This document shows positions 1 to 64,000 of a DNA stretch of 64,000 bases, piece after piece. Position 1 is the stretch's first letter; each line of letters opens with the position of its first letter. Source of the DNA: Mizuhopecten yessoensis (Eukaryota); assembly GCF_002113885.1 (NCBI RefSeq), contig NW_018406412.1:126899-190898 (forward strand), written 5' to 3'. Made by a program: the position numbers and the translations under genes. The notes beneath the pieces were generated by a model. It ran no database searches. It saw nothing but the letters and a program-made list of their open reading frames with translations, and was not told the origin of the DNA.

Positions 1-52
1 GAGAACGCTGTTCACGAGCATTACAGACGTGACTTGAGCTAAAAAAATCATA

Positions 53-1435
53 ATGTCGCTCGACCAAAAGCTCATCGCTCTTAATGATGACGTCACAAGA
101 GCATTACTTCCGGTCATCATAATCATCGCCTGCCTAATGGTCATCGGTTTTATCGGAAATCCTATGGTCATGTATTTTTACGGATGTCGAATGAAGACTA
201 CGCCATCTTACATGTTCATCGTTACTCTCGCCATCTTTGATATGATTTCGTGTACAATATCAATGCCATTTGAAATATACGAGCTTTGCCATTTCTACAC
301 ATTTGACAGTCCGGAAGCTTGTCGCACTCTCCGTTTCATTAATTACTTTGCGAGTATTGCTTCCGGTGCAACCCTTATCGCAATAGCGGTTGACAGATAT
401 CGCAAAATTTGCAAGCCCTTTGACAAACAAATTTCTGTCAAACTTGCAAAGGTCATAATTGTGCTTGTGATTGTATTTTCTGCAATGACATCATGGCCGA
501 GTTTAGTGTTCTACACCGTGGTCCCTGTAAACATAACTGAAGACCCCGAACTTGTGGGGTTCGACTGTACGACAAGACGGGATGAGGATTTCAAAAGGTA
601 CATAACAGTATATAACCTAATTTTGTTTCCTATTTTCATCATTTCAATTATTGTTCTGATCGTTCTCTACTCCCTTGTTGGTAAACAGCTATTTAATTTA
701 AAGAACTTCCGGTTTTACGCATCAAAGAGAAGCCCATTGTCGCCGACAAAATCCAACAAAAGCGAGGCTATGACGATGTCGATTAGTTTGCCATCTCCAT
801 ACAAACATGACAGCAAGGGAGATAACTATAACGTTAAAACCAGTAGACCGTTGTCTCTCTCACCAACAGATCTGGAATCCGACATTAACCGAAAAAATAC
901 GGGAACTAACGGAGATCTTGAATTTACTGACATTTCTGCTCCGAAAGAATCCGAAAGAAAACGAGCGGAAACAAAGATTAGTTTTGATGCCACCTCTTCA
1001 CCTTCGTCTGATACGACGGACAACAGTGGAGCGTCGATATCAAGAACGAAACATTCCACTTCCGGCTCTACGAAAGACAAGAAACTTACCGCACAGAACA
1101 TAAACACCAAGCGATACACAATTATTACTTTATCGATAAGTATCGCTTTCGTTCTGAGTTTTCTCCCCTATCTGAGTCTCGTCACTTGGCGGACTTTGGC
1201 GAGCGATTACGAACCAAATCTGCTCTCAGAGTCCGCCATGGTAGCGTTTCAGCTCTTCCTGCGCTCTTTTCTTATTAGCAGCGCAAGTAATCCCGTCATT
1301 TACGGGTTTCTTAATACGGAGTTCAAGGCCATGGTTCTGAGAGCGCTGCGAAGAGTATGTTGTTTCTGTTGTATGAGGAAAGAAACCCGGGATATCTCGA
1401 GGTCGGAATTGAGCGGCCACACCGGATCTACGTAA
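53..1435 (+). CDS. Class A (rhodopsin-like) GPCR, orphan neuropeptide-receptor type (cholecystokinin/orexin receptor-like), uninterrupted CDS, 460 aa
   Basis: Seven hydrophobic segments. Class A motifs: GN in TM1 (FIGNP), LAxxD in TM2 (LAIFD), DRY after TM3 (AVDRYRKIC), NPxxY in TM7 (NPVIY). ECL1/ECL2 cysteines, a long Ser/Thr-rich ICL3 and a C-terminal Cys cluster (CCFCC). Confidence 0.95.
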   Translation: MSLDQKLIALNDDVTRALLPVIIIIACLMVIGFIGNPMVMYFYGCRMKTTPSYMFIVTLAIFDMISCTISMPFEIYELCHFYTFDSPEACRTLRFINYFASIASGATLIAIAVDRYRKICKPFDKQISVKLAKVIIVLVIVFSAMTSWPSLVFYTVVPVNITEDPELVGFDCTTRRDEDFKRYITVYNLILFPIFIISIIVLIVLYSLVGKQLFNLKNFRFYASKRSPLSPTKSNKSEAMTMSISLPSPYKHDSKGDNYNVKTSRPLSLSPTDLESDINRKNTGTNGDLEFTDISAPKESERKRAETKISFDATSSPSSDTTDNSGASISRTKHSTSGSTKDKKLTAQNINTKRYTIITLSISIAFVLSFLPYLSLVTWRTLASDYEPNLLSESAMVAFQLFLRSFLISSASNPVIYGFLNTEFKAMVLRALRRVCCFCCMRKETRDISRSELSGHTGST

Positions 1436-1685
1436 TCAAACGGGACTTCAGATTTCTCCGATTTTGATTTTCAAAACCAAGCGGACACAGAATCAAACAT
1501 TTGTATGGTGCCGTCTTAACGGTTTCTTTTGTTATAATAACACAGGTCTATAGCAAAACAAAACGCAAATTATTTTGTCTTAAGGATCCATGTCCCACTG
1601 TACTCTGTTTTTTTCTATATACAGTAACCTCCCCATACCTTCCGTTCGGATATAACTGTACCACAGTTGGACCAGAATGCTTCCG

Positions 1686-1760
1686 TTGAGCAGTTACCTC
1701 AATCGATTAGAACGATAGTATAACAATCTGAAGTCCTTGGTTCGATTCCCGGTCGAGCCT
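1686..1760 (+). mobile_element. tRNA-derived SINE head fragment
   Basis: A-box-like TACCTCAATCGATTAGA and B-box GGTTCGATTCCC at tRNA spacing, without a cloverleaf acceptor stem. A related copy lies on the minus strand near 49860-49912. Confidence 0.5.
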
Positions 1761-2484
1761 ATTGAATGTTTACACTTGGAGCACTGTTGTTAATGTTATT
1801 TTGTTCATTTCATCTATATCATTTTTCACAATAGTCCCGTATGGTATGGTTTTCTTTTTAAAAATCATTCATCAAAGGCATAGTTTTACCGGAAAAAACA
1901 GTTTCCAATATCAAGTACAATCTTTGGGCAGTGGTAAGGGGATCCTTAACTTTCTTCCTTGTTAGGGCCGAAGATAGTCTCGTTCAACCAGACTCATATT
2001 GTCTTCGTAAACTACGCCGAACAGATAATTTCAAAGTGACCAAGCAGCTGATTGAACGAGACTAGAGTTGACATAGTCGAACGCATCTTAAATCAAAGTC
2101 ATACATACCATATGTTGTTTGCAGTATTTGCATTTATTATGATGTGCAACTTGACAACTACTACCCATAGCTGATTGATTACTCGTTTCTCTCGGTCTTG
2201 AGGAGAACCCCAAGTTGGAATAATTACTGACTTTTTTCTTTTCCCTTTTTCTTGTTTCAAATTTAATGAAATTTAAAAAAAAAAAATAAAAAAATAAAAA
2301 AAAAAATATCCGAATATTTCAAAGAAAGGAAAAAAGGACAAGCAGATAACAAACCGAAGAGTACCGTTCAGGAGTTGAAAATGCACGAGGTGTTCTAAGT
2401 TTCATGGCATTGACCCTTGACATTTAGCAATTTCTGAAGTTAAACAGAAGTTTAGAGAGTCAAAACACATGTACGAAAGTACTA

Positions 2485-2740
2485 GGCCCGTGTTCGTGAA
2501 ACCTTGCTCATGCTCAAACTCAGATTTTGTGCTCAAGTCCAATTTGTTTTTCCCGTTGATAAATTGATAAAAAAATATATTTTGTCAATGATCTGGAAGA
2601 TTTTTGGAAAGACTTTGTGCCGAATTCCGTTTCATGTTTAAACTTGGCTCTGTGTCCTGATTTAAGCCAGTAACAAACAAAAAAAGATTTGGGCACAGAA
2701 TCTATGCTTGAGCACGAGAACGTTTTCATGAATATGGGCC
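2485..2740. mobile_element. MITE family A (PIF/Harbinger-like), copy 1
   Basis: ~50-bp imperfect TIRs, GGCCCGTGTTCGTGAAAC...TGTGCTCAA and TTGGGCACAGAATC...CATGAATATGGGCC. Flanks CTA/CTG. The same TIRs recur at 6014, 6525 and 49131. Confidence 0.75.
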
Positions 2741-3989
2741 CTGTCCTTTGAAACCTGAGTGTCAAAGCACGTCTTGAGGTTTCAAATTTTTTTACATGTA
2801 CAAGAGTCTACTGAAAGCTTTGCTCTGGTACCGTGTACCAATTCGACAAAAACGAAATCTAATGCATCATGGGAATGAATTACAAATGCATTATTCAAAC
2901 TCGGAAGATGATAGAAGCTGTGTTGATTGAGTATCTAGAAATTGGCATCAACATAAGTTATGCATAGTGTAATCGTTTTTACTAAATTCTTAGATCTGTA
3001 AAGCTACCTTTCTGTGTTACAACATTACACCATGGTATGTATTGAGATGAAGGCAGCTTGATATATTCATAGCATCATTGTATGACGTCAATCTATGACG
3101 TCATAATGAATTAAACCTGAAAAAGATTCGATTTCAAAACACATTTCATTAACTTTTGTTTTACATGTAACTATCATTATGTACGTAATTGTTTTTATAT
3201 AACTAAACAAAAATCAAAAATTGAAATAATGTTGATTTTGGCAAATCTTCAGCTGACATATTTTTCATTATGAAGTATTATTTTCAATCCTGTATAGAAA
3301 ATTAAAAAAAATGGTTTAAATGTACGTTTTTTTAAATAGTTTGAATTTTGTGTATGTGTGTGTGTTTGTGTGTGTTCCCATCATTGAAACGTTTACATAT
3401 TGTGCATGCCTGTTTGTAAATTACTTTTATTTCTAAACGTCATTACAGATAATGTTTTACTCACGGATCATGGTATGATGAATTTGATTTTATATTGAAT
3501 AGAATGTTGTATCTGAATAAGACTGAACTGGACAACTATATCAGAGATATCTGGCTCCGTCTTACTGAATGTTCGTTGGCTTCAGGCGTTTGCTTGAGAT
3601 AGATAATATTTAAGCGTTGATTTTTTCTTCATTCCAATAATGCTTTCCCATGGGAAAAGTTAAGGTAGTAACATATATGAAATTTGTACCTGTTAATATT
3701 TAATTTTCTATTTAATTTTTTATTTCGTGAAAGCGTGATTTAGCCTTATGACATACACGTCCTCCAAAAAGTGGTTTGATAGTGTGTACCTTTCGCAAGT
3801 TGTCAATGTTAAGATGGTCTTTCGGCGCTCAGAAATCGGTTTTCTCTGATTGGTTGAAAAACATTCTGACATGACCTTTTTGTTTTAATGAAAATTATTA
3901 ATTTGAATTGATTTTTTTCTTTATTATTCATCATGCAGGTTAATCGAAGCTTAATCATCCATATGAAAGGTTATTTATTAATGACAAAG

Positions 3990-4745
3990 ATTAACCATTT
4001 ATAACGAAGTTAAATCATCCATAACGTCGGTTACATTGTATTCATCCATGACGACAGTTTAATCATCCATAACGGCGGTTAATCATCCTTGATGACGATT
4101 AGTCATACATGACGTCGGCTTATCATCCATTATGACGGTTAACCATCCATAACGACGGTTTATCATCCATAACGACGGTTAATCATCCATTACGACGGTT
4201 AATCATCCATGACGACAGTTTAATAATCCATAACGGTGGTTAATCATCCTTGACGACGATTAGTCATACATGACGTCGGTTTATCATCCATTATGACGGA
4301 TAATCATCCATAACGACGGTTTATCAACCATAACGACGGTTAATCATCCATTACGACGGTTAATCATCCATGACGACAGTTTAATCATCCATAACGGCGG
4401 TTAATCATCCTTGACGACGATTAGTCATCCAAGACGTCGATTTATCATCCATTACGACGGTATATCATCCATTACGACGGTTAATCATCCATAACGACGG
4501 TTATTCATCAATAACGATGGTTAATAATCGATAACGACGGTTGAAAATTCATAACGGCAGTAAGTCATTCATAACGAAGTTAAATCATGCATATCGACGG
4601 TTTAATAATCTATAACGGCGTTTAATCATCCGTATTGACGGTTAATCATTCATAACGGCGGTAAGTCATTCATAATGAAGTTAAATCGTGCATAACGACG
4701 GTTCATTTTTCAAAACGAAGTGCAGTCATCCATAACGTGCATTAA
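3990..4745. repeat. 20-bp minisatellite (TTAATCATCCATAACGACGG) with a ~160-bp higher-order repeat
   Basis: Direct 20-bp periodicity. The variant block ATCCATGACGACAGTTTAAT recurs at ~4045, 4205 and 4366. Confidence 0.9.
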
Positions 4746-6013
4746 TCATACTTAAATGTACGAGGAGCACAATCCTCCTCGTTTGTCATTGTACAGTAAA
4801 ACTTCGATACAATGCCACTGTTTATCACCATACAGCAAAACAGTCGATAAAATGACGTTCCCTTCCGTTATACAGTAAAACTACAATGCAGCTGAATCAT
4901 TTCCTTTCTTCCTTTGCAATCTCGATTATCACAAACTTTTCACGTTTCACTTTCATTTTGTATCTAATCCTTCTTTTATCTCTCTTCTCAAAATTTCAAC
5001 AATCCCCTTCATAATGCTGAACAAATGTTGGCAAAACAGTGGCAATATCTAACTTTATATAATGTTGTTTTAATATTTTTATTTAAAACTATATTTTATA
5101 GACATTTTTTTGATGAACGATAGAATGTGTACAATTATGTATACATAGATTTTTGAAATGAAAAATATATATATTTTCGATATGTTTATTGAATTTAGAA
5201 ACTTTTGAGTTAATCAATGTGTTTGTACGTTGATATATATAATTTATACATTCATATAAGAATTGAACGGCATTTTCTTCAATTTCATATAGGCATGAAT
5301 ATTGAAAAAATGCCGTTTAGTCCTTATATTTTTTATTTTTTTGGGTAATTATGGACCTAAATTCAGACATTCCCTGGTATATTCAATATTGAAGTGTCTG
5401 TGTCGTCATTGCAAAAAGATTCCTCGAAAGGTCTTACGTCACCAAAATGTTTGCTTCTCATAGTTGTCTAATGTTATTTCGAGGCGAGAGGAAAAACCTT
5501 GAAAATGACGCTGATCAAATTGCGTTCACAGCTCATTAACGCAATTTCTATTGGTAATGCGTATAGAGGAACTTGCAGTGGAAATGTAAATATATATAAT
5601 TCATATGTTAATGTCTGTCTAAACCGGACCAAGTATAAACGGAAAACCTGTATAAACCAGATGTCACATAGATCTATCTGAATCCATTTCGACTATAAAT
5701 AACATTGTTAGTTGTACCTATATACTGTAAAACTGGAAATTCTTGCGGATGGAAATATTCGCGTTGTTACTCTTCAACTGAAAGCGATTTTGAAATGTTC
5801 GCGTATTTACAAAAAAAAATATCCAAAAAAATCCAAAGTACTTGTGATGGTTAAATATAAAACAAAAAAGTACGAACCTATATTAAAATATAATCTATAT
5901 ATAAATGTTTTTGTTAGTGGATGTCTGCGCTAAATTCTCAATGCAAAAAAGAAAATCATTTCCAAAACGCAAAAAATCCCACTTTTACCGATTGGAATAT
6001 ATTATTTAACCAG

Positions 6014-6276
6014 GACCCGTATTCATGAAACCGTTCTCATGCTAAAGAATGTATTTTGTGCTCGAGGGTTATATTTTGAATTGCTTATAAATTAATAAAA
6101 AATATTGATTTTGCCAAGTATGGAAAACAATTTAAAGAAACTTAAAGCCGAATAATGAGTTCAATGTTTTACCTTTGACATTTTGATCGTTTGACATGAT
6201 TTAAGTGATTTACAATCAAGACGATTTGAGCACAGAATCCATGCTTGAGCATGAGAACGGTTTCATAAACACGACC
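6014..6276. mobile_element. MITE family A, copy 2
   Basis: GACCCGTATTCATGAAACCGTTCTCATGCT ... TTGAGCACAGAATCCATGCTTGAGCATGAGAACGGTTTCAT. Confidence 0.75.
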
Positions 6277-6524
6277 TGATCTTCAAACAGGTCACACAAT
6301 TTACTTGTCTTTGTAAGTTGATGCTGTCTATTTATTCAAACCAGATATATTTGTCCCTTTAACATTTTATTTACACATGTTGTTTTTCACTGTTAGCTGC
6401 ATTTTAACAGAACCAAAAAATGAATTATTTAATTTGATACGTGAAAAAAATGTTGGTGTATCTTACTCATTGTAACATGTATAAGTTGACTACGATGATG
6501 ATATTTGTACAGGGGAGAGAACTG

Positions 6525-6732
6525 GGTCTGTATTCATGAAACCATTCTCATGCTCAAGCATGGAGTTTGTGCTCAACTAACTGTAACACACTAACTACAT
6601 AACACAACCAAGAAATCAAATCTAAACATTTAAAATAGTATTCTGCTTCAAGTTTATCACAAATTGGTAAACATCATTGAACAATATGTAATGTGTGATT
6701 AATTTATCAGCACGGTTTCGTGAATACGGGCC
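6525..6732. mobile_element. MITE family A, copy 3 (internally deleted)
   Basis: GGTCTGTATTCATGAAACCATTCTCATGCTCAAGCATGG ... CGGTTTCGTGAATACGGGCC. Confidence 0.7.
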
Positions 6733-7059
6733 AAGGTCACCAACAGTCTGTATAACGTCATGTTCAATATCTCAATTAATGCTGCACATAGTTATATTTT
6801 ACAAAAGTGCTTTGAATAAATGTGCTATTTGCGATGTTTATATGTGTTAATAAGTAAATATGACGTTGTGTTTCATGGTTTTAAGACGACTTCCGCAATT
6901 TGTGTTGTTTTTTTTCCTCAAAAGGGGAAGTGTGCAGAAAAGATTATTTTTTTCTGGCAAAGTTTGTGTGAGGAATTTAATTTCGCGGCCTGTACGAAGC
7001 GCCACAACAAAACCGCTCATAAAAACGTATATGATTTTTACAGCTCCTGTTGGATGCTT

Positions 7060-7244
7060 CACTAAAACCTCGATATAATGCCACTCAATTTGTCCTCTCT
7101 CTCACGATATTGACGTTGTAGTTTTTCAATGTCCTTTTTTCTTTGAAACATAAATAATATACTTTTTGCGCGATATATCGTCAAATTCCTTTATACTGCC
7201 AATTTTCCAGACCAAATGGTGGCAGTATAACGAGGTTTAATTGT
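7060..7244. mobile_element. MITE family B (Tc1/mariner/pogo-like, TA-flanked)
   Basis: TIR consensus CAGTAAAACCTCGATATAATGCC ... GGCAGTATAACGAGGTTT. Further copies at 19051, 24956 and 34531; fragments at 4793 and 18904. Confidence 0.65.
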
Positions 7245-7440
7245 TTATTGTACAATTTTTGATCGTGTCCTCCAAGAATTTTTAATGCAGATGGTGTCTT
7301 TTGCTAAATAAACGTTGTGGAATTTTTTCTTTTTGGTATTCGTTTTCCTTCCAACTGAAAAAAATAAACAAATGACGGACAAAAAAATGCACTGGAAAAA
7401 ATGAGAACAAGAAAAGGAAAGGGATATTGTTAAATGATTT

Positions 7441-7672
7441 AAACTTTATTTATTTTACAACAATCATGAAATAAGTTATTACAACTTGTTTTAATCACTC
7501 TTGTTAGCCCGGATGTTAGAGCGCGGAGGGTCTTAATGTGGGAGGAAACCCGAAGAAAACCCACGTAGACGGGCAGTCTAGGGGTCCCATACCTTTTCAG
7601 GACCGATCAGAGAATCGAATCCCGGCTGTCTTGGTGAAAGTCGAGTGCGCTGTCCACTGCACCACCTGGCCA
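7441..7672 (-). mobile_element. tRNA-derived SINE with a V-domain-like body
   Basis: Reverse complement aligns with the + strand copy at 61721: tRNA-like head, GGTTTCCTCCCACA core, and a GTTGTAAAATAA...AAAGTTT tail. Confidence 0.8.
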
Positions 7673-7717
7673 TTGGATATTGTTTTTATTGCGTCATGGT
7701 CAATTTGTTTTTTTTAT

Positions 7718-8052
7718 GGAGGCGCAGTAGTCTAGTGGTAGGACGCCGGGCTGGTGACCGAAGGGTTGCGGGTTCGAGTCACGGCACGGCGCTGTGTTGT
7801 ATCTTTGAGCAAGATACTTTACTCCGCTTGTTCCCAGCCTACTCAGCTGTAAATGAGTACGTGGTTGGGTGGTGCTAGAATTGTTGAATGCTAGCTGTTA
7901 GCGCCGAAATGGCAGCACCGGCTGTATGCTCCCCAGGGAGCTGGGAAAGATATTGGCTGGTTGCAAAGACTCTATAACCACGGATAGTAATTTGTGAACC
8001 GCTTTGAGACGACTTACGAACGAGGTTGTGATAAAGCGGTAAATATGTAATT
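7718..8052 (+). mobile_element. tRNA-derived CORE-type SINE with an L2-like 3' tail
   Basis: A box TAGTCTAGTGGT and B box GGTTCGAGTC. CORE-like TGTATCTTTGAGCAAGATACTT...CTCAGCTGTAAATGAGTAC. Tail GTGAACCGCTTTGAG...TAAAGCGGTAAATA resembles L2-mobilised SINE tails. Confidence 0.75.
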
Positions 8053-8959
8053 TAAGCACATTTCTCGTCTCGGGACCTGAGTCACCTTTGGTGTTTTGTT
8101 AAGTCCTGAGCTATGAACTTGTATCCGAGCATTTGAAAAGAGCAACAATCAGTTAAAATGTTAATTTTCAGGTGTTTTTTTTTTTTTTCAAAAATGTTTT
8201 AGTCAGATTTCCCGCTTAGATTAATTATTGATCGGTTTCAACGCTTTTCCAAAAAAATAAATAAAAAAAATTGTAACTTTTTAGAAAAAAAGATCTAAGG
8301 TAATTTACAAACTTCTTGTAGCTTACAAGAGTATACCAGGTACTGTTTCGAAAAGGAATCGAAAACAAATACTTCATTTTTATATTTTGTATATAGTAAT
8401 TCCTATGGTAGGAGTGGCGGTTCGCTTGTGAAACTCTATATTGTTGTTTTTAAGGAACAACTTGGAATTAATTAAAAATGTGACAATACGTACATAATTT
8501 ATTGGTCGTTTCGTATTTCAAGGGAACCATTCGTTCTATATGTTTATGAAAAGAAGTTTTTGGCAAGGAGTACTTATCTGTAAAGCGTACCTTACCTTTA
8601 GTTATGATTTATTGAATGAAGTAGAATCGCTCAGATAAGGAGTGATGCCCACAGGAACCTTATAATTTGTTAAAGTTATAATTGGACCTAGACTGAGGTG
8701 TTCAGAGTACTTTTATACGTGTTAGGAGTTTAGATCAATTTTCGGTAAAAATGACATACCAATGATGTTGTACAATTTCATGAATATACAGCTAATTTGA
8801 ATACATAATTAGGGTTGAGATTTTGACAACAAAGTCATCTGAACACCTAAAACGTGTAAAATTACACTGAACACCTCAGTTTCGTTCGAAATATATACAG
8901 CTGTAACCAGTTATCGGGTCCCTGTAGTAACGCCAATTGACGCAAACGTGAACACAGTC

Positions 8960-9227
8960 TGACGATGTAAGTGTGGTACTTATGTAGTAGAACTGGACTT
9001 GGTCGATCTGGCCGTTGCATTTCTCTTTCTTTTGTTACACTCACAACACACATTATCCTCCGTTGTACATAATCTGAGAGCCCTAGAGACGATGTGTGTG
9101 TTGAGTATATAAGTACTGTACTATTTCAAATATAAGTTAGAGGAAATCAATAAAACCATACCTAAGTATAATTGAGATCGTGTCGAATTCATAACTTCCA
9201 TTTTCGGTGATCGAGAGTTCATCGACA
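8960..9227 (+). mobile_element. Possible solo LTR
   Basis: Begins TGACGATG and ends CATCGACA (TG...CA, 7/8 inverted match). Internal TATATAAG (~9106) is followed by AATAAA (~9148). No clear TSD. Confidence 0.4.
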
Positions 9228-9443
9228 GCGACACGGTATAGTTGTATAGGGTATAACGTCCTATCAACAGGAAATGTCATTTAAGGAAGTGCTTTCATGT
9301 GTGTTGTGTATGCGTGCATGTGTGTATGTGTGCCGGAGACAGGGTACGTTGGTGTACTTGCCTCCTTGTGATAGCGCGGATATGATGACGATTTTACAGT
9401 GCTATCTACCTGAAATACAATGTCGAAGGCTCACAGCACAGCA

Positions 9444-10041
9444 GCAGCGACACTGACCTAGTGAAACACAAGAATATGTACTACAGGCGACATCTACTGT
9501 AGTGGTAGACATTAAACATATGTACTGCCAGCGACACTGACCTAGTGACACACAAGACTATGTACTACAGGTGACACCTACTGTAGTGGTAGACATTAAA
9601 CATATGTACTGCCAGCGACACTGACCGAGTGACACACAAGAATATGTACTACAGGCGACACCTACTGTAGTGGTAGACATTAAACATATGTACTGCCAGC
9701 GACACTGACCGAGTGACACACAAGAATATGTACTACAGGTGACACCTACTGTAGTGGTAGACATTAAACATATGTACTGCCAGCGACACTGACCGAGTGA
9801 CACACAAGAATATGTACTACAGGTGACACCTACTGTAGTGGTAGACATTAAACATATGTACTGCCAGCGACACTGACCGAGTGACACACAAGAATATGTA
9901 CTACAGGTGACACCTACTGTAGTGGTAGACATTAAACATATGTACTGCCAGCGACACTGACCGAGTGACACACAAGACTATGTACTACAGGTGACACCTA
10001 CTGTAGTGGTAGACATTAAACATATGTACTGCCAGCGACAC
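9444..10041. repeat. 84-bp tandem repeat, ~7 near-identical copies, with a degenerate related extension to ~10400
   Basis: CAGCGACAC recurs at 9529, 9613, 9697, 9781, 9865, 9949 and 10033. The 28-aa period in ORF 9558-9971 matches. Confidence 0.95.
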
Positions 10042-11689
10042 CATGTGGTAATAATGAAAACATAAGTGCTATCAGAGACACTAAGTGTTGGTCATGAAAC
10101 ACGAATTATTACCAGCGGCACCTATTAGTGGACTATCAGCGACACCTAGTGGTAAAAATGAAACACAAGTAACACTAGCGACCCCTTTTATTTGACTATC
10201 AGTGACACCTAGTGGTAGAAATGAAACACAAGTAATACTAGCGACCCCTTTTATTGGACTATCAGTGACACCTAGTGGTAGAAATGAAACACAAGTAACA
10301 CTAGCGACACCTAGTTGTAAAAATGAAACACAAGTAACACTAAAAATACATTGTATTGGACTATCAGCGACACCTTGTGGTAGAAATGAAACACCAGCGA
10401 CAAATTTGCAAGTTTAAGTGAATCGAAATGCTCGTTTTGACTTTCAGCAATACTGGAGGAGAAAAAATGCAAAATTAATGCGGAGCAAATATTTCTCCCT
10501 GCTGATCGTTGGTGCAAGATATACATGTATATATATTTAAATATATTTGTATTACTAGAATGCCTAACGCACTCCTGCTACAATGTAACTTCTCCAACGT
10601 GTTTGACAAAATAAGCAAATATATTTTGAGATTGTTCGCTTCATTTCCGTGGATGCCGTCATCCATGCGCGTCATTGTACGATTCCGCACCGCATACTGT
10701 TAATGTACTGATTTTAGCGCTCTCATATTTTCGCGGATCAGCGACAGTTTCAAGGTTTACACATTAGGTTTTAACGCTTCGGGTTACTTTAAAATGTATA
10801 TTTAGATTATCTGATATTTTAAGGTTGTCATAACTTGATGAAATTTAGCATATATTAACATACCATACCTGTGATTTGTACTAGAGTTTTCCCCCTTGAA
10901 ATAACATTAGTTAACATTGCCGATTGTCACTCTGGTTTTACATTCATCTTAGTATATCTTTTCATCAACTCCTCACTTCATTAACCGGGTCAAAATTAAT
11001 ATTCAAAAAGATCTTTTACCAATTACTTCACGCGGAAATCTTATGAAAGGAGGTATGTGTCAAAATAAGGTAGGATACACCCTTAAATACTATCTTTAAA
11101 GATACCACTATGACAAGAATTCCCGATAGCGACAAATATTTTGTTGTTTGTCATTATGATGTTTTTTCAAAAGAACACAGCGGATCTAGAGTTATGCGAT
11201 TACATCTAGACCGGTCCATCCAGATCTCCTACAAGTAGGTCAAAGGTTTGCTAATGAACCTGGCATAATAGTGTTGATGACAAGGAATTCTATTCATTAG
11301 ACCCTGCACAAGTAGGTCAAAAGCACTCTACTGAACCTACACAATGGATGTGCCGACAAGTTGTACTACGCATGAAGGGACACGAGATGTTTTAAACGAT
11401 TGTTAACCGATAACTACCCCGTTCAATTATTTCTAAGTATGTGTACCTATTATATCTTCTATTGTAGTTCTTCCTAAAGTGTTGTCGCTAGGACGCTCCA
11501 GGTATCGTTAAAACACGTCGGGTGGAATTTCTAGATTAGGATTGTATACAACTTACATATAGTGTGGCGGCAGATGTTAGTTTCGTATGTTCTTTGCATT
11601 GTGAATGACTGAATCACCTGTTTGGAAGGGTGACGAGTTATAAACACTCATAGACGAGGCGGAGACGAATATTGGACATTGTAAATCTA

Positions 11690-12697
11690 CAATCCCTTGA
11701 TTGAAAGTGCACAATCCTTTATATATCATCCTTTGATTTTGAAACCGGCATCCCTTTGTTGTAAAACCACTCTCCTTTAATAGTAAAACACACCATCTTT
11801 TAATTGTTAATGCATCATCCCTTAATTAAGTATCCATCATCCCTTAATTAAGTATCCATCATCCCTTAATTAAGTATCCATCATCCCTTAATTAAATATC
11901 CATCATTCCTTAATGATAAAAATACCATTCCTTGACTGTGAATTCGCCATTCTTTAAATGTGAATCCACAGGGACTGTCCCTGGAATCCACCATCTACCT
12001 ATTATAAAATCCAACATACCTTGATTGTAAATCCCTCACCGTGATAAATTAAACACCCATTTCTTATGAATTCACCATCCCTTGATTATAAATCCATCAT
12101 CCCTTGATTATAAATCCATCATCCATTGATTATAAATTCATCATCCATTGATTATAACTTCATCATCCATTGATTATAAATCCATCATCCATTGATTATA
12201 AATTCATCATCCATTGATTATAACTTCATCATCCATTGATTATAAATTCATCATCCATTGATCATAAATTCATCATCCATTGCTTATAAATTCATCATCC
12301 ATTGATTATAAATTCATCATCCATTGATTATAAATCCGTCACCTCTTGATTATAAATTCACCATCCCTTGATTATAAATTCACCATCCCTTGATCATAAA
12401 TCCGTCACCCCCTTGATTATAAATTCACCATCCCTTGTTATATAAATTCACCATCCCTTGATTATAAATTAATCATCCATTGATTATAAATTCATCATCC
12501 ATTGATTATAAATCCATCATCCATTGATTATAAATCCATCATCCATTGATTATAACTTCATCATCAATTGATTATAAAATCACCATCCCTTGATTATAAA
12601 TTCACCATCCCTTGATTATAAATTCAATTTATAATCAATGGATGATGAAGTTATAATCAATGGATGATGAATTTATAATCAATGGATGATGGATTCA
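11690..12697. repeat. 22-bp minisatellite complex (CATCATCCCTTAATTAAGTATC x4, then CATCATCCATTGATTATAAATT x~25) ending in inverted units
   Basis: Direct 22-bp periodicity at 11815-11905 and 12070-12624. Reverse-complement units at 12626-12697. Confidence 0.9.
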
Positions 12698-14058
12698 ATA
12701 TAACAACGTAATCCTTTGCAGTTTTCCTGTTTAACAGTAAAACGGAGCAAGAACGTATATTTGGTCTACTTCAAGATGTAGATGTAGAATTGCTTGTAAT
12801 ATTAAAAAAACACCATGAAAGATGTATTTGTGATTCTTTGAGTTTTTCCCGTAACCATGTTTCAAAACATAACATAATTAATATGTTGTTGCATATCTTA
12901 CAAGTAATCGTTAAAACAAGACCAAACCTACAGGAAGGACACTATGATAAGTTGTTCGGGTTCCGTCGCGATCATTTGAGACCCTCCCCTACAGGTTATG
13001 GGGGAGAATAGGCCTGTTGTGTCCCACTTCATGTCGTAAAAGGCGACTAATGTAGACCCCTTTTAGAATTTGTGGACTTTCATAGAAGAAACCACAATTG
13101 ATCTACGTCCCCATTACAACATTCAGGATCTTTATGTTTTCTCTCTACTTACTGAAAACCTTTTTTTTTCTAGTGTCCGGCTTGACAATGTCTCACTTTT
13201 CGCCTTAGTGTTGAGCGTGCGCCCAAGTGGGGTAGGCAATGGGGTCAGACCGGGACATATCGAAGTCCTTAAACTGTTAGTTGTTATTCTCTGTGGTGGG
13301 ACTGTGTCGGGGTATTATCGTTTACCAGTTAGCTTAGTTGGTTAGAAAGAAAGTATCATTATCGGAGTTGAAGGGTTCGAGTCCTGGCCTAGTCACACGC
13401 ATGCATAATTACACGTTTTAGCAACGGTACATGCACGAGCGGACCAACCAACCCTTTTCAATGCAACGCTTCTGGTCATATCGATCGAAGTTAAAGAACT
13501 ATTAATTACAAATTCAACAACGATGTTTTAATCTGGACACGAACTAATAAGAGTAATCCAGGGTATAAAGTAATTCGTGATCTCATTGACGGACTTTAAG
13601 TGACCTCACGAGAGCGCGTGCAATGCATGACTATGAGCCGTTTATCACGAGCCGTCAGTTATTCGTGTTACAAGAACTCTCGGGGTTTTACCATCTGGCT
13701 CGGAGGATTCAGGAGAATTTTTTTTCATCGGCCTGATATTGATTTTAAACAAAATTCTACCGGCGTCTTCTGTCCGTTTGTTTCTACAATCTTTACATCA
13801 ACGTTTTATTTCAGTTTGTAATAAAGATAGTTTCAACAATATAAAAACTGCTTAATTATATATATTCTGATATCTTGTTTATATTTGTAAATTTAAAAGG
13901 AACTATAAATCACACAAATACAAAAAAAAACAGAACACAAAAACCATACGAGAGCCTCTATAACAACAATGATCTCCATGACAACGAATTAAGAACTAAG
14001 CAAAGATTGTATATGGTTATAATAGTTAACGTTCTTCGTGTCGACCTGATTGTAAAAA

Positions 14059-14305
14059 ATATACATTTGATTTATTTTACAACAATCATGATAGAAGTTA
14101 TTCCAATTTGTATTCATCACTCTTATTAACCCGGCTGTTAGCGCCCGGGGTGTCTTAATGTGGGAGGAAACCGGAGTACCCGGAGAAAACCAAGGTGGTC
14201 GGGCAGGTGACCCCATATATACCCTTTCACGTCCGATCGGACAATCGAACCCCGACCGCCTTGGTGAGGTAAATGGGCTATCCACTGCGCCACCTGACCA
14301 CCCTG
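14059..14305 (-). mobile_element. V-domain-like SINE, full length
   Basis: GTGGGAGGAAACCGGAGTACCCGGAGAAAACC core on + (V-domain-like on minus). B-box GGGTTCGATT on minus. Aligns with the 7441, 25413 and 61721 copies. Confidence 0.85.
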
Positions 14306-16579
14306 ATTTTCACCTGTCGTTTCAGTGTCTGTAATAATAATTAAATCTGAAATACATCATGGATTTGACGATTTGACGTGAGATATCATGGTTACCACTT
14401 GTGGTGCAAGGGACGTTATCCAATCTTGAGTTTTAGGTTTTGCCTTCGGGTTTTATGTTATTAATATTGTCTTTCGTTTTTTTGTTTTTTTGTAGTTACA
14501 GTCTTTCAGCGACGACTTAACATTTCTTTTCCTTTGGTGTCCTTGTGTTTTGTCGTGTGGTACTTTAACATTACACTTCATTATATTTTTCAATAAAGAT
14601 CTTCATACCTGTACAAACGGTTCTCAGCTATCGATAGGTACCCAGAGAACGTATCATTACTTCTACCTGTGATTACAAAGGATACAGTTTACAGGTGTAT
14701 TCATTCTACGACTATGGGCAATTTAACGCAGAAAATTACACCTGTTACAATCGAAGTACTTGTAAGAGATTAAATCTTAAATACTCAACACCTATTATGT
14801 TTCAGAATTGAATTGAAAATCTTGATCCTTAAGTATTTTTTAAAGGAACTACGGGAAAAAGTTTTCCATTTGAGATTTGTCACCTTTAAATATTTATCAC
14901 ATAAAATAACTTGAGGTATTAATAACAAAAAATATGTTTTTGACAGTTTCTGCCTGTGGCGCATTTTGATTGGCAGGATGTTTTAAATTATATTGTTTTT
15001 AAGCTAACAATTGACAAGATAATATTGTGTATTTTATAAAGGAAAAGTATGTTTGCGAAATCTAATGGAAATATCTACTCAAAACAACAACACGTACGAA
15101 GTGTGGGTCAAATGAGATTATTACTCTTGAAGACAATCACAGACTAAAAACGAGCATGGATATAGACCCAGGTTTCCTGTGTATGTAGCGACAACATCGA
15201 ACCCGGCCTCTTCAACAGTCCGGTGAGTGTTTATTTGTTGTTCACAAACTAAACGAAAGTGCATCGCTATCAATATGTTGTTGATTGCTAAATAATTAGA
15301 AAAATAGAATTATCGGAGCAAACTTGTACAATCGTAAGATGCGAATCATTTTGTGCACATGTGGAATCCTTTCGAATTCTCTTCTAAAGTATGATTACTT
15401 ATGATATAATTATAACCATTTACGCGTTTATTTAATGATAAATATCAAATTAAATGATATAAGGGTGTTAATAACGCCAAAAAGGTGGAAGAATGATTGT
15501 TGTTATTATTTTGTGATGATGCAATCATGTTAGCTTTCCAATTTGTCGATGACAACGTCATATCTAGGTCACAATTGAGAAAACACTATGTGTACACAGT
15601 CATGTACTTCCGGAGATTGCTATTCTAATGTTCGATCGATTAGTTTATTTGCCAATATGTACATTCTCGATGTCATTTCTTTAAACGAGACTACCAAAAA
15701 GAGTTACAATCTACGCGAGATGCCATTTTAGTATTTGTCAATGTGACGCTTGGCAGTCCGCTTCAAATAACACGATAGATAGGTCATAGTCAATCTCTTA
15801 AGTGACTAAGATTGTTGTAAGTTCCGTCATTATGATGTTATGTATGTATTCAGTAAAAATTCATTTGTTGAAGCCTGAATAGGTTTGTTTCTAATGACTA
15901 TGTTTGAAAACCACAGACTGTAGACTTTTATATCCTGCACAGCGTCATCAATTGATAAACAAGAAACGTCGGTTGTAATCGTTAAATGTCGGGTATTTCC
16001 GTCACGATCGAAATGATCCGGATGTGCTTCGATTTATGATTATAACCATTTCTCAGTTTTCATCCATTTGAGCTCATTTAATCGGGGATTCAGGGTTATC
16101 TACAGGTAATTCTTTAAATGCCACCCTTACTGAATCTTGAACCCATTTACATAAGCCTTCTTGACCTTCAAGACCTCTCCTTTCCCTCGACTTGGCACAA
16201 AACTAATAAATAGACATAGACGCAAACGCCAATGTCTTTTGATTGTGATGAATACTTTTTTTCTCTCTAAAAGTCATGGATTTTAAAACATGATTACATA
16301 AACCGATTGTTGATTGCTCTATACACGTATCTTCGATTATAATGAATAATTGTCAAAGTGCGGAGCTGTATGTGTTGGTCAATAATCCGAAGTACGAACA
16401 ATAATCTTGGAAGCCACAGTCAATGTATACGTACTATGTAGCAGTGAGATTAATTGATAGAATTCACCGTGTGTTTCAAGTAAAGCATCCGGTACCAGAG
16501 TAAGGAGAGTTATTCTAATTATACTTAAATATTGTATCAACTTTTTTTTTTAGCTTTGTGGCATCGAAGTATACTTTAA

Positions 16580-17487
16580 CGTCAGTGACATCAATGCTGT
16601 CTTGTTTAGTTTGACGTCAGAGGCATCAATTTAGTCTTGTGTACTTCAGTGACATCAATGTTGTCTTGTGTACTTCAGTGACATCAATGTTGTCTTGTGT
16701 ACTTCAGAATCATCAATGAAGTCTTGTGTACTTCAGTGACATCAATGTTGTCTTGTGTACTTCAGAGACATCAATGTAGTTTTGTGTACTTCAGTGACTT
16801 CAATGTTGTCTTGTGTATTTCAGAGACATCAATGTAGCCTTGTGTACTTCAGTGGCATCAATTATGTCTTGTGTACTTCAGCGACATCAATGTAGTCTTG
16901 TGTTCTTCAGTGACATCAATGTAGTCCTGTGTATTTCAGTGGTATCAATGTTGGCTTGTGTACTTCAGTGACTTCAATGTTGTCTTGTGTCTTTCAGAGA
17001 CCTCAATGTAGTCTTGTGTTCTTCAGTGACATCAATGTAGTCTCGTGTACTTCAGTGGTATCAATGAAGTGTTGTGTACTTCAGTGGTATCAAGGTTGTC
17101 TTGTATACTTCAGTGACATCAATGTAGTCTTGTGCACTTCAGTGGTATCAATGTAGTGTTGCGTATTTCAGTGGTATCAATATAGTGTTGGGTACTTCAG
17201 AGACATCAATGTAGTTTTGTGTACTTCAGTGACTTCAATGTTGTCTTGTGTCTTTCAGTGACATCAATGTAGTCTCGTGTACTTCAGTGGTATCAATGTT
17301 GTCTTGTATACTTCAGTGACATCAATGTAGTCTTGTGTACTTCAGTGGTATCAATGTAGTGTTGTGTATTTCAGTGGTATCAATGTTGTCTTGTGTACTT
17401 CAGTGACATCAATGAAGTATTATGTACTTCAGTGGCATCAATTATGTCTTGTGTACTTCAGTGGCATCGATGTTGTCTTGTGTACTT
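16580..17487. repeat. 29-bp minisatellite (TTGTGTACTTCAGTGACATCAATGTTGTC), ~31 copies
   Basis: Direct periodicity, e.g. 16637 to 16666. Confidence 0.95.
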
Positions 17488-18127
17488 TTACACGAAGTGA
17501 TTACTTTTGAATTGATCGAAAGTAAAGTTTGTATCAAAACATCCTTACATAACAACAAGATCAGAAAGATGTCTGTGAAAAAGCAATGAATGAAATCATA
17601 ACCAGCACGTTATCATACGAATAGAAAACAGGAACTCGAGGCTGGAAAAATACAATATGCAGGCGAAATTACAAATTGGGTTTTTATAAAGGAAATATAT
17701 ACATATTTAAAATGTTAGACATTAGCAGACAATTGTTATAAGACTTTATTAAAAACCGTCGATATAATGTCCCTCTCACACGTAAGTAAAAACATTTTAA
17801 ATATTGACAAGTCAAGGAATATTTCTTGCCAAGCTTAGAACCCACTTTTCAAACAACTTTATTAAAACTCGATTCATGTCATAAAGCTATTAATCAGTAT
17901 CATTTTACATAATAGTTCGCTTTTGTAAATTTAGAAATATGAGACGTGAACGGTTCTATGTGTTTTGTCCCCTTTCTATTACTGACATTTTTGATAAATG
18001 ATAGATAAGGTCTCAGGAAACGCATTATGTGTTTCGTGTTTCACTTTTTTTTTTAAATCTACGGGCTGTAAGTGGAAAATATCTAAAAAGTCTACACATA
18101 TCTTAAATCCTTAAAAAACTAAATCGA

Positions 18128-18285
18128 GACCTTCGTTGGGCAGTCGCCAGATACTGTCCGTAGGTCGGTGGTTTTTCTTCGGGAACTCCAGCTTTCCTCC
18201 TCCACCACCACCACCACCACCACCACCTGGCACGTCCTTAAATGGCCATAGCTGTTAATAGGACGTAAAACACAAACAAATCAAA
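18128..18285 (+). mobile_element. 5'-truncated SINE, second V-like subfamily
   Basis: GTGGTTTTTCTTCGGGAACTCCAGCTTTCCTCC core, followed by GCTGTTAATAGGACGTAAAACACAAACAAATCAAA tail. Confidence 0.6.
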
Positions 18286-19050
18286 TGACTTTTATTTTGT
18301 TTCCCGAACAAATAGATCATACTATTTGAAACAGGTAATTATAAGGCCCAATTTCGTATTCAACATACAACATAACTATTGGATAGCAACTACATATTAG
18401 GAAAACGATACACAAAATCATGTTCCTAGATATGATTGGAATATTTTTCAATAATCTCTGATCCATGTAACTCAGGAAAACTGCTGTTTTGTTCTGCCTT
18501 GTACTGTAACACATAGACATTCGATGCGGTTCATGTCATTTTCCTGTAATATAGTGGGCATTCATATTGCCTATGAAACGCATCTGAAAGCAATGTACTG
18601 CTTAACTGTGTCTTCTATTCAAATATTCACAGAAGCTCGAAGTTTATATTTGAGAATTGACTCATTCGAATAGACTTCATTTAGAAATCGCATAAAACGT
18701 TTTGGTGACGAGATAGGATTTTTGTATATCAAAGGCCGTTCAAACGAGGTATGTTAACATAGACAGTTTTCAGTGACTTACCAACTTGAATTATTTCTAA
18801 AGCTTGTGATATTGTTTTCCGTAAGGAATTAGACATTTGTAAGACAATTATAATAAAACAGTGTACATGTATGTATACATAAAATGAAGTGTGTGTTTAA
18901 TACTACAGTAAAAATCTCGTTATACTGCCACTACAGTGTACTTGTCCAGAGAAATTTTGACGTTATAAAGGAAAGGCGATAAATTGAGGGCAATTTATAA
19001 AGGACAATAAAAAACCGAAACGAAACATTCCTTTATAATATTACTTTTAC

Positions 19051-19238
19051 TACAGTAAAACCTCGTTATTATGCCAACACTTGTCCGGATGCATTTTGGC
19101 GTTATAAAGAAGTTGGCGATGAACTGAGGGAAATATATAAAGGATCTCTTAAGAAAATGAGAAAAGGAAACCTTGAAATATGTTGGCTGTAATTGAGATG
19201 ACAATGGAATGAGTGGTATTATATCGAGGTTTATCTGT
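19051..19238. mobile_element. MITE family B copy, with an adjacent partial copy at 18904-19020
   Basis: TACAGTAAAACCTCGTTATTATGCC ... GGTATTATATCGAGGTTTATCTG. Confidence 0.7.
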
Positions 19239-20687
19239 CAAATGAAATGAATATGTTCGTACCTTAAACAGTCTGCGGGGTCTTGTGAGGTGTTTAAATA
19301 TCTGTGTTCTTTAGTAACTCTCATTTAAGATTCGTCTTACACAAAATGGTTGTAAGTTGTGGCTATTAAAATGTCTCAAAGGATCTTTTTAACGATCTCT
19401 TTAAAATTCACAAGAAAAGGATGATTTGTTTTTAAAATACCTTGAAACATTAGCATATAACCGTTAAATCTGTACGTAGAAGTTAACCATGCTTCTTCAA
19501 TCTTGCGTCAATAATTTAAAATTAGATTGAAATCTTGACAGTGCTTGAGTTATCTGTTCGCACCTACGTGTAATCTCGCTGTCATTTCGTGACATCTCGT
19601 GATCAGGCGATCAGCCTCGATCGGGTTTTATTTCGATTTAATTACGTTTGGCTAATTATATTCTACTCAGATAATCCGCTTTTCTCGGTTTTTATCGTCC
19701 GTGCCATTTCAGATTGAAATCTTGAAAATAGCAATGTGACATTAACTCCAACAGAAGCAGCTTGATTGCAATGTGTTTATTGCCTAAATGTCATTGTCGT
19801 GAACCCAGGAGTACGGATTCTCGCTTGAGCCCTAAACTCATCTTCAACGCCTTCCCCTTCCCCCGGGGTCATCTCTCCGTCCCCTGGGGATCGTAAAATA
19901 TTTCATGGATGTGGCGATGATGAAAAGGTCGTCGGGAAACGGTTAATTATCTAAGAATGAAAGTCACAGATACATCCATTGAGAGTACATTACATCTCAG
20001 AATCATGGCTACTTTTTGAAGATTTCCGAAAAACTCAACATTATGGCCACTCGGTATGTTGTACATTTGTGTAGGTTCCCGAAGAAATTATTTAGATAGT
20101 AGGACACAAACTACTTGTATAATAATTTTGTTGTTAAAAGAAACAGATTCTAATGAAAAATGAAAACATAAGCAGATAATTGAAAGCGACCGAGGAAACA
20201 ATGTAATTTGTAAATTTCATGAGGCAATTCGACCCTTTGTAGAGACGCAATCAGCAAACAATAACATTAAAAACCAAGGCTGGTAGTCGTATATAATTAT
20301 TATCGAGTATTTCACGCGAAATTTTGACAAATTATATTGTTTGCACTGTCGTTATTACCTGTCTGTTTATGTACACGTAGAATTAATGAATTTGGTTCAA
20401 TATATACAATACACTTAGTTTGTCCGTGACTTAGTTTCTTTATTGGACCACACTGTCACTATCGTAATACATATTAAAACATAAACATTTAAATATTACT
20501 CTGTTTGTTACGTAACGTATATTGTTTATTTATTAAAAATGCTTAAAAATGTTGCTGATAGTAAATTTTGAATGTAGTAAATTAAAGTAATACGATTTAA
20601 AGCCAAAAAGCAAACTAAAATCATCTTATAGGCCTAATTCAATAAGCAATATGTTTTAACCGTACCCAAAACGTATGCATCTTTTCT

Positions 20688-23600
20688 AATGTGTTTTACC
20701 TTCGTGTGTTAACACTGAAGTGTTTTGCCCTCGTGTGTTAACACTGTGATATGTTTTGCCCTCTTGTGTTGACACTGCGATGTGTTTTGCCCTCGTGTGT
20801 TGACACTGTGATGTGTTTTGCCCTCGTGTGTTGACACTGTGACGTGTTTTGCCCTCATTTGTTGACACTGTGATGTGTTTTACCTTCGTGTGTTAACACT
20901 GAAGTGTTTTGCCCTCGTGTGTTGACACTGATATGTGTTTTATCCTCGTTTGTTGACAGTGTGATGTGTTTTGCCCTCTTGTGTTGACACTTTGATGTGT
21001 TTTGCCCTCGTGTGTTCACACTGTGATGTGTTTTGCCCTCATGTGTTTACACTATGATGTGTTTTGACCTTGGTTGTTTGCACTGATATGTGTTTTGCCC
21101 GCGTGTGTTCACACTGTGATGTGTTTCGCCGCCGGGTTATGACACTATGGTATTTTTTGCCTTAGTGTGTTGACACTGTGTTGTCATTGGCTCTCGTGTG
21201 TTGACACTGTGTTGTCATTGGCTCTCGTGTGTTGACACTGTGGTGTGTTTTGAGCTCGTGTGTTTACACTGATATGTGTTTTGCCCGCGTGTGTTCACAC
21301 TGTGATGTGTTTCGCCCTCATGTGTTTACACTATGATGTATTTTGCCCTCGTGTGTTGAAACTGTGATGTGTTAAGCCCTCGTGTGTTGACACTGTGATG
21401 TGTTTTGCCCTCGTGTGTTCACACTGTGATGTGTTTTGCCCTCATGTGTTTACACTATGATGTATTTTGCCCTCGTGTGTTGACACTGTGATGTGTTTAG
21501 CCCTCGCGTGTTGACACTGCAATGTGTTTTTACCTTGTTTGTTTATACTATTATGTGTTTTGCCCTCGTATGTTGACACTATGATGTGTTTTGCCCCCGT
21601 GTGGTGACACTATGGTAGGGTTTGCCCTAGTGTGTTGACACTGTGATGTGTTTAGCCCTCGCGTGTTGACACTGTGATGTGTTTAGCCCTCGTGTGTTGA
21701 CACTGTGACGTGTTTTGCCCTCATGTGTTGACACTGTGATGTGTTTTGCCCTTGTGTGTTGACACTTTGATGTATTTTGCCCTCTTGTGTTTACACTGTG
21801 ATGTATTTTGCCCTCGTGTGTTGACACTGTGGTGTGTTTTGAGCTCGTGTGTTTACACTGATATGTGTTTTATCCTCATGTGTTGACACTTATATGTGTT
21901 TTGTCCTCGTGTGTTGACACTTTGATATATTTTGCCCTCCTGTGTTGAGACTGATGTGGTTTGACCTCGTGTGCTGACTCTTTGATGTATTTTGCCCTCT
22001 TGTGTTTACACTGCGATGTATTTTGCCCTCGTGTGTTTACACTGTGATGTTTTTTGCCCTCGTGTGTTGTCACTGTGATGTGTCTAGCCCTCGCGTGTTG
22101 ACGCTGTGATGTGTTTTGCCCCCGTGTGGTGACACTATGGTAGGGTTTGCCCTAGTGTGTTGACACTGTGATGTGTTTTGAGCTCGTGTGTTTACACTTT
22201 GATGTATTTTGCCCTCGTGTGTTGACACTGTGATGTGTTTTGAGCTCGTGTGTTGACACTGTGATAAGGTTTGCCCTCGTGTGTTGAACCGGAAAAGTGT
22301 TTTGTTCTCGTGTGTTGACACTGTGATGTGTTTTGCCCTCGTGTGTTCACACTGTGATGTGTTTCGCCTCCGTGTTATGACACTATGGTATTTTTTGCCT
22401 TAGTGTGTTGACACTGTGATGTGTTTAGCCCTCGCGTGTTGACACTGTGATTTGTTTAGCCCTCGCGTGTTGACACTGTGATGTGTTTTGCCCCCGTGTT
22501 ATGACACTATGGTAGGTTTTGCCTTAGTGTGTTGACACTGTGATGTTTTTAGCCCTCGTGTGTTGTCACTGTGATGTGTTTAGCCCTCGCGTGTTGACAC
22601 TGTGATGTGTTTTGCCCCCGTGTGGTAACACTATGGTAGGTTTTGCCCTAGTGTGTTGACACTGCGATGTGTTTTGCTCTCGCGTGTTGACACTGCAATG
22701 TGTTTTTACCTTGTTTGTTTATACTATTATGTGTTTTGCCCTCGTGTGTTAACACTGTGATGTGTTTTGCCCCCGTGTGGTGACACTATGGTAGGTTTTG
22801 CCTTAGTTTGTTGACACTGTGATGTGTTTAGCCCTCGTGTGTTAACACTATGATGTGTTTTGCCCCCGTGTGGTGACACTATGGTAGGTTTTGCCCTAGT
22901 GTGTTGACACTGTGATGTGTTTAGCCCTCGTGTGTTGACACTGTGATGTGTTTAGGCCTCGCGTGTCGACACTGTGATGTGTTTTGCCCACTTGTGTTGA
23001 CACTATGATGTGTTTTGCCCCCGTGTGGTGAAACTATGGTAGGTTTTGCCCTTGCTTGTTGACACTGTTATGTGTATAGCCCCCGTGTGTTGACACTGTG
23101 ATGTGTTAAGCCCTCGCGTGTCGACACTGTGATGTGTTTTGCCCTCGTGTGGTGACACTATGTGTTGACACTGTGATGTGTTTTGCCCACTTGTGTTGGC
23201 ACTATGATGTGTTTTGCCCACTTGTGTTGGCACTATGATGTGTTTTGCCTCCGTGTGGTGACACTATGTGTTGACACTGTGATGGGTTTAGGCCTCGCGC
23301 GTCGACACTGTGATGTGGTTAGCCCTCGTGTGTCGACACTGTGATGTGGTTTGCCCCCGTGTGGTAACACTATGGTAGGTTTTGCCCTCGTGTGGTGACA
23401 GTATGGTAGGTTTTGCCCTAGTGTGTTGACACTGTGATGCGTTTTGCCCTCGCGTGTTGCAACTGCGATGTGTTTTGCCCCCGTGTGGTGACACTATGGT
23501 AGGTTTTGCCCTAATGTGTTGACATTGCGATGTGTTTTGCCCTCGCGTGTTGACACTGCAATGTGTTTTTACCTTGATTGTTTATACTATTATGTGTTTT

Positions 23601-24085
23601 GCCCCCGTGTGGTGACACTATGGTAGGTTTTGCCCTAGTGTGTTGACACTGTGATGTGTTTAGCCCTCGTGTGTATACACTGTGATGTGTTTAGGCCTCG
23701 CGTGTCGACACTGTGATGTGTTTTGCCCTCGTGTGTTGACACTATGATGTGTTTTGCCCCCGTGTGGTGACACTATGGTATGTTTTGCCCTCGCGTGTTG
23801 ACAGTTATGTGTTTAGCCCTCGTGTGTTGACACTGTGATGTCTTTAGCCCTCGCGTGTCGACACTGTGATGTGTTTTGCCCCCGTGTGGTGACACTATGG
23901 TAGGTTTTGACCTAGTGTGTTGACACTGCGATGTGTTTTGCCCTCGAGTGTCGACACTGTGATGTGTTTTGCCCCCGTGTGGTGACACTATGGTAGGTTT
24001 TGACCTAGTGTGTTGACACCGCGATGTGTTTTGCCCTCGTGCGTTGACGCGGTGGTATATTTTGCTCTTGTGTGTTTGCGGTTGG
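20688..24085. repeat. 31-bp satellite (GACACTGTGATGTGTTTTGCCCTCGTGTGTT), ~110 copies
   Basis: Direct periodicity. A recurrent variant, CCCCGTGTGGTGACACTATGGTAGGTTTTGCCCTAG, dominates the 3' half. Confidence 0.95.
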
Positions 24086-24955
24086 TTATATATTGCCTTT
24101 GCTTGTTAACACTGTGGCTTATTTTGCCTTGTGTGTCATCAAGTATTTCATCAAATTCAAATTAAAAATCGTTAAAAACATGTTTCTTTTTTATTTTATT
24201 TCCTTTGTTTCCTATTTCGAACTCCTCTGCAAAAGAGGAGTCATTTCAACGTAGAAAACGCATTCTTAGATAATTGCCTGCCATCTCAAATGTAGCGTAA
24301 AAAAATCCGGGGTGAATAAACTTAAATTATCAAACCAGAAACTACAATTTGCGAGGTTGTTTACAATGGTGTTAATATTTCATCGTTTATGAGTCGGAAA
24401 GTTCGTCAAGGGTTAGCTTTTAGCTTTGGATGACTATGTGAAATTACATCAATAAATTTTTATTTTCCCACAGTTTCTTGCATCGTTGATTTCCGTGGCT
24501 GTGTATACAACGTCACACATACTCGTGTTGTAGTCGAATCTTTTCAAAGTTCTGTGTGTGCTCTACGTACTGTGTCCTCGTGTAGTGGCCATCCTGATTT
24601 CACGCGGGAAAATAGCTTAAGACTCTTCAATATGTAATGCAAGTGGGTTGAAAAATCTTCTAGGAGGCATATTGCTCTTTCATGTAAAAGAGCAGATTTC
24701 TCTCACCTCAACTGTCAAAAGGAAACAGTTCACCTCCTCGTCTCAATCACCTCCGGTCGCCATCTTGCAGTGTTTTACAAACATCCTCCGTGAATTTGAA
24801 AATGAAAATGAAATAATCAAAGAACTTTGTGCATACAATGGAACTGCATCCACGTCGATGTCGGAAATACGAAGCATTTTCATTAGAATGCACTCGTTAG
24901 CTTTTTGTTCACCTTTCTGTTTTTATACAGCAATTTAAAGCGGTCTCATATGAAC

Positions 24956-25138
24956 TACAGTATAACCTCGATATAATGCCCCTTATTTCATTTGCCATCT
25001 CGTTAAATAACGCCAATATATTTTTAAAGAGCCGTTTTTTTCGTTATTTTAAGATTTCGTTTATGGGTTAGGGAAACCCCATAATAACATCAAAATACCT
25101 CTGGACAAAGGGTGGCAGGATAACGAAGTGTTATTGTA
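24956..25138. mobile_element. MITE family B copy
   Basis: TACAGTATAACCTCGATATAATGCC ... GGCAGGATAACGAAGTGTTATTGTA. Confidence 0.65.
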
Positions 25139-25412
25139 CTTGTTCACATAAAAAAAAGTTACGTGTGCAAAATAAGAAAAACATTTTGAAAACAATAATT
25201 TTTACCAATGTGGCTTAAATATACTGGTAAAATACAATGTAAATTGGTTGCATTTTCGATCCTTATACAGTTAAATGGTTTTCCTGATACAAAACAAAAT
25301 CATCTTTTAAGCCATTCCTCTAATGACAAACTTTCAAAACACACATAAGAACACAAGAAGTGATGACGTCGTATACCAGAATGGTTGGCGCGGGTAAAAC
25401 TGTTTACATATA

Positions 25413-25650
25413 AACTTTATTTATTTTACAACAATTTTGAAACAAGTTATTTCAACTGATATTAATCACTCTTGTTGGCCCGGATGTTAGCGCGTGGGTG
25501 GTCTTAGTGTGGGAGGAAACCGGAGTACCCGGAGAAAACCCAGGTGATCGGGCAGGCGACCCCATACCTTTTCACGGCCGATCGGGGAATCGAACCCTGG
25601 TCGCCTTGGTGAAGGCAAGTGCGCTATCTACTGCACCACCCGACCACCCG
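25413..25650 (-). mobile_element. V-domain-like SINE, full length
   Basis: Close match to the 14059 and 61721 copies (head, core and tail). An extra core fragment lies at 25863-25915. Confidence 0.85.
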
Positions 25651-27384
25651 TGTACATGCTGAGGCATAAACCGTTTCGTAGATTAATACAACGTGCACAC
25701 ATTTTTTAATATACTGTATAAGCCGAAATATTACTAATATTGAATTAGAAATACATGGTTCCCGGTTATTTCCTTAGTATGCAATACATTTAGTTGTATT
25801 GTACATTCCTATATGATGACAGGCTGAATTTTTAGCGCGCGGTCGGTCTGGAGTGGGGGTATTAATGAGGAAAGAAACCAGAGTACCAGAGAAACCCCAC
25901 GTGGCCGGGCAGGTTGCAATTGACAATGACAATGGCTATTGTTTTATTCTCATAAGCAATAGTGTTTAGAGATGAAATATACAAATGGGTGACAATAAAA
26001 TGTATACGATTGGTCCTGGTCACCTGCTCATTAAAATAAAGTAAAGGTATTATTGGAAAAAAAGTAAACAAAACTGATCATAAAACCCCCCCAAAAAACC
26101 CAAAAAATAAATAAATAATAAAAATACAACAACATGGACGTCCAGAATTTAAAAGCTTACAAAGACTAGAGTAAAGTAAATGGTTGTTTACGTGAATTGT
26201 TAGCGTGGTACGAGACAGAACGGAATGTACAATATACAAATGTAAGCCTATTGAGGACTCGGAGAGACACCGACACGGGATGTCAATTACACAAATTCCA
26301 GACGATATGTGTAGCACAACCACAGGGTGTGTGAACAACCCTATCGTACATGTTGTTGGGACTTAAATATACTAGTTCATTGAATGGGTGGAAATAGCTG
26401 CGCTGGGGATGGATGTTAAACAAAGTGAGCTTCGAAAGGAGTGTGTATAAGGTTTAACTACACCGGAAAACTCGATATTGTGAATAATATCTCCATTTAC
26501 ATCGAGATCATGTATCTATGGTATATATCTGTGTCTACAAAATGAAGATATCAAATACAAAGGTAAGATATATACATCTGATGTTTCTAATCAGTATAAT
26601 CTCCTTTAAGGTAAAGAGTTATATTATACAGTATATATTATTACCAGTGACACTTTTGTGAGAAATGTTCGTTTAAGTTCTTTTTAAAAAGAAGTATTCC
26701 ATAAAAATCACATGTCTTCCTATGCATTTTAATGAATTTTACATATGCAGTTGTTTGAAATTTGAATATTTGAAAAAAATATGCTTCATGGGTCGAATGC
26801 AGGGCGTTAATATTGCAAATCATACACTTTACAAATGTTGCCATTCAAAAATTATCAATGAACAGTACCGAAATAAGAATCCAATGTATGGCCTCATGCA
26901 AGCCCATGCTGAAAAAGAGTTAACATTGAAATGTACAAGCGTTCACAGGAAACAGTACAATCAGCCAGAAAATGACTCCTTTAGGTAACTTCATCTTCTA
27001 TGTAGAAGGGAGGATACTCCATGTCAAAAACCAGTGAAGTAATCTGATTTGATTCGACTCACCTAAATCAAGTGTGCTAAACTCATAATTTACAATCTAA
27101 TAATTAGCTAACACGAGTTAATTACATGTACGTCAAAAAGATGGTCAAGGATGGGAACGCCTTTTCCCACTACTATTCATGCTTTTAGTGGACAAGAAAA
27201 TCGTTTTTCGTGGAAACTCACATTTCATGTTTTCTGATAACCGTGACACTGATGATGATGAACTATAGAGGTGTAAATCGTCATGTCTTACGTGACGTCA
27301 TAATTTGAGAACTGATTAATGCAAGATGAACGTAGGACACACACGTGATTTTGTTATAGATACACAGTATCTGAAATATTACAC

Positions 27385-27430
27385 TACATCATACAGATGT
27401 TTCGTCCTTCAATGACTCATCGGGGAAGCT
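27385..27430 (-). ncRNA. Degenerate type I hammerhead ribozyme-like motif
   Basis: Minus strand reads CCGAUGA-GUC-AUUGAAG-GAC-GAA-ACAUC-UGUAU-GAUGU-A. This is the CUGANGA/GAAA core with U4->C, a 3-bp stem II, a 5-bp stem III and a GUA triplet. Stem I is not formed. Confidence 0.5.
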
Positions 27431-29028
27431 AGGGACTAAAAGGTGGTACTACAGAGGTCTTAGCTACGTCTGAAACAGAGATGTGTAAATAATAAAAAAA
27501 AAAGAAAAAAAAGAAAAAAAACGAGAACTACAAACCCAGACTGCTGCATAGATATCCTAATACTGCACCTTACATTTACGGAAAGTGACGACGGTTACCG
27601 ATTGAATGTAGGAGTAACATGAATGATCCCTTTATGTAAATTTAAGTGGTAATGGGGGGATCGAGGAAGCATCTACACTGTAACAGTTATGGGACCTGAG
27701 TGAAGAAAGCTGTAACAGATACGGTAGTAATGAGGAACCCTGTAGTAGGCATGGCAACAGCGAACAAACCTATAATATTTATGGGAGGATTGAGAAAACC
27801 TGATGAAACCTTTGGATACGAAAGAAATTAAGAATGGCCTTAAATTTTAAGTGAATTTATACAATAAGTCCTAGTTGTACAACAGTAAATTACACCAATT
27901 CTGAAAACGACAAGAAAGTAAGGCGATTGATGTATCTAAATCTCGTGGGTGTTCATTTCACTCATGAAACTTACATGTACCTGTCAATGTCGGTAAACAT
28001 TAGCGCGATACCTGCCCATCGGACCGTGCTGATTATACCACAGATATATATACTACAGTGATGACTAGACAGTAATCCGGGTGTGGCAAGCATGGTTAGC
28101 ATACTTACTCAGTATAATAATCGAACCCTTACATGGACACGGACTCAATATAATACATTTATTATGAGATAATTTTCAGACGGACAATGACTCAAAACAT
28201 TTTTCAAATTTCCACACCTTCTTCTACACAAAGAAGTCGCATGGTTCTCATACAGCTTACAACTTAATCGGATAAGGGTTTTGAAATGCACATCAAAATG
28301 AATGATGCAGATATCAACAGGGTTTAACTTGTTACTTGTGCAGTAACTTAAAACTAGTTCAACTCAGAAACGATGATGCATATGCTGACTTTAAGTCACG
28401 CAATGTACTGTATACATCATTTAAAAAAGCAGTGATACGCATTGCGTTCAATTTAATGATATTTGATTTTACAAAACATGTGATTAAATTATACCTAGCT
28501 ATGCAGTAGTTTGGCAATGGACTATATAAAAGAGTTATCGCCCTTGATGTTAGATGTTTGTTCCGGTGTGACCTCATTGACTTTGAGGGTCTTCTTTGCG
28601 TTTTTCTCTGTTCAACATGTTTACGCAATCATTTGACGTTGATTTCGACCCCAACGACAAATGGACAAGCTCAATGTTCAGCAATTAAAAATGAATATGA
28701 CTATTAGTAAAACGGAAGAAATGATAACATTCGTAACAAGGCATTATTGTATATTTTTCAAACCGAGGAAATGTAAACCAAATCGAAGGTACAATGCAGA
28801 CTCCGTTTGCTACATTGTACTCCCCCGATGAGAGGGTACAAGATACAAGAAACTTTATTTAACGTCGCATACATGCAGGTAAACAAGGACATTAGCTTTT
28901 GAGTGCTATTATTGCGACAAACAGGGTCATTTGGTCTCGTTACTAGAACAATGACCCTTGTTACAGACGTTCATTGTAAGTGTAGCCAACGACCGATACA
29001 AATATAACAAATATCCCAACAGAGGACA

Positions 29029-30880
29029 CTTACTTCGAAGTAAGTGTAGGCCACGACCGCCACAGAGCATGTTTACTTCAGTAGTAAGTGTAGATTACGA
29101 CCGCTACAGAGCACGCTTACTTCAGTAGTAAGTGTAGGCCACGACCGCCAGAGAGCATGTTTACTTCAGTAGTAAGTGTAGGCCACGACCGCCACAGAGC
29201 ATGCTTACTTCAGTAGTAAGTGTAGGCCACGACCGCCACAGAGCATGTTTACTTCAGTGGTAAGTGTAGGCCACGACCGCCACAGAGCATGTTTACTTCA
29301 GTAGTAAGTGTAGGCCACGACCGCCACAGAGCATGTTTACTTCAGTAGTAAGTGTAGGCCACGACCGCCACAGAGCATGTTTACTTCAGTAGTAAGTGTA
29401 GGCCACGACCGCCACAGAGCATGTTTACTTCAGTAGTAAGTGTAGGCCACGACCGCCACAGAGCATGTTTACTTCAGTAGTAAGTGTAGGCCACGACCGC
29501 CACAGAGCATGTTTACTTCAGTAGTAAGTGTAGGCCACGACCGCCACAGAGCATGTTTACTTCAGTAGTAAGTGTAGGCCACGACCGCCACAGAGCATGT
29601 TTACTTCAGTAGTAAGTGTAGGCCACGACCGCCACAGAGCATGTTTACTTCAGTAGTAAGTGTAGGCCACGACCGCCACAGAGCATGTTTACTTCAGTAG
29701 TAAGTGTAGGCCACGACCGCCACAGAGCATGTTTACTTCAGTAGTAAGTGTAGGCCACGACCGCCACAGAGCATGTTTACTTCAGTAGTAAGTGTAGGCC
29801 ACGACCGCCACAGAGCATGTTTACTTCAGTAGTAAGTGTAGGCCACGACCGCCACAGAGCATGTTTACTTCAGTAGTAAGTGTAGGCCACGACCGCCACA
29901 GAGCATGTTTACTTCAGTAGTAAGTGTAGGCCACGACCGCCACAGAGCATGTTTACTTCAGTAGTAAGTGTAGGCCACGACCGCCACAGAGCATGTTTAC
30001 TTCAGTAGTAAGTGTAGGCCACGACCGCCACAGAGCATGTTTACTTCAGTAGTAAGTGTAGGCCACGACCGCCACAGAGCATGTTTACTTCAGTAGTAAG
30101 TGTAGGCCACGACCGCCACAGAGCATGTTTACTTCAGTAGTAAGTGTAGGCCACGACCGCCACAGAGCATGTTTACTTCAGTAGTAAGTGTAGGCCACGA
30201 CCGCCACAGAGCATGTTTACTTCAGTAGTAAGTGTAGGCCACGACCGCCACAGAGCATGTTTACTTCAGTAGTAAGTGTAGGCCACGACCGCCACAGAGC
30301 ATGTTTACTTCAGTAGTAAGTGTAGGCCACGACCGCCACAGAGCATGTTTACTTCAGTAGTAAGTGTAGGCCACGACCGCCACAGAGCATGTTTACTTCA
30401 GTAGTAAGTGTAGGCCACGACCGCCACAGAGCATGTTTACTTCAGTAGTAAGTGTAGGCCACGACCGCCACAGAGCATGTTTACTTCAGTAGTAAGTGTA
30501 GGCCACGACCGCCACAGAGCATGTTTACTTCAGTAGTAAGTGTAGGCCACGACCGCCACAGAGCATGTTTACTTCAGTAGTAAGTGTAGGCCACGACCGC
30601 CACAGAGCATGTTTACTTCAGTAGTAAGTGTAGGCCACGACCGCCACAGAACATGTTTACTTCAGTAGTAAGTGTAGGCCACGACCGCCACAGAGCACGC
30701 TTACTTCAGTAGTAAGTGTAGGCCACGACCGCTACAGAGCACGCTTACTTCAGTAGTTAGTGTAGGCCACGACCGCCACAGAGCATGTTTACTTCAGAGG
30801 TAAGTGTAGGCCACGACCGCCACAGAGCATGTTTACTTCAGTAGTAAGTGCAGGCCACGACCGCTACAGAGCATGCTTAC
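29029..30880. repeat. 44-bp minisatellite (TTACTTCAGTAGTAAGTGTAGGCCACGACCGCCACAGAGCATGT), ~42 copies, central block essentially identical
   Basis: Direct periodicity, 29161 to 29205 and onward. Variants occur only near the array edges. Confidence 0.97.
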
Positions 30881-32774
30881 AGTAAGCTGCATATCCGTCA
30901 GCTGATGCAACAGAGGAGGCCTACCTCAGAAATAACGTCGGGCCACTGCTGATACGGTACAAAGAAGACGCTGTTTGCAGGATTAGGCTACAACTTCTAA
31001 AGATTACGCTTATTTCAGAACTTTATTGTATCGTAGATATTTAGACCACGACCGCTAAAGATAAAGTTCATGGGGCGTTATCGACTCTAGAAGCTACCCA
31101 CGGTTGCTGTTCCATCTTGATTTCATTGTACAGTGTAGGTGTCGATTTCAATAAACACATAATTACACAGTTGTAGATAACATTGTGAAATTGACACCAA
31201 CTACACAGAATGACCTGCTAGCCAGCAGGCGTTCCAAGTCAAATATGTTAACAGAAATGTAACAAAAAATCACAACTATTTTAAAATTTAATTAAATGTA
31301 CGTTTAACTTTGTAAATGGAGTTTGAATGATTACATGGAGACAGGAAATAAAACAAACAAATAAAATGAAAGGAGATTGGAAGTACTTTTACGATCTGTT
31401 AACCTAACAATGCTCTCAAGACCACAATTGATGAAAGTATGGTTTTGTAAAAATTATCTGAAAATGGATTATTTTGAATACTTTGACACCTATATTTAGG
31501 TTTCAGTTATAATGATGATAACAATATCAATGATTTGAAATTCATTTTTACTTTAGTTTTCAGTCTTAAAAGCTTAATCGGTACGACAGGGCGTAAATAT
31601 AAACAATCACCAATATGAGTCGATTATGTGAAGAGATATGCATCAAATGTGATAGTTTCTGAATTTGTGACATTTGAAAAAAAATAAAACAAAAATGCTC
31701 ACAATGCTTGACACTTTATAGAAAATATCAAAAGTGAAAGTACTTTCAATTTACAAAATGATCGAGATCTCTGTCCCTCGAGGCAAACTGTGTGCATTGA
31801 AGCTAAATAGCTTGTATACCGTGAAATCTTATGGCGTAGAGCTTGTGCGCTACAATACCTGTGAGTTGTAAGGTTTAGTCTTTAGTCGTTCACAGTATTA
31901 CTCAGAAATAATCCCACGGTTATGCAGAGGCGTTTGGTATCCGGGATTTTAACAAATACGTGTTTTGAGGTGGTTTAGTGTTCGTGATCTTTCATTCATT
32001 CACCAGTAAGTCTGGTTGTGTCTCGATAGATTAGCACAGTTTATTACAAGTGACGGTAGATTTAATCTTTAGTATTTTGTCAAAACATTTTGACCTGTTG
32101 TGTTTAATAAGAGTCGTGCTAAGCTGAGAAACAGACGGAATTTTTTACTTCTTGTTGAGAAATGTGTTTGCAATATTTCAGCGCAGTGTGATAGCAAAAA
32201 ACATGGATTGTACAAGAATTTGTATCGGGACCCCACCTTTTTAGCATATCAAAAGAGTTTCAGATCTGTAATAAAGACAGCAGGGGAAGCTACAAGGACC
32301 TGCTTTGGGACCGTCTCTATTTATGGTATCAAATTAGGATAAAATAGTACACGGTGCCTACAAGGATGCGTATTTGGACTTTCTCTATTCATGGTATTAA
32401 ATAAGGACATGGTGTCTTCAAGGAATCGTGTTTGGACCTTCTCTATTCATGGTATTAAATACGAACACTGTGTCTGCAAGGAAGGGTGATTGGACCTTCT
32501 CTGTTTGTCTAGTTTCCTTATGTTGATAATTTTAGCACTATATATTTCAGTCATCAGACTTTTAATGAGAAATCAGAGATTTAAACAGAAGTGAAATATA
32601 GTGATGTTTTCTAATGTGGAATGTCGTGCAGCTCTGTGATATATATAGTCTAAACACGGGAGAAATCATCATTTAAAATATCGACGGGTGATTTAATGGA
32701 AACCATTTACAGTAAGTGTTCCTTTGGATGAATTTGACTTGTGTTGCAAATATTAAGATTACTATATTTGTTTT

Positions 32775-33600
32775 CCTGGTATTGTATTAACACAGTGTTA
32801 GGTTAACCATACTTTGTCTGACTATGTTATGGTATTGTATTAACACAGTGTAAAGATAACATAGTTTGTCTGACTGTGTACTGGTATTGTATTAACACAG
32901 TGTTAAGTTAACCATACTTTGTCTGACTGTGTCGTGTTATCGTGTCAACAGACTTGTGTTGCAAATATTAAGATTTCTATGTTTGTTTTCCTATAAGTTT
33001 GGGGCGGGGTTGGCGAGAGAAGGGTCGGGATGGGAATGGGGGTTGAGAACGTAAATAAAAAGAGGAAGAAAAGGAAATCTTGTTTAACATCTCGAATTCG
33101 AGTTACTAGAACAAACTTAATTATCTCGAAGTGGTTTATCATTTCCGTGTGTGGTTCTTATTCGTGTAAATAATTCGGTCAATTTGATAATATTTAACCA
33201 AAGTAATGTTTTTTTTCGAATTGAATGTTGCTGCCGAAAGAACATGAAAATACATTCATTTTAGTTGAACTCGAAAAGAAGACGTTGTTGACTCAGACAT
33301 CGCAATCAATGAATGTTATTGTATAAGTACAACGTTTTATAATAATTTATTTTAAGATTTCGTATATATTAAACTCCACATATAATATATATGTCCTGGT
33401 ACATGTATTGTGTTAACACAGTGTTAAGTAAACCATAGTTTGTCTGACTTTGCCTGGTATTGTATTAACACAGTGTAAAGATAACCATACGTTGTATGTC
33501 TGTGTTATGGCATTGTATTAACACAGTGTTAAGTTAACCATACTTTGCCTGACTGTGTCATGTTATCGTGTAAACACGTGTTAAGATAACCAAACTTTAT
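32775..33600. repeat. Two clusters of a ~52-bp repeat (GGTATTGTATTAACACAGTGTTAAGTTAACCATACTTTGTCTGACT)
   Basis: Three units at 32778-32935 and about four at 33400-33600. Confidence 0.8.
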
Positions 33601-34139
33601 TAAACGGTATCCTGTCGTTGTGTTTTATGTAACACAATGCGTATGGCGGGTCCGCGGAAGGAAGAAAGCTTTCCCTTGATGAGATTTCAGCGCAAGTGCA
33701 CTTTGCTCAAATTCAGCACGCGTGGAAACTGTCAAAATAATTATACACTTGCAAATACATCACTTCGTTTAATCGTTGATTTCTAGCATTTGGTTATTTT
33801 CGACACAATTCATTAAGAATCGTTTAAAGACAATCTAAATCAGCGACACTTGCAGGACTAATTCGGATTATCCGTCATAACTTTTTAAACTGAACTTTTA
33901 AATTGAAAATATCTCAATAGCTGATTGTCACATTGAGGAGGTATGCAACTTTAATGCATCAATTATCGAAACATTTCTCAAATAAAATCTGTAATTATAA
34001 TCTTAATAATGGTTTATTTGATTTTTAATTTGGTGACATGGGTAAAGCATAAATAAAATATACATACAATTGCTATACATTGCATCTAACTACTTTATTT
34101 TGAAAGATATTCAATCAACATACAAGTTACAGGTAGATT

Positions 34140-34390
34140 ATGTATAATAAGGATACCGTTTAGCATGCATTACATCTCCAGCACACACGCATGCATACAC
34201 ACATAGGGAGATATTAGCCAGGTGGCATAGGACTAGTAGTTGACACCTGATTAGAATTCCTGCGACCTTCTCAAAATTGTATTGCTTAATGTATATACTG
34301 TATATCTATGCACTGTAAGCGCTTTAGAGTGGCTTATGTTAGTTAGATAGGGCGCAATAGCAAATGTTGTATATCATTATTGTTATTATA
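34140..34390 (+). mobile_element. 3' end of an L2/CR1-type retroelement
   Basis: GTAAGCGCTTTAGAG...GGGCGCAATAGCAAATG followed by a (TAT)n-like tail. Confidence 0.45.
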
Positions 34391-34405
34391 AGTGAAGTAT
34401 CTTGC

Positions 34406-34496
34406 TTAACTCATTCACCCCTTAAAACACATTTGAACTCTTCCAGTTAAAAAACTGGACGAGTTCATTATGAAATTTAAGGGGTGAACGAGTTAA
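34406..34496. mobile_element. Short TTAA-flanked MITE, copy 1
   Basis: TTAA CTCATTCACCCC ... GGGGTGAACGAG TTAA. Confidence 0.7.
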
Positions 34497-34530
34497 TAGA
34501 TATAAAACTACTACGTAGTGAGGTAGCACC

Positions 34531-34723
34531 TACAGTAAAACCTCGATATACTGCCAACATTTGTCAAAAGGGAATATGACGTTATAAAGGGGTTTGGCAA
34601 TACATTGACGGAAATATGAAAAGGAAATTTAAAAAAAAACACGAAAAAAAGAACCGTTGAAATATGTTGGCAGTAAACGAGGTGGCAAATGAAACGAGAG
34701 GCATTATATCGAGGTTTAATGTA
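34531..34723. mobile_element. MITE family B copy
   Basis: TA CAGTAAAACCTCGATATACTGCC ... GGCATTATATCGAGGTTTAATG TA. Confidence 0.75.
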
Positions 34724-34851
34724 TTTTAAAAAGCTTAGTTTGAAGATGTTTGTAGGCCAAACAAAGTTAACATTTTACTGAACCACGTGACCATTTTGTC
34801 CAGTTAGGACTCATCATTGGAACTAAAATTGAAAAGAATGAAAATCTAAGT

Positions 34852-34942
34852 TTAACTCATTCACCCCTACATATTTGAAATGGAGTTGCCCAGTCTTTGA
34901 TTTGGCAAGGTTCAAATGTGAATTTAGGGTTGAATGGGTTAA
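34852..34942. mobile_element. Short TTAA-flanked MITE, copy 2
   Basis: TTAA CTCATTCACCCC ... GGGTTGAATGGG TTAA. Confidence 0.7.
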
Positions 34943-36454
34943 AGCGTTCCTAAACTAACACAGAAAAACAGCGAAAGGTGAAGAGTGCCTATAAAACCTT
35001 ATTGTTACATTATTACAAATATTTAAAGGGTTTTCTATATTGAAGGGAAATAACCCTAGCACAAATTGCAGGAATTGTTTTTAATGTAGCATATGTCCTT
35101 AATTAAGAGAGATAACTCTGCCACATATTATAGTATGATATGAACGACATTCTAAGTAATAATCGTTTAGATGAAAATCTGCTATAAATAAAATAGATAA
35201 ATAAATCGGCGACAAATCAAAATATGAATTTAAGGTTTTCTCTATGTGCAAGGGAACCAACTCTAGCACAAATTGTAGGTTAAATGTTTAATGTAGCATA
35301 TGCCCTTAAGAGAGATAACTGAAATTCGGCTATAAATAAATAAATAAAATGAATAAACAAATGAATAAATAAAGTAAATCTACAAATTGGATGTTCGATG
35401 GAATAGAATTTCATAAACATTCCCAACTCAAAAAAAACCACCCAGAGGCTTCAGGTCGAAATGCTCGTTTAGTTACAGTCACCGCGTAATTATATATATA
35501 ATCGGATCGACGCATTCCTTACCTACAAATACCTGGTCATTGTTTAGTACACAAATACGACCAAAACTGGACTAAAAACACAGGCAGCATACACACACCC
35601 TTTCCTAATCTACCGACAAAAGTAAAACGTATTTACACTAAATCATCTATTCTTATGTTTATTTTAAACACGGCTAACGCTTACCTTCGCCTCTACACAG
35701 AGTCTAGAATATCCTTCAAACCCTTATATTGCGACATGAACAAATGGGGATTTAGGTAATAACAGAGCAAAGCCTTGCAATATGAACAATTGTATTTGAT
35801 TTTAAGTATTATTGTGTAGCGGAACTGGACTGGGTCGAGGTAGAACATCCGTCTAGCGTTCGGAGCGTTCAAAGTTCAAACCCCGGTCTGGCCTTTGCAT
35901 TTCTCTTTCTTCTGTTACAATTGCATCATTTAAATTCGCAAAAGAGAGTTCTATCCTTATGTTTTTGACCTGGAGTTTTCGCCCTTCATTTTAGATGATG
36001 AAGCAACCGAAAGAAGCTTTTTTTTCTGATTTAGAGAACTTCCCCTCTCAAGTTATGCCCTTTTTTCACTGGTCGTTCTCTAAGAAATTACTCTCCGAAT
36101 ACTAAGAAACTACACATGAGTGTTGGTGGAAATGTGAAGGTGTGCGTAACGTGTTTTATCTTCCGATTGGTCATCAAATAAGGCCGCCATGGCCTATGAT
36201 TGACTGTCACATACAAGGATTTACATTTTACGTCAAGGTGATGCCAACGGTCCCTATCTTTTTCTAGTCTTTCTCCATCTTTGTAAAAAATATATACAAG
36301 CATTTCATTTCCTTGTGGATTCTTTTCAATATATCATTTATGACAACAAGAACAATTTAGGGGACTGATGTAACGATTCTCGAAACAATTACAACTTGTT
36401 TTAGTAGAATGAAAAACTTAATGTTCATGCAAGTGTGTAGCAGTTATGGGCTGT

Positions 36455-39400
36455 TTAGACTACTGTGTGGCCCTTTATAAAATTGTTTCGTCGATGAGTT
36501 GTTAAGACTACCGTGTGGCCCTTTTTAAAATTGTTTCGTCGATGAGTTGTTAAGACTACCGTGTGGCCCTTTATAAAATTGTTTCGTCGATGAGTTGTTA
36601 AGACTACCGTGTGGCCCTGTATACAATTGTTGCATTGATAGGTTGTTAAGACTACCGTGTGGTCCGGTATAAAGTTGTTGTATTGATGAGTTGTTAAGAC
36701 TACCGTGTGGCCCTGTATTAAACTGTTGCGTTGATGGGTTGTTAAGACTATCGTATGGCCCTGTATTAAACTGTTGCGTTGTTGGGTTGTTATGACTACC
36801 GTGTGGTCCGGTATAAAGTTGTTGTATTGATGAGTTGTTAAGACTACCATGTGGTCTATATACAATTGTTGTATTGATGAGTTGTTAAGACTATCGTGTG
36901 GCCCTGTATTAAACAGTTGCGTTGATGGGTTGTTAAGACTCCATTGTGGCCCGGTATGGAATTGTTGCATTGATAGGTTGTTAACACTACCGTGTGGCCC
37001 TGTATAAAGTTGTTGCGTTGATGGGTTGTTAATACTACCGTGTGGCCATGTATGAAATTGTTGCATTGATTGTTTGTTAAGACTACCGTGTGGCCCGGTA
37101 TAAAGTTGTTGCGTTGATGGGTTGTTAATACTACCGTGTGACCATGTATGAAATTGTTGCATTGATTGGTTTTTAAGACTACCGTGTGGCCCTGTATAAA
37201 GTTGTTGCGTTGATGGGTTGTTAATACTCCCGTGTGGCCATGTATGGAATTGTTGCATTGATTGGTTGTTAAGACTACCGTGTGGCCCGGTATAAAGTTG
37301 TTGCGTGGATGGGTTGTTAATACTACCGTGTGGCCCTGTATGGAATTGTTGCATTGATTGGTTGTTAATACTACCGTGTGGCCTGGTATAAAATTATTTT
37401 GTTGATGGGTTGTTAACACTACCGGGTGGCCCGGTATGTAATTGTTTTGTTTATGGGTTGTTAATACTACCGTGTGGCCATGCATGGAATTGTTGCATTG
37501 ATTGGTTGTTAAGACTACCGTGTGGCCTGGTATAAAATTATTTTGTTGATGGGTTGTTAACACTACCGTGTGGCCCGGTATGTAATTGTTTTGTTGATGG
37601 GTTGTTAACACTACCGTGTGGCCCTGTATAAAGTTGTTGCGTTTATGGGTTGTTAATACTACCGTGTGGCCCGGTATCAAGTTGTTGCATTGTTTGGTTG
37701 TTTAGACTACCGTATGGCCCGGTATAAAATTGTTTTGTTGATGGGTCTTTAACGCTACCGTGTGGCCTTGTATAAAGTTGTTGTGTTGATTGGTTGTTAA
37801 TACTACCGTGTGACCCTGTATGGAATTATTGCATTGATGGGTTGTTAACACAACCATGTGGCCCTGTATAAAAGTGTTGCTTTGATGGGTTGCTAAGACA
37901 ACCGTGTGGCCCGGTATGAAATTGTTGCGTTGATGGGTCGTTAACACTACCGTGTGACCCTGTATAAAGTTGTTGCGTTGATGGGTTGTTAACACTACCG
38001 TGTGGCCTTGTATGAAATTGTTGTATTGATGAGTTGTTAAGACTACCGTGTGGCCCGGTATAAATTTGATATATTAATGGGCTGGTAAAACTACCGTGTA
38101 GCCCTGTATATGACTAGTTGTGTTGATGGGTTGTTAAGACTTCCTTGTGGCCCTGTATAAAATTGTTGTATTGATGAGTTGTAAAGACTACCGTGTGGCC
38201 CGGTATAAAATTGTTGCGTTGATGGGTTGTTAATACTACCGTGTCGCCATGTATGAAATTATAGCATTGATTGGTTGATAAGACTACCATGTGGCCCTGT
38301 ATAAAGTTGTTGCATTGATGGGTCTTTAACATTACCGTGTGACCCGGTATAAAATTGTTGCATTGATTGGTTGTTAAGACTACCGTGTGGCCCTGTATGG
38401 AATTGTTTCGTTGATGGGTTGTTAAGACTACCGTATGGCCCTGTATAAAGTTGTTGCGTTGATGGGTTGTTAAGACAACCGGTTGGCCCTGTATGGAATT
38501 GTTGCATTGATTGGTTTTTAAGACAACCGGTTGGCAATGTATGGAGTTATTGCATTGATGGGTTTTTAAGACTGCCATGTGGCCCGGTATGAAATTGTTG
38601 CATTGATTGGTTGATAAGACTACCGTATGGCCCGGTATAAAATTGTTTTGTTGATGGGTCGTTAACACTACCGTGTGGCCCGGTATGAAAGTGTTGCATT
38701 GATTGGTTGTTAAGACTACCGTATGGCCCGGTATAAAATTGTTTTGTTGATGGGTTGTTAATACTATCGTGTGGCCATGTATGAAATTGTTGCATTGATT
38801 AGTTGTTAAGAGTTCCTTGTGGCTTGGTATGGAATTATTGCATTGATGGGTTGTTAATACTACCGTGTGGCCCTGTATAAAGTTGTTGCGTTGATGGGTT
38901 GTTAACACTACCGTGTGGCCCGGTATGAAAGTGTTGCATTGATTGGATGTTAAGACTACCGTATGGCCCGGGATAAAATTGTTTTGTTGATGGGTCTTTA
39001 ACGCTACCGTGTGGCCTTGTATAAAGTTGTTGTGTTGATTGGTTGTTAATACTACTGTGTGGCTCTGTATAAAGTTGTTGCGTTGATGGGTTGTTAATAC
39101 TACCGTGTGGCCATGTATAAAATTGTTGCATTGATTGGTTGATAAGTCTACCGTGTGGCCCGGTCTCAAGTTGTTGCATTGATTGGTTGTTTAGACTACC
39201 GTATGGCCCAGTATAAAATTGTTTTGTTGATGGGTCTTTAACATTACCGTGTGACCCGGTATGAAATTGTTGCATTGATTGATTGTTAAGGCTACCGTGT
39301 GGCCCTGTATGGAATTGTTTCGTTGATTGGTTGATAAGACTACCGTGTGGCCCGGTATCGAGTTGTTGCATTGATTGGTTGATATGACTAACGTATGGCC

Positions 39401-41800
39401 TTGTATGACATTGTTGCATTGATTGGTTGTTAAGAGTTCCTTGTGACCCTGTAGAAAGTTGTTGCGTTGATGGGTTGTTAAAACACTACCGTGTGGCCTT
39501 GTATGAAATTGTTGTAGACATTGTTGCATTGGTTGGTTGTTAAGAGTACCGTGTGGCCCTGTATGACATTGTTGCATTGGTTGGTTGTTAAGAGTAACGT
39601 GTGGCCCTGTATAGCATTGTTGCATTGGTTGGTTGTTAAGACTACCGTGTGGCCCTGTATGACATTGTTGCATTGGTTGGTTGTTAAGACTACCGTGTTG
39701 CCCTGTATGAAATTGTTGCATTAGTTGGTTGTTAAGACTACCGTATGGCCCTGTATAAAGTTGTTGCGTTGATGGGTCGTTAAAACATGGGTTTTTAAGA
39801 CTAAAGTATGGCCCGGTATAAAATTGTTTTGTTGATGGGTCGTTAACACTACCGTGTGGGCCGGTATGAAAGTGTTGCATTGATTGGTTGTTAAGACTAC
39901 CGTGTGACCCTGTAGAAAGCTGTTGCGTTGATGGGTTGTTAACACTACCGTGTGGCCTTGTATGAAATTGTTGTAGACATCGTTGCATTGGTTGGTTGTT
40001 ACGAGTACCGTGTGGCCCTGTGTGACATTGTTGCATTGGGTGGTTGTGAATACTACCGTGTGGCCCTGTATCAAATTGTTGCATTGGTTGGGTGTTAAGA
40101 GTACCGTGTGGCCTTGTACGACATTGTTGCATTGGTTGTTTGTGAAGATGACCCTGTGGAAAGTTGTTGCGTTGATGGGTTGGTAAGACTATTGTTGCAT
40201 TGGTTGGTTGTGAAGATTACCTTTTGACCCGGTATGAAATTGTTGCATTGGTTGGGTGTTAAGAGTACCGTGTGGCCCGGTGTGACGTTGTTGCATTGGT
40301 TGGTGACCCTGTATAAAGTTGTTGCGTTCAATGGTTGTTAATACTACCGTGTGGCCTTGTATGAAATTGTTGTAGACATTGTTGCATTGGTTGTTTGTTA
40401 AGAGTACCGTGTGACCCTGCATGACATTGTTGCATTGGTTGTTTGTAAAGTGTTATGACTACCGTGTGGCCCTGTATCAAATTGTTGCATTGGTTGGGTG
40501 TTAAGAGTACCGTGTGGCCTTGTATGACATTGTTGCATTTGTTGGTTGTTAAGAGTACCTTGTGGCCCTGGATGACATTGTTGCGTTGGTTGGTTGTTAA
40601 GAGTACCGTGTGGCCCGGTGTCAAGTTGTTGCATTGATTGGTTGTTTAGACTACCGTATGGCCCGGTATAAAATTGTTGTATTGATGAGTTGTTAAGACT
40701 ACCGTGTGACCCTGTAGAAAGCTGTTGCGTTGATGGGTTGTTAAAACATGGGTTTTTAAGACTAAAGTATGGCCCGGTATAAAAGTGTTTTGTTGATGGG
40801 TCGTTAACACTACCGTGTTGGCCGGTATGCACGTGTTGCATTGATTGGTTGTTTAGACTGAGTTGTTAAGAATACCGTGTGGCCCTGTATAAAATTGTTG
40901 TATTGATGAGTTGTTAAGACTACCGTGTGCCCCTGTAGAAAGCTGTTGCGTTGATGGGTTGTTAAAACATGGGTTTTTAAGACTAAAGTATGGCCCGGTA
41001 TAAAAGTGTTTTGTTGATGGGTCGTTAACACTACCGTGTGGGCCGGTATGAAAGGGTTGCATTGATTGGTTGTTTAGACTGAGTTGTTAAGAATACCGTG
41101 TGGCCCGGTATACAATTGTTTTGTTGATGGGTCGTTAACCCCGGAATGAAATTGTTGCGTTGATGGGTTGTTAAAACTTCCTTGTGGCCCTGTATAAAAT
41201 TGTTGCATTGATTGGTTAATAAGACTACCGTGTGGCCCAGTATGACATTGTTGCATTTGTTGGTTGTTAAGAGTACCGTGTGGCCCGGTGTCAAGTTGTT
41301 GCATTGATTGGTTGTTTAGACTGAGTTGTTAAGAATACCGTGTGGCCCTTTATGAAATTGTTGCATTGGTTGTTTGTTAATACTACCGTGTGGCGATGTA
41401 TGAAATTGTTGCATTGGTTGGGTGTTAAGAGTACCGTGTGGCCCGGTGTGACATTGTTGCATTGGGTGGTTGTGAATACTACCGTGTGGCCCTGTATGAC
41501 ATTGTTGCATTGGTTTGTTGTTAAGACTACCGTTTGGCCCTGTATGACATTGTAGCATTGGTTGGTTGTTAAGAATACCGTGTGGCCCTGTATGAAATTG
41601 TTGCATTGGTTGTTTGTAAAGAGTACCGTGTGGCCCTGTATGACATTGTTGCATTGGTTGGTTGTTAATACTACCGTGTGACCCTGTATGACATTGTTGC
41701 ATTGGTTGGTTGTGAAGACTACCGTGTGACCCGGTATGAAATTGTTGCGTTGATGGGTTGGTAAGACTACCGTTTGGCCCTGTATGAAATTGTTGGGCTG
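36455..41800. repeat. 48-bp satellite (GTTAAGACTACCGTGTGGCCCTGTATAAAGTTGTTGCATTGATTGGTT-like), ~110 units
   Basis: Periodicity 36501 to 36549. The 16-aa repeats in minus-strand ORFs (QQFHTGPHGSLNNQSM and GHTVVLTTHQRNNFIQ) match. Confidence 0.95.
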
Positions 41801-43750
41801 TTAACGAACGATAATTTAACATTTGAGGATCCGGAGGCAGATCACGAGGAAATCATTGTTAATTTATCGCCATTGTTATTATTCAGAGCAAGACGTATGA
41901 AGCCGTAAACTGAATTGTAGTGCACCGACAAAATCTAAACTGTATCACATATCAAAAAATCGACCCAAACAAGGTACCCTGTCTGAGACACAGGGACCCG
42001 CGAAATTGTTATGATTCGCATGTTTGAATCTAAACTGATCTGTTCACAGTATTAATAATAGACGCTATATACATGCATACCGTCAATAAGGGTACCGAGA
42101 GTTGATTTAAACTCTTAAAACATTTTTTAATATTACTTTGAACATTGCAGTTTAGGTCCAGACATACCGACTGTAAAACATTACATTTGTAGCAGGTCCC
42201 TGTGTTCGAAAACATTTACATAGTTAGCATACTGCATTCGGGGGTAACGTTAATATATTCACTTCTTCGTAGCTCTCATTTCCGTACCTTAGTTTGTATA
42301 ATGCTCAATCTCAATATATGTAACTTTATATCTGAACTTCAATAAAAAAATAAATGAATATTTCGTAAAAAGTTCGTCACGTTTAAACAGTAGGCTACAT
42401 AAATCACCTCAATATAATGCCTATTGTGTCATATGCCATTCCCGCTGATATTTTGCTAAGGTCCCACTATAATGTGCTATAAAAGTAATTTTAAGTAGAT
42501 AACTTTTTCTCGTTATAACGATATTTTGGTCGTTTTAGCGAAATACCATCTCATTACATATATAACGTTAAATTAGTCGCTACAACGAAAACCTATCTCG
42601 TTGTAACTAGAATTTAGTCATTATAACGTTATAATGAAAAAAGTGTCGTTATAGCGAAACACCATCTCATTATTCATATAACGTTCAATCGGTCGCTTTA
42701 ACGAAAATCTATCTCATAGTTACGAGATTTAAGTTGTTATAACGAACCACTATCTCGTTGTAACGAGATCTAGACTTTAGTCGCTATAGCGAAACAACAT
42801 ATTGTTGCACCGATAATTTAGTTTTTATAAACAAGGACTATCTCGCTATAACGAAAAAAGTATGTTTGTATGCCCTCAATCAGCCTTTGTATTAACGTAA
42901 TGTCGTTATACTGAAAAAGTAAAACAGAAATGAGAAAAGGGAAAACAGCTAAGCTAACAATACGTTTTCTGTACAACAGGTGTGTACCCGAACACAACAC
43001 CTGGATTATTCTACCTCATCTTTGTGTCGTGACCGGACGCGATCCGTAACATATACGAACCTCGCCACCCATCACCCCTGGCGAGGTATATTAAGCTACC
43101 TCTACCTTAAGTTTCTCATAAAAACACCATATACAAGTTTCTCGTTTTCCTTTTCAGCACGCATGTTTTCCCGAGTTTAACGAAACGGCGCGAAAAAATT
43201 TGCGATTGTGAAAAAAATGTTTTCTTTCTTTTATTAAGCCATGCATGAAAAAACATCATTTAAAAATCTGGATTATAGAACCATCAATCGTAATTTAAAT
43301 TTATATAAAATTGTTTATTTTACAACAATTATGAAAAAGTCTTATCTATTTACGAGCTTATCATATCTCCCTTGTGCTCCGAATACTGTAATGAAACGTA
43401 CATTAATTCAGGTATAAGTTTAGGCGACCGGAAAACACTCTGTGCAGATAAACGAGCTACATGTATTTTCCGGATGAACGAAGGTCTATGATTATATGAC
43501 ATGATTTCGCCTTCAAAATGGAAGATGAAACCTCAACTTAGATTAAGATGTGGATTTATTTTTCACGTGTAAAACAAAAAGCTTCAAGATCTCAAAATAA
43601 TCCCGGGGTGGGTGTTGAGGTGGCCCTGGGGGTTGGGGTAGGGGGAAATATGTCCAGATGATAAACTTTGCATGCACATTGTTTACAATAATTTACACCC
43701 CATGCCTGTTTGCAAGGTGACGCTGATTGTGTTGACATCATACAGACGAC

Positions 43751-44184
43751 CAATCTCGATACTTCAGGGGTTACGCTCATTTTCGCTCTCGTGGAATATG
43801 TCATAGCAAAATTGAAGGCACGCGGCTAGCTGTTTGATTGGTCTCAAGTAAACAAACCTGACCAATCGCTAGGCTAATATACATGTTCTTTGAAGATTAC
43901 AGAGAAGCCACTCCGGACATCAAAGCCATTCTGTTTTGCCGTCATGTGACCGCGAGATTCTTTTGATTTACATCCTAGGAACAAGACGGCACACACTTAA
44001 GCCTTCAATTATGAAATAATTTGGCGTTAAATCGTTATTTCATTATTTCGCTTGGCGTTATTTCGCGAGCGACAAAGCGAACAGACGAAATGTCATATAT
44101 CAGCCACCATATTCAATTCTGCTACGACACCCTCCAGGGGTTCAAAGAGCAAAAGTAAGCGTAACCGCTGGAGTATCGAGGATG
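43751..44184. mobile_element. Non-autonomous TIR element, family C (complete copy)
   Basis: ~39-bp TIRs CAATCTCGATACTTCAGGGGTTACGCTCATTTTCGCTCT and AGAGCAAAAGTAAGCGTAACCGCTGGAGTATCGAGGATG. Second copy at 48139; lone TIR at 50386. Confidence 0.75.
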
Positions 44185-44859
44185 ATAGAATTTTACCTTT
44201 TCGTTCGTTTGCTGTCATTTCATTTAACATGTTTTATCTACTTTTATTGGCCCTAATGATCATTTTCGGTTGATGGGCCGTTAAGAATCCAACAATACAA
44301 AATTGCATTCTCTTATGTAACGGAACATAAGGTACTAGTATACTGTACGTTTCAAGTCGTCAAGAGTGCGCCACTTCTAGATCTGTTGAGCAGAGAAATG
44401 TGTACGAAATGTGCATAACTGAGCTATTTTCTGAATGGAAACCGTGACATCAAATTTTGATTGTGAAGTTTGTAGATCCGTATTCGTCTGTCTTGGCCGA
44501 AATAAAAATCATAGACGATTAAAATATATGTATACTTTACATTACTTTATTTTATCAATAATAATTTTCGGCGATGTAAATTGCTCATGTTGGATAATGG
44601 CTGACAACTTGACAATTTCTTCGGAAAAAATTATTATCAAATAAAAAAAACATCAACTGCGTATACACGGCCAAACGTATGTCTAATGCTGCTCAAGGCA
44701 GAAGGCAATCATGAATCCATGGACAGGAAATCTTTCTAAAAGTTCTCAGATCGTTTTGCCCTTCCTCGCTTTGCCTTATTTACCAAAAGTTTCGATCCTT
44801 AATAATTAAATTTTAGCAAAATAATCCCATATGTTTATTAAAACTTAAATATTAAAACT

Positions 44860-44878
44860 TTTATGTTTTATTTTACAG
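44860..44878 (+). promoter_or_regulatory. Splice acceptor of the 5'-UTR intron upstream of the second GPCR
   Basis: T-rich tract TTTATGTTTTATTTTACAG|G, 60 nt upstream of the ATG at 44939. Confidence 0.65.
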
Positions 44879-44938
44879 GCGGTTCAGGACGGCTTTCGAT
44901 ACCTGTCAACAATTGATTAGACTGAAAACAGTGTCAAG

Positions 44939-46513
44939 ATGAATACGCCGGAACAGGAACTACGGCTGCAGGAAATCAATGACAGTTATGTTTCGATTCT
45001 ACTTCCGGTAATCATAGTCATTGGAGTGCTTATGGTGTTGGGTTTATTCGGAAATCCGCTTGTTATCTATTTTTACGGATGCCGAATGAAAACCACGGCA
45101 TCCTATATGTTTATAGTGACTTTGGCTATTTTCGACCTGTTATCTTGCGTGATATCTTTGCCCATGGAAATTTCAGACTTAATCAACTTTTACACTTTCG
45201 ACAGTGCTGCAACATGTCGCGCTCTTCGTTTTGTAAATTATTTTTCTAGTATAGGTTCCGGGACGACTCTAATTGCAATAGCGGTTGACCGATTCCGGAA
45301 AATATGCAAACCTTTCGACGCACAGATAACCGACAAAATGGCTAGATGGATAATTGTTGCTGTGATTGGTTTTGCGCTGTTTTGTTCGTGGCCTTCCATT
45401 TTTCTCAACACGGTAATTCAGAAAAATCTAACCGAGGATACATCTGTGGTTGCCCGGGATTGTACTCTAAATCCAGCTGATGACTACAAATTATTTGTGA
45501 CAATCTATAATTCGTTTCTTTTCCTGTGCTTTATCATCGTTTTCATAGTGCTTACAGCGTTGTATACGCTTGTTGGCAGACAACTATACAAGTTGCGTAG
45601 CTTCCGGTTCTACGCCACAGGCATCGAGAGAAACGTATCATCTGCTCGTCCTACGAGTTCGATGACGGTTGCGAGTGACATGACAAACTCCGAAGGCAGG
45701 AGCAGAACGGATGATTTGGCTGGTTTAGGGAATGACCTCAGGGACGGTTCACTTTCGCCTATCGGCGAAGACGACTATGCCAACCGTCGCCCTACCTCGG
45801 CCAATTCAATCGCGGTCAGTGCTCGGTCGCTGAAAATGGGTCCACACAAAGTTATCCCTCAAACAATGGATCCAGACCACGAGAAGGACATTGTAAATGG
45901 AGTATCGGGAAAAATTCGGCAAACTAGAAGTTTTACCGAAAAATCAGGCACCGAAAAAGTTCCGGAGAATATTCGTAGAGTAAGTTCGGCTACCATGGCG
46001 AACAAGGGGAAAGCATTTGGACAAAACAAGTTTGGAAGCCCTATGCGTGAAGGGTCTGCTACATCAAGGATGTCATACGCGTCCACAGCAAACTCCATGG
46101 CGGAAATAGAAACACGTGACGCGTACGCTTCAGGAAATATTGACCACCGAAAGGAAAAGATGCGATCGCAAAATATAAACACCAAGCGATACACGATAAT
46201 TGCTCTGTCCATAAGTATTGCGTTTGTTCTCAGCTTTTTGCCCTATTTGTGTCTAGTGATATGGTCAACGTTATTTATAACTTATGACCCGAACGAGTTC
46301 ACGCCAGCACAGCTTGTTGCCAGTGAGCTTTTTCACAGGTCATTTTTATTCAACTGCGCCTTAAATCCAATCATATACGGCTTCCTGAACACGGAATTCA
46401 AGAAAATGGTTTTCGGACAATGTGCAAAACTTTTCTGTTGCTGCTGCAAAACCAGACACAAAGAGGGAGATATGGCTCATGCAGAACTTAGTGGACTGTC
46501 CCGGTCTACGTAA
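44939..46513 (+). CDS. Class A orphan GPCR (CCK/orexin receptor-like), paralog of 53-1435, uninterrupted CDS, 524 aa
   Basis: FGNP, LAIFD, AVDRFRKIC, NPIIY and CCCCK motifs. Shares exact or near-exact blocks with the first GPCR: YFYGCRMKTT, QNINTKRYTII, SISIAFVLSFLPYL, YGFLNTEFK and ELSG. Confidence 0.95.
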   Translation: MNTPEQELRLQEINDSYVSILLPVIIVIGVLMVLGLFGNPLVIYFYGCRMKTTASYMFIVTLAIFDLLSCVISLPMEISDLINFYTFDSAATCRALRFVNYFSSIGSGTTLIAIAVDRFRKICKPFDAQITDKMARWIIVAVIGFALFCSWPSIFLNTVIQKNLTEDTSVVARDCTLNPADDYKLFVTIYNSFLFLCFIIVFIVLTALYTLVGRQLYKLRSFRFYATGIERNVSSARPTSSMTVASDMTNSEGRSRTDDLAGLGNDLRDGSLSPIGEDDYANRRPTSANSIAVSARSLKMGPHKVIPQTMDPDHEKDIVNGVSGKIRQTRSFTEKSGTEKVPENIRRVSSATMANKGKAFGQNKFGSPMREGSATSRMSYASTANSMAEIETRDAYASGNIDHRKEKMRSQNINTKRYTIIALSISIAFVLSFLPYLCLVIWSTLFITYDPNEFTPAQLVASELFHRSFLFNCALNPIIYGFLNTEFKKMVFGQCAKLFCCCCKTRHKEGDMAHAELSGLSRST

Positions 46514-48138
46514 TTTACGTCATTTCCGCTGCAGTATTCTGCAATAGACAGAACGACCACGTGTGCTATAGGATCATGTATGCCTTTCTGGTCTGGTGAC
46601 GATTTTACACAGTAAAACTCTTACATGATTTGTGGAGCATCACCAATCGTCTTCCAGTTATCAGCACATCTCCTTTTTTTTCGCGCCGGAAGATAAATTC
46701 AGATCAGGAGGGCATATGTAAAAAGTTTGATTTTAAAATGGAAAATTAATTTATCTTAATATGCTTTCAGTAGGTAACTGAAGTGTATGAAAACGCATTT
46801 TAAATTAATTCCGGAACTTAAGTGTTATAGTGTGATTCTTATTATTACATTTTTCCAGAAAGATATTAGTCCGGACCTTTTTTCGGTTTTCGGAAATGAT
46901 TCCATTTGATTTCGTGAACATATTTTCGTACCTGTGTACTTTCTATATATAAATTTTATGTAACTTATAATTTTATAATTGACTTAGTGCTCGTGATATG
47001 TATATTTTATATTTTTTTTATAGATAATATAAATCAAACCAGTTCTTATGTATGGGGAGGGTGGGGGGCGGATGGATGGGGGTGGTACCCTCGGCAAACG
47101 ATTGGCTTTTAACAGCAATACCTGAGTGTTTAATTTATTCAGTTTTTACTTTATCTTCATTTCTGTTTCAAAATTTCCGATTTTTTATTTACAAGAAAGC
47201 TGTGTTTTCTTTGACAGAAAATAGCTTCAGTTTTGTTGAAAAGAAATAAAAGGCAGACTTACAGTATACGTTTCACACTTAATGATTTGTTTTAACATCA
47301 TCACTCCGAATTACAGTATTGGCCAAAATGCCTGTTACAAGAAAGTATTGAAAAGCCATTGTATTATAAAAGTACATCTGAGAGTTTTTATAGCAACAAT
47401 GCGCGGCATGTTAGATATAATAGGTTAGCTATACAGAGCTCCTACTATGTATGTTAGCGGTCCATTCCACTCACAACAGGTTATACACTTACCTAACTGT
47501 ACATTTACTGTATACGTCAAAACCCATGTATCACTTATTTACCCTTACACTGGAATGGATTCATCCTATTTTCACGCATATGAATCTCAAGGCTCTGGTA
47601 CAGCTAGCAACCTATGCATTGCATGAGAATGCCTCACACAGTCTTCAATGACCTAAGGGAGGCAACTTTTATAAAAAAAAGTACATCTAAAGGCATTTTT
47701 AAAGATCCTAGCGCTTCAGTTCTGACTTAAATCCAACACCTCTGGGTAAAATTTGTTTGCTCCCTCTATTTACTTCATTAGCGAAACATCCTTTTTCTGT
47801 TTGCCAATTTATTTATAATACAATGCGGCAAAATATCACATTTGTTATATGCTATTGTAACATTTTAACGTTTCAAATATACAGTGTACGTATTTTTTAT
47901 GTGGTATTCATGTTAACTAAAATGAAATAGGCTGTAAGTGAATATATATAAATAAACGAATATATCAGTTTGTACCTGTGAGTGCTTATAACAAGGTGTG
48001 ATCTTGTGAATGTATGAACAATAAAACATGTCCCGAAGAGGAATACATAAATTGAAAAGAAAGAATTGTTTATATATTTTATTTATTATGATTATCTCAC
48101 TATGAAGCGGACTGAAACCACATCCAATCTCTACCCAA

Positions 48139-48441
48139 CCTAGATTCTCCAGGGGTTCCGCTCACTTTCGCTCTCTGCACCCCTGGAATATGTCTTAGCA
48201 AAATTGAAGGCACGCGGCTAGCTGTTTGATTGGTCTCAGGTAAACAAACCTGACCAATCGCTAGGCTGATATATACATGTTCTTTGAAGATTACAGAGAA
48301 GCCACTCCGGACATCAAAGCCATTCTATTTACCGTCATGTGACCGCGATATTCTTTTGATTTACATCATAGGAACAAGACAGCACACACTAAGCTTTCAA
48401 TTCTGCTACGACACCCTCCAGGGATGCAAAGAGCAAAAGTA
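48139..48441. mobile_element. TIR element family C, truncated second copy in the same orientation as 43751
   Basis: High identity to 43762-44160, e.g. TAGCAAAATTGAAGGCACGCGGCTAGCTGTTTGATTGGTCTC and GAAGATTACAGAGAAGCCACTCCGGACATCAAAGCC. Confidence 0.85.
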
Positions 48442-49130
48442 TGATCTCCACCCAGAGTTGACGTTCCTGACACTCACACACACCTCTGTCAACGGCTAGA
48501 AATTAGTCTGCATTATGATAAGCCTCTGATCATGTGATACTTGGTCATGTGCATTAGGACATTACACTATGGGCAGCATTGGTCATCACGTAAGTTCACC
48601 AGAATGTCGCCTTTTCTGTAATAGATATTCCAATGGTTTGAACTGTTTGCCTGTTAAAACCGAAACCAGGTGCATATTTATTTGCATTTTTTTTTACAAT
48701 ATAATCTTTCACACTCATCACGAATCCAACATGTGCTAACAGCGTGGTTTAATTTAAGTGGTGTACGTAGATACCAAGTCAGATTACACAATGGCGGATA
48801 CAAACATAATCAAATCAGTTTTGTGTGACATGTTTTGGAAAAGTGAAGTTTTTAATTAATTGATTGTATAACACATTTCTGAAATACTCGAAAGCTTGTG
48901 AGTGTAAGTGAACGACAACTACGGTTAGAGATTAAAACCATATCTACTTTCCCGCCTCTGTCGTAGGAGAGTTCCAAATCAAAACAACCATCTATAACAT
49001 AAGGATACCCCCATTGAAAACTGTCATTTCTGAACAGAAAATCATTCTTTGCGAGACCTAGCTGGAAACGTAATAAATATGAATCAAACAAAATAGTTCT
49101 GAGTGTAAAGACACAAAAGAACTAAACCAG

Positions 49131-49402
49131 GGCCCGTATTCATCATGAAACTGTTCTCATGCTCAGGTATAAATTCTGTGCTCAAACCAACTTTTTTTGT
49201 ACAGTAAACTGTAACTCGCTCAAGTACTGTGACACAGGCAATGTTGTAAAAATTTGAAACGGTAATTGGCTTGAAGTCTCTCTATCATTCATCATATCAT
49301 CGACAAAATGTGACTCTTCAATAATTTATAACTGTAACAAGAAATTGGGCTTGAGCACAGATTCTGAGTTTGAGCATGAGAACAGTTTCATGAATACGGG
49401 TC
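49131..49402. mobile_element. MITE family A, copy 4, with 3-bp TSD (CAG); a partial copy follows at 49408-49575
   Basis: CAG|GGCCCGTATTCAT ... ATGAATACGGGTC|CAG. A 3-bp TSD and GGCCC termini fit PIF/Harbinger. Confidence 0.8.
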
Positions 49403-50577
49403 CAGATTCGTTCTCATTCTCAAGCATGGATTCTTTGCTTAAGCTCAATTTCTTGTTCTTGTTATAACTTAATAAATAAAACATGTTTTGTCAATGATTT
49501 GTAAACATTTTGAAGAGACTTAAAGCCAAATACTGTTTTCAATGTTTACATTTGACCTTTTGATCGTTTGACATGTACAAGGATTCGTAAAAAAACACTT
49601 TTGACTTATCTCCCCTAGAACTCACAGTCTCCCGATTTCATACATCAAATATGCAAGTACAGTATATATAAATTTATTAAGGATCACCGTTCCGCTGCCA
49701 AAAATGAAACTATGCATTCGAAACTGATTTTTTCGCAATGATTATAACTTTGATAAAAAAATGAAAAAGGAAAAAGAGGTATGCCTTGCAGGTACTTAAA
49801 CAAAAGTGTTCAACAAGTGTTCTGGGTGTTAAAAAGCGTGGTTACACAAAAATTCGAAAAATGGACATCGAATTGTTATACTGTCGTTCTAACCGACTGA
49901 GCTACTTGGTCTACGGAAGTGTCACGGACAAACTGTGCTGCAGTTATATCCAAACCAAATTAAGGGGAAGTAATTGTAAAAACGAAAATTCACGGTGCAG
50001 TGGGGCAGGGATCCTTAAGAATGCTTATATCGATAAGAATTAATCAAGATCGTCAATGATATGACAATACTTAACCAATCATACAGCAAAGAATTTGGTC
50101 AGAAATAAGTCGAGTTCAAATGAACTTGTTCGTCCTTAGGTGTCATCATTTGTAGGTTAAGTATTTAAATCGCAAGTAGGGGTCATTGCAATCGTTACGT
50201 TTGCATATACATAACTGTAATCGTATTACTAGCAATACTGTTATTTTTTTGTAGTCTTTTCTAATATATGTTTGGATTTGGACACAATATCCTGACGCAA
50301 CAACTGGAAAACACCACATTTTTATTGATTCGTTTCTGCTCATTGTAAAGATAAAGACATTAAGTACAGAAAGTTTATTGAAAACCATCCTCGATATTCC
50401 AGGGGTTACGAAGTTACGATTATGGAGTAGCCGGGGATGACTGAAAACGTGAACATGAAACGGTTTCTGATTATTGTTAAGATATAGGCGGCAAGTACAA
50501 AAAGTTTACTGAAAACGTAATCGGCCATATTTGTCACTTCCGAGTTAGTCCAGGTCATCGCGGTGGATCCTTGTTTA

Positions 50578-50859
50578 AGGGCCTGTCACACCTAGCCGGT
50601 TTGGGTCCCCGTAGCTATACTGGAGCACGGCGATTTTCGGGGCTCGATACTAGACCGGTAGTACATTGTCAACACATCGTCAGAACATCGGCGAAACAAA
50701 TTACTAACGGGAGGCGACGGTCGAAAATTTTGAACTTGCTCAAAAATTTCCGCCGTTGCGCTGCAGGAGCAAGTGCTTTTGCAAGTAGTTTCTGGCCGTT
50801 CGATTTTTTTGCTCCGGTTTAGTCCCGGCGAGGTACATTGGTAGTGTGTAACATGCCCT
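50578..50859. mobile_element. Non-autonomous TIR element (Harbinger-like)
   Basis: AGGGCCTGTCACAC ... GTGTAACATGCCCT imperfect TIRs with TTA on both flanks. Confidence 0.55.
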
Positions 50860-51117
50860 TTAGTTGCTGTATAGATATAAATAAGCAACTACTGATGTAC
50901 AGAATGTTTTCTCATCTTTTGACAAATATCATTAGCTGACTGTTGAAGGGAATAGAAGTGTTGAAGTACCAGAGACACACGGAGGCGAAGACATTATCAG
51001 AAAATTTCAAAAATTTAAGGATTCAAACTATTGTGATTAGATTCACGTGTATCTACTGGTTTATTATATAGATAAATGTTATATGATTTTCTATGTATTT
51101 TTTAATTACATAACGTT

Positions 51118-54100
51118 CCCAACACTTCGAAAGGATACAAGTAGGAGAAATGTGTTGCTATCACAACAATGTGATTTTGAAACATTGATATCTCGTTGGC
51201 GAGACTGTGATGATGTAATGTTGCCAACTCTTGTTTTCATACTTATGATATGACAAATACCTACAATAACAAAAACTTAGCTGTTGAGGCCAACCAACAC
51301 TACAAAAGAATACTCTGCTCCTGGTCGCTCGACAGTGGCAAGACAAGAAAACTCCTGACTGAGTGTAGAATTCACTTTTGAAGTAGGACTGCGCAAAAAC
51401 AACAGGAATGACTGCAATTGTGATGGAAACAAAACACACGAACCCTAAGCTAATGTAATCAGTATAGGAAGTCCATTGAAGGTATTATCGCGAAGAACAG
51501 CTATTTTATTGTGTAATAGATGGAGGGATTCAAGTACAGACAGTCCACTGAAGGTATTATCGTGAAGAAGCTGTATTTGATTGTGTGATAGATGGAAGGT
51601 TTCAAGTACAGAAAGTCCCCTGAAGGTATTATCGCGAAGAACAGCTATTTGATCATGTAATGGATGGAGGGATTCAAGTACAGACAGTCCACTGTGTGAT
51701 AGATGGAGGGTTTCAAGTACAGACAGTTCACTGAAGGAATTATCACGAAGAACCTATATTTGGTTGTGTGATAGTGGAGGGATTCAAGTACACACAGTCC
51801 ACTGACGGTATTATCACGAAGAACATGTATTTGGTTGTGTGATTGATGGAGGGTTTCAAGTACAGACAGGGCACTGAAGATATTATCGTGAAAGTATTAT
51901 CGCGAAGAACAGCAATTTGATCGTGTGATAGATTGAGGGTAGATGGAGGGTTTCAGGTACAGACAGTCCAGAGCATGCATTATCGCGAAGAACCTGCATT
52001 TGGTTGTGTGATAGTGGAGGGAGTCAAGTACAGACAGTCCGCTGAAGGCATTATCGCGAAGAACAGCTATTTTATTGTGTAATAGATGGAGGGATTCAAT
52101 TACAGACATCCACTGAAACTGAATGTATTGCCGCGAAGAACATCAATTTGATCATGTGATAGATGGATGGATTCAAATACAGACAGTTAGTACAGACAGT
52201 CCACTCAAGGTATTATATCATGTGATAGATGGATGGATTCAAATACAGACAGTTAGTACAGACAGTCCACTGCAGGTACTATTGTGTGATAGATGGAAGG
52301 TTTCAGGTACAGAAAGTCCACTGATGGTATTATCGCGAAGAAACCCCCTTTGATCGTGTGATAGATGGAGGGGTTCAAGTACAGACAGTTCACTGAAGTT
52401 ATTATCACGAAGAACCTATATTTGGTTGTGTGATAGATGGTGCGCTTTAAGTTCAGACAGCGCAACACAGCTATTTGATTGTGCGATAGATGGAGGGATT
52501 CAAGGACAGAAAGTCCATTGAAGGTATTATCGCGAACAACAGATATCTGATTGTGTGATAGATGGACGGATTTAAGTACAGACAGTGCCCTGAAGATATT
52601 ATCGCGAAAAACCTGTATTTGGTTGTTTGATAGATGGAGGGTTTCAGGTACAGACAGTCCACAGCATGTATTATCGCGAATAACCTGTATTTGGTTGTTT
52701 GATAGATGGAGGGTTTCAGTTACAGACAGTCCAGAGCATTTATTATCGCGAAGAACCTGCATTTGGTTGTGTGATAGTGGAGGGAGTCAAGTACAGACAG
52801 TCCGCTGAAGGTATTATCGCGTAGAACCTGTATAGACAGTTCACTGAAGGAATTATCACGAAGAACCTATATTTGGTTGTGTGATAGTGGAGGGAGTCAA
52901 GTACAGACAGTCCCCTGTAGGTATTATCGCAAAGAACAGCTATTTGATCGTGTAATGGATGGAGGGATTCAAGTAAAGACAGTCCGCTGAAGGTATTATC
53001 GCGAACAACAGCTATTTGATTGTATGATAGATGGAGGGATTTAAGTACAGACAGTGCACTGAAGATATTATCGTGAAGAAGTTGTATTTGAGTGTGTGAT
53101 AGATGCAGAGATTCAAGTACAGACAGTTCACTGAAGGAATTATCACGAAGAACCTATATTTGGTTGTGTGATAGATGGTGCGCTTTAAGTTCAGACAGCG
53201 CAACACAGCTATTTGATTGTGCGATAGATGGAGGGATTCAAGTAAAGACAGTCCGCTGAAGGCATTATCGCGAAGAACAGATATCTGATCGTGTGATAGA
53301 TGGAGGGGTTCAAGTACAGACAGTTCGCTGAAGGCATTATCGCGAAGAACCTGCATTTGGTTGTGTGATAGTGGAGGGATTCAAGTACAAACAGTCCATT
53401 GGATGAATAATCACGAAGAACAGCTATTTGCTCATGTAATGGATAAAGGGATTCAAGTACAGAGAGTCCACTGTAGGTATTATCGCAAAGAACAGCTATT
53501 TGATAGTGTGATAGATGGAGGGTTTCAAGTACAGACAGTTCACTGAAGTTATTATCACGAAGAACCGCTATCTGATTGTGTGATAGATGGACGGATTTAA
53601 GTACAGACAGTGCACTGAAGGTATTATCACGAAGAAGCTGTATTTGGTTGTGTGATAGTGGAGGGATTCAAGTACAAACAGTCCATTGGTGGTATTATCA
53701 CGAAGAAGTTGTATTTGAGTGTGTGATAGATGCAGAGATTCAAGTACACACAGTCCACTGACGGTATTATCACGAAGAACATGTATTTGGTTGTGTGAGG
53801 TGGGGAGGGTTTCAAGTACTGACAGTCTACTGAAGGTATTATCGCGTAGAACCTGTATAGACAGTTCACTGAAGGTTTTATCACGAAGAACCTGTATTTG
53901 GTTGTGTGATAGATGGAGGGTTTCAGGTACAGACAGTCCAGAGCATGTATTATCGCGAAGAACCTGTATTTGGTTGTGTGATAGATGGAGGGTTTCAAGT
54001 ACTGACAGTCCACTGAAGGTATTATCGCGAAGAACAGCTATTTGATCGTGTGATAGATGGAGGGATTTAAGTACAGACAGTGCACTGAAGATATTATCGC

Positions 54101-57100
54101 GAAAAACCTGTATTTGGTTGTGTGATAGATAGAGGGTTTCAAGAACAGACAGTCCACTGAAGGTATTATCGCGAAAAACCTGTATTTGGTTGTGTGATAG
54201 ATGGAGAGATTCAAGTACAGACAGTCCACTGAAGGCATTTTTGCGAAGATGCTGTATTTGATTGTGTGATAGATGGAGAGATTCAAGTACAGACAGTCCA
54301 CTGAATGTATTGTCGCGAAGAACAGCTATTTGATCGTGTGATAGTTGGAGGGATTCAAGTACAGACAGTCCACTGAATGTATTATCGCGAAGAACAGATA
54401 TCTGATTGTGTGATAGATGGAGGGATTCAATTACAGACATCCACTGAAGGTATAATCGCGAAAAACTGCTATTTGATCGTGTGATAGATGGAGGGATTCA
54501 AGTACAGACAGTCCACTGAAGGTATTATCACGAAGAACAGCTATTTGATAGTGTGATAGTTGGAGGGATTCAAGTACAGACAGTGAACTGAAGGGAAGAA
54601 CAGATATCTGATTGTGGGATAGATGGAGAGATTCAAGTACAGAAAGTCCACTGGAGGTATTATCACGAAGAACAGCTATTTGATCGTGTGATAGATGGAG
54701 GGCTTCAAGTACAGACAGTCCACTGAAGGATTTAACGCGAAGAACAGCTATTTTATTGTGTGATAGATGGAGGGTTTCAAGTACAGAGAGTCCACTGGAG
54801 GTATTATCACGAAGAACAGCTATTTGATTGTGTGATAGATGGAGGGTTTCAAATACAGACAGTGCACTGAAGGTATTATCGCGAAGAACAGCTATTTGAT
54901 TGTGTGATAGATAGAGGGATTCAAGTACAGACAGTCCACTGGAGGTATTATCGCGAAGAACAGCTATTTTATTGTGTGATAGATGGAGGGTTTCAAGTAC
55001 AGACAGTCCACTGGAGGTATTATCGCGAAGAACAGCTATTTGATCGTGTGATAGATGGAGGGATTCAAGTACAGACATTCCACTGAAGGTTTTATCGCGA
55101 AGAACCTGTATTTGGTTGTGTGATAGATGGAGGGATTTAAGTTCAGACAGTCCACTGAAGGTATTATCGCGAGGAACAGTTATTTGATCATGTAATTTAT
55201 TGAGGGAATCAAGTACAGACATTCCACTGAAGGTATTATCACGAAGAACAGCTATTTGATTGTGTGATAGATGGAAGGATTCAAGTACAGACATTCCACT
55301 GAAGGTATTATCGCGAAGAACCTGTATTTGGTTGTGTGATAGATGGTGGGATTTAAGTTCAGACAGTGCACTGAAGGTATTATCGCGAGGAACAGTTATT
55401 TGATCATGTCATTTATGGAGGGATGCAAGTACAGACAGTGCACTGAAGATATTATCGTGAAAAAGCTGTATTTTATTGTGTGATAGATGGAAGGTTTCAA
55501 GTACAGAAAGTCCACTGAAGGTATTATCGCGTAGAACCTGTATTTGGTTGTTTGATAGATGGAGGGTTTCAAGTACAGACAGTCCACTGCAAGTACTATT
55601 GCGAAGAAGCTGTATTTGGTTGTGTGATAGATGGAGGGATTCAAGTACAGACAGTCCACTGAAGGTATTATCGCGAAGAACAGCTATTTGATCGTGTGAT
55701 AGATTGAGGGATGCAAGTACCGACCTCCACTGAAGGTATTATCGCGAAGAACCTATATTTTGTTGTGTAATAGATAGAGGGTTTCAAGTACAGACAGTCC
55801 ACTGAAGGTATTATCGCGGAGATGCTGTATTTGATTGTGTGATAGATGGAGAGATTCAAGTACACACAGTCCACTGAAGGTATTATCACGATGAACAGCG
55901 ATTTGATTATGTGATAGATGGAGGGATTCAAGTACAGACAGTCCGCTGAAGGTATTATCGCGAAGAACATAGATTGAGGGATGCAAGTACCGACCTCCAC
56001 TGAAGGAATTATCGCGAAGATGCTGTATTTGATTGTGTGATAGATGGAGTGATTTAAGTACAGACAGTCCACTAAAGGTATTATCGCGAGGAACAGTTAT
56101 TTGATCATGTAATTTATTGAGGGATTCAAGTACAAACAGTCCATTGAAGGTATTATCACGAAGAACAGCTATTTGATTGTGTGATAGATGGAGGGATGCA
56201 AGTACAGACATCCACTGAAGGTATTTTCGCAAAGAACAGCTATTTGATCGTGTGATAGATGAAGAGATTCAAGTACAGACAGTCCACTGGAGGTATTATC
56301 ACGAAGAAGCTGTATTTGATCGTGTATTAGATGGAGGGATTCAAGTACAGACAGTGAACTGAAGGTATTATCTCGAAGAACAGCTATTTGATCGTGTGAT
56401 AGATGGAGGGATTCAATTACAGACAGTGCACTGAAGATATTATCGTGAAAAAACTGTATTTGATTGTGTGATAGATGGAAGGTTTCAAGTACAGAAAGTC
56501 CACTGAAAGGTATTATTGTGAAGAAGCTGTATTTGGTTGTGTGATAGATGGAGGGATTCAAGTACAGACAGTCCACTGAAGGTATTATCGCGAAGAACAG
56601 CTATTTGATCGTGTGATAGATTGAGGGATGTAAGTACCGACCTCCACTGAAGGTATTATCGCGAAGAACCTGTATTTTGTTGTGTGATAGATAGAGGGTT
56701 TCAAGTACAGACAGTCCACTGAAGGTATTATCGCGAAGAACCTGTATTTGGTTGTGTGATAGATGGAGGGTTTCAAGTACAGACAGTCCACTGAAGGTAT
56801 TATCGCGAAGATGCTGTATTTGATTGTGTGATAGATGGAGTGATTCAAGTACAGACAGTCCACTGAAGGTATTATCACGAAGAAGCTGTATTTGTTTGTG
56901 TGATAGATGGAGAGATTCAAGTACAGACAGTCCACTGAAGGATTTAACGCGAAGAACAGCTATTTGATTGTGTGATAGATGGAGGGTTTCAAGTACATAC
57001 ATTGTACTGAAGGTATTATCGTGAAGAAGCTGTATTTGGTTGTGTGATAGATGGAGGGTTTCAAGTACAGACATTCCACTGAAGGTATTATCACGAAGAA

Positions 57101-60100
57101 CAGCTATTAGATCGTGTGATAGATGGAGGGATTCAAGTACAGACATTCAACTGAAGGTATTATCACGAAGAACAGCTATTTGATTGTGTGATAGATGGAG
57201 GGATTCAAGTACAGACATCCACTGAAGGTATTATCGCGAAGAACAGCTATTTGATCGTGTGATAGATGGAGGGTTTCAAGTACAGACAGGTCACTGCAGG
57301 TACTATTGCGAAGAAGCTGTATTTGGTTGTGTGATAGATGGAGGGATTCAAGTACAGACAGTCCACTGAATGTATTATCGCGAAGAACAGCTATTTGATT
57401 GTGTGATAGATGGAGGGATTCAAGTACAGACAACCACTGAAGGTATTATCGCGAAGAACAGCTATTTGATCGTGTGATAGATGGAGGGATTTAAGTACAG
57501 ACATCCACTGAAGGTATTATCGCGAAGAACAGCTATTTGATCGTGTGATAGATGGAGGGTTTCAAGTACAGACAGGTCACTGCAGGTACTATTGCGAAGA
57601 AGCTGTATTTGGTTGTGTGATAGATGGAGGGATTCAAGTACAGACAGTCCACTGAATGTATTATCGCGAAGAACAGCTATTTGATTGTGTGATAGATGGA
57701 GGGATTCAAGTACAGACATCCACTGAAGGTATTATCGCGAAGAACAGCTATTTGATCGTGTGATAGATGGAGGGTTTCAAGTACAGACAGGTCACTGCAG
57801 GTACTATTGCGAAGAAGCTGTATTTGGTTGTGTGATAGATGGAGGGATTCAAGTACAGACAGTCCACTGAATGTATTATCGCGAAGAACAGCTATTTGAT
57901 TGTGTGATAGATGGAGGGATTCAAGTACAGACATCCACTGAAGGTATTATCGCGAAGAACAGCTATTTGATTGTGTGATAGATGGAGGGATTCAAGTACA
58001 GACATCCACTGAAGGTATTATCGCGAAGAACAGCTATTTGATCGTGTGATAGATGGAGGGTTTCAAGTACAGACAGGTCACTGCAGGTACTATTGCGAAG
58101 AAGCTGTATTTGGTTGTGTGATAGATGGAGGGATTCAAGTACAGACAGTCCACTGAATGTATTATCGCGAAGAACAGCTATCTGATTGTGTGATAGATGG
58201 AGGGATTCAAGTACAGACATCCACTGAAGGTATAATCGCGAAGAACTGCTATTTGGTCATGTGATAGATGGAGGGATTCAAGTACAGACAGTCCGCTGAA
58301 GGTATTATCGCGAAGAACAGCTATTTGATCGTGTGATAGATGGAGGGTTTCAAGTACAGACAGTCCACTGCAGGTACTATTGCGAAGAAGCTGTATTTGG
58401 TTGTGTGATAGATGGAGGGATTCAAGTACAGACAGTCCACTGAATGTATTGTCGCGAAGAACAGCTATTTGATCATGTGATAGATGGAGGGATTCAAGTA
58501 CAGACATCCACTGAAGGTATTATCGCGAAGAACAGCGATTTGATTTTGTGATAGATGGAGGGTTTCAAGTACAGACAGGTCACTGCAGGTACTATAGCGA
58601 AGAAGCTGTATTTGGTTGTGTGATAGATGGAGGGATTCAAGTACAGACAGTCCACTGAATGTATTGTCGCGAAGAACAGCTATTTGATCATGTGATAGAT
58701 GGAGGGATTCAAGTACAGACATCCACTGAAGGTATTATCGCGAAGAACAGCGATTTGATTTTGTGATAGATGGAGGGTTTCAAGTACAGACAGGTCACTG
58801 CAGGTACTATAGCGAAGAAGCTGTATTTGGTTGTGTGATAGATGGAGGGATTCAAGTACAAACAGTCCACTGAATGTATTATCGCGAAGAACAGATATCT
58901 GATTGTGTGATAGATGGAGGGATTCAAGTACAGACATCCACTGAAGGTATAATCGCGAAGAACTGCTATTTGATCGTGTGATAGATGGAGGGATTCAAAT
59001 ACAGACAGTTCGCTGAAGGTATAATCGCGAAGAACAGCTATTTGCTCGTGTGATAGATGGAGGGTTTCAAGTACAGACAGTCCACTGCAGGTACTATTGC
59101 GAAGAAGCTGTATTTGGTTGTGTGATAGATGGAGGGATTCAAGTACAGACAGTCCACTGAATGTATTGTCGCGAAGAACAGCTATTTGATCATGTGATAG
59201 ATGGAGTGATTCAAGTACAGACAGTCCACTGAAGGTATTATCACGATGAACAGCGATTTGATTATGTGATAGATGGAGGGATTCAAGTACAGACAGTCCA
59301 CTGAAAGTATAATCACGAAGAACTGCTATTTGGTCATGTGATAAATAGAGGGATTCAAGTACAGACAGTCCGCTGAAGGTATTATCGCGAAGAACTGCTA
59401 TTTGGTCATGTGATAGATGGAGGGATTCAAGTACAGACAGTCCGCTGAAGGCATTATCGCGAGGAACAGCTATTTGATCGTGTGATAGATGGAGGGTTTC
59501 AAGTACAGACAGTCCACTGCAGGTACTATTGCGAAGAAGCTGTATTTGGTTGTGTGATAGATGGAGGGATTCAAGTACAGACAGTCCACTGAATGTATTG
59601 TCGCGAAGAACAGCTATTTGATCATGTGATAGATGGAGGGATTCAAGTACAGACATCCACTGAAGGTATAATCGCGAAGAACTGCTATTTGGTCATGTGA
59701 TAGATGGAGGGATTCAAGTACAGACAGTCCGCTGAAGGCATTATCGCGAAGAACAGCTATTTGATCGTGTGATAGATGGAGGGTTTCAAGTGCAGACAGT
59801 CCACTGCAGGTACTATTGCGAAGAAGCTGTATTTGGTCATGTGATAGATGGAGGGATTCAAGTACAGACAGTCCGCTGAAGGCATTATCGCGAGGAACAG
59901 CTATTTGATCGTGTGATAGATGGAGGGTTTCAAGTACAGACAGTCCACTGCAGGTACTATTGCGAAGAAGCTGTATTTGGTTGTGTGATAGATGGAGGGA
60001 TTCAAGTACAGACAGTCCACTGAATGTATTGTCGCGAAGAACAGCTATTTGATCATGTGATAGATGGAGGGATTCAAGTACAGACATCCACTGAAGGTAT

Positions 60101-61166
60101 AATCGCGAAGAACTGCTATTTGGTCATGTGATAGATGGAGGGATTCAAGTACAGACAGTCCGCTGAAGGCATTATCGCGAAGAACAGCTATTTGATCGTG
60201 TGATAGATGGAGGGTTTCAAGTGCAGACAGTCCACTGCAGGTACTATTGCGAAGAAGCTGTATTTGGTTGTGTGATAGATGGAGGGATTCAAGTACAGAC
60301 AGTCCACTGAATGTATTGTCGCGAAGAACAGCTATTTGATCATGTGATAGATGGAGGGATTCAAGTACAGACATCCACTGAAGGTATTATCGCGAAGAAC
60401 AGCGATTTGATTATGTGATAGATGGAGGGATTCAAGTACAGACAGTCCACTGAAAGTATAATCACGAAGAACTGCTATTTGGGCATGTGATAAATAGAGG
60501 GATTCAAGTACAGACAGTCCGCTGAAGGTATTATCGTGAAGAACAGCTATTTGATTGTGTGATAGATGGAGGGTTCTAAGTACTGACAGTCCACTGAAGG
60601 TATTATCGCGAAGAAGCTGTATTTGGTTGTGTGATAGATGGAGGGATTCAAGTACAGACAGTCCACTGCCGGTATTATTGCGAAGAACATCGTGTGATAG
60701 ACCGATGCCTCTAGCGTAGACTGTCCTCCTAAAAACATTATCATGAAGAACAGGTAAAAGATTTTGTGATAGACAGAGAAACGTTAGTACAGACAGTTCA
60801 CTAAAGAAGGTATCGGTATAGGATACATCTTGAAACTTGAGGGGTTATATAATCCAGTGATAACATTATCAGCCACGGTAGACATATCTGTTATTACTAG
60901 ATAACTGATGCAGAACAAGTGCGAAAAGTCCCGGAAACGTGAATACACCGGTTAAGTAACGATTGAAATGTTCTCGAAAGGACAGTAAAGCGTACAGAAG
61001 TCAGTTGACTGTTGCTGTAGTTGATCGTTAAACCAATACACATACAAAACTATTAACCGGTCTTGGCACACGACGACTCATCGTAACTAGAGCCAAGGCA
61101 TTGGATGACTCCCTCACAAACTGGTGATATCGGAATGTTGTAACCCTCCTCAGATTGGCAGTAACT
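51118..61166 (-). pseudogene. Decayed GRL101/RXFP-like (type C LGR) receptor: LDLa - LRRNT - massively expanded LRR - (hinge/TM1-3 deleted) - TM4-TM6
   Basis: Manual minus-strand translation. 61163-61068 YCQSEEGYNIPISPVCEGVIQCLGSSYDESSC (LDLa-like), then in frame ..G**FCMCIGLTINYSNSQLTSVR (LRRNT-like), divergent LRRs and the array. 51439-51118 reads VCFVSITIAVIPVVFAQSYFKSEFYTQSGVFL / LPL / ERPGAEYSFVVLVGLNS*VFVIVGICHII..SRQRDINVSK / NHIVVIATHFSYLYPFEVLG, with frameshifts at the slashes. Confidence 0.8.
51471..60810 (-). repeat. 72-bp tandem array encoding 24-aa typical-class LRRs (LSVLESLHLSHNQIAVLRDNTFSG), ~125-130 units
   Basis: Fits LxxLxxLxLxxNxIxxLxxxxFxx. Open stretches at 53568-54440, 54431-55294 and 58709-59656 are broken by recurrent 1-bp indels. 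Confidence 0.95.
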
Positions 61167-61324
61167 GGTCCCAATGACGTGCGCCTATTAGTTTAAATGC
61201 GGAAACGTGTAATTAGATCGTTTGTACTTTGGATCCTGTTGATAGTCTGGTGAGTATAAATTTGTTACATTGTTTTGAAGGTCTTTTCTATGACCAGCCA
61301 CTGAAACAATACAGGGATAGCAAA

Positions 61325-61571
61325 ATGTGGCCACTTTGTATTTTCCTCTTCGTGGTAGTGCTGTCACAAAGTATTAACCGTGATGCCGTGAATGATGCTT
61401 TGGTAGAGCAAAGAATATTGGAAAATATTCGACCAATATTGGACGTATATGTGTCAGATAGACTGGAGCGAAACCAAAACGTGATTGAAAAACTTCAGCA
61501 AAGAATCGGTCATTTAGAAAATCGATATGAAGAAAGGATAAACTTGTTGGAAACCTACAAGAGCACAAAAG
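61325..61571 (+). CDS. First coding exon of a secreted protein (signal peptide plus coiled coil)
   Basis: ATG in AAAATGT context. MWPLCIFLFVVVLSQS is signal-peptide-like, and LERNQNVIEKLQQRIGHLENRYEERINLLE is heptad-like. Donor AG|GTAAC after 61571 (phase 1). Confidence 0.75.
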
Positions 61572-61720
61572 GTAACGCATATTTAACATGTATATGTTAT
61601 AAATCGGAATGCATGTACTAGGTAAATTGGGGAACATGGGTATAATCTGACTTAAAGAACACGCTCTTCACTTTGATGACAATAACATTCTAGGAACATT
61701 TCTCTCTGGGATGCTATAAA

Positions 61721-61960
61721 GGTTGTCGGGTGGTGTAGTGGATAGCACATTTGCCTTTCACCAAGGCGGCCGTGGTTTGATTCCCCGATCGGACGTGAAA
61801 AGGTGTAGGGTCACCTGCCCGACCACTTGGGTTTTCTCCGGGTACTCCGGTTTCCTCTTACACTAAGACCCCATGCGCGCTAACGTCCGGGCCAACAAGA
61901 GTGATTAATATAAGTTGAAATAACTTTTTTCATAATTGTTACAGACAATAAATAAAGTTA
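61721..61960 (+). mobile_element. V-domain-like SINE, full length, intronic
   Basis: A box TGGTGTAGTGG, B box GGTTTGATTCCC, core GGGTTTTCTCCGGGTACTCCGGTTTCCTC and AATAAATAAAGTT tail. Confidence 0.85.
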
Positions 61961-62180
61961 GAAAACATTCTAGGAAGGCTTATAGCATATTGTTGTATAA
62001 TGTGATCAGTAAAGCAGGTTTACTACAAGCACTCTTATCGATTCATTATAAATAAGGCATAATTGTGTAATTAACGTGACATTACTTAAGTTTTCAAACG
62101 AATACATTTTGCTTATAACGAGCTTATATGTTTTCACTTGTTTCATTATAGAACCACTTTTACCCACAACCACTTGTGTA

Positions 62181-62570
62181 TACTGTATACCGGGGAATTT
62201 TAGCCGCAGTGTAACTTTCACCTCTTTCGCCTTCCGATCTGAGGGCGAATTTAACATGACGGCGAAAGTTAGAATAAGAATTATGTATACGACGGCAAAT
62301 GTTTTGTCACTATTTCGTCTACACTGAGGCTTAACTCGGGTATTGTACTGGGCCTACTTGTATAAAACATCTCAAATCTTGAGATTTCCTCAAATCTAAG
62401 ATTTCCCATCGACAATACATTGCTTGAGATTTTCCTTAACTTTCAGATGTTTTATACAAGTGGTCCCTGTACTGTACTGCGGTGTAGGGATAATTTAACA
62501 CTGGACAAATAATGACTGTGCCGATGAAGGATGAAAGTTAAACGGGGCGAAAGTTTCCAGGTATACAGTA
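62181..62570. mobile_element. TA-flanked MITE carrying a nested Harbinger-like MITE (62351-62466)
   Basis: Outer TIRs TACTGTATACCGGGGAATTT / AAAGTTTCCAGGTATACAGTA. Inner element CTG|GGCCTACTTGTATAAAACATCT ... AGATGTTTTATACAAGTGGTCC|CTG. Confidence 0.7.
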
Positions 62571-62748
62571 TATAGTTCATAGCAATCGAATGTTTTCCGA
62601 TATAATATCTGAGCGTTCTGTGGAAAAAAGGTCCCCAAACTTGTGATGGTTGATTATCATGTGTATCTACATTGTAACTCTCGTTTTATATACCGATTAT
62701 TTTCAAGTATGCCACATTGTTCTAATATACACTTTTACCTGCTGACAG

Positions 62749-62823
62749 CTGACGAAGGACCTGTGTTTACCAGATGGGGTAGAATCGACTGCCCCGTTAA
62801 CACAACAACTATGGTATATTCAG
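62749..62823 (+). CDS. Second coding exon: start of a short-chain-collagen-C4-like domain; the gene continues beyond the window
   Basis: Acceptor TTTTACCTGCTGACAG| and donor CAG|GTAAG; 75 nt, phase 1-1, compatible with exon 1. Encodes (A)DEGPVFTRWGRIDCPVNTTTMVYSG, matching the [YF]xRWGxxxCP...VYxG signature. Confidence 0.8.
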
Positions 62824-64000
62824 GTAAGACTGTTATTGTTATACTATATATAATGTATCTTCGTATAAAAGATTACACGTATGTTTTCTTCTTGTAGGAT
62901 ATGTTAGTTATACATGTGTTATTGATATCAAATACTTAATATCCTGTTTTGAAATATCTTATAGGGTTTTCTTTATCAGGTAAATTTGTTTTATATTTTT
63001 AATCATATATCTTGTACACACTAAAATTGTCGCAAAACTGACAATTATTACATTATATTTACAGTTTCAAGTGTAATTGACTCAATAACCTTTGTCGATA
63101 ACGACAGTCATTCTCGTGCGCGTAGTGATACATACACCGTGTACATATGTGTACGTCAACAACCCGGGGGTTTTCATTGCTATTTTCGGAAATAAACAGA
63201 AGTACCTGGGATACCAGATTTGTACAACTCATTAGTGTATTCATGCAAAAGATACATGGTTGAAATGTATACATTCATTGTTGAAATTCATACATTCCGA
63301 TGACGTCACGTTGTTTACAGCGACCGATGATTACTGCACCGACTGACAGGACGGCTGGATTTTGTGTTTTTCTACGTGTTTGTGATCATTTACATACGTT
63401 TACTTTAATGACATAGTGTAAAAAGTACCCAGAAATACGATAGTAAATTCAATTTTGACAATAACGTTGATAACTGCACTCGATGGAATGGTAGATAAAG
63501 GTAATCACAGGACGGGTTCGAAAAAACCTGACCTACCATGTCATATGGCTAAATGTACCTAAATACTGATAGTTAGATCACAGCACACGAACTGGGTTTT
63601 GTAATGATTGCCTAGTTACCGTTGCCGTGGAGTCTACAAGAACAAACGAGAGATCCAAAAACTGCGAGCATCTGGTGTTGTATTATAGGGTTTTGGAAAT
63701 AAACGGGACATCTTTGGGTATTGAATATAACTGTTGAGATAAACTGGTAATGATATGAACACGAAATGATTTTATCATAACAGTTTAAAAGTGCGAATGA
63801 AATATTGAAAAATACGCGTGCATCGGGTAACGCAACTTTGCAAATTGTGCTAAAAATAGCCGCATAGAGCAACTTTGAAGTATACATTATCGCTAATGAG
63901 TAATGCTCCAAACGGACCTGCTATGTATGTAATTTCTTATGTATATGATGTCCAAAATATCATATAATTGATCTAAGATATTTTAATTATAGGATATATT

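Follow-up and report, generated by a model that had tools for sequence, protein, structure and literature searches.

A dead GRL101/RXFP-type receptor gene of the scallop Mizuhopecten yessoensis as the likely source of a 9-kb minisatellite of LRR units

A 9-kb array of 72-bp units in M. yessoensis was analysed and is likely to lie in an unprocessed type C LGR pseudogene, within which unequal exchange went on multiplying the LRR unit once the gene had died; today it would be a single-locus, gene-derived minisatellite without a protein product. The window, meaning the whole stretch of DNA analysed, comprised 64,000 nucleotides of contig NW_018406412.1 (assembly GCF_002113885.1, positions 126,899 to 190,898 of the forward strand) and contained no N. 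An earlier note, made from the letters of the window, had proposed that a coding LRR amplified satellite-style inside its own GRL101/RXFP-type gene. This was supported, as both flanks belonged to one receptor subfamily and the unit was closest to the LRRs of a member of that subfamily, the M. yessoensis paralogue L016. The accompanying picture of a receptor with a giant ectodomain and parent domains still readable was too strong; the locus is a dead, internally deleted pseudogene with a neutral array and a TM relic that is deleted on a second allele. The features are listed in Table 1.

Table 1. Features of the array and its flanks, with positions in the window
Feature	Position	Strand	Remarks
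Possible coding relic upstream of the LDLa-like module	61190..61553	(-)	after good splice acceptor at ~61554; frame shared with LDLa
Degenerate LDLa-like module	61068..61163	(-)	several cysteines missing; alignment to GRL101-like locus L019
LRRNT cap	60984..61055	(-)	two in-frame stops at 61055-61050; CMCIG common to Argopecten paralogue L015
First divergent LRRs, frameshifted	60701..60983	(-)	homologous frame SRFRDF...ISYLVITD, then the frame running into the array
72-bp LRR-unit array	51462..60700	(-)	9,239 bp; ~130 units, 33 with length not a multiple of 3; old at TM end, young at 5' end
Youngest array zone	57166..60425	(-)	block duplications, 97-100% identical, offsets 215-1867 bp, spreading one 1-bp deletion
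Deletion joint, LRR fused to second half of TM4	51440..51462	(-)	~760 bp missing (last LRRs, hinge, TM1-TM3)
308-bp segment absent on second allele	51142..51449		runs X1 and X5 showed the shortened allele alone; run X13 showed both
TM4-TM6 relic of a scallop GRL101-like 7TM	51111..51439	(-)	one stop (51279-51277); deletions of 1, 7, 9 and 2 bp
Dead splice donor, conserved post-TM6 intron of the family	51113..51119	(-)	GT to GA at 51118-51117

The array on the minus strand corresponded to 128-131 unit equivalents, in agreement with the 125-130 units in a coding LRR context described earlier. The unit consensus was open in one frame only, was free of stops and read as a typical 24-aa LRR, from which the conserved proline of the LPxxxF motif was already missing. 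Pfam LRR_8 matched the two longest open stretches (E 1e-51 and 1e-69), the longest of which in the array region was 327 aa. Stops were present in four full-length units, and the frame was broken by length in 33 units. Distinct sequences accounted for 95 of the 117 array units. The units stood head to tail, were arranged in higher-order blocks and were more alike within the locus (identity 0.86) than to any paralogue unit (0.75 at most), which is the behaviour of a minisatellite; a length of 9 kb at what is apparently one locus likewise speaks for a minisatellite rather than a classical satellite. No further copy of the unit was found elsewhere in the 64-kb window, and the read depth, although rough, was of the order of 10^2 copies and below the level of a major satellite, so the unit is probably not a genome-wide satellite, as had been considered. 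Homologue searches with the LRR stretches returned only generic LRR proteins, 30-47% identical, which did not match the flanks. In the annotation of M. yessoensis assembly GCA_002113885.2, a 290-aa product without Pfam match is placed inside the array.

The TM relic was identified by frameshift-aware alignment. Its best match was the M. yessoensis GRL101-like protein P0258, with 52% identity over 114 columns of TM4-TM6; the score was 211, compared with 31±3 for shuffled sequences, and four scallop GRL101-like proteins ranked first. In the tree, the relic was grouped with these four proteins (support 92/88). The nearest sequences were OWF45547/XP_021363614 of M. yessoensis and XP_069106644, XP_069134569 and XP_069110041 of A. 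irradians. A degenerate motif scan of metagenome contigs yielded six animal 7TM exons, of which the one tested had RXFP1 as its best PDB match (E 4e-29). The profile of these six exons matched 51484-51164 of the window at E 1e-6, together with two further collinear pieces, and a profile search returned 120 relatives; genuine relatives were obtained by these two routes alone. The sequence pieces were searched separately, never as a joined read-through protein, with X placed at the breaks in one local tree. With the TM piece, a homologue search, in a method requiring shared 5-mers and similar length, was blank, and a PDB search gave noise. Pfam showed no match to LDLa, LRRNT or 7tm_1 on the flank pieces. 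Of the checks suggested in the earlier note, alignment placed both flanks among GRL101-like receptors and the three Pfam models were silent. The 7TM fragment claimed there is far beyond chance but consists of TM4-TM6 only; no match to the hinge, TM1-TM3 or the TM7 exon was found within the window.

Homology of the relic stopped at the TM6 donor of the family, and the DNA that follows resembled the start of an intron. Since this donor is dead, the locus is a genomic copy and not an intronless one, contrary to the statement that no introns were visible. An intronless retrocopy (processed pseudogene) was considered and rejected because TM6 is not joined to TM7 and is followed by intron-like sequence. 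A giant intact receptor with about 130 LRRs was rejected as well, given that about 760 bp and the TM7 exon are missing, that stops and frameshifts occur in both flanks and that 33 units break the frame. Just downstream of the TM relic, at 50545-50880, there is a high-copy short repeat with a read depth far above single copy; it is possibly a MITE and may have disrupted the TM7 exon region.

At the other end, the cysteine-rich piece (61163-61068) and the CMCIG cap (~61046) described earlier, like the TM motifs (51430-51111), were all found where they had been placed. The 5' flank was aligned to the N-terminus of the 1,001-aa open exon of the intact Argopecten paralogue L015 with a score of 98 versus 28±4 (tblastx E 4e-6), which upheld the LRRNT cap and the divergent LRRs. 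One LRR, quoted as TFPGLFALVLHQLSSNN, had been read in the wrong frame; the differences from the DNA of L015 fell at third codon positions of the SRFRDF... frame and fix that frame instead. The flank reads in frame into the array. For the LDLa module, the claim was sustained in part. The region scored 53 against the LDLa and LRRNT of GRL101-like locus L019, ahead of every other tile among 426 in the window and of each of 300 shuffles; against another GRL101-like locus, L018, it reached only 40, which was not significant. Its top PDB match was LDLa module CR8 of LRP1 at E 0.68, and no Pfam match was obtained. Its identity as LDLa is moderately supported. One module was seen, and a degenerate one, compared with the multiple modules of GRL101 proper (type C2); no exons further upstream were found. 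The stretch 61553-61056, which takes in this module and the sequence before it, contained 3 stops in 166 codons versus 9.5 expected (p about 0.01, for the best of three frames and uncorrected), suggesting a possible coding relic. No homologue of this relic (61190-61553) was found, Pfam and the ESM Atlas being blank for it; the ESM Atlas was blank for two pieces.

Four paralogue loci were available for comparison, three of Argopecten (L013-L015) and L016 of M. yessoensis, each with LRRs and TM1-TM6 in one long exon-like stretch. They carried about 9, 10, 14 and 21 regular LRRs, so the norm of about ten or fewer assumed in the earlier note does not apply to this subfamily. LGRs of basal animals are reported to have 7-26 LRRs, with 20-26 in sponges and comb jellies (PMC4079206). 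Homogenised 72-bp runs were observed in three of the four loci, with 2.5 copies in L013, 2.9 in L014 and 10.3 in L016, the last with a 144-bp period. Amplification at the present locus is thus the extreme of a family trait. The window unit was closest to the LRR units of L016, with a mean identity of 68% (best 75%) versus 48-51% to the others, and the longest exact word common to window and paralogue units was 19 bp. The unit tree set all window units apart from those of L016, although the node in question was hardly supported at all. A frameshift near the hinge was seen in two of the four paralogues, L013 and L016, which may be broken too.

Several further observations were made on these loci. 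In L016 (XP_021363614), the 10-copy 72-bp LRR array is found in 22274-23040, and a frameshift with a loss of about 20 codons is present where the array meets the hinge; the gene model bridges this frameshift by a very short intron. The exon before the LRRs of L016 (21018-21152) encodes a Cys-rich segment that is TNFR-like rather than LDLa-like in look, which suggests that the N-terminal cap differs within the subfamily. The Argopecten gene models (L013:8904-10795, L014:8399-10720 and L015:7652-10654) cover the 7TM only, and open frames of 774 and 1,001 codons at the Argopecten loci include LRRs absent from them. In L013 the frame is shifted near TM1, and a gypsy-like insertion lies upstream.

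The array showed an age gradient. Differences between nearest-neighbour units rose towards the TM end, from 0.5 of 69 sites in the 5' third through 2.6 to 4.7 in the third next to the TM relic (0.8%, 3.8% and 6.8%). In the youngest zone, duplicated blocks were found at offsets of 215, 286, 431, 501, 717 and 1867 bp, and one 1-bp deletion recurred in 17-18 units, 12-13 of them within 57166-60425. One array block of 439 bp was a 100% identical duplicate. As the whole 9 kb rests on one assembly and is spanned by no read or contig, such a duplicate means that the exact copy number may be off.

Selection was measured by non-redundant pairwise comparisons of observed units only. The pN/pS of the array was 0.83-0.88, not different from 1, and 55 of 190 amino-acid changes (29%; neutral share 30%) fell at seven LRR core positions. 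In paralogue L016 the core was avoided, with 2 of 46 changes (Fisher p 2e-4 versus the array), and the LRRs varied freely outside it (pN/pS about 1.1). Neutral pN/pS and unprotected core positions indicate that the array is not maintained as protein. Of 150 sites that do not vary among the four paralogues, 24 (16%) were changed in the TM relic, a value to be taken as an upper bound because some of the change could be older than the death of the gene. Copies made before that death should, at this level of decay, be less alike than the present units, so that most present copies are probably younger and most unit duplications would postdate the death of the gene.

Contigs crossing the junction between array and TM relic were recovered in three DNA runs, each from a different study. 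One contig of run X13 led from the relic into array sequence with 0 differences, at half the depth. The allele lacking 51142-51449 was carried in all three DNA runs and was the only allele seen in two of the three animals. The junction is therefore real, and the TM relic is still being eroded. Summed array depth was roughly 70-300 times single-copy, which is too rough for a copy number as such but is compatible with units numbering in the order of 10^2. The unit with the 1-bp deletion was seen only in X13 contigs, a hint that the make-up of the array differs between animals. In one RNA run, about 19% of which was read, neither the TM relic nor the array units compared drew any reads.

Taken together, the findings suggest the following course. 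In a scallop-specific GRL101/RXFP-like subfamily with all LRRs and TM1-TM6 in one large exon, nothing separates one 72-bp LRR codon block from the next, so that these blocks form direct repeats. Living members change their LRR number and homogenise short LRR runs, as the counts of 9-21 LRRs and the 2.5-, 2.9- and 10.3-copy blocks illustrate. One copy died through the stops, frameshifts, 760-bp internal deletion and dead donor recorded here. Without selection on length or frame, units that were already similar would then have exchanged unequally up to about 130 copies, with later growth by multi-unit blocks that spread a frameshift too. Unequal crossing-over or slippage is the presumed mechanism, the order of the first steps is likewise deduced, and loss of selection would be the reason for the tenfold excess of units.

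The reverse order, in which the LRR tract ran away in a receptor that was still functional or marginally so, and the expansion killed the gene before deletion and decay set in, is unlikely. It would account for a consensus that is still a near-canonical LRR without stop, and L016, homogenised under constraint and frameshifted where its own array ends on the 3' side, offers a parallel. Unit-to-unit distances that fall short of the decay seen in the TM relic are at odds with it, as are the unprotected LRR core positions and the proline already lost from the LPxxxF motif of the consensus. A wider proposal, that the single-exon LRR tracts of scallop GRL101-like receptors are a recognition module varying fast in length and sequence, and that the array either serves living paralogues as a cassette reservoir differing between haplotypes or is what remains of a receptor that was once translated with tens to more than 100 near-identical LRRs, is decidedly unlikely. 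Donation in particular, by which the array would serve as a store of LRR cassettes and diversify the receptor family through gene conversion into living paralogues, is highly improbable. GRL101-like clusters of Biomphalaria are hypervariable and linked to parasite resistance (PMC12297450), and free variation outside the core of paralogue LRRs would suit such a role, but even the best window unit is just 75% identical to any paralogue unit seen, with a longest exact common word of 19 bp, and the units decay neutrally and spread frameshifts.

An assembly artefact or chimera, in which a fragmented assembly would have joined two different LGR relics across a repeat or inflated the array there, was judged very unlikely. 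No read spans the array, identical blocks occur in its young zone and the two flanks are closest to different paralogues, the 5' cap resembling L015 whereas the TM and the LRR unit resemble L013/L016; on this comparison of sequences a chimeric origin of the locus itself is conceivable. Against an artefact, the 3' junction was recovered by contigs in three runs of three studies, 0.90-0.97 of the 5'-flank words were present in 14 runs from 4 studies and that flank runs in frame into the array; moreover, 95 of 117 units are distinct, and the read depth, roughly estimated, again points to the order of 10^2 copies. Low shares of 5'-flank words in RNA-like runs would fit a dispersed repeat of about 240 bp near 61720-61960. 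Four copies of this repeat, 76-87% identical, lie in the window (61720-61960, 25413-25648, 14081-14302 and 7433-7666), and a related stretch is present in Argopecten locus L014.

A probable post-mortem expansion of a receptor repeat can be set beside several known systems. With type C LGRs (RXFP1/2 as C1, molluscan GRL101-like receptors as C2), the locus has in common the order putative LDLa-like module, LRRNT, LRRs and rhodopsin 7TM, about 50% identity in TM4-TM6 and the position of the post-TM6 intron. It differs in being dead, in lacking the hinge, TM1-TM3 and TM7, and in having about 130 units versus 9-21 in the paralogues and 7-26 reported for LGRs of basal animals (PMC4079206); the array descends from a type C LGR but is not itself a receptor of that class. 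Coding tandem repeats under concerted evolution, such as protein domain repeats (PMC5100051), likewise have a domain-length, frame-preserving unit that is homogenised and varied in number by recombination. The scallop array, in contrast, is free of selection, amplifies frameshifted units and is about ten times longer than the arrays of its living relatives. PRDM9 zinc fingers and mucin VNTRs are further coding tandem repeats under concerted evolution. The 'Mirage' minisatellites of amphioxus (PMC3087553) are also seeded from gene sequence and show local, concerted turnover, but the Mirage unit spans an exon-intron boundary of a working host gene, whereas the scallop unit lies wholly within an exon, corresponds to one protein repeat and belongs to a dead gene. 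Satellites with higher-order repeats seeded from rDNA spacers or transposons (PMC5615363) share the amplification of monomers followed by multi-monomer blocks and differ in their seed, which is a protein-coding domain here.

In the literature, which was covered in part and gives no proof of novelty, neither this locus nor any LRR-derived array within a pseudogene was found to have been described. The origin of a tandem array is usually inferred once its seed has already been erased. Here the seed, the parent gene and smaller stages in relatives are all legible, from 2.5-3 homogenised units in Argopecten through 10 core-constrained units in a M. yessoensis paralogue to about 130 neutral units in the dead copy. 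With this series one can test compactly whether a coding repeat, once released from selection, turns into a minisatellite. The locus also draws attention to a scallop receptor subfamily that has been overlooked; its LRR tracts are variable and lie in single exons, and public annotation often truncates its members to the 7TM part. No new receptor or mechanism is revealed; such a process is to be expected and has no function, but it can be read here unusually well.

Other features of the window were recorded. Two intact single-ORF rhodopsin-family GPCRs are encoded on the plus strand at 53-1435 and 44939-46513 (Pfam 7tm_1 E 1e-31 and 7e-31), the latter clustering with an alpha-2B adrenergic receptor-like protein of M. 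yessoensis. A 5.3-kb array of 48-bp units at 36446-41795 has long open minus-strand frames, with Pfam matches that are repeat noise. Its 16-aa unit recalls the H-loop of ABCA transporters; no ABCA-type gene was seen in the flanks of that array. Six more minisatellites, with units of 20, 84, 22, 29, 31 and 44 bp, are located at 4042-4703, 9445-10041, 12044-12626, 16617-17487, 20689-24076 and 29030-30880, respectively, and a window so rich in arrays indicates that amplification is common locally or genome-wide.
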